Assembly: GCA_010909165.1 (NCBI GenBank)
Contig: MU008156.1
Span: 558,001-622,000, forward strand
DNA: 64,000 nucleotides
Direction of reading: 5' to 3'
Source of the DNA: Anthoceros angustus
Taxonomy: Eukaryota > Plantae > Anthocerotophyta
Position 1 is the stretch's first letter. Each line of letters opens with the position of its first letter. The notes beneath the pieces are model-generated. The model searched no databases, was not told the DNA's origin, and was given only the letters and a program-made list of their open reading frames with translations. The position numbers and the translations under genes are program-made. Shown here piece after piece: positions 1 through 64,000 of this stretch.

Positions 1-2006
1 GCTACCAAGATGTTAGCATTCTCAATGCGCTTTGGCTGACCGACACCTATCTTCTTATCGAGGATAAATCTGTATCACGCAGACATGCAGTCTTAGAAAA
101 ATCCAACCCATTTACATCCCAGTTTCAACCAACGACGAGAGAATCATATAAGCCTTCAACCAACAACGAGATAATCCCTCCATAGATTGCCCAACTGGCC
201 ACAAGAGAAACTGCTATCCCAATCCAACATCTACAGCACGGGAAATAGGACACAAGGTGAAGCAACCCAGGTCTGACAGAAAACACCTACCCCTCATCCA
301 AAAATGAGTCTTTCAGGGAGCCACCAGCCTTCTTCACAATTTGTATAGCCTCAAGGTTTGAACTGCCCTGCTATCACAACCAGCATTAGCCTTGCCCAGC
401 ATACTAGGTTATGAAACTTATGCTACAAACATACCTTCAAACGAAGAACGGCATCCACTGCCAGATTTGCAAAATGGACCTTATCCTGAGACAGAATCTT
501 TGAGCTCAGAGTTGTCATGGCAATGTTGACAAGGTCACTGCGAAACTTCTCTGCAAAAATAACCGTTCACAGTGTCAGCACCAGAGTGAAGGAAACGCAT
601 AGCAACAGTCAAGCAGATCTTGACATGATGTGCAAAGCGGGACAAATCACGTGCACCACATACGTGGATCTGCTTGGTTATTCCGAACTACTTTCTCCAA
701 AGCAGCTCGGGCAGTATCTGCAGCCATCCTATACCCTGCAATTGAAAGTGTCACCAATAAAAGAGGAGGAGAGCACAATTGCATGAGATAGCTGTGCAAT
801 GTTTCCAAGATGGCACAAGAACAGAAACTCCTTACCTGCAATGATTGTCATGGGGTGGATCTTCAGAGCAACCAGCTTTTCTGCCTCTCGCAACAGTTCT
901 CCGGCAAGTACAACGACCGATGTTGTCCCATCTCCAACTTCATCATCTTGCACCTTGGAGATATCTGTGCAAAGACAGCTCTCAAGCATGAAGACGGCCA
1001 GGAACTAACAAAAGCTCAGCATAAAAGTCATGCAAGGCGGCACAGTTAACCAGTTCAGAATTGGGCCCTCAGGGCCATTCCAAGCTGGCTAAACAACAAA
1101 CAAGCAAAAACCTCAGGAAGGCGCAACATCCCTATCACAGTATGCAGGACACTTAAAAGACTTATTGGTCATCAAGGAAGGAGATTTGGGGTTTGGAAGA
1201 GATTGTGGATTCACCAATGAGAACTTTGGCAGCTGGGTTGTCCACATGGAGAGATTTCAAGATGGTTGCTCCATCATTTGTGACAGTCACAGTCTGACCC
1301 CTCCCAGTTGATTGCAAAATTTTGTCCTGCAACATAATACATCACAAGCGTCTCAACAATGCAACCGGACCAACTTCCAACCCAATAGTGCAAGACAAGC
1401 ATGCATCTGGAATGAAGGACACTCCATCCGAAGAATCAGATAAAAACTTACCATTCCTTTAGGACCTAATGTGCTCTTCACTAAGTCAGCAATCGCCATG
1501 GCACCAATGAAGGATGCCTGCATTACAACAAACGAGTCAGGAGAAACAGACAGCACCCTCTCAATACTTTAGTACTCTCAAGGTTATCAGATGAAGACTT
1601 AGGACACAGCTAACAAGAAAGAGACATTGATGGCCCAACACAAGGAAGAACGCAGGCACAGGGACGGAGCCATGTCAGAACCAAAGCAGTTAATTTCACA
1701 TCAATCGATAACTCATGCTGTGTACCATTCTGGCGCGTTCCCCCTTCTCCTCCGTTGCATCGGACTTGAAGAGCCCCTCCAACTGCGACAGCAGAATGCA
1801 TGGACACAAAAGTCAGCGCAAGCTCGTTTACAACTACTTCTTGTCAGTGAGATAGGGGAAGACAAACAATCTGCAAGCGGAGACAAGAAAGCTTTCGACA
1901 GGGCTCCCCAAAGCAGCAGCTTCAACGAATCTACGCAAAGAACCGGCAGCTGGAGACAAATCTGAGAAACCCAAAATAAACCGATAAGAGTACTCACCGA
2001 AGCCAT
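1..2006 (-). CDS. CCT2: T-complex protein 1 subunit beta (chaperonin CCT2), multi-exon, 3' part runs off the window
   Basis: Spliced exons read MAS|[19 protein letters not shown]|[22 protein letters not shown]|[36 protein letters not shown]|[31 protein letters not shown], with GT-AG introns. Confidence 0.96.
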
Positions 2007-2115
2007 GATGCTGGCTGCGCAAGCACAGGGTCTCCAAGTGAAAAGGGTTGCCCTTCAGAGACTTGACACTTCACAGCACGATGAGACACCAATGCATAAC
2101 TGCAGGGACTCGCAG

Positions 2116-3020
2116 ATGAACACGATCTGCGTCAAGATGTCGGAGCGGGAGCTGGAGCTGCAGCTGTCGAGGGTAATGGTGCCGGCAGCCTTCCACCGTT
2201 CCCGCCGCCGCGGCTGCTGCTGAAGTGAGGAGAGCGTGAGAAGGGCGGGAAGAAGTCCGAGTAATGTCAATACCCGGAACCCCAACGGATAGGAGGGCCC
2301 TGGGTAGCAAACCTAATGCCGTTCCTGATAGAAACGGCGACGGGGAGCTTAAACGGCAGCGGTTGTAAGGGAGTGCCGGTTATGGGAGAAATGCCATGGT
2401 TGCGGCCTGGACTCACCGTTTGCGATGGACAAGGAGCTGCACCTGGTTAGACAGCGCTTGATTGCTGCAGAAGTGGAAAGGAAAGATGCCTTGTACCAAC
2501 TCAGTCAGGTGAGGAAGGAGAAGGCCAGTGCTGATCTTGTGAAATTGTACATCAAGCACGCTAGCAATGCCATTGACAAAGAGAGGGATTTATGGGAGAG
2601 GGAAAAGAGCCTGTACAATGTGCGATGCGAAAAAGGTTTGTTCAGTCGTAGCTGATGCATGATGAATGTGTGCACTGTCCTCATAGCAAATCCTCCATTG
2701 TCATCCTAAATTTCAGTTCTGAAGTCGCTTGTAATTACGTTTTGACCAGTTCACAGATGAACGCTGGCCGGAATGCTCAGCCTTTCCTGCATTTAGAATT
2801 GTGGAGTGAGATGCATCGCAACTTATGAAAGTGCTTGTTTGATTTATCAGGCGCTGTACAAGTGAAACACTCATCCTCCCTCTGTTGGCTGCCTGAAAAG
2901 AACGAAAGCCTGAGCAGAAGTACTCCTTGCAGAAGAAAGGACGATGACTCTGATGCTTTCGATCGTGAGTGGCATAAAAGAAGAGAGCACCTTGACACGT
3001 TGATGAAGATGACTACATAG
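2116..3020 (+). CDS. Putative small coiled-coil protein of unknown function, head-to-head with CCT2
   Basis: Phase-compatible putative exons MNTICVKMSERELELQLSR|ELHLVRQRLIAAEVERKDALYQLSQVRKEK...CEK|...FDREWHKRREHLDTLMKMTT*; family not recognised. Confidence 0.4.
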
Positions 3021-3515
3021 CTCCCGTGGTCCTTGATTTTTCACATAATCTAGCGTCTTTATTTGAAGAAGATGCTGCTTAGGTTAGCAAGCTGAAAGAT
3101 GCTTTTATGGCACAATGTGGACAAGCGTCTTGACATAGCTATCTATACGTCAAGGGGACTTAGCTTCAGGTATAGTACCGTGTTGAAATTTCTCCAACTT
3201 TGTGTGTTCTCAAAGAAACGTGAATGCGATAGACTTGGCTGATTCTTGGCATGATCCAGGATTTGAGGCTCATCAGGGGCATTGCAAATGAAGCCAAGGA
3301 CCATACAGTATGAACGGGGACCCGTGCAACGGGACTGGTCCACCGTGGCCCGACGTGCATGGTGGGAAAGAGTCCACCTGGACGGGGTTTCCGGATTTCT
3401 TCCACTCAGCTGAAGGCAACAGGGGGCCTAAACCAGCCATCCTCCGAGCCCGAGAAGCTGTCGTGCGAAACCCAGGCCAATTGCGCGGTGAAGCCAAGGC
3501 TGGTGGGCTGTTGCA

Positions 3516-4418
3516 ATGTCGATGCAGGCTCTGGTAGGAGCTGCTTGTTGCCCTTGCAGAGCGTCCGGCAGCACGCGCCAGGCGTTGGCGTCGCAGTTTT
3601 TGGGATTTCGATCTGTGCCTTTGCATTCTGGTGGGACTTCATCGAGGATTCCGCGGACAGCGAGCCTGCGCGTTTGGGCGATGGAGAACAAGCGTGGTTG
3701 GTTCAACTTTGGGGGATTTGGGACGCGGGCAGTGTCGAAGGAGGCAGATTCTGCCAGTGCCAACCTCGCGCAGGGCCCAGATGACGATGTTCCGGCTGCA
3801 GGGCAGCAGTTTGCATGCTTCGGTGCCGGCTGTTTCTGGGGCGTGGAGCTTGCGTTCCAGCGGGTGCCGGGCGTGAGCAAGACCGAGGTTGGATACACCC
3901 AAGGTAAAGTGCACAATCCTACCTACGGCGATGTGTGCGAAGGGACTACCGGCCACTCGGAGGTCGTGCGCGTGCAGTTCGATCCCAAGGCGGTCAGCTA
4001 TGAGAGTCTGCTTGACGTTTTCTGGGCGCGGCATGATCCCACCACGCTCAATCGACAGGTGCTGTGCTCCCTCCATCCTTGAATGCAGTTAGATTGTTGA
4101 TTTCAAGTGTAGGGATTGAGCGTCCAGAATGCTGCGTGTCTCACAGTGCTAGGGTTACGTGTGCAGGGCGGGGATGTGGGCACGCAGTACAGGTCGGGAA
4201 TCTATTTCTACAGCCTTGAGCAAGAGCAAGCTGCCAAAGAGTCACTCGACAAGCATCAAAAATCTGTGAACAGGAAAATTGTCACAGAAGTACTCCCGGC
4301 CAAAAAGTTTTACAGGGCAGAGGAGTATCATCAGCAGTATTTGTCCAAGGGTGGCCGCTTCGGATTCAGGCAGTCGGCCGAGAAAGGGTGTAATGATCCT
4401 ATCCGCTGCTATGGTTGA
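3516..4418 (+). CDS. MSRA: Peptide methionine sulfoxide reductase A, plastid-targeted, 2 exons (intron ~4059-4167)
   Basis: GAGCFWG active site, HDPTTLNRQ|[24 protein letters not shown], plant C-terminus [10 protein letters not shown]; Ser/Arg/Ala-rich transit peptide. Confidence 0.96.
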
Positions 4419-4661
4419 CTTCTTGTTTTGTGAATGTTAAGGCCATCTCCGTCCTACGCCTGGGTCTCATAGAATCATGTCCAGTCAGCGTAGGCAGAAA
4501 GAATCCGACCACATCATCTACTGACTGGCGAGTATCGTAGCATAATGTTGTGTCCTGCGGGAAGTGGGATGAATCCGGTCTCTCTGCACATGTAAAGACC
4601 TATCCTGTCCACCGACACTTGCACTCTGAGCAAAAGCTTATTTTACAATCTCAGACGGGTG

Positions 4662-7600
4662 TCAGCTCCGATTCGCAACTCTGTTGATAGCTTTGTTGAC
4701 GTATTTTCGTAATCTCTTCAACTTCTCCGGTAAGACACTAGCTTCTCCAACATACGTTACGACGTTATTTATATACGTATCCAGATCGTGCTTGAACTGC
4801 TCCAAACCATGATAGTAATCATCTCTCAATCTTGCCCTCACCACAAGAATTGACAGGGGCAGCGCAGTTCTGTGTAACACATAGCACCCACAACCGGTCA
4901 ACCAAATTTGAGGTATCAGAAGAAAAGCATCCAGCTCCAGTTACAACGGACTCAATGCACCCATAAACTTTGAAGATTTCTGAACACTTACTTGTTCACA
5001 AAAGACGGCTGCAGAATTAAACTTTCCGCTTCCTGAAGACCGTATTCATCCTGCCCAACAGCTAGCTTTTAATTTTGATGTTGCCTACACAGGAATATCT
5101 TCAGAATATTGCGAGTGGCAAAACACACAAGCTATGACAACTAACCTCATCATCATAGTCAAAGGTTTGAAAAGCGTCCATGAGTTGCTCCCTGGTAATA
5201 GGATGTAGCCGAGGCCGGGGCCCGTCTAACTGAGGTGGAGGACCACCATCAGCTTTCTGACTTGATTCATACAACTCCCATGGGCTGTGATGTGTCACGT
5301 CCTCCGGCTTACCAACGGGTCTATACTGCACCTCGTACTTTTCCCAGGGGCTATCGGGAAAATCAGGAGACCTGGGCTTTATTCTTGTGATCCTGCCTTT
5401 CCACCATCCTCCGGTTCCCTTTTCACCCGGGTTTGCCCACCAGACCTGGCAATGATCCCTTGTTGCCCAAGGTTTCTTGATAGATGCCTCATACCGATGC
5501 TTCTCGACAATGAAATCTGGGAAGTTTTTCATCTCTGGATCTGGCAATGTAACCTGAAAAGTATCCCCATGAACCTCCGACATGGGGTCAATAAACTTCA
5601 TTAATATGCGACAGTGAGTTTCCTCTATATCCGGATGCAAGGTATAGTCCAGTCCCACAATCCGACAGAGCTCCACGGCATTAAACAATCCCCCAGATAC
5701 TGTCCAAGGTCTTTCAGCTCTTCTGAAGAATTCATCATTACAGCTATCCAGAAATGCTTCATGTCCCTGTACCAGGGACGGCAGGAAAGAGCACATTTAC
5801 AACACGTGCAAAGATACTGGAAGGATTGCAGGTGAGAAAACGCAGGAAAATATAGAGAACACATAACTACAAAAGACTTACCTGCCGAAAATATACCACC
5901 TCATCATTGAACTGAGGTACATAACGACTTCCTTCTTCTTTGGTAGAAAGCAACCAGGCATCCTCTCGTTTTCGCATTTTCCTCACACCCCGACCATGCT
6001 GCTCAGGTACATGGCCGACATCTTGTCTACCATTGAGATACTGACCAGCAGCATGCCTTGTGCGAGCAGAAGTCCTTCTACCTACCCTGGTACCATCTCC
6101 TAGATTTTGTACAATAGGTTCTGTATCTACATGGGGAAGTATGGAGTCCCTGTTCGTGCCCTTCAATCTCTGTCTCTGCTCCACCCTTCCTCGCCTCTTT
6201 CGCTCATTTTGATTATCAGAGATCCTCATTGATGCCCTCGCTGCATGCTGGCTTCCCGACAACAACATAGTCATTCTCCTCGTCCGCACCTTGTTCTCTG
6301 CTTCTGTGTGAGTCGTCACAGCAGCAAACCCCTCAGATCTCTGTTTTCTTCGCTTTCCATTTTGCCTACTCAAACCATTTCTAGGAGCGGCCCTTCCCAC
6401 CTTGAGATGTTGACCACCTGCGCCATGAAAATCTGGGTCAGAATACCCATTATCTTCACTTGCGGAAGCCACATTGTCCTCACTCGCTGAGGCACTTGCT
6501 CCCGTTGCCTCACTTGCAGAACCACAATTCTCTTCATCGACATGGCCTGATGCACTACATTTATATTCACTGTCATTCTCATTCTCTTCGTCATCACACT
6601 CACCCTCAGCTTCATCCTCATATTCCTCTTGCACCTGCTGTTCCCGTTTACCTTCCTCACCACTATGTTCTTCATCCACCTCAACTCTCCTTGAGGATTC
6701 CACCGGGCTGTCCTCTTCATCATCTTGACCATTTGCTGAATTGTATGTTGATTCACAGGCCTCAGCACCAGATTCATCCTCATTGGCATGGCCATTCGCA
6801 CCTTGAGTTTGCTGCCCACTGTCGGAGTCCGTACCCTGAGCACCCACATGATTTCCCTGTGAGACGGACATTAACCTTACGTGGCCATTGGTCAGCTTAG
6901 AGTTCTTCCCACATCCGAGGCAGATGACCCTGCTTCAGGTTCATGGTTTGGAGAATGCCTGGGAGGCGAGCTACTCTTGTACTCAGAGCTGTGATTTCCA
7001 ACCTCATGATCCCGAGCGACACCATTTGCATGAAGTGAACCACCACTCTTAGCTTGATCACCTGCCCTCCATCCCCAGAGGATTCGCAACGACATGTGCA
7101 CCCTGAGATTCATCTTCACTGTCTGGAAGCAACAAATTTCTCGCACGTCTGCGCAGATTCGAAACTGCTCCGTTCTGCCGTCTAAGACGGGTGGCTGCTG
7201 GCACTCTGGGGTCATCTGAGTTAGAAGGTGATCTGCTGATAAAGCTTGAGTTGTGGGCATCATCTTGAACGTCATTAGAATTGACAGCAATACCATTCCA
7301 TCCACTGACATTGCCTGCTGTTCCCGTTTACCTTCCTCACCACTATGTTCTTCATCCACCTCAACTCTCCTTGAGGATTCCACCGGGCTGTCCTCTTCAT
7401 CATCTTGACCATTTGCTGAATTGTATGTTGATTCACAGGCCTCAGCACCAGATTCATCCTCATTGGCATGGCCATTCGCACCTTGAGTTTGCTGCCCACT
7501 GTCGGAGTCCGTACCCTGAGCACCCACATGATTTCCCTGTGAGACGGACATTAACCTTACTCGTAAAACTCCGTTGCCATTGGTCAGCTTAGAGTTCTTC

Positions 7601-10600
7601 CCCACATCCGAGGCAGATGACCCTGCTTCAGGTTCATGGTTTGGAGAATGCCTGGGAGGCGAGCTACTCTTGTACTCAGAGCTGTGATTTCCAACCTCAT
7701 GATCCCGAGCGACACCATTTGCATGAAGTGAACCACCACTCTTAGCTTGATCACCTGCCCCTCCATCCCCAGAGGATTCGGCAACGACATGTGCACCCTG
7801 AGATTCATCTTCACTGTCTGGAAGCAACAAATTTCTCGCACGTCTGCGCAGATTCGTCGAAACTGCTCCGTTCTGCCGTCTAAGACGGGTGGCTGCTGGC
7901 ACTCTGGGGTCATCTGAGTTAGAAGGTGATCTGCTGATAAAGCTTGAGTTGTGGGCATCATCTTGAACGTCATTAGAATTGACAGCAATACCATTCCATC
8001 CACTGACATTGCCTGCTTGCCTATGATCACTCCACACAGGGAACTCATCAGCCATGCTAGCAGCATCTGCCTCCCCAGAAGACGAACCTAGTCGCACCCG
8101 CTTGGCAGCTTGACCCTTTTTCCACTCAAACTTCCTTTTCTCATCTAATGCCAAACCAGCATTAGCTTCATCCATATCACATACATCTGTGCTGTTAAGG
8201 GTAAGTGCATTTTCATTTAAATCAGCAGTCACCAAGGCATCATTACTCAGAAGCCCTTCCTTTAGGTCACTGCTGGATCTTGGATGCTTGAAAATAAGCT
8301 TTGGCAATGTGGATGATGCTTGGGTGGAAGGCTGCCCCCATATGTCTGCAACAGCAACTTCGTCCTTCAAGCCACTTTCACCTTCATGACCCATCTTCAT
8401 TGCTTCTTGACCAAAACCTGTTGACTTTGGTTTAAGCTTTAGCACCAGCCTCCTTCTATGGGATCTGGGTTTAGTGACCCTACAGAATTCGCCGAATTCT
8501 GACATGTTTTGTTTCAGAGCCAGGTCCTGCCCCTCACTCTGTTCCTGTGCATCAGATTCCTCTTTTTGTTTTCCTTTGTTGCGTAGAAGCCGGGTAGCAA
8601 ACTCTCCTTGCAATTCATCTGCTTTTTGTGCACTCCTGAGATTCCGTGTTGAGTGATCCACCCCATCTCCAGCTACCGACACTGGCTTATTGCCATTGGC
8701 GTCATCATCTTCGTTCTCATTCTCGTCATCATCATTCTCAACACCATTCTCATTATCATCATCGTTGTCATTATCGTCGTCGTCGTCAGATATGTTCTTG
8801 AAGAGGCGAAGTGCACGTTTTGCAGCCTTTCTCTTTGATCGAGGTGCATCCTGTTTTGTTGCCCCGGCAGATGAGGTTCCTGCAAATGTGGATCTTGACT
8901 GTCTTCCTTGTCCAGAGCGCCTTTCATAATGTTTCTCATACGGAAATTCCACCACCTTGTTACGACTCTTCCTCCTCAGCTTCCTTCTGACAGAAGTACA
9001 AACAGTATCCTGCAACAATGCAGCAGGGAATCAGCACGTGAACATCTGCGGAAATTCAACACACTTTCCATATATTTGCGCCAGCAGGATTTTCGAAATA
9101 ACACCTCTGCCTTTCTCTTGTTTCTCCTTGAGCGCCTGAGCTGAACCTCGTCTTCAGTATCTCCTGCCTCCTCTTCATTGTCCAGGCTTCTGAGACTTTC
9201 TGCATCGTCCTGACTCTCTCTGTCGTCGCTTACACTGTAGTCAGATCCATCCTCACTGCTCGCAGCAGCTTCTGGCTCCCAATCTACAACGTCATCAATG
9301 AAAACTGGAGGATCCGCTACCCTGCTCGCCCTCCGCTGAGGCTGTACCGCAATGCCTTCGCCAGCAATAATGCCATCATCTGTCATCCCGACTGCTAGCA
9401 TTACTGCAGGGGGCTCCCAAACCATGCCTATGGCCCCAAGACGTCGATGTTGATACAACGTCTGATAGGGGTCTGGATAAGGTATCATACCTGCAGCGGA
9501 GATATACTCAGGAGATTAGTAAGACCTCTCTGAGCATTAACTGGGAAGGAGAGACTAAATGCAATCACCTACTTGCATCACAAAGAAGATCTTGGATATT
9601 TCGTTCTTCTGGTGGCAGCTGTGTCTCCTGTCCACAAAAAAAAGAAAAGGAACTCGGAACCAAGCAACAAGCATTCTTCAAGCCAGTAATGGAAACTACC
9701 AGGCAAAAAAAAAGGTTCAGATTATGGCATTTAGTCACCTGGTCCAAAACATTGCCATAGCTGTCCCTCATAAGAGGTCGAAAATCGCCAAGAAAGAACT
9801 GTGGCAGCCCACACCAAGTAACAAATGGTTAGAACTTCCAAACACAAACCTGAAGATAATTCCAAGAATCAAGCAAAGCCAACCTGATCATATTTTCCAT
9901 CTTTCCAAGTGGTTTCTTCATCACCAATTGCAAACAGATGCATCTGCCCAACTTCATCAGAGACCACTAGGGAGGTCCCATCTCTGCAGCAACAATCAGA
10001 TGTCAATTATTTAACTGAGGACCCTCAGTCCGTTAGTACCCTAATGTACTCGATGTCACATTTTTCAACTAACCCACTTGGAACACTCACGGAGAGAAAT
10101 TGCCGTCAACCAATTCATAGTCTCCAGTCTCAAACTGTGTAATGGAAGAACCCTTCCAGATCTGAGTATCGAGTTCAAAGCAGGTGTCAGAAACAAACCT
10201 GGCCAGATTACAACCAAAAAAATTGACGGTTCAATCACTAGCCCATAGAAAGTGGTGCAAAACTTGCTACCAATTTGGTGAATCGTTGCACTTAAAACAT
10301 AATGAAACAGTGTTGAATGACAAGGAGCGTTATATACTATAATTCAATGCATGCTTTTTGTCTAGGTGGCACAGTTTGGTAGAGCTACTTACATCCCAGA
10401 TTATTACGCGGCCATCATATCCAGCACTCATTGCTATCCTTGGATCAAAAGGGTGAACATCCAACACAAAAGTCTGTACAGATTCACAAACAAGTTGATC
10501 AACTCTGCATGCATTCCACACATCGGTTTCAAAAAAAACCATCACTGGAAGAGATAAGCTCACCCACCGCTTTTGTGTGGCCTGTCAAGCAGTGGACGAG

Positions 10601-13600
10601 CGTGCCATTCACAGGATTCCAAACACATATCCTGCAGTCTGCAAGCCAAAGACACTGCTCAGACTCTCACAAACCGTAGGCCAGTTCTGCCCAGAAGATC
10701 AGACAACAGAAGACATCTCTTACCCATGAGTGCAAGCACAAAGCGGTTATCAAGGCTCCATACGATCATGTTGACTCCACGAGAAGTTGACACCCTCTGG
10801 CGGGCCCCTCCTCCCCTAGACGGTTGAGGAGGCAGTGGTGGGTTTGGGACTCTCAAATGATATGTCTTCTTCCAAAGCTTCACATCCTTTCTTTCCCTGG
10901 GCTTTTTCCTATCTTTCATCTGCAGGGATAACAACACAACAAGATTACAAAAATGCAAAACAACCCTCTGAACTTGTATCACACATGCTTCCCTAACAAC
11001 AAAAGACACAAAACAAAGACACTTACCACTTGCCTACGACGGCGAGGAGTCCAGATTATTGCACTACCATCTCGTGAACATGTAACTATCGAATCAGTAA
11101 ACCTTTACAAAGACCAAATACAAAATTATCAGCCCCCCTGCCAGTCAAAAGGTTTACAAGCGGAATTCTGAATTGATGGTCAAGAGATCTGGCAGCAAAC
11201 CAGCGATCCTCTACTCCTTTAATCTCCTTCAAATTGATGGCTGTAAGCGTCTTTCCAACAGCAGCACACCCACTTCATAATTGCAACAACTAAGCAGAGT
11301 CAATCGCAACCTCAGAAAAGCTTGCTGAATTGATGCACTACAAAAGTTGCAACATATTCAAAAAGTCATGAGCTGCCCATAAACAGAACCCACACCTAAA
11401 CTGCACATAGTTCACTTCATTGGCATGACCGTCAAGCCTGTCCAGCTCATGGAACACGTTGCTGTCTGTCTGGAAAAAAGTTGGTGCCTCCCATACCTGC
11501 AGAATTCCTCGAGGATATCATTCTCAACCCAACCCTAATACGACTACGCCAAGGGACTAGAGACACACCACCCGAACCAGAAGAATGGCAAACTGGAGCT
11601 GTGATGTACTCACCCTTGCACACTTATCAGAGCCTCCAGTGACAAAAAGTGATCCATCCCCATTGAATGCACAACACACAATTTGGTTTGAGACTGGCGC
11701 ACCAGGAGGGGGTGTGCTAATCATCTTCACACCTGAAGCACGGTTGCTTGTCAAGCATTGCACAACTAAAAACAGAAATGACAAATGGCCGGGGCAGTTA
11801 GCATTGACACCTTGTACTGGACATACCGGCATCTTTGTCAGGCCGAGGCACATACTGGCGAGAAGCAGTTGTAGCCACATTCCAGATACGACAAGTTCCC
11901 TCCTCAGATGACCTGGCGAGCAAGGTTCATGCAAAGTTGAAACCTGGCACATCTTTCCTCCAACACAATCATGAAGTCCATGGACATGCAGATACAGGGA
12001 CTTAAGTCGATTGGAAAACACTGACGAGAGCAGATGGTTCTTTTGCTGTGGACTAAATTGAATCTGTGTCACAGGCTTTTGATGACCGCGCAGCACACAA
12101 ACAGGGTAACCATCAGGGAGACGCCACTGTAAAGTACAAAACCACGTCACACTATGAGCAACCACGTCAAGTGGACATGTCGGCTTTGCCGCTGCAGAAA
12201 ACATTTGGTTGCTTCCACACAATCAGCTATCTTATTCTGAAGGTGAAAATGACAAGCATATAAACAAAGAAACCTTACCACTCGTATTGTGCAGTCATTT
12301 GAGCCTGATGCAACTTTTGTGTTGCAGCAACTTACAGCAAGATCAGTGATATCACCCTGTGGACATTAAAAAACAGGTATGAACAATGCTCTACCTGCAG
12401 CCCAATATACTGCTACTTAACTTTGCAGCGAGTAAAAGGACGCGTGTTCCTTCAGAAGTACCTCATGGCCTCGGCAACCTCGCAGGCAAAGGCCAGAAAT
12501 TGCCGACCATATTTTCACAAGACGATCATCCGATCCAGTTATCACTAGTTGCCCTTTTCTATCAAAGATGGCTGAAACAGCAGACAACAACATCTAGAGT
12601 TACAATACAAAGCTGTGTCAAGCAACGTGGAGTCCCTATCAAAGACGCTATGTACCAGAGCTGAAGACACAAGCCAGTGATCAGAAACGGAGAGGAAACT
12701 TACCACAGTAAACCGCATTACGATGCCCTCTAAGAGTCTTCTGTGCTGTGATTCTCTTTACCAACATGGGAGGGTCCAGCAACGTGTAGTTTGTAGAAGA
12801 CGGAGACCGGCGGCACCCGGAAAATCCACCACTGATCTCTCTGAGCATCAACCCATGCACTTGATTTCCATGTGAACGGGGCCAGTGGGATTGAGTCATC
12901 CACCTGGGTGCCCGAACAGGGGGCTTGCTCCGTTCCGCTGTGCAGGACGAATGGATACGGAGACATATCCCAAAAAACGTGTCAACGAGACAGAACATTA
13001 CAGGACACACAAACATCAGGTATCCTCACATCAAGAGAGAACACAAGTTGCTGGCACCAAGCCCTAAAGCCCAAAACTGAACCCTCGGTTTACCGCATCC
13101 AAATCCAGAGCTGGGAAGCGTGACTTACAATCAAGTAGCGAGAAAGCACCCGACCCGATCAAGGTGGGAACATTCGCAGCAAGGGGAATCCTCGAGGGAG
13201 AGTGCTCCAAACCCACAGCTGTTCTGGCATTGTTTACCAGCAGTTGCTGTAGCAGCTTGACAAGGTGATCTTTCTCGATGTGGGGATTTCTGCAAAGGTT
13301 CCAGAACACCGTAGGTTTAGCCGGGGGACAGCAGAACGGACTGAACGCATGGGGGACAACTAACTGATGATGTAAAAAACAAGCACGGATGCACAGTGAC
13401 AGGCATCCAGCGGATATAACTCGCCCAATCCGACGCGGGCAAAGAGCCGTACAAACCTCTGCGCCAGGGCCGAGTAATTAAGCGGGTATGACATGCCGTC
13501 GTCGTTTTCATCCTGGGTGACGGATCCCCCGAGCTTAGAATAAAGCGCATGGTATCGGCGGGGCAGCAGCTTGTGTTGCAGCAACTCGTTCCACAGCACG

Positions 13601-13792
13601 GTGAAGGCCTTCTGGCAGGGCCCATGGGACAGAAAATGCATAACCAAGAAGTAGACCTCCGAGAGGTCGACGGCCACATCCTCCTGCGCCACGGCCTGGC
13701 CATTGCTGGACGGCCCGGCCCGCAGAGCCGCGTCCCCGCCCCGATCAGCCACCCCCGCGCACTGCTGCTCCTGTAGGTGCTGCTGCTGTAGG

Positions 13793-13826
<34 letters not shown>

Positions 13827-13911
13827 AGAAGTACTGCTGCTGCTGCTGCAGGTTCTGCTGCTGCTGCACAGGCGGAAGCGACGGCAACAAAGCCCCTCTG
13901 AAGGCGACCAT
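4662..13911 (-). CDS. WD40-repeat and bromodomain protein (PHIP/BRWD-like), multi-exon; frame broken in this assembly by an internal duplication
   Basis: EVYFLVMHFLSHGPC..ELLQHKLLPRRYH, LRGHRNAVYC, several WD40 exons, GVNMIVWSLDNRF, VLDVHPFDPRIAMSAGYDG, RYVPQFNDEVVYFRQ|GHEAF, FPDSPWEKY..HSPWEL and a C-terminal bromodomain-like segment. Confidence 0.92.
6634..8016. repeat. Tandem duplication (680-bp and ~698-bp copies) inside the large BRWD exon
   Basis: ttcccgtttaccttcctcac occurs at 6641 and 7321; the copies are identical apart from small deletions in the left copy. Confidence 0.97.
13762..13868 (-). repeat. CAG microsatellite encoding an N-terminal polyglutamine region
   Basis: (ctg)n runs; ORF reads QQQQNLQQQQQYFYQQQQQQQQQQHLQQQHLQEQQ. 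Confidence 0.95.
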
Positions 13912-15609
13912 CTCTGGGCTGTCTGTGATGCCTTTATGTATCTGGCAGGTTCATTTGCTGCTTTATCCTAGCTCTTGCTAACTCTCCCACCGCCTCCTAG
14001 CTGGGCTGCAAAGATCGAGGCACAGGCAGGCAGGGACAACTTCCCGGGATGCGCCACATGAGGCCGCAGCGGGCAGTGGCGAATTCACCCCCCGTGTCAC
14101 ATACCAGCAAGCTCCCTTCCGTCCCCGGCCCCTCCCTCTGGAGCCCTGTCGCCCGAGCTCCCCACCCCCAAAATGCAATCCCCCAAGAACATGAGCCCCC
14201 AAGATCTGAGCTGGATGCACCCCGTATCTTTCCCTCCCTCCCTCCCTCTCTGCACCCAGGCCCCGCATTGGCAGCCGTGAAACGCCCCTCCCCACCACCA
14301 AACCCTGCCCCCGTCACCCTGACGCTCCTCTCCCCACCGCAATTGCAGACGCGGCCCAGCGCAATCCAGCCCCGCCCGCCCGCCCCGATCTACCACTCCC
14401 CGTCCGTGGACCCGCCCGGCGCCCAACAACCTAACGCTCTCCCCGGCCTGCCCCAAGATTTGCCCTTTGCGCTCACCCCTGCTCCAGACTCCCGCATCCC
14501 GGGGCTCCGGCCCCCTGGTGCGGCAATCCCGCTCGGCTCGCCAAGGCCCCCGCTCCAACCTGCGATGGGCTGCTCTTCCCTTTCCTCCTGCGAGCCTGCC
14601 CCGCTGCCCTCCCTGCAAGGCCGTCCCTGCCGCTCACAGCAGAGCAGACCAGCACAGAGGCCGGCCAAATCCCGAGGCCTCAGCGGAAGGCAAAGGCAGA
14701 GGCAAGCGGAGCTCCGAGTGGTGGGTGCGGGACGGAAGGGAAGGGAAGCTGGGAGCGGGAGAAGGCGGCGGAAGGGGGCGATTTGCGAGGAGCGCGGGAA
14801 GCTGGTGAGGACAATGCGCGGCAGCGCAGGGCGCGGTGTTGGCCTCGGAGTGGAGCTGCGTTAGCGATGGCCTGCTGCTGCTGGGCTCAGGCTGGCTTCG
14901 GCTTTCCGCTTCCGCTTCCGCTTCGGCTTGGCCTTGCCTTTGGCTTTGGCTCGGCTGGGCCTCTCTTTCTCTGCATGTGCTCTACTGTCGGGCCCTCTCT
15001 CTCGCTCTCTCTCCACTACCCGCGCAGGCCCCGGCTTTCCTACCCTGTCCGGTGGCCCCAGGATTTGTTTGGACGTCACGCCTGCCCGGCTATCCGCTTC
15101 CCTTCCGGCTACCTACTCCGCATTCTTCTTTGTTTTTCTCAACCGGTAAAGTCAACATGTGGTTGACTTTTATAATCCACATACATACATATGTATCTAG
15201 GTACATACATATCAGTGTACGTAAGTTGATGGATGAGCTTCATAAATATGTTCATTATGTATATATATAAATATATTTTTATGATTATAGAACCAAAGTT
15301 TTAAATAAATTAGCATATTAGTAAATATATTTATAGGATGATATTTTAATATTTATATCAATTTAAACTTAAAAAATAATTAGATTCTTAACACAAAATA
15401 GGTAGAACGAGTGGTAGCTTCCTCCATCATATCATTTCATATTTATTTATACCTTAACAGCCCCAATTTGGCAAGGGACTGGACATGCCCTATGACAGCC
15501 GGTCCGACCCAAAAAGCTTTTATAAGAAATATTTTTTATTTTTTAAAAAATAAAATAATGATGTAAGTTTTTTATGTTGTATGTGAGTTTATTGTTTTCC
15601 TCTAATTGG

Positions 15610-15950
15610 TCGAGCTTGAGTGTCAGAAGCCTATCCGGGCTTGTGTTAGAAGCCTATCCGGGCTTGTGTTAGAAGCCTATCTAGGCTTGAGGTTTAAAGA
15701 CCATTCGAACTTCAATGTTAGAAGCCTATATGAGCTTGAGTGTTAAAAGCTTATCCAGGCATGAGTGTGAGAGACCCATCCCAGCATCTAGAAGCCTATC
15801 TAGGCTTGAGGTTTAAAGACCATTCGAACTTCAATGTTAGAAGCCTATATGAGCTTGAGTCTTAAAAGTTCATCCAGGCATGAGTGTGAGAGACACATCC
15901 CAGCATTAGTGTTCGACGCATGTCCGGGGTTGAGTGTTAGAAATCCCCTT
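15610..15950. repeat. ~23-25-bp minisatellite with a 119-bp higher-order duplication
   Basis: Unit TGTTAGAAGCCTATCCGGGCTTGAG with internal AAGCC..GGCTT palindrome; block starting at 15670 recurs at 15789. Confidence 0.9.
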
Positions 15951-16953
15951 AGTCTGGACTCAAATGTCAAAATCCTTTAATCTTCCAAAGTTATTAAGGA
16001 CATGCATCCTGATCACATCCCGGCTCCCTCATCTCGACCTGTTCTCATCTCGGCCTGTCCGTGTCACACCACACACGCCGTGGCTCGCCTTAGCCATGCC
16101 CACAATGAAAGCGAGAATATAAATACCTACTAGAACTCGCACCATAAATATCTACTCTAATACATATGCACATATATGATTATTTGTTTCTTCCAAGTAT
16201 TTGGCTTGATAAAACTTCAACCACTATTGTGTGTTGGGAGTGAGTAGGATTATTGAACCGCATCTACCTATTATGTGATGTAATATACGTCTCCCAAAGC
16301 TTGTTTCTATCGGACTTCGGGAGCGGCAGATATAAAGCATAACGCTCTAAAAACTTGCGTGTACCTCCAGTGCCTATATACTGGAACAATCAAGACTATG
16401 AAAAGGTTTTTAGGATATGAAGTTGATTATTTATGTGACATGGTCCTTCTAGGCATGTGCTATATGGATTATCAGACGTATAACCGATGTAATTTTTAGC
16501 GTCATTTAAAGGGTTGACACTCGTTGTCGACCCTACCAAATAATGTGGAAACTAATTATCAAGGTTGTTGCATATATAATGTGTGACATGTATTGTATTC
16601 TTTGATCATCTATTGTGGAGCTTATTTTAATGTGTGAAATATATTGTAGTCTTCGATCTTCTCTTAAGGAGCTTCTAATCAAGATCCTTAATCGCTAGAT
16701 TGTGGGGCTTTTACTGCGACTCCACACGCTTTGATTCCAACTTTTTTATATGTTTTCTATGCGTGTTGTGCAATGGAAGAAGCAAGTGTGAAGCTGCTCA
16801 GAATCAGCTCTTAGACTTGCGTTCTTTTGATTCGCACCTCTTAAGCGTGATCTTGCTCGCTTTATGTTTTCTCGCTCTTATGGTTTCCGCTCTCAAAAGT
16901 GCCCTTATGCTATGAATTCTTTGTGTAAGCTTGGAGGAAGCATATTTGTTGCT

Positions 16954-17088
16954 ATGATGGGGGAGAGAACTTTGGAGATCAAGGTTATAACAGCAAAGGA
17001 GCTGAAGCAAGTGAAATGGATAGGGAAGATGAGTCCTTATCTCATGGCTTCGATCTATCCCGAGAAGAAAGAATTACTTATCGTATAA
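16954..17088 (+). pseudogene. Isolated N-terminal fragment of a C2-domain (SRC2-like) gene
   Basis: MMGERTLEIKVITAKELKQVKWIGKMSPYL resembles the first strands of plant C2 domains, then stops. Confidence 0.6.
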
Positions 17089-17774
17089 GGGGTTATACTT
17101 TTCAACAAAAATTAAATTATTCTGGTGTGATTTGTGTTTCGGATGGCGCTATGAGTTTTGTTCATCTTGACTAGGGTCATAGCTTCACAAGGTGAACAAG
17201 ATTTGTAGGGCTCTATTTTTTGTAATTTATATTATTGAGTTTCTTCTATAAAATCTTAATTCAAATTTCTTTTAAATCACCTTCATTTTAAAGAGGGAAA
17301 TAGAATCAAATCAAGAGTGGAGTTGATAAGAGATTATATGTGTAAGTGAGGCTAAAATGGAGCTCAACCAATTACTTGGTATGCCATATCATCTTATTCC
17401 TTTGTTTATGTTGGGGTGATACGATGACAAATACTGCGAAGATAGATGCAAATGTATTTGCGGATACAGATATTTGCAAATACATTTGCAAATACACTCG
17501 CTTTTAAATAAGACATAGATGTTAAAACATCTTTGAAAAGAAAGTTGGTAACCTCAACTTCTTTTTTACTCAAATAAGCGTGAGAAATTGAATGAGCTAA
17601 CTTCACCAAGGTTGTTTTCATAGATTATGCCAGTTGAAAACATGAAATCCAATCTATGTCAGAGGATTTCCATTAACTCCTTGTGAGGGTGGATGCCTTG
17701 CTCCAATTCATGGGAATTGTTAACACGAGTTAACTTTGATGGACAAGGAAATCCAGCGAATCTCAGGGTCCTAT

Positions 17775-17860
17775 CCACTCTCTTCCGCCAAAGTCTTGCA
17801 ATAGAATTTGCACCACAAGATGTTAGAATATTATCCCATGTTCAGGTGCTCCATGCTACG
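17775..17860 (-). pseudogene. Possible degenerate WD40 repeat fragment
   Basis: Minus strand reads VAWST*TWDNILTSCGANSIARLWR, with an in-frame stop. Confidence 0.35.
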
Positions 17861-18499
17861 TTTCATGAAATTTTATGTTTGTTTTTAGATAATTAACATT
17901 GATGTCAATGTATCTACTTCTATCAATGCAAGGAGAAATATCTACATACAATCACAAAGTTATTTTGTATATTACATGTAGTTCCAACTCTCTATCAATA
18001 GAATATTATAGATCTAGAGTTGCTACCTTAGATTTTGAAAGTATAGCTAATGAATTTTAACTTATAGATTAAAAAAAAAATTTACGGATTTAATTGTTTT
18101 ACAATAAACTTCCAATAAAATAACCTGATATACTTTGTTACTAGCATACTTAATTGCTAATAATTTCAACATATACTTGATGACTAATACTTGATTCTTG
18201 TATATATTAATCGAGATGATTTATTAGGTATATTATTTTATTATTTTATTACTACTACCTTTAATAATTATCTGGAATTAATTAATTTATATATTTAATA
18301 TTAGTCAATTATTTTACCTTTTATTGCTCACACCCTTCATGCTGAAGGGTGAGAAGAGAGTACCTATTGCCAACTAAAACACTAACTAGTAGGGTACCCA
18401 AATGAAATGTACATACCCTCGTACATATGTTTCATGTTAATATGTAATTTTAACCCTGGAGTCTGGACTTGCTCCCTCCCCTCCAATCCGTGCTGGAGG

Positions 18500-20060
18500 T
18501 GCCGTGCGTGAGAACATAACACATATGCATCAAGGCCGATGATGCAAGAGACCGGCGCGACCTCAAACGTGGTTCACGAATCACAACAATTTCGATCGCG
18601 TCGGCTACCAGCCTGAAGGAATCACAGCAACTTTGATCGAGTCGCGCTACAGCCTTGAAATTCTCCTGCAGGATGAGGCAGGTGAAAACTGTAGCAAGCT
18701 ATGCCGGCGCATTCGCCTCCTCACATGACGCTCTTGGGTAGGCCATTTCCCTTCCCTTGTTTCGCACGGTGTTGGGCAAGTTGTCAGAACACGGGCTTTT
18801 ACGGTTTACTTGCCTGCAGTCCGCCCGCGGACTGTCTCCATCGCGAATTTGACGCCCAAAGCGGAAGAAACGTGAAGCGAGTCCGGCCGCGGTTCCGGTG
18901 CTCACTTGCCAGCCTTGTGAATGATTGCCAGCCCTGGATCTGTTCAGAAGACTTGGCAAATCCGCAAACATAATTCCGACATCAATGTTGAAAATTCCAA
19001 TTGCCAGTGGCCCTCACAGGTGAGCCTCAAACCCTTGGTCATCAGACAAGGAGCTCCTTATGTGCGGTTGGCCTTGCCTTGCTATCTTGAAGTGAAGAGG
19101 ATGTCTCAACCGCGGAACGCTAACAGCTTCCTCATCAGTTTCTGCTAAGCTGTCCACGAGCGGGGCTTGATTGCTCTGGCTTCCAAATGATGATGAGTGC
19201 GTCCTTGCAGAACCTAAATTTCTGAAACCGCTCAAACAGCTCATCTTCCTTGTCTTCATCATCATCGCCCAAGAGGAGGGAGGACAAGTAGCGGACCCTA
19301 CCATCGATGATCCTGCAGGCGTCCCATCAAATTACATGCAGAGGGAGTACCTTGAAGAAGTTGGGACAAGGAATTCGTCTTCCTGGAATCAACGTGTGAA
19401 TTGCCCTATCCGCCGGTCCTAAGATGTAGTGATGCATGTAAGGAATTGCTCACTGGCCGGCATGGCATCATCGTCTCCAGAAAACAGAAGACATTTGCTG
19501 GAAGTTCTTCTTGCCAGCCCACTCAAACTCTGAACTGAGCCTCTTGATGAAGAGCCTCCACATTCGTTGAGATCCTGAGATGACATTCCCTGAGCGTTGT
19601 CCATGTTCTCAGTAGCAGGGAACTCAAATGATCAGTCTTGCAGGAGTGATCAAGGTGATCACTCATGTTCAAGGTTGCTGTCCAAGGTTTATCAACGATA
19701 GTGCATGCACCTAATTACCTTGTCTTCCTGGTAGAGGAAGATTTAAGTAGCTTCACGGGGAAGATCAACAATGAGGCTCAAGAAACATGCACGACATAAC
19801 ACACACATGGTTTGACATGGGGCTTAACTTCCCTTACTTGATGTTGGCCCCAAGACTCGGCTTCTTCTCTTGCAATGGCCGAGAGCCTACTGCGTCGGAA
19901 AGCTTATCCTAATGAAATCCGAGATGCAGCAAGTGGTTGGTCATCCTGCATCAATCTTATACACGTTGCTCTTAAAATTGTTCCTGCCAACAATCTTCAT
20001 CCAAGACAGTTTCAAGAGTCTGACGCCTTACTACAGGCAGGCACGGGGAGGTACCAAACG
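18500..20060 (-). pseudogene. Partial, internally deleted copy A of the FAM21 gene
   Basis: 19700-20060 resembles 30380-30735; 19014-19600 resembles 28225-28880; 18500-18990 resembles the 3' flank at 27940-28200; frameshifts present. Confidence 0.9.
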
Positions 20061-20545
20061 ACGCACATTCAAGACTGACCATTACATCGATATCAGACAT
20101 CCGGCTCAGCGAATCGGGGATTCGGCTCGCTCAACTGGCGACTCCATTCAGCATCTCGACTCACAAGGGCTCGTGCCGAAGCAAGGCCTCTGAGACTAGA
20201 CTGTATCATCTGCTCTTCCTCCTACAAGGACCCAAACCTTTACAGGCTGCGAGTACTATCTCCCAACCAGGCTTGAAGCCAGGTGCACACATTGCGAAGG
20301 ATTTTACATCACCAACAAAGCCAAATGAATAGGTATTAAAAAAAATTCATGACGGCAACTCTAGCTGGTTATATCGTGCAGTGGGGATCAGATAATTCAC
20401 AAGGTAAGATATATATACACTACCAGATTAGTTAATATAAAAATTTGTTTTATTTATATTACATAAAATTATCAAAAGTAAAATATTTATTACCACACCT
20501 TTATTTCTTACCAAGTCTGAGAGATGTCCTCTATGTCGTCCACAC
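20060..20545 (-). promoter_or_regulatory. Leader plus TATA/AT-rich block shared by both duplicated modules (second copy ~24970-25425)
   Basis: Colinear similarity between the two copies; tatatata at ~20408-20417; not present at the equivalent point of the parent FAM21 gene. Promoter role is inferred. Confidence 0.45.
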
Positions 20546-20750
20546 CGGCCCACTTTGCCCATGGTATGGTAGTACATTATAGTCGAGAGGTTTCCAACGC
20601 CGGCCCGGTTTGCTCATCGGAGTACATCATAGTTGAAAGGTCTGCAACCCGGCCCGCTTTGCCCATGGTTGTACATCATAGTTGAGAGGTTTGCAACCCG
20701 GCCCGCTTTGCCAAAGGTTGTACATCATAGTTGAGAGGTTCCCAACCCGA
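20545..20750. repeat. Four ~49-bp tandem repeats
   Basis: Unit ccggcccgctttgcccatggttgtacatcatagttgagaggtttgcaac; absent from the homologous site at ~25422. Confidence 0.92.
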
Positions 20751-20834
20751 CTCATCGCACTTGGAAGCGTTTCTTGTCGAGGTCGCTATTATTGCCACTC
20801 CCCTCAGGGCAGTAGATAGCCGTAGGGAATCCTT

Positions 20835-21690
20835 GATTGTTGGGCACCTACTTACTTAGGTACTCCTTGTCCTTGTGGCGGTGCTTAGACGTCAGAAGTT
20901 TAAGTTGCTCACCTGTGTACAGTACAGCTTGCTCGGGAATGTACTCACTCTGTCGTTGGGCGGTGCTTAGTTGTCAAAAGTTTACGTTGCTCACCTACTT
21001 TCTTTTAAGTACTTCTTGTCCTTGCAGCGGGGCTTAGTTGTCACAAGTTTACGTTACTCACCTACACATGCTTAAGTACACCTTGTCCTTGCGGCGGTGC
21101 TCAAGTGTCACAAGTTTACGTTGCCACAAGTTTATGTTACCCGTCCTTGTGGTGATGCTTAGTTGTCACAGGTTTGCAGTTGAAGTTTACGTTGCCAAAA
21201 TTTAAGTTGCCGAGAAGTTTCCGTTGCTCTACTCAATGGGGCATGTTCTCATATGTCCTTGTGGCGGTGCTTAGTTGTCTCAACTTCACGGTGCTCACCT
21301 ACTTGTTGAGTACTTTTCGTCCTTATGGCGCCGCGTGCTTGAGTGTCAAGAGATTTGCTTTGCTCACCTACCTATGTACTTGCTTGAGTACTCCTTGTCG
21401 TTGTGGCAGTGCTTAGTTGTCAGAAGTTTACGTTGCACACCAGCTTGCTTGCAAGCTGGTGACTCCTCTGTCTTGTCCTTGAGTTGCAATGATGCTTAGC
21501 TATCACAAGTTAACGTCGCTTACTTGCTTGGTTGGGTACTCCTCCATCCGGTCCCTGAGTTGTGGTGGTACCACTTAGGTGTCACAAGTTTACGTCTCTC
21601 ACTTGCTTGGTTGGGTACTCCTCATCACTGTGCTGTGATGGTGCTTAGCTGTCACAAGTTTACTTGCTTGTCAGTTGTTCTCAGTTGTAG
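20835..21690. repeat. Degenerate ~60-70-bp tandem array, roughly a dozen units
   Basis: Consensus approximately CTCACCTACTTGCTTGAGTACTCCTTGTCCTTGTGGCGGTGCTTAGTTGTCACAAGTTTACGTTG. Confidence 0.92.
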
Positions 21691-21754
21691 TTTACATTGA
21701 GCAACATCTTTTGGTCCTCCAAGGTCGGGAACCTGAACCTGACGCCATGTAGCT

Positions 21755-21995
21755 GGCTCCATCTTCTAGTTCTTGACGTCGTCCTCTTTTGGTCCATGAC
21801 AATATGCAGCTACCTGCATCTTCTACTTCTTGTGACCATCCTCATTTGGCTGATGACCGTGCATCTTCTACTTCTTGTGACCATTATTCTACACAAGGTT
21901 CGAATGACCAATAGCACTAGACCAACTCAACCATCCTCATTTGGTTGATGACCGTATGTAGTTGGCGGCATCTTCTAGTTGTCATCCTCTTTTGG
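21755..21995. repeat. Second degenerate repeat family adjoining the array
   Basis: catcttcta(c/g)ttcttg..ccatcctc(a/t)tttgg recurs about four times. Confidence 0.75.
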
Positions 21996-22265
21996 TTCAA
22001 GTTGGGTGTTTCGACAACACATAGTATATCAACTACTTTGATTGTGCTGAACGTATTCAACTTCGAATCGCGTGCCACCTACTAGTAGCATCGGAACTCC
22101 AATCCACCGACCTACTTTTATTATTAAATACACGTTTATGTAAGTACAGTCCACCGACCATCACACTTAGTTTAGTTGCGTGGAGGTCACGCTACCATAT
22201 TAAATATTCAAAGAGTCCTCATATGACCACTATTTAAGACGATAGATTTCTCATTTCACCACAAC

Positions 22266-22620
22266 ATGGAGGAGGTTTCGGTGCAGTGTCACATGCCCCT
22301 AGGAGGTTGCATTGGGGCGGGTTGTGGAGGGGGCACTTCAAGAACATATCTATCCTTTGGTGGCCCTCAATGCTGAGGTTCTGCCTCATGGCGGCTTCTT
22401 TCTTGAGAAAGCTACAACGAGGGGGAACACCAGCAGAGAGGGGTGTGAGGTGATGAGAGATCTCATCATTGACGGCCCAACTCCGAGAAAAGACAATAGG
22501 CAGTGCGAGGAGAGACCCCGGGACGCGGTGGAGACGAGGCTGAAGAGGCCCGCTGAGCAGCAAATAAGAAGCTCGTTGGAGAGTCAAAGCTCCCCCAACT
22601 GCCGTAGTGGCCCTGCCACA
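22266..22620 (+). other. Unidentified intronless coding-like segment with a probable early frameshift
   Basis: TATTTAA at ~22231, ATG at 22266 (MEEVSVQCHMP), then open frame ..GRVVEGALQEHIYPLVALNAEVLPHGGFFLEKA..; family not recognised. Confidence 0.3.
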
Positions 22621-22621
22621 G

Positions 22622-22854
22622 GTGGATGCGCCTCCGGAGCATCGGAGGCTGATCGTAGAGGCCACCAGGAGGAGCCGTGGACGGAAGACGGTGACCGTTG
22701 TCAACGGTCTGCAGCTGCGGCTGGAGTCCAGGGATGCTCTGTGTATGTAAGCAGCTCAAGACCAAGGAGGGTAGCGGCGGCTCTGCCAAGGACCGACAAG
22801 CTGATGAACGAGCTCGGGCAGCCGGGATACAGGGCCAAGAAGTCAGGAAGGTGA
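22622..22854 (+). pseudogene. YciH/SUI1 (bacterial/cyanobacterial-type eIF1 family) exon, frameshifted
   Basis: Joining three frames gives VDAPPEHRRLIVEATRRSRGRKTVTVVNGLQLRLESRDALC/KQLKTKEGSGGSAKD/TDKLMNELGQPGYRAKKSGR*, matching the YciH pattern; the IEIQGD motif is deleted; preceded by a cag acceptor. Confidence 0.8.
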
Positions 22855-22949
22855 AGATGGTTCGCTTGATCCTCTCGTTCTGTGCATCATCAAGCCTTCG
22901 CTGGGAGCAGATTGGTCTCAAACAGCACTGCTGTATCAGACTGCTGCAA

Positions 22950-23412
22950 ATAAAGCTTGCGTGCAAATAAATTGCTGAAGGACGTTGGAAACCAGTACCT
23001 AATTGACCTGCCAGTGTACAGTTCAGGATGGTATGTGTTCGAACAAACCCAGGCCTAGCCGATGATACACACACCTGTAGCAGACTTGTGAGATATCGTG
23101 AAACCTCCAGAATCCGAAGCCATATATCACCAACCTCTCCGAAAAAACTGGAGAGGAGCCAGCAATACCGCCGTCTGCATCTGCATGTACGAGGCCAGTG
23201 TAAAACACACCAGCAGCAATCAATGAAGAGTGCTGTCAATCTGATCATTCAGTTCCACATTAACTGTGCAGAAAGCAAAACTTTCAGGATAGAGAGGGAC
23301 CGCGAAGAGCGTCCTCAGCATAGCCTTGAAGTCAAGAGCAACGGATACAGCTGGTTCCAAACGTTCTACCTCCATTCGCAACCACTTTTCTCTAACAACA
23401 TGCCATGTTGAC
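22950..23412 (-). pseudogene. FAM21-derived fragment C
   Basis: Resembles 30775-31230 including intron sequence; encodes LEPAVSVALDFKAML as in the parent gene. Confidence 0.9.
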
Positions 23413-23414
23413 AT

Positions 23415-23590
23415 CCATATCGCAGCGGGTGGAGGCTGTGGCACATGCATTGAACGGCTGGGACAAGGAGCATCGCTGCGGCCATGCCCTTCTTGGAATG
23501 ATGATACAGGCCTGGAAGAGTGGCAGCCCGACCATGACCCGGAAGCAGCTCCTGTCTGGGTGCAAAACCATCTTCGTGGCCGGCCACTAT
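23415..23590 (+). pseudogene. Cytochrome P450 fragment (helix H-I region, CYP72-clan-like)
   Basis: GHALLGMMIQAWKSGSPTMTRKQLLSGCKTIFVAGH resembles the GxDLLGxxL...L.DECKTFFFAGHET motif. Confidence 0.65.
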
Positions 23591-23709
23591 TGTGCTCGTC
23601 GTCCACAGATGGACATGTTTGTGAAGGAAGTGTATTGACTGTACCCAGCGGTGGCTGAAAAAGCCTTTGTGTTTATAAAAATATTGTGCTCAGAAAGCGG
23701 AAGCACCAA

Positions 23710-23782
23710 GGGGGAGTAGCTCAAATGGTAGAGCGCCCGTTTCGCATACGGGAGGTAACGGGATCGATGCCCGTCTTCTCCA
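23710..23782 (+). tRNA. tRNA-Ala (CGC)
   Basis: 73-nt cloverleaf, G3:U70 alanine identity pair, anticodon arm CCCGT-TTCGCAT-ACGGG, T-run at ~23792. Confidence 0.95.
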
Positions 23783-24154
23783 AGGCCATCCTTTTTTCTT
23801 TAAGGAACTCCATTTAAAACTTCCTGTTTGATGGCTGAAGTTCCAGTTGTGGACCCTTCCTCGATATGAGATTCTTGTCCTTACTATGGCCACCACCCTC
23901 GTCACATACAACCTGATTGTAAAGCTTTTGTGAGGATGGCCTGCCGTGAATGTGGTTCAGTTTCAGGTCCCTTGAAAAGCTGCACGACACAGGGTTGTGA
24001 AGGAACTTCAAGCTCCCTGATGGTTCCACTACATAAACCCGACACGTATTACTGACCCGGCCTTTGTTTGACAAAATGTTGCAAACGCAGGCTAAAACAC
24101 AGATCGTGCCTGACTGCCATGCCTGGTATTGTCCCGATACATGGTTTCATAGAA

Positions 24155-24970
24155 GATGAACAAGAGCCCCCAAGTCCGTTGAGATCCTGAGATGACATTC
24201 CCTGAACGTTGTCCATCATTCAGCACCTCGTGGTGTCTGCAAGAGAAGGAGCTTACTCAGAGTCCAACTGGACAGGAGTGTCTTGGTAGCAGCTTGTTCA
24301 ACTTTTCTAGGATATCTTAAAAGGCTTGTCTATAACTGATGAACAAGAGCCCCCAAGTCCGTTGAGATCCTGAGATGACATTCCCTGAACGTTGTCCATC
24401 ATTCAGCACCTCGTGGTGTCTGCAAGAGAAGGAGCTTACTCAGAGTCCAACTGGACAGGAGTGTCTTGGTAGCAGCGTGTTCAACTTTTCTAGGATATCT
24501 TAAAAGGCTTGTCCATAACTGATCCACACAGTCCTGGAGGCCTCTAACCGTAATCAAGGTGATGTAAACGGTTGCTGTTCAAGGTTCATCAACGGCAATG
24601 CAATTGGTTACCTTTATCTTCCCGGTTAAGAGGAAGATTTGTAGCTTCACGGGGAGGGTAAACAATGAGGCTTCAGAAGAGAACACATCTATGGTTTGAC
24701 ATGGGGCTAAAAACCTCATTCACTTGATGGTGGTCCCAAGACTCTGCATCTTCGGACTCTGCATCTTCGTCTTGCAACGGCCGGAAGCCTTCTGGATCGG
24801 GAAGCATATCCTCACTCGTAGTTGCAACAACTGCTTGTTTATCCTTCATCAATCTTATACACCGTATTTTTGTGATGACCCTGTTCTTAAAAATGTTCCT
24901 CCAACAATCTTCATTCAAGACAATTTTAAGAGTCTTAGCGTCTTACAACAGGCAGGCACGGGAAGGTACC
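24155..24970 (-). pseudogene. Partial FAM21 copy B, containing a 183-bp tandem duplication at 24155-24523
   Basis: 24560-24970 resembles 30370-30735 and 19670-20060; the block at 24155 recurs at 24338. Confidence 0.9.
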
Positions 24971-25629
24971 AAACGACTCACAAACGTTATAACTGACCAT
25001 TAATTCAGACATCCGGATCAGCGAATTGGACATCCGGCTCGCTCAACTGGCAACTCCGTTCAGCATGTCGACGCACACGGGCTCATTCCGGAGCAAGGCT
25101 TCCGAAACTATATCATCTGCCCTTCCTCTTAGATGGACCCAAACCATCCAGGCTTGAAACTAGGTGCAAACATTGCAAAGGATGCTACATCACGAACAAA
25201 AGCCAAATAAATAAGTACCTATTTAAAATTGTGTCATAGGCAATACTAGCTGGTTATATACCTAGTGTAGTGCATATCAAAATAATCTATATAGGGTAAT
25301 ATATACACTGGCAGATTAATCATCAAGACCTTTTTCTGTAAATAATAAAATTATCAAAGTAATTATATTAATTATCACTGTTTGTTTCTTACCAAGTCTT
25401 AGCAATCTTTTATGTCCTCCACCGGCTTCTCGACTTGGAAGCGTTTTTGTCCGGGGCTGCTATTATCACCCACTTTCGATCTCACTGCCGTAAGTAGTCA
25501 TAGAAAATCCCCAATTGTATGTTTGTTATATACTACCCACTTTCCTCATGGCAAAAGATAGTCGGAGGGAATCCTTGATTGTTGTGCACCTACTTGTTTG
25601 GGTACCTACATACTTGGGTACTCGTCTTA

Positions 25630-26191
25630 GTCCCCAACGTGGAGTATCGCCCTGAGCAAAACGGCGGAGCTATGGCAACGGTGAGGGTCCTACCGGTCCT
25701 CGTGGCCTTACGACATTGCGCTGTTCAAGGTCGACGTGTGAACGTGCTAGGACCACATCGTCGCCGAGAATCGTGTTTGCAAGAAGTTGGTCGCAATGGT
25801 CAACAGGTTGGGGTACAATGCACATTTTGATCCTAACGACTTCACGGTTTCCAACATTGTGCTGGATGCTGAAGTACTTAAAGATAAATATAGATACGCA
25901 ATCGATTTGGTAGAGATTCACGCAACCCTAGCTGAAGATATGAGCCGGCTCAGGCTGAAACAATTGCACCTCGACATACCAGCATTGAGAGGGTTCAGTG
26001 GGTTGATAGCGAAGTTCGAAGACAGCAACTTGGCCGTCACTATGTTCCATTCAGGACACCTCCACACCTCTAGAGGAAGGACTATTGCACCGTCGTACGA
26101 AGTTTTTGAACAGCGATATCCCATCCTATTGGCACACCAAATGAAAAGAACGGTAACCAACTCCGCGTCAGGGACGGTAATAGTAGTTTGA
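25630..26191 (+). pseudogene. Highly diverged, intronless TATA-binding-protein (TBP)-like sequence, 5'-truncated and frameshifted
   Basis: PNVEYRPE..IALFK/GRRVNVLG../VCKKLVAMVNRLGYNAHF..DFTVSNIV..IDL..FSGLIAKFEDSNLAVTMFHSGHL..YEVFEQRYPIL follows the TBP core NAEYNP..ALIFSSGKMVCTG..ARKYARIIQKLGF.AKF.DFKIQNIV..IRL..FPGLIYRM..VLLIFVSGK..YEAFENIYPIL. Confidence 0.82.
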
Positions 26192-26235
26192 GGTCGTAAG
26201 AGAAAGCGGTCATAGTAGCGAACTACTTTCATGAG

Positions 26236-26497
26236 TGTTGCTTAGCTGTCACAATTTATACACATTACCAAAAAAAAGTATATGTTGTTCTAGTATGTAC
26301 TCCTATGTCCTTTTCCTTGTGGCGGTGCATAGTTGTCAAAAGTTTATTTTACTCACATTCTTAATCGTGAGAAGTTTGCGTTACTCACATACTTAATTGT
26401 CAGAAGTGCGTTGCTCGCCAATGTACTTGCTTGAGTGCTCCTCGTCCTTGTGGTTGTGCTTAGTTGTCACAAGTTTACACTACTCACATGCTTAATT
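26236..26497. repeat. Continuation of the ~65-bp repeat family after the TBP-like insert
   Basis: gtccttgtggttgtgcttagttgtcacaagtttac and related units match 20835-21690. Confidence 0.88.
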
Positions 26498-27250
26498 GTA
26501 TCATGCCGTGTGACATTAATCTCTGCACTTGGGTTTAGTGTTTGATTAGCATTAATTGATCTAATTACTTATCTTTAAGTAAGTTATTAATAATTAATTA
26601 ATCTAAAGTGCTTATGTTAATTAAGCGTTGTATAGTGTTAATTAAAAATGGTTAGCAATAGCTAAGTTGGTAAGCACAAATAATATGCTTTAGCATATTC
26701 CTTGCATATTATAGTGTATTCTTAGGATATTTCCGGCATATGCTAATGCCAATAGGATATCTTAGGAATATGCCGATGCCAAGGGCTAGTATATATAAAC
26801 CCTTTCACAGTGGACAAGCTTAGATCTAAGCTTGTCCTCTAAATATGCAATGCAAGATTGTTGTGAGGAGGCCAAAGCTATCACTCCGAGAGCGATATGT
26901 GAGGAATTTGCTTGTTGTTCTCGTGGCAAGGGGACGAAGAGCCCTGGCAGCTCGAGCATATTCACCTGCTAGGCCTAACAATTTGCAGCGCCACAGGTTT
27001 GCCGCATTTCCTGATGCTTGTTCCATCCATCGCGCGGATTCCGCACGAGCCTTGGAAGCATGCAAAGCCTTCTCTTGGAGAGATGCCCAATCGCCGATTC
27101 GAAAATGTCGGAAAGGGCTTGTAACCTCCCGATGGCCAAAAGCCCCAACCCTGGTACAACGCAAACACCACCGAGGGAGAAGCAGAAGGAGACACCAGGC
27201 CAAGTCATCGTGAGAGTTAAGCATAAGGTGATCCAGAGAAAGACAAAATG
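26497..27250 (+). mobile_element. Possible LTR-like fragment truncating the array
   Basis: Abrupt TG start within a repeat unit, AT-rich U3-like tract, TATATAA at ~26792; no partner LTR, PBS or TSD found. Confidence 0.25.
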
Positions 27251-27551
27251 CTAAGTGGGCATCATTGTGGAGGTGCTTGGGAAGCTTTCAAAAGATGCGA
27301 AGGCAAGGAAAGCAGGTTTACACAGCCGGAGGATGTGATCCTGCTGGTTTCGCAACCATTCCCATGATAAAAGAGGTACCCCTTTGGACACCGGAGCCTG
27401 TACCCCGGAGGTGGTAAGACACACTTGCGCCGCCCAAGGAGTCTGGTTGAAGTCCTTATGCATATGCCCAATGTGGGTTTTTACCTCGTCCACAACAAAG
27501 CTGGGCACATACCGGACGGGGAATGTTCTTGAAGGTCACAAAAGATGTGTA

Positions 27552-27694
27552 GATAGGGAGTATCCTTGAGGTGTCTTCACGGCACATCCTCATCTAGTAA
27601 CCAAAGAAACAAATTTTGTGGCCGGATAGGGAGTGTCCTTGAGGTGTCTTTTGGGTACATCCTCATCTAGTAACCAAAGAAACAAATTTTGTGG
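27552..27694. repeat. 73-bp tandem duplication just downstream of tRNA-Tyr
   Basis: gatagggagt..catcctcatctagtaaccaaagaaacaaattttgtgg at 27552 and 27625. Confidence 0.9.
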
Positions 27695-27758
27695 ACAAAA
27701 CAAAACAACAATGGTAGATCTACCATGGTACATATTATAGTGACAGAAAGTTACTGTT

Positions 27759-27842
27759 TCCGACTTGCCGGATTCGAACCAGCGACCTAAGGATACCTGC
27801 ATACGCTACAGTCCTCCGCTCTACCAACTGAGCTAAAGTCGG
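27759..27842 (-). tRNA. tRNA-Tyr (GTA) with an 11-nt intron (27795-27805)
   Basis: CCGACTTTAGCTCAGTTGGTAGAGCGGAGGACTGTAG[CGTATGCAGGT]ATCCTTAGGTCGCTGGTTCGAATCCGGCAAGTCGGA, typical of plant nuclear tRNA-Tyr. Confidence 0.97.
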
Positions 27843-28224
27843 ATGATACAAACATTGCAAATTTATTTTTAATTATTTGCTTAACAGGGACCATGTGATT
27901 TAATCCCCTTTTATTTCTGTGTCGCGATGATGGCCAACATGCTGCGTACACATACATGTGTCAAGGCCTGCATACATAGATGCATCAAGTTTGGCAGTGT
28001 CTGAAGATGCCAATAGACCGCCGATGTCAAAAGTGCAGTGAGTCACAACAATTAACGATGGCACCGGGGCGCACAATTCTCAGATGTTACACCAGTCACA
28101 ACATTTTCGATCGCATCGCCACAAGGATGGCCCCTACAGCACTCGCAGACTTGGCAAATCCGCAGACATAATTCCGACACCAATGTAGAAGTACAAGAGG
28201 CAAGGGGCCTCACAGCTCAAACCT

Positions 28225-31200
28225 CTAGTCATCAAACAAGGAGCTCCGTGGCTGTTCCGGCCTTGCCTTGTCGTCATGAAGCGACGAGGACGGTCTCAAG
28301 CGTGGGACGCCAACAGCTTCCACATCAGCTCTGCCAATCGTGTTGCTACTCCCAACACTATCAGCACTACCGGCCCTGTCCACGACGGGGGTTTGATTGC
28401 TCTGGCTTCCAAACAATGAAGAGTGCGTCCTTGCAGGACCTTTCTGAAACCTCCCGAACAGCTCATCTTCGTTGTCTTCATCATCATCGCCGAAGAGAAG
28501 GGACGATATGTAAGCGGACCCTATCGTCGATGATCCTACAGCCATCCGTGCCCGTTGCCTTGGCCCCTCCTCCGAAGTTGTTGCTGGCAGCCCGGCAGTC
28601 CTGTCCATCTCCTCATCCAGATTACTTACAGAGAGAGAACTGAGAAGAGGTTGGGGCAAGGAGTTCGTCCTCCTGAAATCCATGTGCGAAGCCCTGTTCG
28701 GTGGTCCTACGATGCTGTCAGGCTTGCCCACCAGGAAGGCATCCTCATCCTCGTCCTCATCATCTCCAAAACCTAGGGGCGTTTTCCCGGAAGTTCCTCG
28801 AGCGAGCCCATTCAAGCTCTGAACTGAGCCTCTTGATGAAGGGCGTCCAAGTTCGTTGAGATCCTGCGATGACATCCCCTGAGCTGCTCGGTGGTCACTG
28901 GAAGTTGCACGTCTCAAAGTGGTACTCCCATCTGAAGACAAAGATGGGCTCAAAGATGCCGCTCTTGCATGGAGTGCTGTACCTGAATAGACATCAACGT
29001 GGTATTACAAACAGTCTGGGGAAAAGTATTAGGAAACATTACGAGATCCATTTGATAGCCAATACATACCTTTGTTTTTGAAATCCTCTTCCTTGCTGGA
29101 ATTATTCCTGTCCAATTCCTTTCGAGGTGATGTTTCAAGATAGCCTGGCCTAGGAGCATTAGTCTTCTTTGCCCTGCAGAAGAAAATGTGAGTGACCTTA
29201 TATGCGGGAACATGCCTGCATTCCTAGACACGAAGTCACAAAGCACAAACTTACCTCGACATATTTGAGGAAGCAGTTTCGCCAATTTCCAGCTGATCGA
29301 GTGAGGGTGCGTGCCGATGTAGACTCTGTTTCTCCTTTCCCCTGCTTGACCATGAGAGTGACTCGTCTTCAGAATCAACAAGCTGCTCCTTTTTGCTGAC
29401 GGTCAAAAGAGCTGCTGAATTGTACTGCACGGAAGGCAGTTCATCACGCTCCGAGACCACTTGGCCATCCGTTGACAACACCCTCATGTCCTCCAAATCA
29501 CCTGCGGCACCCAACCCTTCGGATACACTTAGCTCATCCTGATCCTTTAGAGCAGGCGTTGTCTCATCACTTTCATCAAATAATCCCCGGCCTGCACCAA
29601 TTTTGCTCCAAGACCTGAAACTCTTGCTCCGGTTGGTAATGGTGGACCTCTGTTTGATGAGCTGAGAAATGTAGCTGTCGTCCTCATCTTCATCCTCATC
29701 AAATAGACCCCCGCGAAGCTCTTGCTTGACGGCGGGGTTAGGCAACACAGATGCTGTCTTTTTGAATCTCCCAGCAGTGTAAGAGATGGCAGGTGGTAGG
29801 TTGTTGGTTGTCAAGGCAGTTGGTTGCACCTGGGCTGAGACCTCTCTCCTTGGTAAAGAGTCATGAAGCGAGCCCTTTATGTATGAGAACTTGCCAGAAA
29901 AGCTACCAGGTTTTTGTAACTGGTGGCCATGTCCGAAGAGCTCGTCTGGTACTGTGGGTCCTGTGCTACTCCCACGCACGTCTGTCTGCTCCACTGACTC
30001 TGAAGAATCTGGTACAGAACCTGGAGAAACTCCTGGCAAGGAAATTGGAGGAGGATCCGCTACCTTAGGTTGACCAGTGGATTGAGCCTCCGGGTTCCTA
30101 CCAGCATGTGGAATTGGAATAGGCTCTTTTTCATCTCCCAAGGTGGCGTTTTCCATCATGCCACTAGCAGCGAACTCAAATTCAGAATCACTCCTAGCAC
30201 CTTCAGCATCCTGTGGTGTCTGCAAGAAAACGTGCTATGTTCAGAGTCCAGTCCCCAGAAGCTATCACCAAGTCAACCATATCGTAATATCTTAAAGGCT
30301 TCTCTGTCTGACGGCACAGTCCCAAAGACCTCTAACCACTAAACAACGAGAACCTAAACCAGATTGATGATCAAGGTTCATTCAACGATACCGCAACTAA
30401 TTACATTATCTTCCTGGTAGAGGAAGATCTGTAGCGTCACGAGCAGGGTCAACAATGAGGCTTGAGAGACATGAACAAAAGAAAACACACATGGTCTAAC
30501 AAGGGGCTTAACCTCATTTACTTGATGTTGGTCCCAAGACTGTGCACCTTCTTCTTGCAATGGCCGGAAGCCTACTGGATGGGCGAGCATATCCTCTTCC
30601 CAAGTTGCAGCAACTGATTGGTCATCTTCCTCAATCTTATACTCCCTGTTCTCAAACATGTTCCTGCCAACAATCTTCATTCAAGACAGTTTCAAGACGC
30701 CTTTACAACAGGCACCCACGGAAAGGTACCGAACGACTGACAAACTTCAACAGCCACCTTTCAGGAAAGTGATACTTGCATGCAAATAAACTCCCACAGG
30801 ATGTTGGAAACGACTAATGGACCTGTAAATTCTCAAGGTGTATGCAGACAGTATATGCAGACAAACCCAGGCAAAGCAGATAAAACACACACCTATCAGA
30901 GTTCTGAGATATCTTGGAACCGCCAGAATCCGAAGGCACATTGCCGACCTCGCCGAAAAAATTGGGAGACCCACCAACATCTGGGACAGAGCCGTCTCCA
31001 TCTGCAAACAGAAGGCCAGAGTAAAACACACCACCAGCAGTCAATTAAGAGTGCTGCCAATCTGATCATGCAGTACCACATTATCTCTGTGGAAGGCAAA
31101 ACTCACAGAACAGAGAGGGACCGCGAAGAGCAGCCTCAAGCATAGCTTTGAAGTCAAGGGCAGCTGATACAGCTGGTTCCAACCCTTCTGCCTGCATTCA

Positions 31201-32405
31201 CATCCACTGTTTTCTATAGCAACATGCCTTGTTTCCATGCATGTGCCGATGTCGAATTTCAAATTACACCCGACAGTATACCTGGACTTCGGAGAAATCT
31301 GACCACTCTCCGTCAGGCATGTCTGCAGCCATGTCTCCAGTCAAATCTGCCTCATCGATCTCAATGTCACTTCCCGCCGCAGAGATGGGCTCAAAGGGCT
31401 TATGCTTCCGTAGTTCTGGATTCAGAATGCACAGTTAAATCCTTAAGACAGTAACTAGGAGTTTCCAGGTCTGTTCTGCAACTAACCAAGGAAAGAACTG
31501 CATGGTAAGCTGCAACACAAAAAAATGCTGGTTGGAATGAAAAACACCTGCTAGGCCACAGTTCACATCCTTCAAGAACTCGTCTGTTCCAATGATAAAA
31601 GGAAGAGGACGACGCGCCTGAATAGCATCGTAAGACACAGATTTCAGCCGTTTGGAAGAAAAGGCTTTGTGCCTGAGCACGCAGTAAGCATAAACACTTC
31701 GGAGGCAACAACTGGTACAATGAAATTAACATACAAAAACGACCTTTCCAGCAATGACTTTGTCAACTTCTGTCGAAATTGAATGCCTGCTGTCCAGCTT
31801 CTGATCCTTGAAAACTCCCCATGCAGTTAACACTGCTTCCTTGTAACGAGGCACAATGCCACCTTCATAGCCGTCTGCTACTGTTTCGGCTTCCTTCTGG
31901 GCCGCTGGCGCCAGCACATGTTCTGAGGTCTCATCCTCCTCATACACACGCTGTAAAAAAGCATCCACAGTGAGAACCTACTCCTTTTCATGCCCCGGAA
32001 TCACCAAGCTTGAACTCTCTGGTACTCACGTTCTCAATGAATTGGGAGTTCGAAAGTCCTCGAAGGAAATTAAGCGTGTTGTGCAGATCCTGCTCTACAG
32101 ACGTAGTTTCCTCCACCAGTTCGTGGAGTCGCTCCGCAACACTGTCGGTCCTCCGTTCTAACCCATGGGAGAAGCCTTGGAGCCACTCCTGCAGCTGCAA
32201 CCGATAAATGCAGCCCCCGTCAGCACCCAGACCCGATGGATCCCCGCGTATCCGAAAGAATCAAACAATGCGAGCCACACCCGCAGATCCCAACAACCCT
32301 AGCGACTTCTACCACCGCCCATCACAGCACCTGAATATCAGACTGGAGGGTCCACTCCGACGCTGCTGCCTCCGAGAAGATGGCCTTCAGCGACTCCCGC
32401 TCCAT
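28225..32405 (-). CDS. WASHC2: WASH complex subunit 2 (FAM21) homologue, multi-exon
   Basis: MERESLKAIFSEAAASEWTLQSDIQ|LQLQEWLQGFSHGLERRT..LHNTLNFLRGLSNSQFIEN|RVYEEDE and RPLPFIIGTDEFL match the FAM21 head domain; disordered tail with LF-acidic motifs (GGLFDEDEDED, GLFDESDE, LLFGDDDEDNEDELFG, SSLFDD*). Confidence 0.88.
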
Positions 32406-33024
32406 GTCAACCCTGATTCTTTCCCGACCAAACTTCCCGGTGCTAGAAGCATCGTACGCTGGAGATTACACACACATCCGCTCTCTCAGACCATCCTTCG
32501 CAAATGGGCGTCCCTGTTGCGTCCAATCAGGCCTCTGCTCACATTCGCCCCGGGATCCAGGCCCACCAGCTTAGAGCCCCTCTGAATTCTCCCAATTACA
32601 CCAAGGACCCAACTTTCCAGATCTGGCTGATCAAGCCTTCCCTCAACTGCCCACTTGCCATGCGATCCCACATCCTTCCACGTCCGCTCCAGGCTTCACG
32701 ATCCGCTTCACGCTCTAGGCTTCACGATCTCAATTTCATGGGAACTGAGATTGTACGGCACCAGCTGCAGGGCCCGACGGATCTGTGTTGCGTATCGGAG
32801 GGAGAGCCAGCTGCCGACATTCCGGCCTCTAGTAGCTGGGCCCCCCGAGTCCCAAGGTGGAAGACACATCATAATACCACTACGAACGAACGGCCAGCTG
32901 ACAGCACGGTGGGGACCTTTCCGATTGCAGGTGCTTCTTCTCTTCAGGCAAATTACATATTATCACTTAAGGCTTCTCCACCCAACACTGGCAGTGGCCG
33001 ATACATATATATCACCTAGTCTAC

Positions 33025-34679
33025 CTAAAGCACAAGGCTGGGCTCCTCTGGTGTCACAGTGAAGACCTGGACGTCATGCATGTTCCGGCTTCGGACGGCA
33101 TACTGGAATGCCCAGTTATTGCAAGCACCCGCATGGCTGCCTGTGCGGTTCACGGCGAAGACAGCACCAGTGAAAGCAGGGAACTTGGTTCTGATTCTGG
33201 CAATGGCGTCTTGGGCGGCAGCCTTGGGGCTCATGCCCTGCCTCATGCTTTCCACAACCTGGTAACTGCAAAGGATGGGGAAAGTGATGAGTCTTGTTTC
33301 TGACGTCGGGCTGAGAGCTCCAGATTCATTCATGAGCGACTTGCAATGGCAGCAAGGCTTACCAGGCCAGGAACCGCATCATGATGTCCCCATCTCCAGT
33401 AGCACCACAAGCACCCACGTCGCTGTCGGCATAGGCCCCTGCTCCTATTATGGGTCCATCCCCGACCCTGCACAACCCGAGCATCACTGACGCTGATGAT
33501 GGGAAATGGCTGTTCAGAATGAAAGGATGAGGAACTCAATTCCAGCTGGTCCCACCTTCCAGGTATCTTGAACGTGGCGCCGTTGGTCGACGTTGCCACC
33601 GCGATCTTCCCATACTGTCATAACAGCAGCAGCAGGTGACATCACATTCTTGGACGCAGCTGGTTATTGCCGACAGGACACTGTGGTTGAGATTCATACT
33701 GCATCAATGGCTGCCATGGAGATAGTGTCATGATTTTGGCGATCAATTCCTCTGCGGTCTTCAACATCGCAATTGGGAAACATGCCTGCTTGCACATCGA
33801 GGTTGACCTTGTATGGCCCGCAGGACTTGTGGCTATCAGGGTACACATTGCGCCAAAAATTCGGCTGGCAGGAAGACGCAGTCCAAGCAGACCACTTGAG
33901 GAGCGAATCTGCAGTGCTCAGGTTATCAGGGCCTTGTACTCCCATGGACAGGGCGAAAGCCGACGCCTGGTCACCAACCAGAAGAGTATGCTCTGTATGT
34001 TCCAGCACAAGCTTGGCCGCCCTGGCTGCAGTCTTCACAAAGCGAAGCGCTGCAACTGCTCCGGCATCCATTGTAGTCTGGGAGTATCCTTACCACAAGA
34101 TCTGGCATTCGGTCAGCAAATCAAGCAACCTCACGATTGTAACTCCAGATCGCATCTCAACTCAAAGCTCAGAAATCTTCTCTGTTACCCCATCCAAGAC
34201 CATGGCATCCAACGTTGTCTCCCCATTCTCATCAGGACTTCCGCCATATCCGACTGCGCATGCACATACAAACCGAGGGAGATATATGAAACATCCTTCC
34301 TGCGAATCACTGTCTCGAGACACGGACAAAGACACCATCCCAGCACCTGAGCCATCACACTGAAGATACTCGCAAGTCGAGCATCCCTCCACAACTGCGT
34401 CCACAGCCGACTCTCCTGTCTCAATCACCTTCCATGCCGCACGCACTGCTTCCAGGAACGGCCAAGTGCTAATGACGAGGGGCACATCATGCTCAGCCTG
34501 ACAGAGCAGGAAGACCTGCACCAGTCCCCCATCGCCCACTCAGTGCTTGGACCTAATTCCATGTCCCCAAAATCAATAACGAGGAAGGAAGACCGTGCCT
34601 GCCGGGAGCTCACGCAGATCACCAACACTGCACATAAGCAGTGAATGAAACTGGAGAGGATGCCATTGCTGGTGCTCAT
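33025..34679 (-). CDS. AGA: Aspartylglucosaminidase / isoaspartyl peptidase-L-asparaginase family Ntn hydrolase
   Basis: Signal peptide, VISTWPF, QCDGS|[35 protein letters not shown] autocleavage site, [13 protein letters not shown]|[13 protein letters not shown]. Confidence 0.94.
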
Positions 34680-34682
34680 GCT

Positions 34683-34883
34683 TCACTTTTCTTCCGAAGA
34701 ATTGTCCCTCACACACAAGCCACATTCTATCGGGCCATTTATGTTGATGTCCTGTAGCTCGGAAGAGACATGGGCAAGCAAGTTCCCCAGAGTCCAAGCA
34801 ATGCCAAGTGTCCCAACCAGAACGATGGTCGCCTGGAATAGCAGAATTCCAGCCAGCACCCGCTTCAAAATGCGACAATGCAT
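34683..34883 (-). other. Possible upstream ORF (66 aa, one hydrophobic helix) ending 3 nt before the AGA start
   Basis: ATG..VLAGILLFQATIVLVGTLGIAWTLGNLLAHV..EEK TGA AGC ATG. Confidence 0.25.
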
Positions 34884-35726
34884 TGGCTACAGCATCGTTG
34901 CAAACGCCTTGCTTCACACGTGCTGGAAACAACAAGAGCTCGCGAGGTGAGAGCCGAACAGCCTCCCGTGCAATCCAGGCACACACTGGTGGCGGGCGTG
35001 GCCCCGTCGTCAGCCGAGCCTGTGGGCCAGGTTCGGAACCACAAGAACTTGCCGAGCCTGGTCCCGCCAGTGCCCTAACCTAGACCTTATTTCTTTAGTC
35101 ATAACAGCCACCACATTATGACCCTGTTTCTTGAATCCGCTGCGCTCCAGCCCTCACTGCTGTTCGCGCGCGCTTTCGCCGCCTCTTGCCCTCGCATCCT
35201 CGCCTGTGCCGCCTCCGGCCCTGGCTTGTGCCGGGTTTGCGCTGTGAGGTACGTGAAGCCCTGCTTCCCTCTCTGGGTTCTGCTCTCTCGATTGGCGTCT
35301 TGGAACGGGTTTCTGTGCGGCTTTGAGGCAGCAATTGACGGGGGTTGGGCCGGTTTGCCTCTCTGTGAACGCGTGTTTGGTCAGTTGTGTGGCCTGCGTG
35401 AGTTGCCTGTGGCCCCCCTTCTTCGTCATGAGTCTTAGTATTGGGCTGCTTCTCGCGTGGGGCGACCGTTTGGCCGGCCTGCCTTTTATTTTCTCTTTCG
35501 GCTGCTGCCATTTCCGTCTGTGCATACGGGTTCTGGAGCTGCAATTGGCTCGAATGTGGCCGTGGCAGTCCTGTCGGCGGAATGGTTGAGGTCGTTTTGC
35601 TGTAGTTTGGAACTTGACCTACACGAGATTATTCCGTTCGCTTCGCTCCTGCAGACGCTCTTCGGTTTATGATATTGGGACAACTCGGTTGTAAAATTCG
35701 GCGACTATTTATTCGGTGTTGGAAGG

Positions 35727-38700
35727 ATGGGCGACCAAGATTATGGTGTATTGCACGCTCCTGTTTTGGATCAAACTATGGATGAGGCCGGTGACCCAGA
35801 GCATAAAGAGGAGCTGCCAAACGAGCATCCGGGGAATGGAAATGGAACGCTCACTGAGGGCCACGAAGTTGGGGCTGACGGGCAGCAGCCGCTCGCCGAA
35901 GAACCACCCGGTACTCACCTTGCCATGCCAGAATGTAAGACGAAATTCTCCTGAGTGTGTTCCTGTTTCTCTGATTGTGCAATTGTGGTTTTGGAATTTT
36001 CAAAGAACGTAGTCCGCGTGAGGTTCTCCTCCAGCAGTATAGCAAAAGAACAGACTGTCAACTTGTTTGTGTTTTTTATGTTGGGAAGTATAGTCGCCTT
36101 TCTCTGGCTGTTGGTTGCAACTTCTCATCGGTTAGGTCGTTCTGAGTTACATGGATTGTTACCAGTTCTTACTAACCGGTCGATCTGCTGTGCAGCTCCT
36201 TCATCTGAGGAAGATCGCCTTTGGAGTGTGGTGAAGGCCAATTCGGCAGACTTCAATGCCTGGATCGCCCTGATTCAGGAAACTGAGAAGCTGGTGAGCT
36301 GTTTTACTGCCTCAAGTTGTTTGGTGTTTTTGTTCGTTGCAGCTCAGCTGTGTAATCATAGGTCCATTGCTGGGGTTTGACATTCTGCATGAAGTTGTAG
36401 GATGTTCACCCAGTACTAAGGTTGGCATTTGTTTGTACCAACTGTATTCTAGTGAGTCTGTGCCTATGGATGTAGCAGTTGCCCACGTGGTAGAAAGGAA
36501 ACCTGTAATAAGTGCAGGTCTGTGCTGTGCCTCTTAGCCCCCACTCTTTTCTGTGTTTCACTGGGATCTAATTTCCCAGACGGTTTTCTTGAGGGCTTTA
36601 CCGTTCCTTACTTCCAGACATTTTTCACCGTTGACTTTGTTCTGATGTTTTCCCTTTGTGTGCACACTATCAGGTCAATTTGGCCAAAATTCAAAAGGTG
36701 TACGATGCATTTCTGGCAGAGTTTCCCCTGTGCTACGGATACTGGAAGAAGTATGCGGACCATGAGGCCCAACTTGGAGTTCCTGAAAAGATCATAGAAG
36801 TCTATGAGAGAGCAGTCTCAGCCGTCACATATTCGGTGGACATTTGGATGCATTATTGCGTGCACGCCATGGAGAAATTTGATCCAGAAGACACGCGCAG
36901 GTATGATACGAGGTTTCTTTTAGACTGGGATGTTTTGAGTGTCGAATTCCTGGGTTTCGCAGAGTACAGCCGGAACGTGTAGTCCTCTGATCTCACGTGC
37001 CAAGCTGGAGCTTTGCTCGCTGTGTTTTCTTCTGACCATGTTTTGGCCTTGCTGCAGTTTTCATCATGAAAATAATTCTTCTCTTCCTAGAGAAGGGCAC
37101 TTGTTGGCGGAACGGTTTGATCAAAGTCTCAGTCTTAGATTAATAAAAGAACTAACCATACGAATGGTCAAGGAAGTGAATGAAGCATTTGATTTTGGTT
37201 TTCCTGGTCATTCTGTTGAGGTCTTTTTTTTGTTCAAACACGAAGGCACCCCAGTTTTTCCCTTGCCCAGTTTACCTCAATCACTCCCATGTCATAGTAT
37301 ATCATAGGCTAGGCGGTCTTGCTTGTGAGATGCCATTTGACACAATGAGGGAACAACTGAGCCTTGCATCCAAATGCTGCTGTGGAAGATCGGGTCCAAT
37401 TGAGGGCAGAGAGAGGGCCTCTTGAGCGCCGCTCCATGTCGCGGACATAGTGTGGTTTGGCGGGAAGGTAAATGCAGAGCATTTGTGCTTCTATTTGGAA
37501 GTCTGAAAAGCAAGTTCCACTGAAAGTTTTTCCTGCTCAAAGCTTTTCCTGCTCTCTAATCCGGTCCAATCTAATAGTCAAGTCCAAGTCCGCGGGGATG
37601 CTGGGGTTCATAGTAGCAGTCCTTAACCTTCCTAAGCTTTGTCTCTGGTTGCAGGCTTTTCGAAAGGGGGCTTGAGTATGTTGGGACGGATTATCTGTCG
37701 CATCTTCTCTGGGACAAGTATATTGACTTTGAGTACGCACAGGAGGAGTGGAGCCGCCTCACGCAGCTTTACACACGCATCTTGCAGATTCCTCTTCAAC
37801 AGCTTGACCGGTATTTTGCAAGGTGAGCAAGCAGGTTGGCTGGTTTTCTTAGCTGCAGTGAAGTGGTTCTTTGCTTCATGTTCTTGTTCATCAGTACACT
37901 GACACTGTCAACCTGTACCTTGTGATCAGCTTTAAACAGATTGCAATGAGTAGGCCTCTTTCGGAGCTGCGGACTGCTGAGGAAAATGCAGAGTCAGCAG
38001 CTGTGGTTGCTGCTGTTGCTGCAACCTTGGAACCAGCTTTGGTGGAGGAGAAAGTCACGGACGGTCCTCCTGGGGATGAGGAAGGCAGCAAGGCTGAAAA
38101 GGCTCCAGGAGTTGCTGAAGCCGAGGATGTGGCAAGATTTATAGCCATCCGGGAGGCACTTTACAAGAGGGCTAAAGAGAGTGATGCAAAAATTCGTGAC
38201 TATGAAACTGCTATTCGCCGCCCCTACTTCCATGTGAAGGCTCTTGATGAAATTCAGCTTGCAAACTGGCACCGGTATCTGGACTTCATCGAGAAAGAAG
38301 GAGACCTAGACAAGGTTGGTGTGGTTCTGGGTTGCTCCTAACGCTTCGATATGCATCAAAAGTCCTTCCAGTTTGGTGTTTGTCTCTTGTGCTGGAACTC
38401 AGTCCCTACATACTCAGATCTCTTCCTTGTGCTGGTCTTAACTTGAAATGACAGATAAGCTTAAACTTATGCTTGTTCGACTGTGCAGGTGGTGAAGTTG
38501 TATGAGAGGTGCCTGATTGCTTGTGCAAACTATCCAGAATACTGGATCAGATATGTTCAGCGAATGGAACTTGATGGTTACCTGGATAGAGCTGTGCATG
38601 CTCTCACAAGAGCAACTGACATATTTGTCAAGGTTTGTTTGCCTATCCAGATTTTGTTCAGTGTTGACTCTTAAGGATCTCTAGTTGACGAATAAAGCGA

Positions 38701-40383
38701 CCAAGCTAACATGGGCCCATCTGTCTGTGCCTGAGCAGCGCCGCCCTGAGATCCATTTGTTTTCAGCAAGATTTAAGGAACAGCAAGGGGATATTACTGG
38801 TGCTCGGGCAGAATTTGAGTTACTCAACACCGAGCTTTCCCCAGGACTTTTGGAGGCAATTGTTAAGTATGCAAATCTTGAGCATCGTCAGGTGTGTAAG
38901 GTTTCCTCAAGATTTCTTCTGTTGCTGTTTAAGCTGTGTCGTTTATCACCCTTCCTCACACTTTCTGTTTTGCTGGACTCCAGGGCAACCTTGAAGGTGC
39001 TTGCCTTATATATGAATCTGCTTTAGATGTCGAGAAGGCCAAGGAGGAATCCCGGTCCTTACCCCTCCTCTTTATTCAATATGCCCGGTTCCTGGATCAG
39101 GTTCGTTTGCTTTCTGTCGGAGGTAGTATCTTGGGTGTACTATCTCGTATGCTCACTGGTTTCTATACATGGTGCAGGTTGCTGGGCAAACCGACAAGGC
39201 TAGGGAAGTGCTTGCGTCCGCCTTGGAACACTCTCCTACATCTAAGGTCCTGTGGGAGGTCAGTTGCTCCCAAATCCAGTTGCCCGTGTTTGTTAGTTGC
39301 TACTATTGCCACGGTTTGGGGTAGACTTTGTTGGCTCTAATCCAAAGAGACTAGCACAAACTTGTTAATCCAGTTTTGTCATTGTCTGCTCCTTGTCAGC
39401 ACTGACAATCATTGTCTGCTATGTTTCTACTAACCCGATTTCAAACTGTCGTGTTATTATGTAGGCTGCTATTCACTTTGAGTCTTTCAGGGGTGGAGAA
39501 AAACAACTCCAGCGTGTAGATGCATTGGTGGAGAGAGCAACAGCTTCTGTTAGGCCTGACGGATCGCCGGGGCTGGCAACAATTGAAAGAGAAGAAATCT
39601 CAAGTGTATTTTTGGAGGTGAGGAGTCATAGCCCTAGCCATGATTGCTTTTACTTCTAAGGTATCGGTTAGCCTGTACTCATTTTTGCTCGATGTCGTGC
39701 AGTTTGTAGACTTGTATGGGGATACCGAGCTGATAAGGAAGGCTGAGTTGAGACATAAACAGTTGTTCCCTCCTCGGAAGTCACTGAATGAGTCAAAGAA
39801 AAGGAGCTCCCCAGACTCCGGTGTCACGGATAGGGGCAAGGTTCACAAGCCTTACTCTGGCGGTCAAACAGTGGCATCCCCAGTGCCTAGTGTGGTGCCT
39901 GCTTATGGAAATGGACAGGCCCAATGGGGATCAGCTTATGCCCCTCAGGCCTACGCCAGCCAGCCTCAAGGTTGGCAGCAACCTCCTCCGCAGCAGGCCC
40001 CCCCTCCTCAACAGTGGAACCCTGGATATGGTCAGCAGGTATGTACATGTGGAACAGGCTTTTCCTTATATTTGGCTTCACTGTTTAACATCGTCGGCTG
40101 CCGTTGTGTGGAGGTGTGGAGTCTAAATTCAACTTCTGTTTGCGCAGGGATATAACGCTTATGCTGGGTATGCGGGATATGGTCCCCCCCAGCAGCAGGC
40201 CCCCCCACAGCAGCAAGCTGCTTATGGTGGCTATGGGCAGGGTTACCCGCCTCAGGTACTTACCAACTTTGGCTTAACTGACCTGGCTTTGTGCACGCCG
40301 TGAGTTTGGTTGCACGAATTTCGTCTGAGCCGTGATGTCGGTGAATGCAGCAGGAGGTGAACGGATGGACAGGTGGCTGGTGA
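35727..40383 (+). CDS. PRP39: Pre-mRNA-processing factor 39 (U1 snRNP HAT-repeat protein)
   Basis: [77 protein letters not shown]-rich plant C-terminus; last exon inferred. Confidence 0.95.
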
Positions 40384-41016
40384 TGTGTGCTGTGTCGTAG
40401 TGGGCGGCTCATCGCATTCAAGGGTGGCTTGGTTATTTCCTTGTGTCTGAATCCGCCGATTCCGAAATGTAGTCTAGAGGCAGTGGTAGGTTGTAATTGG
40501 TGGACCTGGCTTTGTGGAAGAGCTGGTTTTCAATGCAATGATAATTTTGGACCCACAGTACTCGCAGTGTCTCTTGTCACCCAATGGTATGGACCGGTAC
40601 CCCTTTACCACGAAACGCAGCGAAACGTCTGCGTCGTTGCATGTCTTCTGCTGCAGGTGAGTTATAGCCCGAAAGCCGGGCGTACAAGGCTGGTGGGAGA
40701 TGAGCAGAGGTGCGACGCCCCGAGGCAAAAGCTAGTCACGGGCATGGAGTTGGTGCAGTACTGGTGCGTGCAGCATGATGGACGTCTCACCAGCCCTAGT
40801 GCTACGGCGATGTCGCTCAGGCGTCAGGGACACGCGGACTCATGAATGCCGCATGCTGGCGTGACCTTGCTATATAAGGACGCTCGCCCTGGAGCTATGG
40901 CAAACAAATCCTCAGCGCAGCGCACTGCATTGCATTCCATCGTCTCGTCTTCTTCTTAGGTCATCGGCACCAGGTCTGCAAGCGGAGGCGAGTTGGAGAC
41001 GACCGTGGCATCGATC

Positions 41017-41310
41017 ATGGCCAAGTCCAGCAGCGCGATGCTCGTGAGGTGGGCCGCGGCAGCAGTGATGCTGCTGCTGGCGATGGCGGTGGCGGTGGAG
41101 CAGGCGGAGGCGGCCTGCAGCGCCCCCGCTCTGCTGGCGAGCTGCGCCTCGGGAGCCGGCATTCCCAGCCACCCGAGGCCGGGATGCTGCAACGCGCTAC
41201 GAGCGGCGGGCGTCCCCTGCGTGTGCAGCCTGTTGAAGCAGGCCCAGGTGCCGCCGGGCACTCAGCAGAACTACATCAAGGAGTGCAAGTTCGGCCCTGT
41301 CAAATGTTAG
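41017..41310 (+). CDS. Secreted 8-cysteine-motif protein (non-specific lipid-transfer/prolamin superfamily), single exon
   Basis: Signal peptide ending AEA, pattern C-C-CC-CxC-C-C, TATATAA at ~40871. Confidence 0.9.
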   Translation: MAKSSSAMLVRWAAAAVMLLLAMAVAVEQAEAACSAPALLASCASGAGIPSHPRPGCCNALRAAGVPCVCSLLKQAQVPPGTQQNYIKECKFGPVKC

Positions 41311-42174
41311 GAGGCTCAATGACATCGTCGGACGCCGGACGCAGGACGCCGGACGCCGGACGCAATAAGCGCTGCGATACTAATGTGTAGCTACCAGCTA
41401 CCTGTCTAGGAATAAGCTACAATCATGGAGACTACTTCTAGTACTAGTGCGAGCACGGGGCGATGGCTGCACCATGCTAGGCTAGCATTTTGCACTGCTT
41501 GCAATTGCTGCCGACGCCCGGGGCCCATACACTACCTTGCCTACATAGATATCATCTCCTGTAGAACGGTCGTTTTGTATTGCCAAGTGCCCCTGGCCAG
41601 AGTGGATCCATAGCCCGCGCGCTCGAGCGGAAACTTTGGGTCAGTTGCACATTTCGTGCAATTTGTGCACGGGGGATTGACTGTGTCCCGTCCTGACGAT
41701 GTACCTCAACCCGGCTTATAAATACATATATATGTTCACCACCTTGCCGAGCACGAAAGACAGCAGCAAGGAAGCATGGTCGTGTGCAGACAGAAAGCGA
41801 AATGCGAAAGTGTATCAGTGGTCATTAATGCTGGTGCAGTCGTCCACCATGGACTGCGCATCTTAGGAAGACAGGAAGACGACCATGGACTGCGCATCTT
41901 AGAAAGGAAACAAGACAGCAAGCAATGATCTATCACTATGGAATTTTGTTCCAATGGACAGCAAGCAATGATGTATCACTGTAAGTTTCTGTTCCAATGC
42001 TATGCGATTCTGTTCCACAGGAACATCTTCGAGGAGGAAACGAAGAAGCAGGCAATGTAAAAAAGCATCTTCCAATGGCCATGCTACGGGATTCTGTTCC
42101 GTGGAAACATCTTTGAGGAGGAGACGAAGAAGCAGGCACTCTGAAAAATTATCCTCCAGTGGTGGGGATGAGAG

Positions 42175-42214
42175 TTCGACTTGCCGGATCCGAACCAGTG
42201 ACCAGCGACTTAAG
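42175..42214 (-). pseudogene. 3' half relic of a tRNA-Tyr gene
   Basis: ttcgacttgccggatccgaaccagtgaccagcgacttaag versus tccgacttgccggattcgaaccagcgacctaag at 27759. Confidence 0.75.
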
Positions 42215-42593
42215 TCCCATGTTGATTTGGTAGTATAACGTTATTCAATTACGCTAAAAATCTACCGGTTTCACACTGAAAACGCACTGAAACTTCTGAA
42301 CAGCCAACGGTGGAGACTTCCAACGCTTCACCGGTTTTCAGTGACGTAGGTATTTTATGCGTATTTTTCTTTCCGACTGTGCTAAGTTCGAAATGGGAAG
42401 GAAGCGCCAGTAATAAAGGTGGCAGCTCTGCTTCGGTCGAATTCTTGCACAATCAGGATGAGCGTCAAAAAAGCACGAGGCGACGTGTATCCGGAGATAA
42501 CACATACCTAGTGGCAGCTTATTCCTAATTATCACGTGGTAGCGGAAACTCAAATATGTAAATTTCGGAAAAAACATTGCCAAAGGTATCATG

Positions 42594-44444
42594 TCATTGG
42601 CACAAGCTTTCCACCGCAGTCACAATCTGATGTGGCTGAACGACAGTCAGCTCTTCCAACGGCCCGGAGTAAGGTGTGGGCACATCCTGCGACGATAAAC
42701 AACCTATAGGTCCATCCAGATAGTCGAAGAAGTTTTCCATGATGGCAGCCCGGAGACTCGCACCGATGCCACCGGTTCTCATGCACTCCTCCACTATCAG
42801 GACTTTGTGTGTCTTCTTCACTGAGTTACCGATGGTGTACAGATCAAAGGGCTTCAGCGACCGGATATCTATGATCTCCGGATCGTAGCCCTTGTTCACC
42901 AGAGTCTTGGCTGCCTGTAATACATGGTGCCGCATCCGAGAGTAGGTCAGAATGGTGATATCCTCACCAGGACGCACCAGCTCTGCTTCCTCCAGGCAGC
43001 AAATGTATTCCTCGTCAGGGATCCTCTCCTTCAGGTTGTACAGCAGCACATGCTCGAAGAGAATAACCGGATTCTCACTGCGGATGGCAGCCTTCATGAG
43101 GCCCTTGGCATTGTAGGGCGTGGAGCAGGCCACCATCTGTAGTCCAGGAACCGATTGAAAGTAGGACTCCAGCCGCTGTGAGTGCTCTGCTCCAAGCTGC
43201 CTGCCCACACCCCCGGGGCCCCTTATAACCACAGGGATTCTGAATTGTCCTCCCGATGTGTAGTGCAGCATACCACAGTTGTTGGCTATTTGGTTGTAAG
43301 CCAGCAGCAAAAAGCCCATGTTCATGCCCTCGATAACCGGCCGCAACCCGGTCATTGCAGCCCCGATAGCCATGCCGGTGAAGGAGTTTTCAGCAATGGG
43401 AGTGTCCAATACACGCCAGTCTCCAAACTTTTCAGCAAATCCCTTTGTCACCTTGTACGAGCCTCCGTAGTGACCGACATCCTCTCCCATGACGCATACG
43501 GTAGGATCCCTCTCCATCTCCTCCTCCAGACCCTCGCGCAGAGCTTCAAACATAAGTAGTTCATGACTGTTCGGACCATGCACCCATTTCAGTGAACAGC
43601 CCTGTTCTCTACAGGCCACAATTCTCCAAAGCGAGCGGCCACACTAGCAAAAAGGTCACCCGAAATTTCTTTCTTGGAACAAAACCTACCCTGCCTTTGC
43701 CGGTGCAGAACTGGCAGCTTCACCTTTCACCTGAAATCAGTACAGGAAATAGAGGACACTCGCCCCTCAGACACGCCTCTCAGCTTCAACTCGTGCGCTA
43801 AACAAGCAAACGCTTACAGCAACTGCTCTACGGACGAAACTTGATTCTGCTGCATCAGATTTGAGGCCGAGTCCAAAAGGAGCTCCAGTTTCCGCAGTAA
43901 CCACCAAGCGCCGCGCCCTTGCTTCTATAAAACCACACACCGTCCGTCAGCTCGTTTCTGAGACAAGGAAACGAAAAGGCAACAGTGCGTTGCCACAAAC
44001 GATGCCGCTCATCTTGCTGAGCATTTACAAGCAGCGGACTCAGTACGCATGCAGGATGCATGCACGCCTACAGAGTAAGGCACTGTTATCACAACCACGA
44101 CCGAAGACAACAAAATGAAATTTCTGTCTGTCACCTCGGCCAACCACTCCCTTTCAGCTAGACAACAAACATTTCCAACGCTGCATTCACAGAATTCCCC
44201 TCACCTCCTTCACACTCAGGGTTAGCAGCCAGAAGGTGAAACACGACACGAAAAGTCGTCAAACTGCGACACACAGGCAGCACAACACCAGAGACTGTTT
44301 GAAGGCGTCCATGGGACAAGCAAGACTCTGCTTACCGCGAAAAGGAGACAACGAGGAACCGAAGCTGACGCTCGCCCGGTGGGAGGAGCACGACGCAGCC
44401 AGGCTCCCTGCAGCCGCAGCATGCATCAGCGCCTGGGACGCCAT
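42594..44444 (-). CDS. PDH-E1beta: Pyruvate dehydrogenase E1 beta subunit, plastid type, 3 exons
   Basis: [55 protein letters not shown]; transit-peptide exons at ~44335-44444 and ~43856-43925. Confidence 0.96.
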
Positions 44445-44790
44445 GGCAGCAACTCCAACCCGGGCGAATGCAACCTCTCAGACTTGGCCGCGCATAAATC
44501 GGACCCGGCGGGCGGAGAGATGAGCGCAAGTCCTGACAAGCTTGACGGGGACGCTGATGAGGCTCGCCAATCACGAATCACGATCCAGACGGAATGAAGG
44601 ATCCCCAGGCCCCTTCACACCGCTGGTTACTGGGATTCCATTTCGACCCCTGGGTCGTGTGAACGCGGATATTTGAAACACGATCCGAATTGCTTCTTGT
44701 CATTCAATTTCGATTTGGCGCGATGCTGCGAGCGCGAACGCGCGAGCAGCCTCAGCAGCAACAGCAGCAGCAGCAGCAGCAGGAGCAGCG

Positions 44791-47700
44791 ATGATGGGCG
44801 GGGAGGATGCTGGCGACGCCATCGCCATCGCTAGGGTTCTGGGCGAGGCTCAGATTTCGTCGGTGTCGCAGCACACTAGGCTGGTGAAGGAGCTGGTGCA
44901 GTGCAGGAGGCAGAATGGCGGGTTTCTGGAGGACTGGGCCCGGTGTCTGCAGCCGCTCTTTCTGGTGGCGGCGAGGAAGCCTGCGGCGGAGCAGGCAGTG
45001 CGCTTCTGCGCGCATTTCGCGGCGTACCGGGATGCGGACGCGGCGGAATGCGATGCGTTTGCGGAGGATTTTCTAGGCTTGCTGCTGGAGTGGGCCGAGG
45101 CGGTGGACAAGACTGTCCGCTTCAGGGCGTGTCAGATGGTGCATGAGGTGCGGTGGCGGGAGGTTTGGGTGTTCTGATTGCCTGATTTGATTTGGAGTTT
45201 TGAGCCGGGGAAATGTGGTGGCAGATAATGCAGAGGATACAGGACGATGCGATGCTCAGCGACGATACCTTGGACGGGGTGGTGGCGGGTATGCTCCGCC
45301 GTATGCAAGACAGGGTGGCGGCTGTGCGGGCTTTTGCAGCTCGATCGCTGGCGAGGCTTGCTGTGGCCACGGATTTGGAGATGGTGGAGAATTGGGGGAT
45401 TTTGGAGCAGTATAGGCGGACTCTGGATTTGGACGAGAATGTGGTTAGTGGTGTGGACCATGTCATGGCTCTTATCTGGTGGTTTGTGGAAAGGTGGTAT
45501 GAGGCTGCTGGGCTGATGCACGATTTCGGTTTTCACCAGGACGTGAGAAGATGGGTTGTCTTGTCCATTCCGCCAATTAGCTGTACCATTCCCCAAGTTG
45601 TTGAGAGGACGGCTGATGTCCATGATTCTGTCAGGAAAGCTGCCTTCTTCAAGCTTGGGCAGGATTTCCCGATCAACAGCCTCAGGTTGGTCTACCGTTG
45701 GAAGTTGGACAGGTTCTTTCCTGGGAACACGAGAGTGAGGGCATAACCACTTGCATGCTGTGACTGCAGCATTTCACAGAGGGCCCTGGTTCTTGAAAGA
45801 GGCCTTGCGGATAGAGTGCCTGCTGTGAAAGCTGAGTCCCTGAAAATGCTCAAGACCTGGCTGCGGAGGGACTGCCAGGGAGATGTGTTAAGCTTGTTGA
45901 AGCTCATGGACGTGGAGACTCATGCTAGAGTCGGAGAGACCATCATGGCAGAGCTTCTTCAAGCTGAGGTCATCCAGCTAGGATCCCATGGAGGCCCTAT
46001 GAACGTGTTCGCACCAGGTGATACTTGCTTTCTCATTCTATATAACCTTTCTTTCTATTGAAGGATAGCTGCACGGGGAAATTCTGATGGGTTTGTCGGT
46101 GTAACATGCGCGCCTGGCAGATGAGAAAGACGGTGACCAAGCCCATCTTCTGGAAGCAGAAGAAGCCCTGTACTGGAGGATGTGGTGTTTTTTTGTCCAT
46201 GATGCAGAACAGGTACTTCGTGAAGTGTTGTTTTGTGGACTGCATAGCCACCTCATCCCACATGGCTTATGATCCATGTCCCTGCAGACTAGAAGCTCTG
46301 AGGCAGCAACTTCAGGAGGTGGAAAGGCTGTCGTAGATGCTGAGAATGCTGCTCTCAAGCAAGAGGCTCTTGAGAAAATTTTACCGCCAACCGTAGCTGA
46401 CTATGTGTCGGTGGTCGAGAGACATATACTTGCCGGTACCTGTGGAAAGGACTTCGAGGATGTTCACCATTGTGTAACAAGCTTGCTCTTCCATGAGTGC
46501 GGCTCTTGGGCTGACTATTTACATCTTGCCAACTGGTCCATGTCGATGATGCAGGGCAGCAATATCGCTTCGCCTCTCAACAGCTCTTGAAGATTGGGAA
46601 GCTGCTCGATTTTACAGATGCTGTAAGCCGTCAGGTTGCAGCTTTGTTTCTACGGAATCTGCTTGAGAAACCCGAGAGTCATGACGTTGTGGATATCTTG
46701 GGGGATGGTTTGAGTATTGGAGGAGATAAGGAATGGCAGGATGCAATTGCCGGATTTGGCAGAAGTGTTCATGCATCTCCTGGAGAGTGGGTTAAGGTGC
46801 TTATTGAGGCTGTGGCAGATCAGGGAAGGCCATGTCGTGAAGGTGATGCAAATGCCATGCAATGGCTTCATTGTCTGGCATTAACTGGCCTCCTTCTTAC
46901 GAGTATCACGTCGACAAAACAACTCATTGGATCGGCAATTGAGCCTTCAGAGCTCTCGGATGCTCTGCTTAGTTCCGCTGTGAGATCGACAAAACATCTT
47001 TGCGTCTCTTCTCTAGCATCATTTCTACTGCTACATCTCCGGATTCACTGCGGTCTCCAATGCAGGTGAAGCACATCCACCCTGAGGTGCAACGGGCCGG
47101 CCTTAGGTGTTTGGGACTGTTCTGTCCACTGGAAGTGGTGCCCAGCTTGAAGCTTGTTCAGGCATTGCGGTCAGCTCTTCACAGTGCACATCAACCAGTC
47201 TGCAACATGGCGATAAAGGCAGCATTCGATCTTATCATCTGCCATGGTCCGAAATGCATGGAAGGGGTTGAGATTCAGGCATCGGAAGCGGAGGGAAGTG
47301 GCCAAGATGTCGGCAAGCCTGTGATGCATATACTGGCGTCTTGGCTGGATGGAGATGCACACTTTGAGGATCTCGCCGAAGACAGACTATCTCCTGTTGC
47401 CGATGCCGAGAGCCCAAGAGGACTAGTAGCTGAAGGATTCGCCAAGCTTCTAATCAGAAGCAAGACAGTCGGCGACAGCCTGGTTGATGAGCCTGCCATC
47501 CTCAGAAAGCTGTTGCTTATTTACTTCAACAACGAGACACGCAGGTTTGCTCATGTACCTGGTCCATTCTCGTCCTCTCTTTAGCTGATTTCCTTTGATT
47601 AAATGACATGAAGGTGATTTGCAGGTTGAATCAGTGTCTTTCTGTGTTCTTCCAGAATTATACAGCTCTTTCTGCTGATCATAAGGTGAGTCTCTCATGA

Positions 47701-48836
47701 ACCTACTCCACAGCGGTTGATTCTCCACATTCCCGTACCAACTGACGCAATTTCTGTTTTACAGCTTTGTGTGGCAAGAGCCTTCATCCCGGTTGTTCGT
47801 TGTATGTGGGTGGGAGGTCACTCCCTTCTCTCGAGACAGCGAGCGACGACTGTCTCACGCTTCATGCTGCAGATGATGCTTCAAGAAATTAAGAAGCCAG
47901 CTGAGAAACCTACAGATGACTTCACAGAGCACAGTGGTGACGTTGACAATGGTCCACCCGACGAAGGCCATGAGGATCTGGCTTTGCGAATAGCCAATGA
48001 GGTTTGTGGGGTGGGCGTCTCTTATGTTGCCTGTTCCGTTTCTAGCTGGCTGAACTCTTTGTTACCAACTAAGTCATAATCTTTGCCCCTGCGGTTGTCC
48101 AGGTGAAAGTCGTTCTGCAACAGCCAAAATTCCCTTCCGTCAGGCTCTATGTGGCCTTGCTGTATCGAGTGTCGTTTGACCTTCAATTTCGGCCAACCCA
48201 GCAGAAGCTTATCAAGCTCATGCACTCGCTGGTGCAGAGGTCCTTCTCTCTCTGAAGTCTGCCTGAAACTGACCATACAGCAGCACTTCATGCTGACAAG
48301 ACTCGGTGTGCAGCGCGATTGAGAGTTTATCGGACGACAAGCTTGTGACCAAGACTTTGCTTCGCGAGCTGCAGGCCTATGCAGCTCGCCTCAAAGCGTT
48401 AGACACGACTCCTGACAGTGGCCTCACTGACGAGGAGCTTGGGATCTTGTTAGGTGCCACCTCGGTCACAACCCCTACTCAAATTTTGTCCTTTACCAGA
48501 GGGGCGGTCTGATTTCGCATCGATACTGTTTGTGCAGGAAACTTACAGCTAACTGTCGAGCGAAACGGAGGTGAAGAGGCGTCTGCAGCAACTGTATCTA
48601 CACCCGCAACCAAGAGGAAAACTGTAAAAAGTGGGTTCTCCTTTGCTGTTTCTGCTTGGAGTATTTGATTGCTTTTGCAAATCGGATTGCTAAAGCACTT
48701 ACACTCTCGTGCAGGAAGGAAGAAACGAGCTGTTTCACCTGTGGATAGTGAGACCTCTTCTCCAGAAGTTTATACTCCTGCCCCACGAGACAGAAGGCGA
48801 ACAACAAGGGGACGAGACCTCGTGTTTTCCTCTTGA
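44791..48836 (+). CDS. NCAPG: Condensin I HEAT subunit CAP-G
   Basis: IARVLGEAQISSVSQHTRLVKEL, DKTVRFRACQ, RMQDRVAAVRAFAARSLARL, ERTADVHDSVRKAAF, LERGLADRVPAVK, VAEGFAKLL, LNQCLSVFFQNY. Confidence 0.93.
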
Positions 48837-49269
48837 TGGCTTTCTCAAGCGTCAGACGTTGTCAAGCTTTGTATCTTGAGATTGCTAAACCCTGCCCTCT
48901 ACCCCTACACAGCGCACTGCTGTACTTTGACGATAGTACTGCATATTCACATGTACAGCAGGACCTGGAAGAGCAATTGGTCAAGTTTTGCTACAGCTGC
49001 AACAACACCAGCCCTACCTTCAGCATTCTGGAGTTCAGACACTCATACATAGGCCAGCTGAGAAACTACAGATGGCTTCACAGACCTCGTGTTTTCCTCT
49101 TTGATGGCTTTCTGAATCTGGCGGTGTTAAGTATCTTCAGAATGCTATGCCTACGTTGGGGAACACACAGCGATGCCTGGAGGGTGGCTTCTCGTCCCCT
49201 GCGGTATTTTCCTTTTGGAGGTGCGATTTCGCTTCGCTAGCTTTAGTGACCGATAGCTTGCTATGAACG

Positions 49270-49730
49270 CGTCAATTGCTTGACGCCGTTGCTGTTCAGC
49301 TCCTTGAACACCAAAATATTGGCCTCAGTCCAGTTCACCCTAATAAAATCAATCAACTCATAGAAGGAGCTGGGCCAGCGCTCCACTTCCTCGGAGGCCG
49401 CCGATCGATGGACTCATTAAACACAGCATGCATGAAGAGGTGCCCTCCCAACTCTTACAGAAACTGGTTGCAGTCTGCAGCCAGTTTGAGTCGATCGTAG
49501 AATCCAATGTTTCTTAGAAGGGAATTTCTTTTCCCAGTGAGGTACTGTTCAACCTGCTGATCCTGTCTGTATGCCGTTTGAAGCTTTGAGATGGGACTCG
49601 ATGGCTGCTACTGATACCAGTCGGTCTCCAGCCATGTGCAAGTGAGGGCCCCTCGTCTTTGACGTTGGAGAAGCAGCTTCACGCTCGAAATCCCCCATGC
49701 ACCCTCCAGGAGGAGTCCAGACCATCTACA
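49270..49730 (-). pseudogene. Unidentified decayed coding sequence
   Basis: Protein-like frame ..TWLETDWYQ*..LLRNIGFYDRLKLAADCNQFL*ELGGHLFMHAVFN../EVERWPSSFYELIDFIRVNWTEANILVFK with stops and a frameshift. Confidence 0.3.
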
Positions 49731-49784
49731 TGGCTGGCAAGTAGAAGGTAGCACAAAGATTCTCCACTAATTTAAACCAGCGAT

Positions 49785-50086
49785 TGAAGAAGAAGAAAAG
49801 AATTTTATTGAAGTCCACTAAGGAGGATTTCCGTCATGGGACTTGGTACTTGTACCATGGTGTGCTTAAGCTATTTGCACCAAGAGCATCCATTCTCTTT
49901 AGGCACCCCATTGACAACTTGTACCATGGTGTGCTTAAGCTATTTGCACCAAGAGCATCATTCTCTTTAGGCACCCCATCTAAGTACCGATCCAAAGGCA
50001 CCCCATCTAAGTACCGATCCAAGCGCAAGATGCTTAATAACGACGTTCTTATAAATGTGTGTCCATTTGGCCTAAGCCATTTGGAC
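49785..50086 (-). mobile_element. Truncated LINE 3'-end copy with internal duplications
   Basis: Closely similar to 50810-51005, including the AATAAA-(TTC)n tail. Confidence 0.75.
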
Positions 50087-50227
50087 ACACATTCGTGACT
50101 GCGCGATTGGCAGCTTCGTGACTGTACGAGAAACCACGCATGCAACAATTCAGAAATCCTTTGGGCAAGGGGTCATCCATTCCTTCCGGACGGAAAAAAT
50201 AGAGGACTTCCTACGGATAGTTTCTTG

Positions 50228-50297
50228 GGCATACGCTGGATTCAAACCCGAATCTGATACTTGAAAGGCGATTTTACTAACCAACAACAACAAACGG
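50228..50297 (-). pseudogene. Degenerate tRNA-Gly(TCC)-like pseudogene
   Basis: GGTTAGTAAAATCGCCTTTCAAGTATCAGATTCGGGTTTGAATCCAGCGTATGC is colinear with plant tRNA-Gly GGTTAGGATAATTGCCTTCCAAGCAATAGACCCGGGTTCGACTCCCGGC; stems disrupted. Confidence 0.55.
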
Positions 50298-50429
50298 TGG
50301 AGGGACCACCACAAGGTAGAGATCATACACCATAAACTAGGTCAAAAACAGTGTGTTCAAATGGCCTTTATAAGAACATGGCTGCTCTATAGATATGGCG
50401 CTCTACTTATAAGTACTTATAGAAGCCTA

Positions 50430-50790
50430 GGATGTTTAAGCAGCCCATCTAATTAGATGGGCTGCTCAAAAGAAGTGAATGCCCTTGGTGCTAATAGCTT
50501 AGGCACACTATGTTACAAGTCCTTAAGTATCGAGTACCATGAAAGGAAAATTCCATTCAAGTGCACTACAATAGACTTCGTTGGGTACTTGGATGAGGTG
50601 CATAGAGGGAGTGGATGCCCTTGGTGCTAGTAGCTTAGGCACACCATGATACAAGTTATTGAGTACCAAGTACCATGATAGGAAAATCCATCCAAGTGGA
50701 CTACAATAGACTTCTTTTTCTTGTGTACCAAGTACCATGGTAGAAAAATCCATCTAGTGTCCTATTATAGACTTTTTTTTATTCTTCTAC
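50430..50790 (+). mobile_element. Three stacked LINE 3'-end fragments in the opposite orientation
   Basis: gcccttggtgct..agcttaggcacac..agtaccatg..gaaaatcca..agtggactacaatagactt recurs and is the reverse complement of 50810-50950. Confidence 0.75.
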
Positions 50791-50807
50791 ACATATATAG
50801 GTTTGAA

Positions 50808-51722
50808 CTAGAAGAAGAAGAAGAATTTTATTGAAGTCCACTGAGGACGAATTTCCGTCACAGGACTTGGTACTTAACAACTTGTACTATGGTGTGCCTA
50901 AGCTACTTGCACCAAGGGCATCCCCTCCCTTTAGGCACCCCATCTAAGTACCGATCTAAGCCCAGGATGCTTAATAAGCACCATTTGGCCTAAGCCATTT
51001 GGACAATAACTGAAATAAGAGAAAAAAGATGCAAAACTTATGAGAGATGAAAAAAGAGGCACAAGCTATGAGGAGTTCTACAAGGCTTGCCGATGATAAG
51101 AAGCTCAGAGACAAAGGCCAGAGAGCTTAGGGGTATGGAAAGAAAAAAGTCTACGCAATGAAAAAAAAAGAGCTAAAAAAGAAGAGTGTATCAAGCCCAA
51201 TGTTCGATAAAAGAATAGGAAATGCATTTCACATTTAAGGTCCAGGGAGCAAAGCTTGCAAATACATTGTTGATGAGGAGTCGCGGCCTTAAGGCAACAA
51301 TCGGTCTCGATTCGGAGGTCATGGGAGCTAACACGGAACCGACCAGCGAGTGTATAGAGATTGAAGGGATCTAAAGTAGAGTGGAAGTGTTGGAAAAATG
51401 GAGTTTGGGCTTGAAAGGAGAGGCAGAAGAAATAGAGCATTGAATGAGACGAAGGTATCTCAATTTAAGGTCCTTCCGAATGAGGTGGTTGGAGGGAAGG
51501 TGAGAGACTAGAAGAAGCTAGACTACAACAGCCAATTTTGTGACATTCGTGTGTGCGTTCCAAGCATGTGCAAGTAGGATGTGTGTGATCTAGGCGTATG
51601 CACCATTGGTAATCTATCTTTGCATAATCAGAGAAAGAATGAATGTATGCAATTTGGTAAGTTTGGTAAGAATGTGAAGTACGCAAAATGTGAAAGCCAA
51701 AGGATCTTGAGAGAGTAATCAA
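50808..51722 (-). mobile_element. 5'-truncated, decayed non-LTR retrotransposon (ORF2 C-terminus, 3'UTR and tail)
   Basis: LAGRFRVSSHDLRIETD..ICKLCSL..EMHFLF is the C-terminal CCHC-type region of LINE ORF2; ends in a stem-loop, AATAAAA and (TTC)n. Confidence 0.75.
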
Positions 51723-51813
51723 TCAAGTCAAGTTTTATTCAACTAAGATATCATGGTGATAGGAATAGGGAAAAAGGCAAAGCGGGAAGCTGAAATCTTC
51801 GGGGACAACGGTA

Positions 51814-51885
51814 AGGTCCTACCGAGATTTGAACTCGGGCTACTGGATTCAGAGTCCAGTGTCCTAACCGCTAGACTATAAGACC
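51814..51885 (-). tRNA. tRNA-Gln (CTG)
   Basis: GGTCTTATAGTCTAGCGGTTAGGACACTGGACTCTGAATCCAGTAGCCCGAGTTCAAATCTCGGTAGGACCT, 72-nt cloverleaf. Confidence 0.96.
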
Positions 51886-52076
51886 GCCGATGGCAATATC
51901 TGCCACATAAATTTATTCGTACGTATTAACAATAATATATACTGCACACATTTCCAACACCAGTCATATGCAAGGAGTTGGTTTTGCCGTGGTCAAATCT
52001 GTGACATCCGTGTGTGCGTGAACCAGGCATGTGCAGCTGGGCAAGGCATGTGTTTGCTCCAGGCATCTGCTATATG

Positions 52077-53020
52077 GGTATTCATCTTTCAACGCCAATG
52101 ATCCTACGCAAAATTTTCTCATCCTCAACAATCAGCCCATCAAGAAGTACTGGAAGTGATACTTCACAGACCGGTCTCCCCTTCTTTCTGACCGTGTCGT
52201 CGGGTCGTGTGAAGCGACCACCCCTTGAACTCGTGCTTGACATGTTCACCTGCATGAGGAAAGGAGCACAGCTGCTGCAAATAGGCGGCCGTGCAGTGTG
52301 TGGAGTATTTGCTTAGTGTGGTCTTCAATCTGCATGCTGCAATATGTTAGAATGCAAATGTTTCCTTGTAAATTTGGTTTCCATAAACATGAAGGTTGTT
52401 TGATTGGGCAACAACTCTGCCGCGACTACACAAGTGTTTGCCATCTGCTTTCCGTCTCTCTGTCTTTGTCCAATTCTCTGCTCAGACCCACATGTCACTG
52501 CCACATTTCTGAGACCCATTATGTCAAGTAAGACCACATGGTACGAGGATTCCGAACAGTGAAAAAATCTAATCAGCACTTTCACTTCAATAGAACTGTC
52601 CACAGTCCTGACCTGTCTTCGCAACCTACGCTCATTCTGAAGTATGCAGGAGGACGAGGTCTCGCCATACATCGGGCCGGAGCTTCCACACCTAATAAAA
52701 TTATTTAAAATATGAATTGGATCAACGGCTGCTCAGGAATACTAAGCTGTTATTCGAGATTCTGCAAAACTCTTCTTGGAAAATCTCGACGTTCTCAACC
52801 TATCTTCGTATCTACATAATCCCACTTGCCGCCTTAGTTCTCAAAGGCGTGACTCATCAACATAGGTCCATGATGTTGCATCATCCGCCTCCAACGCTCC
52901 AAGATGCTCCAAGAATCGGCGACTACGCTCTACATCATGGTAGCTTCTACAAGCACTCAGCAAAGACGTTCAGCGCACGACTTGATTCCCTGCCAGGTAG
53001 CTCCATCTTCAACCTCCCAC
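52077..53020 (-). other. Possible small or decayed gene of unknown function
   Basis: Exon-like pieces MYGETSSSCILQNERRLRRQ|gt and ag|VNMSSTSS..CEVSLPVLLDGLIVEDEKILRRIIGVER*; upstream part has stops. Confidence 0.25.
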
Positions 53021-53157
53021 TTTTGGAATGAATGTCCACTTTGGAGACACATAGACTCCAATGCCTCTTCCATAAATCTGTGAGGGAAGAGGCATCGCCT
53101 GCAGCGGTGCCCCGCAGTGGCGGAAGATGGAAGCAGGAAAAGGCAAGATTCTGGTGA

Positions 53158-56624
<3,467 letters not shown>

Positions 56625-56873
56625 CGCAGCAGCAGCTGCTTCGCTTCAGCAAAGCCACGTCCAATCGTGCAGCTTTCACACCTTGGCTAAAAAGACGTCT
56701 CAGCGTTTCAAAATTGGGGCTTAGGTGATCGAGCTGGCTCGATTCCAAATTCAGCAATCCGACCGCCTTTGCAACAATCAATTCTGCACCATCTCCAGAG
56801 CTTATGCTGCTGCTGCTTCACGACATGCCATAGGAGGAGATGATCTCAAGTCGGATAAAAGGACTGGTTGATC

Positions 56874-57795
56874 ATGAACATCCCACGGCTGGAGTCCATG
56901 GCACTGGCGCATTCGCACATCTCAACTGTAGTTCGCTACAATCAGCGCAGAATCAATCCTCGTGCCTGGCCAGCTGCATCGCGGTCTAGTCTAGGGCTTT
57001 TTGGAAGGTCTGTGTCCCAATTGTGCACAAGGAAATGCTGCGCCTGTGTGAGCATCCGGAGGTGTGGAGCAGCCACCACCAGCGCATCAGGCAAGGCAGA
57101 AGGGGAGGGTGTGGAAGAAATGGAGCATGTGAAGATTGCCGTTGGTCCCACAGGCAGTTGCATTGAGCAGGTGTTTTCATTCAGGAGGATGTTTGGACCT
57201 TCCAGTGTGCTTGTGGTGGTGAGGATCCTCCGCTGTGTCGTAATTGGGGGATTTGGATGCCATTGTTTGGACTGTGGCTCAGCTGTCTGGTATGGCAGGT
57301 GACACTGGCGAAGCCGCTGGGAATCATCTTCCGAAGCATGGAAGGAGGTAAAGGGGAGCTGGTGGTTGTGGAGGGCCTGGTTCCCAAATCCAATGCAGAT
57401 CGCTGCTTCCGGACGGCACTGATGTTTCAGAGCAACGTCAGGCAGCGCAGGGGAAGCGTGATAGAGGGAGATATCAGGCCCGGAGATGTGCTACGGGCTT
57501 CCACCACAGTGAGCGCTGCTCGAGCTTAGAATGGCATGCGTTAGCAATAGTGAAAGCTTGCCGTCTCAGTGTGAGTCGGTTGAAATTGCATCCTGCTGGG
57601 ATGGCATGCTCTCAGCTCGATGCCTGATGGCTGCAGGTTGACGTCACAGTGGATCTGTTTGGCTTGCGTGCTCCCCGCCGCGTGGTGAAGCTCTTCCAGG
57701 CAGATGGAAGACCATGGAGAGAGACCATGGCTGCTCTGAATGCGAGCTTCGTGGCAGACGGCCCTGTAACTCTTGTCCTGGAACGGACGACGTAA
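56874..57795 (+). CDS. Probable plastid-targeted PDZ-like domain protein
   Basis: Transit-like N-terminus; |VTLAKPLGIIF..VVEGLVPKSNA..IRPGDVLRASTT|..LFQADGRPWRETMAALNAS..GPVTLVLERTT*, similar in pattern to the PDZ of plastid MET1/ZKT-type proteins. Confidence 0.72.
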
Positions 57796-58004
57796 CAAGC
57801 TCGTATGAAACAGGGCCGATTCTGGTCCATTCGTCCAGTCTCTGTTGAACCATCCTGGGCTTTTCTTCAGTCTAGTACATTCGCTTACGCACTCTTAACT
57901 TTTAAGTCATATTTTCCCTTTATGTAAAGAGGAAAGGACGAGGTCAGTGGGCTTTGAGGGAAGCAAGGTGGGAGTAGAATTGCTGGGCTGCGGTGTAGGC
58001 CTCC

Positions 58005-58840
58005 ATGGCGATGGCGAAGCAGGCGCTCACCTCTTTACGTTCCCTACGCAATGTGCTGTCTGGCGGTGGCCACCGCTGCATGGCCTCTGGTCCATCCAAG
58101 TTGAATCCAGGCGAGGTGGGCGAAGTTGCAGGCATTCCAGAGAAGCATCTGCACAGGAAGGTGAGATTGCTCTTACACCTTCCGCATCTTGTTGCCTGGT
58201 GGTGCTGTTGCGGGGGGAAATCGTGTGGCAGATGGATGGGAGCACAGGATTCACTTTGCTGATGGGCGGAATCGCCAATTTTGGTTTGTGTCTCGTCGAT
58301 GGGCAGGTTGTGATATTTTCACCAGCACGAGTGGCTTCCCAGCAAGGGATGGCCAAAACTGGGCGCTGGAAGATCAGCTTTCAGTCGAACGAGAAGTATG
58401 GGAGGCTGGTTTGGCAGCTCGTGAGTAGGATGCTTCTGTTGTGGTGTGGAGGCTTAGGGTTTTTGATGCGCTTTGTAGGTGGGAGAATCCGTTGATGGGA
58501 TGGACATCTACGGGGGATCCCTATGCAGCAGTTGGTGAGGCTGCTCTTGCTTTTGACACCAAAGAATCCGCTGTCGAATTTGCCAGCAAGCATGGGTGGG
58601 AGTACGAGGTATGTGTTGCACGTCGTGGTTTGTTTGCTGGCATGCTAGTCTTCTCACCTTTCTCTACGGCTTGCTGAGCAGGTTAGGGAACCCCATCAAC
58701 ACGTGAGGAAGGTACACCCGGGACCAAATGTTGAACTTGCATGGTCTTTTGGCGCAAACAATTGATTGGGGTGTTGCACTGCTGCGCAGCCCAAAGCTTA
58801 CGCAGACAACTTCAAGTGGAAAGGTCATCCTGCAGAGTGA
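58005..58840 (+). CDS. NDUFS4: NADH dehydrogenase (complex I) 18-kDa subunit, FRO1-like, 5 exons
   Basis: [10 protein letters not shown]|[19 protein letters not shown]|[26 protein letters not shown]|..|[14 protein letters not shown]. Confidence 0.96.
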
Positions 58841-60281
58841 TCGGGCTCATTGGATTCCCACTTCCCACACAAGTTGAGGCATTCAACGAATTCTTTCTTT
58901 GCAAGTCGGCTTGCTGCTGCTGCTTCTTGTTGAGTATTGTGCTTCGCACCATGCTAAAGCACCCCGGGTGAGCGCTTCTTGGGAGAAGTGTGCGTAAACA
59001 ATCATGTAGGCTCTGTCAATAAACGAGATGAACTGTCATCTGGCTAAGTCTGATGTTTGGAGACCCTCTACCCTCAAGGACGGAGACCCTCTACCCTTGA
59101 GGACGGAGACTGCATCAGAGAATCTGGATCTGGGTCGTTGTGTCCATGCTGCAAGAGAAACCATGCATTTGTGAGACAATGCCACTTGTACTTACAGGAA
59201 ACAGGATGTTTCGAACTAGGTCTACGGAGGCTCGGCACCCAAATCACAACACGCAAGGCCAAGTACTTGTGGAGGACAGTATTCATCGAGTCCCCGTCAC
59301 ACCGGTCTGTGAGCATCGTGAGAAGCTAGCTTGCCTTCACAGTCATAGCTTTGCGTTAACACCCCAAACTCGCCGTTCATATCTTCGTCTGAAAAGCTAT
59401 CCACCGCCTTGAGTGAAGATCCCTCATCTGTGCTCCAGGAAGTAGACAGCCAATCGACAGAAGGGTAGGAGCCTAGTCACTTGTAAGCTATGCTTAAGTA
59501 AGAGTCTTCCCGAATCCCAACACCTCCCTCACCTTAGCAAGGTACGACGGAAAATCACAACTAAAATACTTGTGGCAATGAGAAGGATTTCTTCCGCAAT
59601 CGCCCATCTTGTGGGAGCCTTAATTGCCTTTAGAAGTGTCTGCCTTAGTCTCAAGCACAATCAGCCAGAGAAGGTGGAATATCCTCCCTACACTATACAC
59701 TTCCAAGGATGTCAGGCCCGGATTTAATTCGTTTTGCCCTCGCAGTCGTTACTCTAGGCACACAGCGATGTGGAATGTGCCTTGTACACTGTACATTTAT
59801 GTACATAAAGTCTCCATTTCCGATACATGTACATATGTGGGTAGGGATGTAGTTGTGGACATGTGGACGGCCCGCTGGTGGACGTCCATCGAGAAAGGGA
59901 TGTCACAGAAGACCTGCAGTCCTGCACGTCACACACCTCCACGAGCCAGTGTCATCGGCATCCTGCCATGCCGGCAACAATTCAACAATTAGCGTCGATG
60001 GGTGCCGGCAAGGTTTCCATGATGTGCTACATATGGACCTGTCTCCTGTAGGTCTCCAGAGATACGTATGTAGCAGCTGCAGTTTAATTTGTGCTTGCCA
60101 ATCCGATGGCCATGGGTAGGAGGGCATCAGCGTAGTGGAGGCCTACCGTGGCACTCGCAACTTCATCAGCAGCTGAGCTAGCGCTGAAGGAATCAGCGTA
60201 CCGTGGTCATTTTCAAATTTTCTCCTGCGTCCATGGGCTTCCACACATTAAATAGTTAAGAAAAACCATAGGGAGTGCGAC

Positions 60282-60362
60282 GTTGGGATGGCCGAGTTGG
60301 TCTAAGCCTCCAGCGCTAGACTGTGGTCTGAGAGGTCTAGGGTCCGAATCCTGCTCCCAGCA
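60282..60362 (+). pseudogene. tRNA-Leu-derived sequence (pseudogene or SINE head)
   Basis: GTTGGGATGGCCGAGTTGGTCTAAG...GGTCCGAATCCTGCTCCCAGCA: acceptor stem and A box intact, long variable arm, anticodon and T arms mispaired. Confidence 0.75.
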
Positions 60363-61179
60363 TTACATGGTACCGCTGAGTAGCTTTACGTTTCGTCATT
60401 CCAACTGAGCAGTTGCAAGGACTCTTCGGGTTCTGATGAGCACCGGAATGGACGCTCAGTTGCAAGGACTCTTCGGGTTCTGATGAGCACCGGAATGGAC
60501 TAATGTTTACCTCTCGATGAGCCTGATTGATCCGATCCAGATTCTGGACTCCTCCCGGCCGTGGCCCGTAATTATCCGCTCGCTGGGCCTGGGACACCTC
60601 TACTACCCAGCATTGTCAGCTTCATCGGCAATGTATGTACAGTTTTAAGACGTCTGTGGTTGCGAAGCAGGCATGCACGCGTCGGACGTCTCCATTGCCC
60701 AAAATGTCGGCCCGGCTTGAGACAAGCGTCCGTTTGTTGCCAGCTAGGTGGGTCCGCTGGTAGGCATCTCGCACAGAACATTTACTTGTAAGTCAATGCG
60801 GATAGAGACTGCGCACTCCCAGTCTCCCGCTCCTCTAATCAACCCACCTTCCGCTCTTCTGCGGCCCCGCCCACAAACTCAAAATATGTACCAAACCGAA
60901 TCTCTGCACTGTCCCGTGCCTTAGCCCGCTGCTTGAAAATTATAATGGGAAAGGTCCACCTGGCCGTGCCTTACAGCTCGCTGCCTATAGCAATGCTCAT
61001 CAGAACTGAAAACTACACAAGAAATCATTACATAATCCATTCACAACCAAATACATACACAATCGTTAAATAATTCATGCAAAATTAATAGCAATGCTTA
61101 TGGGAACTTGAAAATATACAAGAAATTACTATATATTATCTAGGTAGACTCTTGTGGTTCATACCATTTGAAAATATTC

Positions 61180-61490
61180 ATTTTATGGGACTTCAAAATC
61201 CGCACGAAATTATTTGATGTTTTATGTCATGGGACTTGGAAATATGAAGGAGCCCAAGAAAACCGTCAGATGCCCTCTATCATGGGATTCGGAAATATGG
61301 AGAAACCCGCTTTCACGGGACTTGGGAATCTACAATAACGATTTACAATGAACGGAGGAACCCGTTAGTATCTACTTTCACGGGACTTGGAAGTCCACGG
61401 GACTTTGGGAATCCACAATAACGGTTTACAACGAAACGAACGGTAAGTGTCTGCTTTCATGGGACTTGGAAATCCACAATAACGGTTTGT
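61180..61490. repeat. Irregular repeat cluster of the motif TTTCAYGGGACTTGGRAATCCACAATAACGGTTT
   Basis: Core (ca/ta)ygggacttgg recurs about seven times with variable spacing. Confidence 0.8.
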
Positions 61491-62116
61491 GGATGCCAAT
61501 GGGGACCACAAGCAAATTGTACTTTGTTGGGCTACAAAGTCCGAAGCAGAAATGGTTCGGCATTAGTTCTATATGCAGAGAAGGAGTAAAGTAGGTTGTT
61601 TTCGGTCTGGCATTCGTGGGCTAGCCCCTTGGCTCTTGGTCCTTTAGTGGGTTGTCCCCCTCTAATAAAAATGGAGACTTTATTAAAAAGAAGAGATTGA
61701 CAACCATCTACCCCGAACCCAAGGAGTAAGGTGCATATAGAGTAGGAGGCATATAGAAGAAAGGTTAGCCCTGAGACTTGTGAATCGAAATCTGAATTGA
61801 ACTTTGCTGTTTGCACTTTATGGTACGCGTCTATGTAGCATATGGCGACTCACGTTTGTAAAGACGAATCGAGTGTGGCCACAGCTTATTGAGCGTATCT
61901 GTAGGTGCGATAGGCAGAGATCGGCAGTTGCATGTATGTAGTGCTGGGTGGGGCAGCCCAGAGGCTCGGAGGGCCGAGGCTCGGGTCCAGGCCAGCGGGC
62001 TTGATCGCGACATTTAAAACCTGGCTGCTTAAGTGAGAGGGGCGCCGCAGTTGCTCGCGCATTTGGGCACCACATCGAGAGGATCCGAGGAGGCGATTTG
62101 GGAAGGCAGCAGCGCA

Positions 62117-62986
62117 ATGGCAGCAGCGGAAGCAGCGGCCGCGGCGGGGGCTTCCGCTCGCAAGCTCTCCCTGCGCTCCACAATGCTCCATGCTCTGCAG
62201 GACTTGAAGTATGTTGTGGATCCGGGGGAAATTGATATGACGCTCACCGCCTTCCAGGAGCGGTTTGGGGCCGAGCCCAGCTCCCAGGACCTCAAGATAT
62301 TCACCCACCAGGCGAAGGACCCCGCTGACAAGGTGAGGTCGCGTGCGGAGCTAGGCTGAAGCTTAATTCCTGTGGGAACCGCGTGCTTGAGCTTGCAGCG
62401 CTCTCAAACATTTTTCAGTTGTTGCAACCAGCTGGCGGCCATGGCCTCTCCCGCCCGGTGCCCGGTGCCCGGTGCCGGTACCGGCCTGGGGCAGTGCTGG
62501 TGCAGGGGCCTGGGAGGCTGGAGCTTCAACTGACCAGCGTTTTGTGTTTGTTGTTTGTGTCACCGACGGGTCCAGCTCTTGGTCTTCTTCAACGACGATA
62601 AGATTGTGAAGAAGCAGAGCATCGAGGCGTACTGGGTGGAGATGGGCGAGAAGGAGACCACCCGGGCCATGGTTATCACTCCCGCCAGGTTCATCAGTGT
62701 CCTGGCCGAGAACATCTTGGAGAAGAATGTTACTCACGATCTCATCATCTTCCAAGTAGGTCCAGCTCGCTGTTTCCTCTCTCCGCCCGCCTCTGCGCTG
62801 CTGCACAGCTTGCAAGTCTGGTCTTTCTCTCCATCAGCTGAATAACGTTGTTGCTGCCATGTTCAGGAACAAGAGATCCTGACAATGGCATGGCTGTTGG
62901 ACGTAGCCTCGGTGGAGCCTGGTAGCTGGGGCGTGGAGCTGCGTCGCCGCCCGCAGATCAGAATGAGGTGCTACCAGCTCCAGTAA
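62117..62986 (+). CDS. Divergent RPB5/NRPE5-family protein, N-terminal (jaw) domain; C-terminal domain not found
   Basis: RSTMLHALQDLKYVVDPGEIDMTLTAFQERFG..DLKI..DPADK|LLVFFNDDKIVKKQSIEAY..MGEKETTRAMVI..LIIFQ|EQEIL matches the RPB5 N-domain, with GT-AG introns. Confidence 0.8.
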
Positions 62987-63916
62987 GTGTCCACGTGAAA
63001 CCACCTCTCAAACAAATGTCCCCACAAATCTTGCAAGCTTGCCTGACGGTGTCCTAGGCCCCCGCCTTGCCAACTCATTAAACCTGACTTTGTTTTCTCC
63101 CTTGTGTTTCCAACACCAGGCCGCTGGCAACAGGCAAACGCCTCTTCTCAGAAAGATAGCCTCGGTGCGCACTTGTAAATATTGGCTGTCCACTCGCCTC
63201 TACACATGGCAAGGCAGGCTTGGTCCGATTGGAGACCTCATCACGCTGGCAAGGCGCATTGCAAATTCATTGCTTTTGCATTGCATTTGCAATCCTCCTC
63301 TTCGGAGGATGAGAGTAACTGTGTGGAAAAACAGATGACTTGAAAACCGGCGTTTCTGTGTTCGAACTTGTCTTCCTCTGGTTACCGTGGTCCCTAACGT
63401 GTAGGAGCTCCAAATATTTTACTTGATACCTTTCTCCCAAGGGCAAACGGTTGAGGGTGTGGGTGAGACGTCTCGATTCACAAGCCGTGGAGGGCTGGGG
63501 CAGTGCGGAACAGCTGTGCAAAACGCCAATCCAACGCATCTGTGTGTCGTACGAGAGGCCCGGGCGCATGGCATCATCGCCCTTGCAGAAGAGGTTATTC
63601 AATTGCACATGGCGATGCCCTACGTTCTCTCCCAAGCACTCGGCAGTCGAGACGAGCCCCGGGCCCCGGCACGGATTACGATTCCCGGTGACTTGGCTGA
63701 CACATTTGCAATGGACAAATCGCAGACTGTCCCGTCCTGCGCTGGGCGCAAGAGCCAGCATGGATTCACGACCCATGGAGTTCGCTTGCGTCGCAAGCAG
63801 GCTCGGAAAGCGTGCGGGAACGTTAACCCGGCGAGGTCCGAGAGCTGGCAAGTGTGGAAGTCCAGTGTGAAGCAGGAGCTGGAGCTGGAGCTGGAGCAGG
63901 GGCTGGTGCAGGAGCC

Positions 63917-64000
63917 ATGGACAACGCGGGTTTCATAGCTGCGGCGGAGGAGGGAGACGTCTCCAAGGTGAAGGAATTCCTGAAGAACCCTAAGAACAGC
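63917..64000 (+). CDS. Start of a probable ankyrin-repeat protein (runs off the window)
   Basis: gccATGG start; MDNAGFIAAAEEGDVSKVKEFLKNPKNS fits the AA..G....VK.LL ankyrin pattern. Confidence 0.55.
   Translation, partial: MDNAGFIAAAEEGDVSKVKEFLKNPKNS

What the first reader, a model, noticed from the sequence alone, without database searches (positions are those of the whole stretch)
25630..26235. Highly diverged, intronless TBP-like gene embedded inside a tandem-repeat array
Seen: the ~65-bp array starts at ~25580, breaks off, about 600 bp of TBP-like coding sequence follows, and the array resumes at 26236. The homologous module at 20835 has an uninterrupted array. The sequence covers the second half of TBP repeat 1 (frameshifted) and all of repeat 2 (open), with insertions (KDKYR; MSRLRLKQLHLDI). 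Known: land-plant TBP cores are extremely conserved and their genes are intron-rich, while nucleocytoplasmic large DNA viruses encode divergent intronless TBPs. Inference: substitutions are extensive but largely conservative and repeat 2 stays open, so most divergence probably happened under selection before decay. The source could be a giant virus, a large mobile element, or an undescribed TBP-related factor family in this lineage.
Basis: partly seen in the sequence, partly recalled or inferred. Interest (0 to 1): 0.8.

Follow-up and report, generated by a model that had tools for sequence, protein, structure and literature searches.

The report
Multi-copy divergent TBP in bryophyte genome
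This 0.56-kb stretch is a broken, front-truncated piece of a very divergent gene for TATA-binding protein (the factor that marks where transcription starts); it likely has tens of near-identical copies in this moss-grade plant, so it is likely cargo of a mobile element that would use its own version of the factor to switch on its genes.

Summary
25631-26190 (+) is intronless and TBP-derived: the only hit of a TBP profile among 2445 window ORFs (E 4.6e-6), 18-33% identical to 145 TBPs. It interrupts a ~67-bp array that is unbroken in the sister module.
New: in a run of the same organism, 114 contigs, 97 of them at least 90% alike, pile on exactly this segment (depth 245-4556 in most bins against 6-14 on the flanks). 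One extends the TBP frame 5' of the junction. So this is a dead fragment of a multi-copy family, younger than the module duplication, and the array is only its landing site. Conservative substitutions, codon-position bias and undepleted CpG favour divergence under selection. Correction: the 'MSRLRLKQLHLDI insertion' is probably partly the wrong frame.
The donor is unresolved. Sampled viral TBPs match worse than cellular ones, the tree rejects no origin, and no viral or transposase gene lies nearby. The parent element was not found because no genome is held. Earlier scan notes report TBPs in animal Polintons, none in plants.

The parts
25631..26190 (+). 5'-truncated, frameshifted fragment of a divergent intronless TBP-like gene; member of a likely multi-copy family
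   Evidence: homology 25636-26146; high depth from the bin 25621-25647 to about 26160
25633..25692 (+). Piece of TBP repeat 1 (stirrup NVEYRP and the following strand); the DNA-intercalating Phe of this loop is replaced by Asn
   Evidence: 11.6 bits; 0 of 3000 shuffles reach it
25693..25777 (+). Damaged stretch of repeat 1 with at least two frameshifts; its frame could not be fixed
   Evidence: (motif tests p 0.20 and 0.38); no contig laid at 25702-25755
25751..26191 (+). Stop-to-stop open frame, 146 codons: last helix of repeat 1, linker and repeat 2, with the KDKYR insert; keeps Asn of the NIV motif and both repeat-2 Phe
25939..25953 (+). YEPAQ in another frame, likely the true repeat-2 TFIIB-binding stirrup (first Glu kept, second replaced), followed by an insert of about 13 residues
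   Evidence: indels at 25932 and 25934 in high-depth contigs
25567..25630 (+). Start of the ~67-bp array, one degenerate unit, left of the insert
   Evidence: 84% to 20795-20863
26233..26497 (+). Array resumed, about 4 degenerate units; single-copy depth up to about 26420
26498..27020 (+). Separate very high-copy, LTR-like repeat that cuts the array
   Evidence: depth up to 19286; different flanks before 26501-26522; 'LTR-like' is my inference from a TG-like start and a TATA box
20826..21700 (+). Sister array with no insert (the empty site)
24562..25422 (-). Decayed partial copy, introns included, of the host gene at about 28.0-32.4 kb, plus a segment shared with the sister module 19665-20543
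   Evidence: 71.7% over 933 columns; 71-78% to the parent gene; 80% in ungapped columns
18949..20543 (-). Sister module: decayed partial copy of the same host gene

Best explanation
The segment is a broken, 5'-truncated fragment of a divergent TBP-like gene that likely belongs to a multi-copy mobile element of this bryophyte-grade genome, and it was likely pasted into an already existing tandem array; the intact gene would encode the element's own TATA-binding protein. Shown: TBP homology, no introns, the breaks, the empty sister array, and many 90-99% alike contigs on exactly this segment. Inferred steps: (1) an ancestral eukaryotic TBP, donor unknown, became intronless and was taken up by a mobile element; (2) it then diverged to about 28% identity under protein-level constraint, keeping the hydrophobic core, both repeat-2 Phe and the NIV Asn while changing the TFIIB-binding stirrup and one repeat-1 Phe; (3) the element spread to tens of copies or more; (4) after the two modules had diverged by about 20%, some 600 bp of one copy entered the array of the second module, most likely during break repair or template switching, as there is no poly(A), no terminal inverted repeat and no clear target duplication; (5) this copy gained frameshifts and is dead. 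Predicted function of intact copies: binding a TATA-like box in the element and directing host RNA polymerase II to it, outside normal host control, as proposed for viral TBPs.
For: Homology. Multi-copy: run X1 is the same organism (893-bp contig with 1 mismatch and 2 gaps, depth 13.5); 114 contigs laid on 791 bases, 14/27/56/17 at 99+/95-99/90-95/under 90% alike; depth 245-4556 in 17 of the 21 bins from 25621 to 26187, against 6-8 at 26188-26330 and 0 at 25540-25620. One contig continues 5' of 25631 with Leu-His in register with the TBP motif LH..N.EY (read by eye; 8 letters, one contig). Another shares the KDK.RY insert, so the divergence predates amplification. Constraint: against 2000 neutral simulations on each of 3 cellular TBP coding sequences, mismatches are more conservative (p 0.003-0.006), hydrophobic core columns are kept (39 of 50; p 0.010-0.013), identity is higher at conserved columns (21 of 54 against 13 of 68; p 0.017-0.023), and 105 stop-free codons have p 0.02-0.03. 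Codon-position bias fits the TBP frame (p 0.0003 and 0.0007); CpG o/e is 1.03 against a window median of 0.62, reached by 1 of 114 tiles. Timing: modules are 72-80% alike while family copies are mostly 90% or more alike. Earlier, unchecked notes describe several cargo-carrying transposons in this genome.
Against: The parent element was never seen: no genome is held, and no transposase, RT or viral hit appears among 80 ORFs at 15.9-30.2 kb. The tool warns that summed contig depth is not copy number and may include other organisms; one run only. The longer variant contigs also carry frameshifting indels (1-nt and 4-nt losses at 26018 and 26114), so no intact copy is shown and part of the family spread or decayed without selection. 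The tests are not independent, use an alignment fitted to the profile, leave out indels, and use non-plant templates. Nothing here tests DNA binding or expression. No relative was found among 1.84 billion representatives, so the family cannot be studied from outside.
Confidence: 0.5

Rival explanations
1. It is an old processed pseudogene of the host TBP that decayed neutrally and was later carried around as a non-coding passenger of a repeat family.
For: Intronless and in sense orientation. Plant TBPs give the highest mean score. The plant-constrained tree is not rejected (p-AU 0.62) and was 2.8 log units better than the quick free tree. Other copies are also broken.
Against: Conservative substitutions, kept core and no stops on the TBP path; strong codon-position bias and no CpG loss, unlike the neighbouring decayed gene copies (CpG o/e 0.66-0.78). 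About 70% protein divergence without these signs of decay is hard to get neutrally.
Confidence: 0.17
2. It comes from an endogenous DNA virus or virus-like element (giant virus, or a Polinton/adintovirus-like element) that encodes its own TBP and left many copies. This differs from the best explanation in donor and element type, not in how the protein would work.
For: Viral TBPs are divergent and often lose the TFIIB-binding glutamates (PMC7221094, passages). TBP-like genes are labelled in adinto-like virus maps (10.1101/697771, two legends). CpG is undepleted. The viral grouping is not rejected. Earlier notes report TBPs in animal Polintons (unchecked).
Against: The 20 viral or viral-like TBPs score 31-68, against up to 89 for cellular ones. 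BFVD structural matches named as TBP or TFIID are 6-17% identical, against 23-27% for the top eukaryotic TBP chains. IMG/VR scans found no relative. No viral gene lies nearby. My viral sample is small, was seeded on conserved motifs, and holds no Polinton TBP.
Confidence: 0.2
3. It is a fragment of an expanded host family of TBP-related factors (TRF-like, for example for sperm or sporophyte promoters).
For: Signs of selection; eukaryote-type linker and C-terminal helix. Animals have such paralogues (established knowledge).
Against: Tens of copies, many with indels, fit a repeat family better than a host gene family. No relative was found in other plants, although liverwort and moss proteins are in the collection.
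Confidence: 0.08
4. The high depth comes from another organism in the run (symbiont, virus, contaminant), and the window copy is a lone horizontal insert.
For: One run only; the tool's own warning on depth.
Against: A single foreign genome would give one long contig, not 114 short ones with graded identity. A single-copy-depth contig joins the 3' end of the segment to the array flank (record 26137-26330, depth 7.6).
Confidence: 0.05

Closest known systems
Cellular eukaryotic TBP (Pfam PF00352; PDB 3oc3, 1qn3, 5fur)
   Same: Collinear from the repeat-1 stirrup to the C-terminal helix; eukaryote-type linker; keeps NIV Asn, both repeat-2 Phe, SG, and the YPxL helix end.
   Different: 18-33% identity; below the Pfam cut-off; inserts of about 5 and 13 residues; repeat-1 Phe lost; second stirrup Glu lost; no introns; truncated; likely multi-copy.
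Giant-virus (Nucleocytoviricota) TBPs (PMC7221094, passages read)
   Same: Intronless, fast-evolving, altered TFIIB-binding positions; would work as an orthogonal initiation factor.
   Different: Sequence is closer to cellular TBPs than to the viral ones sampled; no viral neighbours and no TFIIB-like gene seen in the 80 ORFs scanned; occurs as many near-identical copies.
TBP-like genes of Polinton/adinto-like (MELD) elements (10.1101/697771, two figure legends read; earlier scan notes, unchecked)
   Same: A divergent TBP carried by a multi-copy mobile element.
   Different: Those are in animals or unassigned non-animal data sets; no Polinton hallmark gene was seen here; I had no Polinton TBP to compare.
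TBP-related factors (TRF/TBPL; recalled, plus listing PMC7755920)
   Same: Divergent TBP paralogue.
   Different: Those are low-copy host genes far closer to TBP; my searches listed none for plants.

Membership tests
TBP family (PF00352) | Significant profile match, collinear over the TBP repeats | tested here: met
   E 4.6e-6 with own profile; 41.3 bits against null maximum 15.5; Pfam E 0.0019 but 18.4 bits, under the 22.9 cut-off
TBP family (PF00352) | TBP fold | tested here: inconclusive
   With a TBP alignment: pLDDT 78, top VIA match TBP, Z 11.2, rmsd 5.6, 110 aligned, which is circular. Alone: pLDDT 46, no TBP match
Functional canonical TBP | Two complete repeats in one frame | tested here: not met
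   First ~28 core residues missing and at least 2 frameshifts in this copy
Functional canonical TBP | Four DNA-intercalating Phe (role recalled) | tested here: not met
   Both repeat-2 Phe kept; first repeat-1 Phe is Asn; the other lies in the damaged stretch and is unresolved
Functional canonical TBP | Two stirrup Glu that bind TFIIB (C.L3.2, C.L3.4; PMC7221094) | tested here: not met
   Open frame has Ile and Ala; the other-frame YEPAQ keeps the first Glu only
Giant-virus TBP | Groups with viral TBPs | tested here: inconclusive
   End branch 3.8 changes per column; plant (p-AU 0.62), fungal (0.45) and viral placements all unrejected; 34 of 145 references used; the 55-row tree was saturated
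Giant-virus TBP | Viral hallmark genes or viral TFIIB in the flanks | tested here: not met
   No such Pfam hit in 80 ORFs at 15.9-30.2 kb; this tests only this displaced fragment, not the parent copies
Polinton/adinto-like element | pPolB, integrase, capsid, ATPase, terminal inverted repeats | not testable with these tools
   No genome held; none near this fragment
Transposon cargo gene | Many near-identical dispersed copies | tested here: met
   114 contigs, 97 at 90% or more, with high summed depth; depth is only a proxy and dispersal is inferred from low depth on the flanks
Transposon cargo gene | Lies inside element boundaries with a transposase or RT | not testable with these tools
   Parent copies could not be read (contigs on the segment are 241 bases or shorter among those listed)
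Processed pseudogene of host TBP | Poly(A) tail and target-site duplication | tested here: inconclusive
   No poly(A) at the 3' junction; a 5-base match on both sides is also part of every array unit
Processed pseudogene of host TBP | Neutral pattern of change | tested here: not met

The most novel reading that the evidence does not exclude
A still unrecognised high-copy mobile element of a hornwort-like land plant, either a cargo transposon or a Polinton-like virus, encodes its own orthogonal TATA-binding protein with a remodelled TFIIB-binding loop, which lets it start transcription of its genes outside host control; intact copies exist in this genome. My ten paper searches listed no such case in land plants.
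Probability: 0.4. Interest if true: 0.78.

Novelty: new variant of a known kind. Interest (0 to 1): 0.52.

Why it matters
Plant TBP is among the most conserved proteins, and my searches listed no divergent plant paralogue or plant element with its own TBP. If intact copies exist, a land-plant mobile element carries a piece of the basal transcription machinery, as giant viruses and Polinton-like elements do. That would be a new way for plant transposons to escape host control, and one genome-wide search for this 560-bp probe would expose the element. The copy in this window is dead and has no likely function.

Tried and rejected
No whole genome is held. No relative of the 146-aa ORF: word-indexed search (0 of 18 candidates), HMMER over 1.84 billion representatives (0 at E 1e-3), exact look-up (0 of 8 proteins, 6 of them starts of this ORF), IMG/VR, phages (7 hits at E 3-10, chance). 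The one hit in prokaryote genomes, L136, is not a TBP (0.6 bits on the profile; peptidase-like by recall). ESM Atlas gave only unnamed clusters at 0.89-0.92, most with Streptophyta members, and no TBP family; a lead at most, as the HMMER search found no such relatives. Single-sequence fold: low confidence, no match. No RNA holder listed; run X2 laid 2 contigs, neither on the TBP segment; no evidence on expression either way. The gap in cover at 25702-25755 may mark private damage or assembly error, but a hole proves nothing. dN/dS among copies could not be computed, as the tool gives only short loose ends. The only metagenome scan went to collecting reference TBPs, so metagenomes were not searched for the element. 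No convincing terminal inverted repeats at 15.3-28.1 kb (25 longest of 66 pairs seen). Rfam found only 2 tRNAs at 15-33 kb. Rejected: the 3' region of an LTR element (array plus TBP plus LTR), because the array between them has single-copy depth and other LTR-like copies have different 5' flanks. Window versus X1 contigs differ by gaps more than by mismatches (0/2, 0/1, 1/2, 1/8), so some frameshifts may be assembly errors or strain differences. Earlier findings by sequence and near this place: none. Papers: passages only of PMC7221094, 10.1101/697771, PMC7027989 (no 'TBP' or 'virus' in its main text) and PMC10952607; listings only for the rest; no supplements seen, and hornwort repeat libraries in supplements may bear on novelty.

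Full report
Setting. The window holds intron-rich plant genes. Its plastid pyruvate dehydrogenase E1-beta region is 97% identical to an unnamed EukProt transcript, 94% to Marchantia and Sphagnum, 92% to Physcomitrium and 86-87% to Selaginella. The host is therefore bryophyte-grade; a hornwort is likely but not shown (an earlier unchecked note says the same). No whole genome is held.

Observation. The frame 25751-26191 is open for 146 codons. It hits only Pfam TBP (E 0.0019, 18.4 bits, under the 22.9 cut-off), and 22 of 23 PDB matches are named TBP/TFIID. I collected reference TBPs from viral and metagenome contigs and by a protein search. A profile of 134 of them hits 1 of 2445 window ORFs, E 4.6e-6. 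A frameshift-aware alignment covers 25636-26146 at 41.3 bits; 26 other window stretches reach 15.5 at most, 20 shuffles 15.2. The first 28 or so core residues are missing, repeat 1 has at least two frameshifts, and there is no intron. Identity to 145 TBPs is 18-33% over 122 columns. A model built with a TBP alignment folds as TBP (pLDDT 78; Z 11.2, rmsd 5.6, 110 aligned), but that is circular; the single-sequence model is uninformative.

A correction. The best match to the repeat-2 YEPEL motif is YEPAQ in another frame at 25939-25953: 10.9 bits against 0.5 for the open frame, shuffle p 0.001, picked after seeing it. High-depth contigs lack a base at 25932 (707 of 1410 depth) and at 25934 (120 of 910). 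So the open frame probably hides two compensating frameshifts, and the 'MSRLRLKQLHLDI insertion' is probably in part a wrong-frame reading. An insert of about 13 residues before the Phe remains on either path.

Surroundings. Two modules (18949-21700 and 24155-26497) each hold a decayed partial copy, introns included, of the host gene at about 28.0-32.4 kb, followed by a ~67-bp array. They are 72% alike by BLAST and 80% in ungapped columns. The first array is unbroken; the second has one degenerate unit, the insert, about four units, and then a separate very high-copy LTR-like repeat from 26498. I saw no poly(A), no terminal inverted repeat and no clear target duplication. None of 80 ORFs at 15.9-30.2 kb hits a transposase, RT or viral family.

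Copy number. Run X1 is the same organism: an 893-base contig matches with 1 mismatch and 2 gaps at depth 13.5. On 25540-26330, 114 contigs were laid, 97 of them at least 90% alike. Summed depth is 245-4556 in 17 of the 21 bins from 25621 to 26187; the other four are 0, 0, 10 (25702-25782) and 31 (last bin). It is 6-8 on the right flank and 0 on the left. The tool warns that this is no copy number, but the contrast points to tens of copies or more, limited to the TBP segment. One contig continues 5' of 25631 with Leu-His in register with the TBP motif, so this copy is truncated; another shares the KDK.RY insert, so the divergence is older than the amplification. Against my reading, the longer variant contigs carry frameshifting indels too, and no intact copy is shown. 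Since family copies are closer to each other than the modules are, the insert is younger than the module duplication.

Selection. Against 2000 neutral simulations on each of three cellular TBP coding sequences, mismatches are more conservative (p 0.003-0.006), 39 of 50 hydrophobic core columns stay hydrophobic (p 0.010-0.013), conserved columns are more often identical (21 of 54 against 13 of 68; p 0.017-0.023), and 105 stop-free codons have p 0.02-0.03; the share of positive-scoring mismatches is borderline (p 0.04-0.06). These tests are not independent and rest on a fitted alignment. Codon-position bias supports the TBP frame (p 0.0003, 0.0007), and CpG o/e is 1.03 against a window median of 0.62. 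In a hornwort, high-copy long TEs tend to be heavily methylated while about half of TEs have little methylation (PMC10952607, passages), so undepleted CpG suggests a young or unmethylated source but does not name it.

Donor. Pairwise scores favour cellular TBPs (means: 10 plant 79.5, 115 other cellular 70.0, 20 viral or viral-like 46.7; the 'viral-like' label for eight unnamed proteins and the plant label for one are mine), but slow-evolving sequences always score best against a long branch. The 55-row tree was saturated. In the 35-row tree, which used 34 of 145 references, the end branch is 3.8 and plant, fungal and viral placements are all unrejected. No relative exists in the databases searched.

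Mechanism. This copy is dead. The family's intact gene, if it survives, would encode a TBP that keeps both repeat-2 Phe and the NIV Asn but has lost one repeat-1 Phe and at least one of the two TFIIB-binding Glu. Viral TBPs show the same trend and are proposed to act as orthogonal initiation factors (PMC7221094, passages). I therefore favour an element-encoded factor that directs polymerase II to the element's own promoters (0.5), over a virus-like donor element (0.2), a passively carried pseudogene (0.17), a host TRF-like family (0.08) or a foreign source of the depth (0.05). All functional steps are inferred.

Known kinds. Divergent TBPs are known in giant viruses and are labelled in adinto-like virus maps (10.1101/697771, two legends); earlier unchecked notes report them in animal Polintons. 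Ten paper searches listed no plant element with a TBP and no divergent plant paralogue; the library lacks most subscription papers and I saw no supplements. I rate it a new variant of a known kind, interest 0.52: the lead is real and cheap to follow, but the element itself was not seen.

Noticed in passing
window 28000-32400 (-): Intron-containing host gene with repeated LF-acidic motifs, by recall like WASH-complex FAM21/WASHC2 (Pfam and PDB gave no support). At least three decayed partial copies lie upstream: 18949-20062, 22956-23418, 24402-24985.
   Followed up: partly
window 26498-27020 (+): Very high-copy LTR-like repeat (depth up to 19286 in run X1) inserted into the array; no coding domain found behind it.
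   Followed up: partly
window 20566-20749 and 15611-15942: Two further short tandem arrays (49-bp and 23-25/119-bp units); the 49-bp array is present in the first module only.
   Followed up: no
window 22568-22747 (+): Weak SUI1/eIF1 match (E 0.013) beside a 183-codon open frame at 22303-22851; possibly another captured gene fragment.
   Followed up: no
window 23710-23782 (+), 27759-27842 (-), 51814-51885 (-): tRNA-Ala, an intron-containing tRNA (likely Tyr) and tRNA-Gln; two of them flank the second module.
   Followed up: no
window 6634-8017 and 24155-24523: Near-perfect tandem duplications: about 700 bp (97%) inside a coding exon of a WD40/bromodomain-like gene (name recalled), and 183 bp (98%), which shows double depth in run X1 and so looks real.
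   Followed up: partly
window 50450-50960: Imperfect inverted and direct repeats (74-84%) with partial copies at 49788-49995.
   Followed up: no
L001:42-1907: IMG/VR contig with a cellular-like TBP tail to tail with a major-capsid-like gene (capsid label recalled); about 50% identical to eukaryotic TBPs, unusually high for a viral TBP.
   Followed up: no
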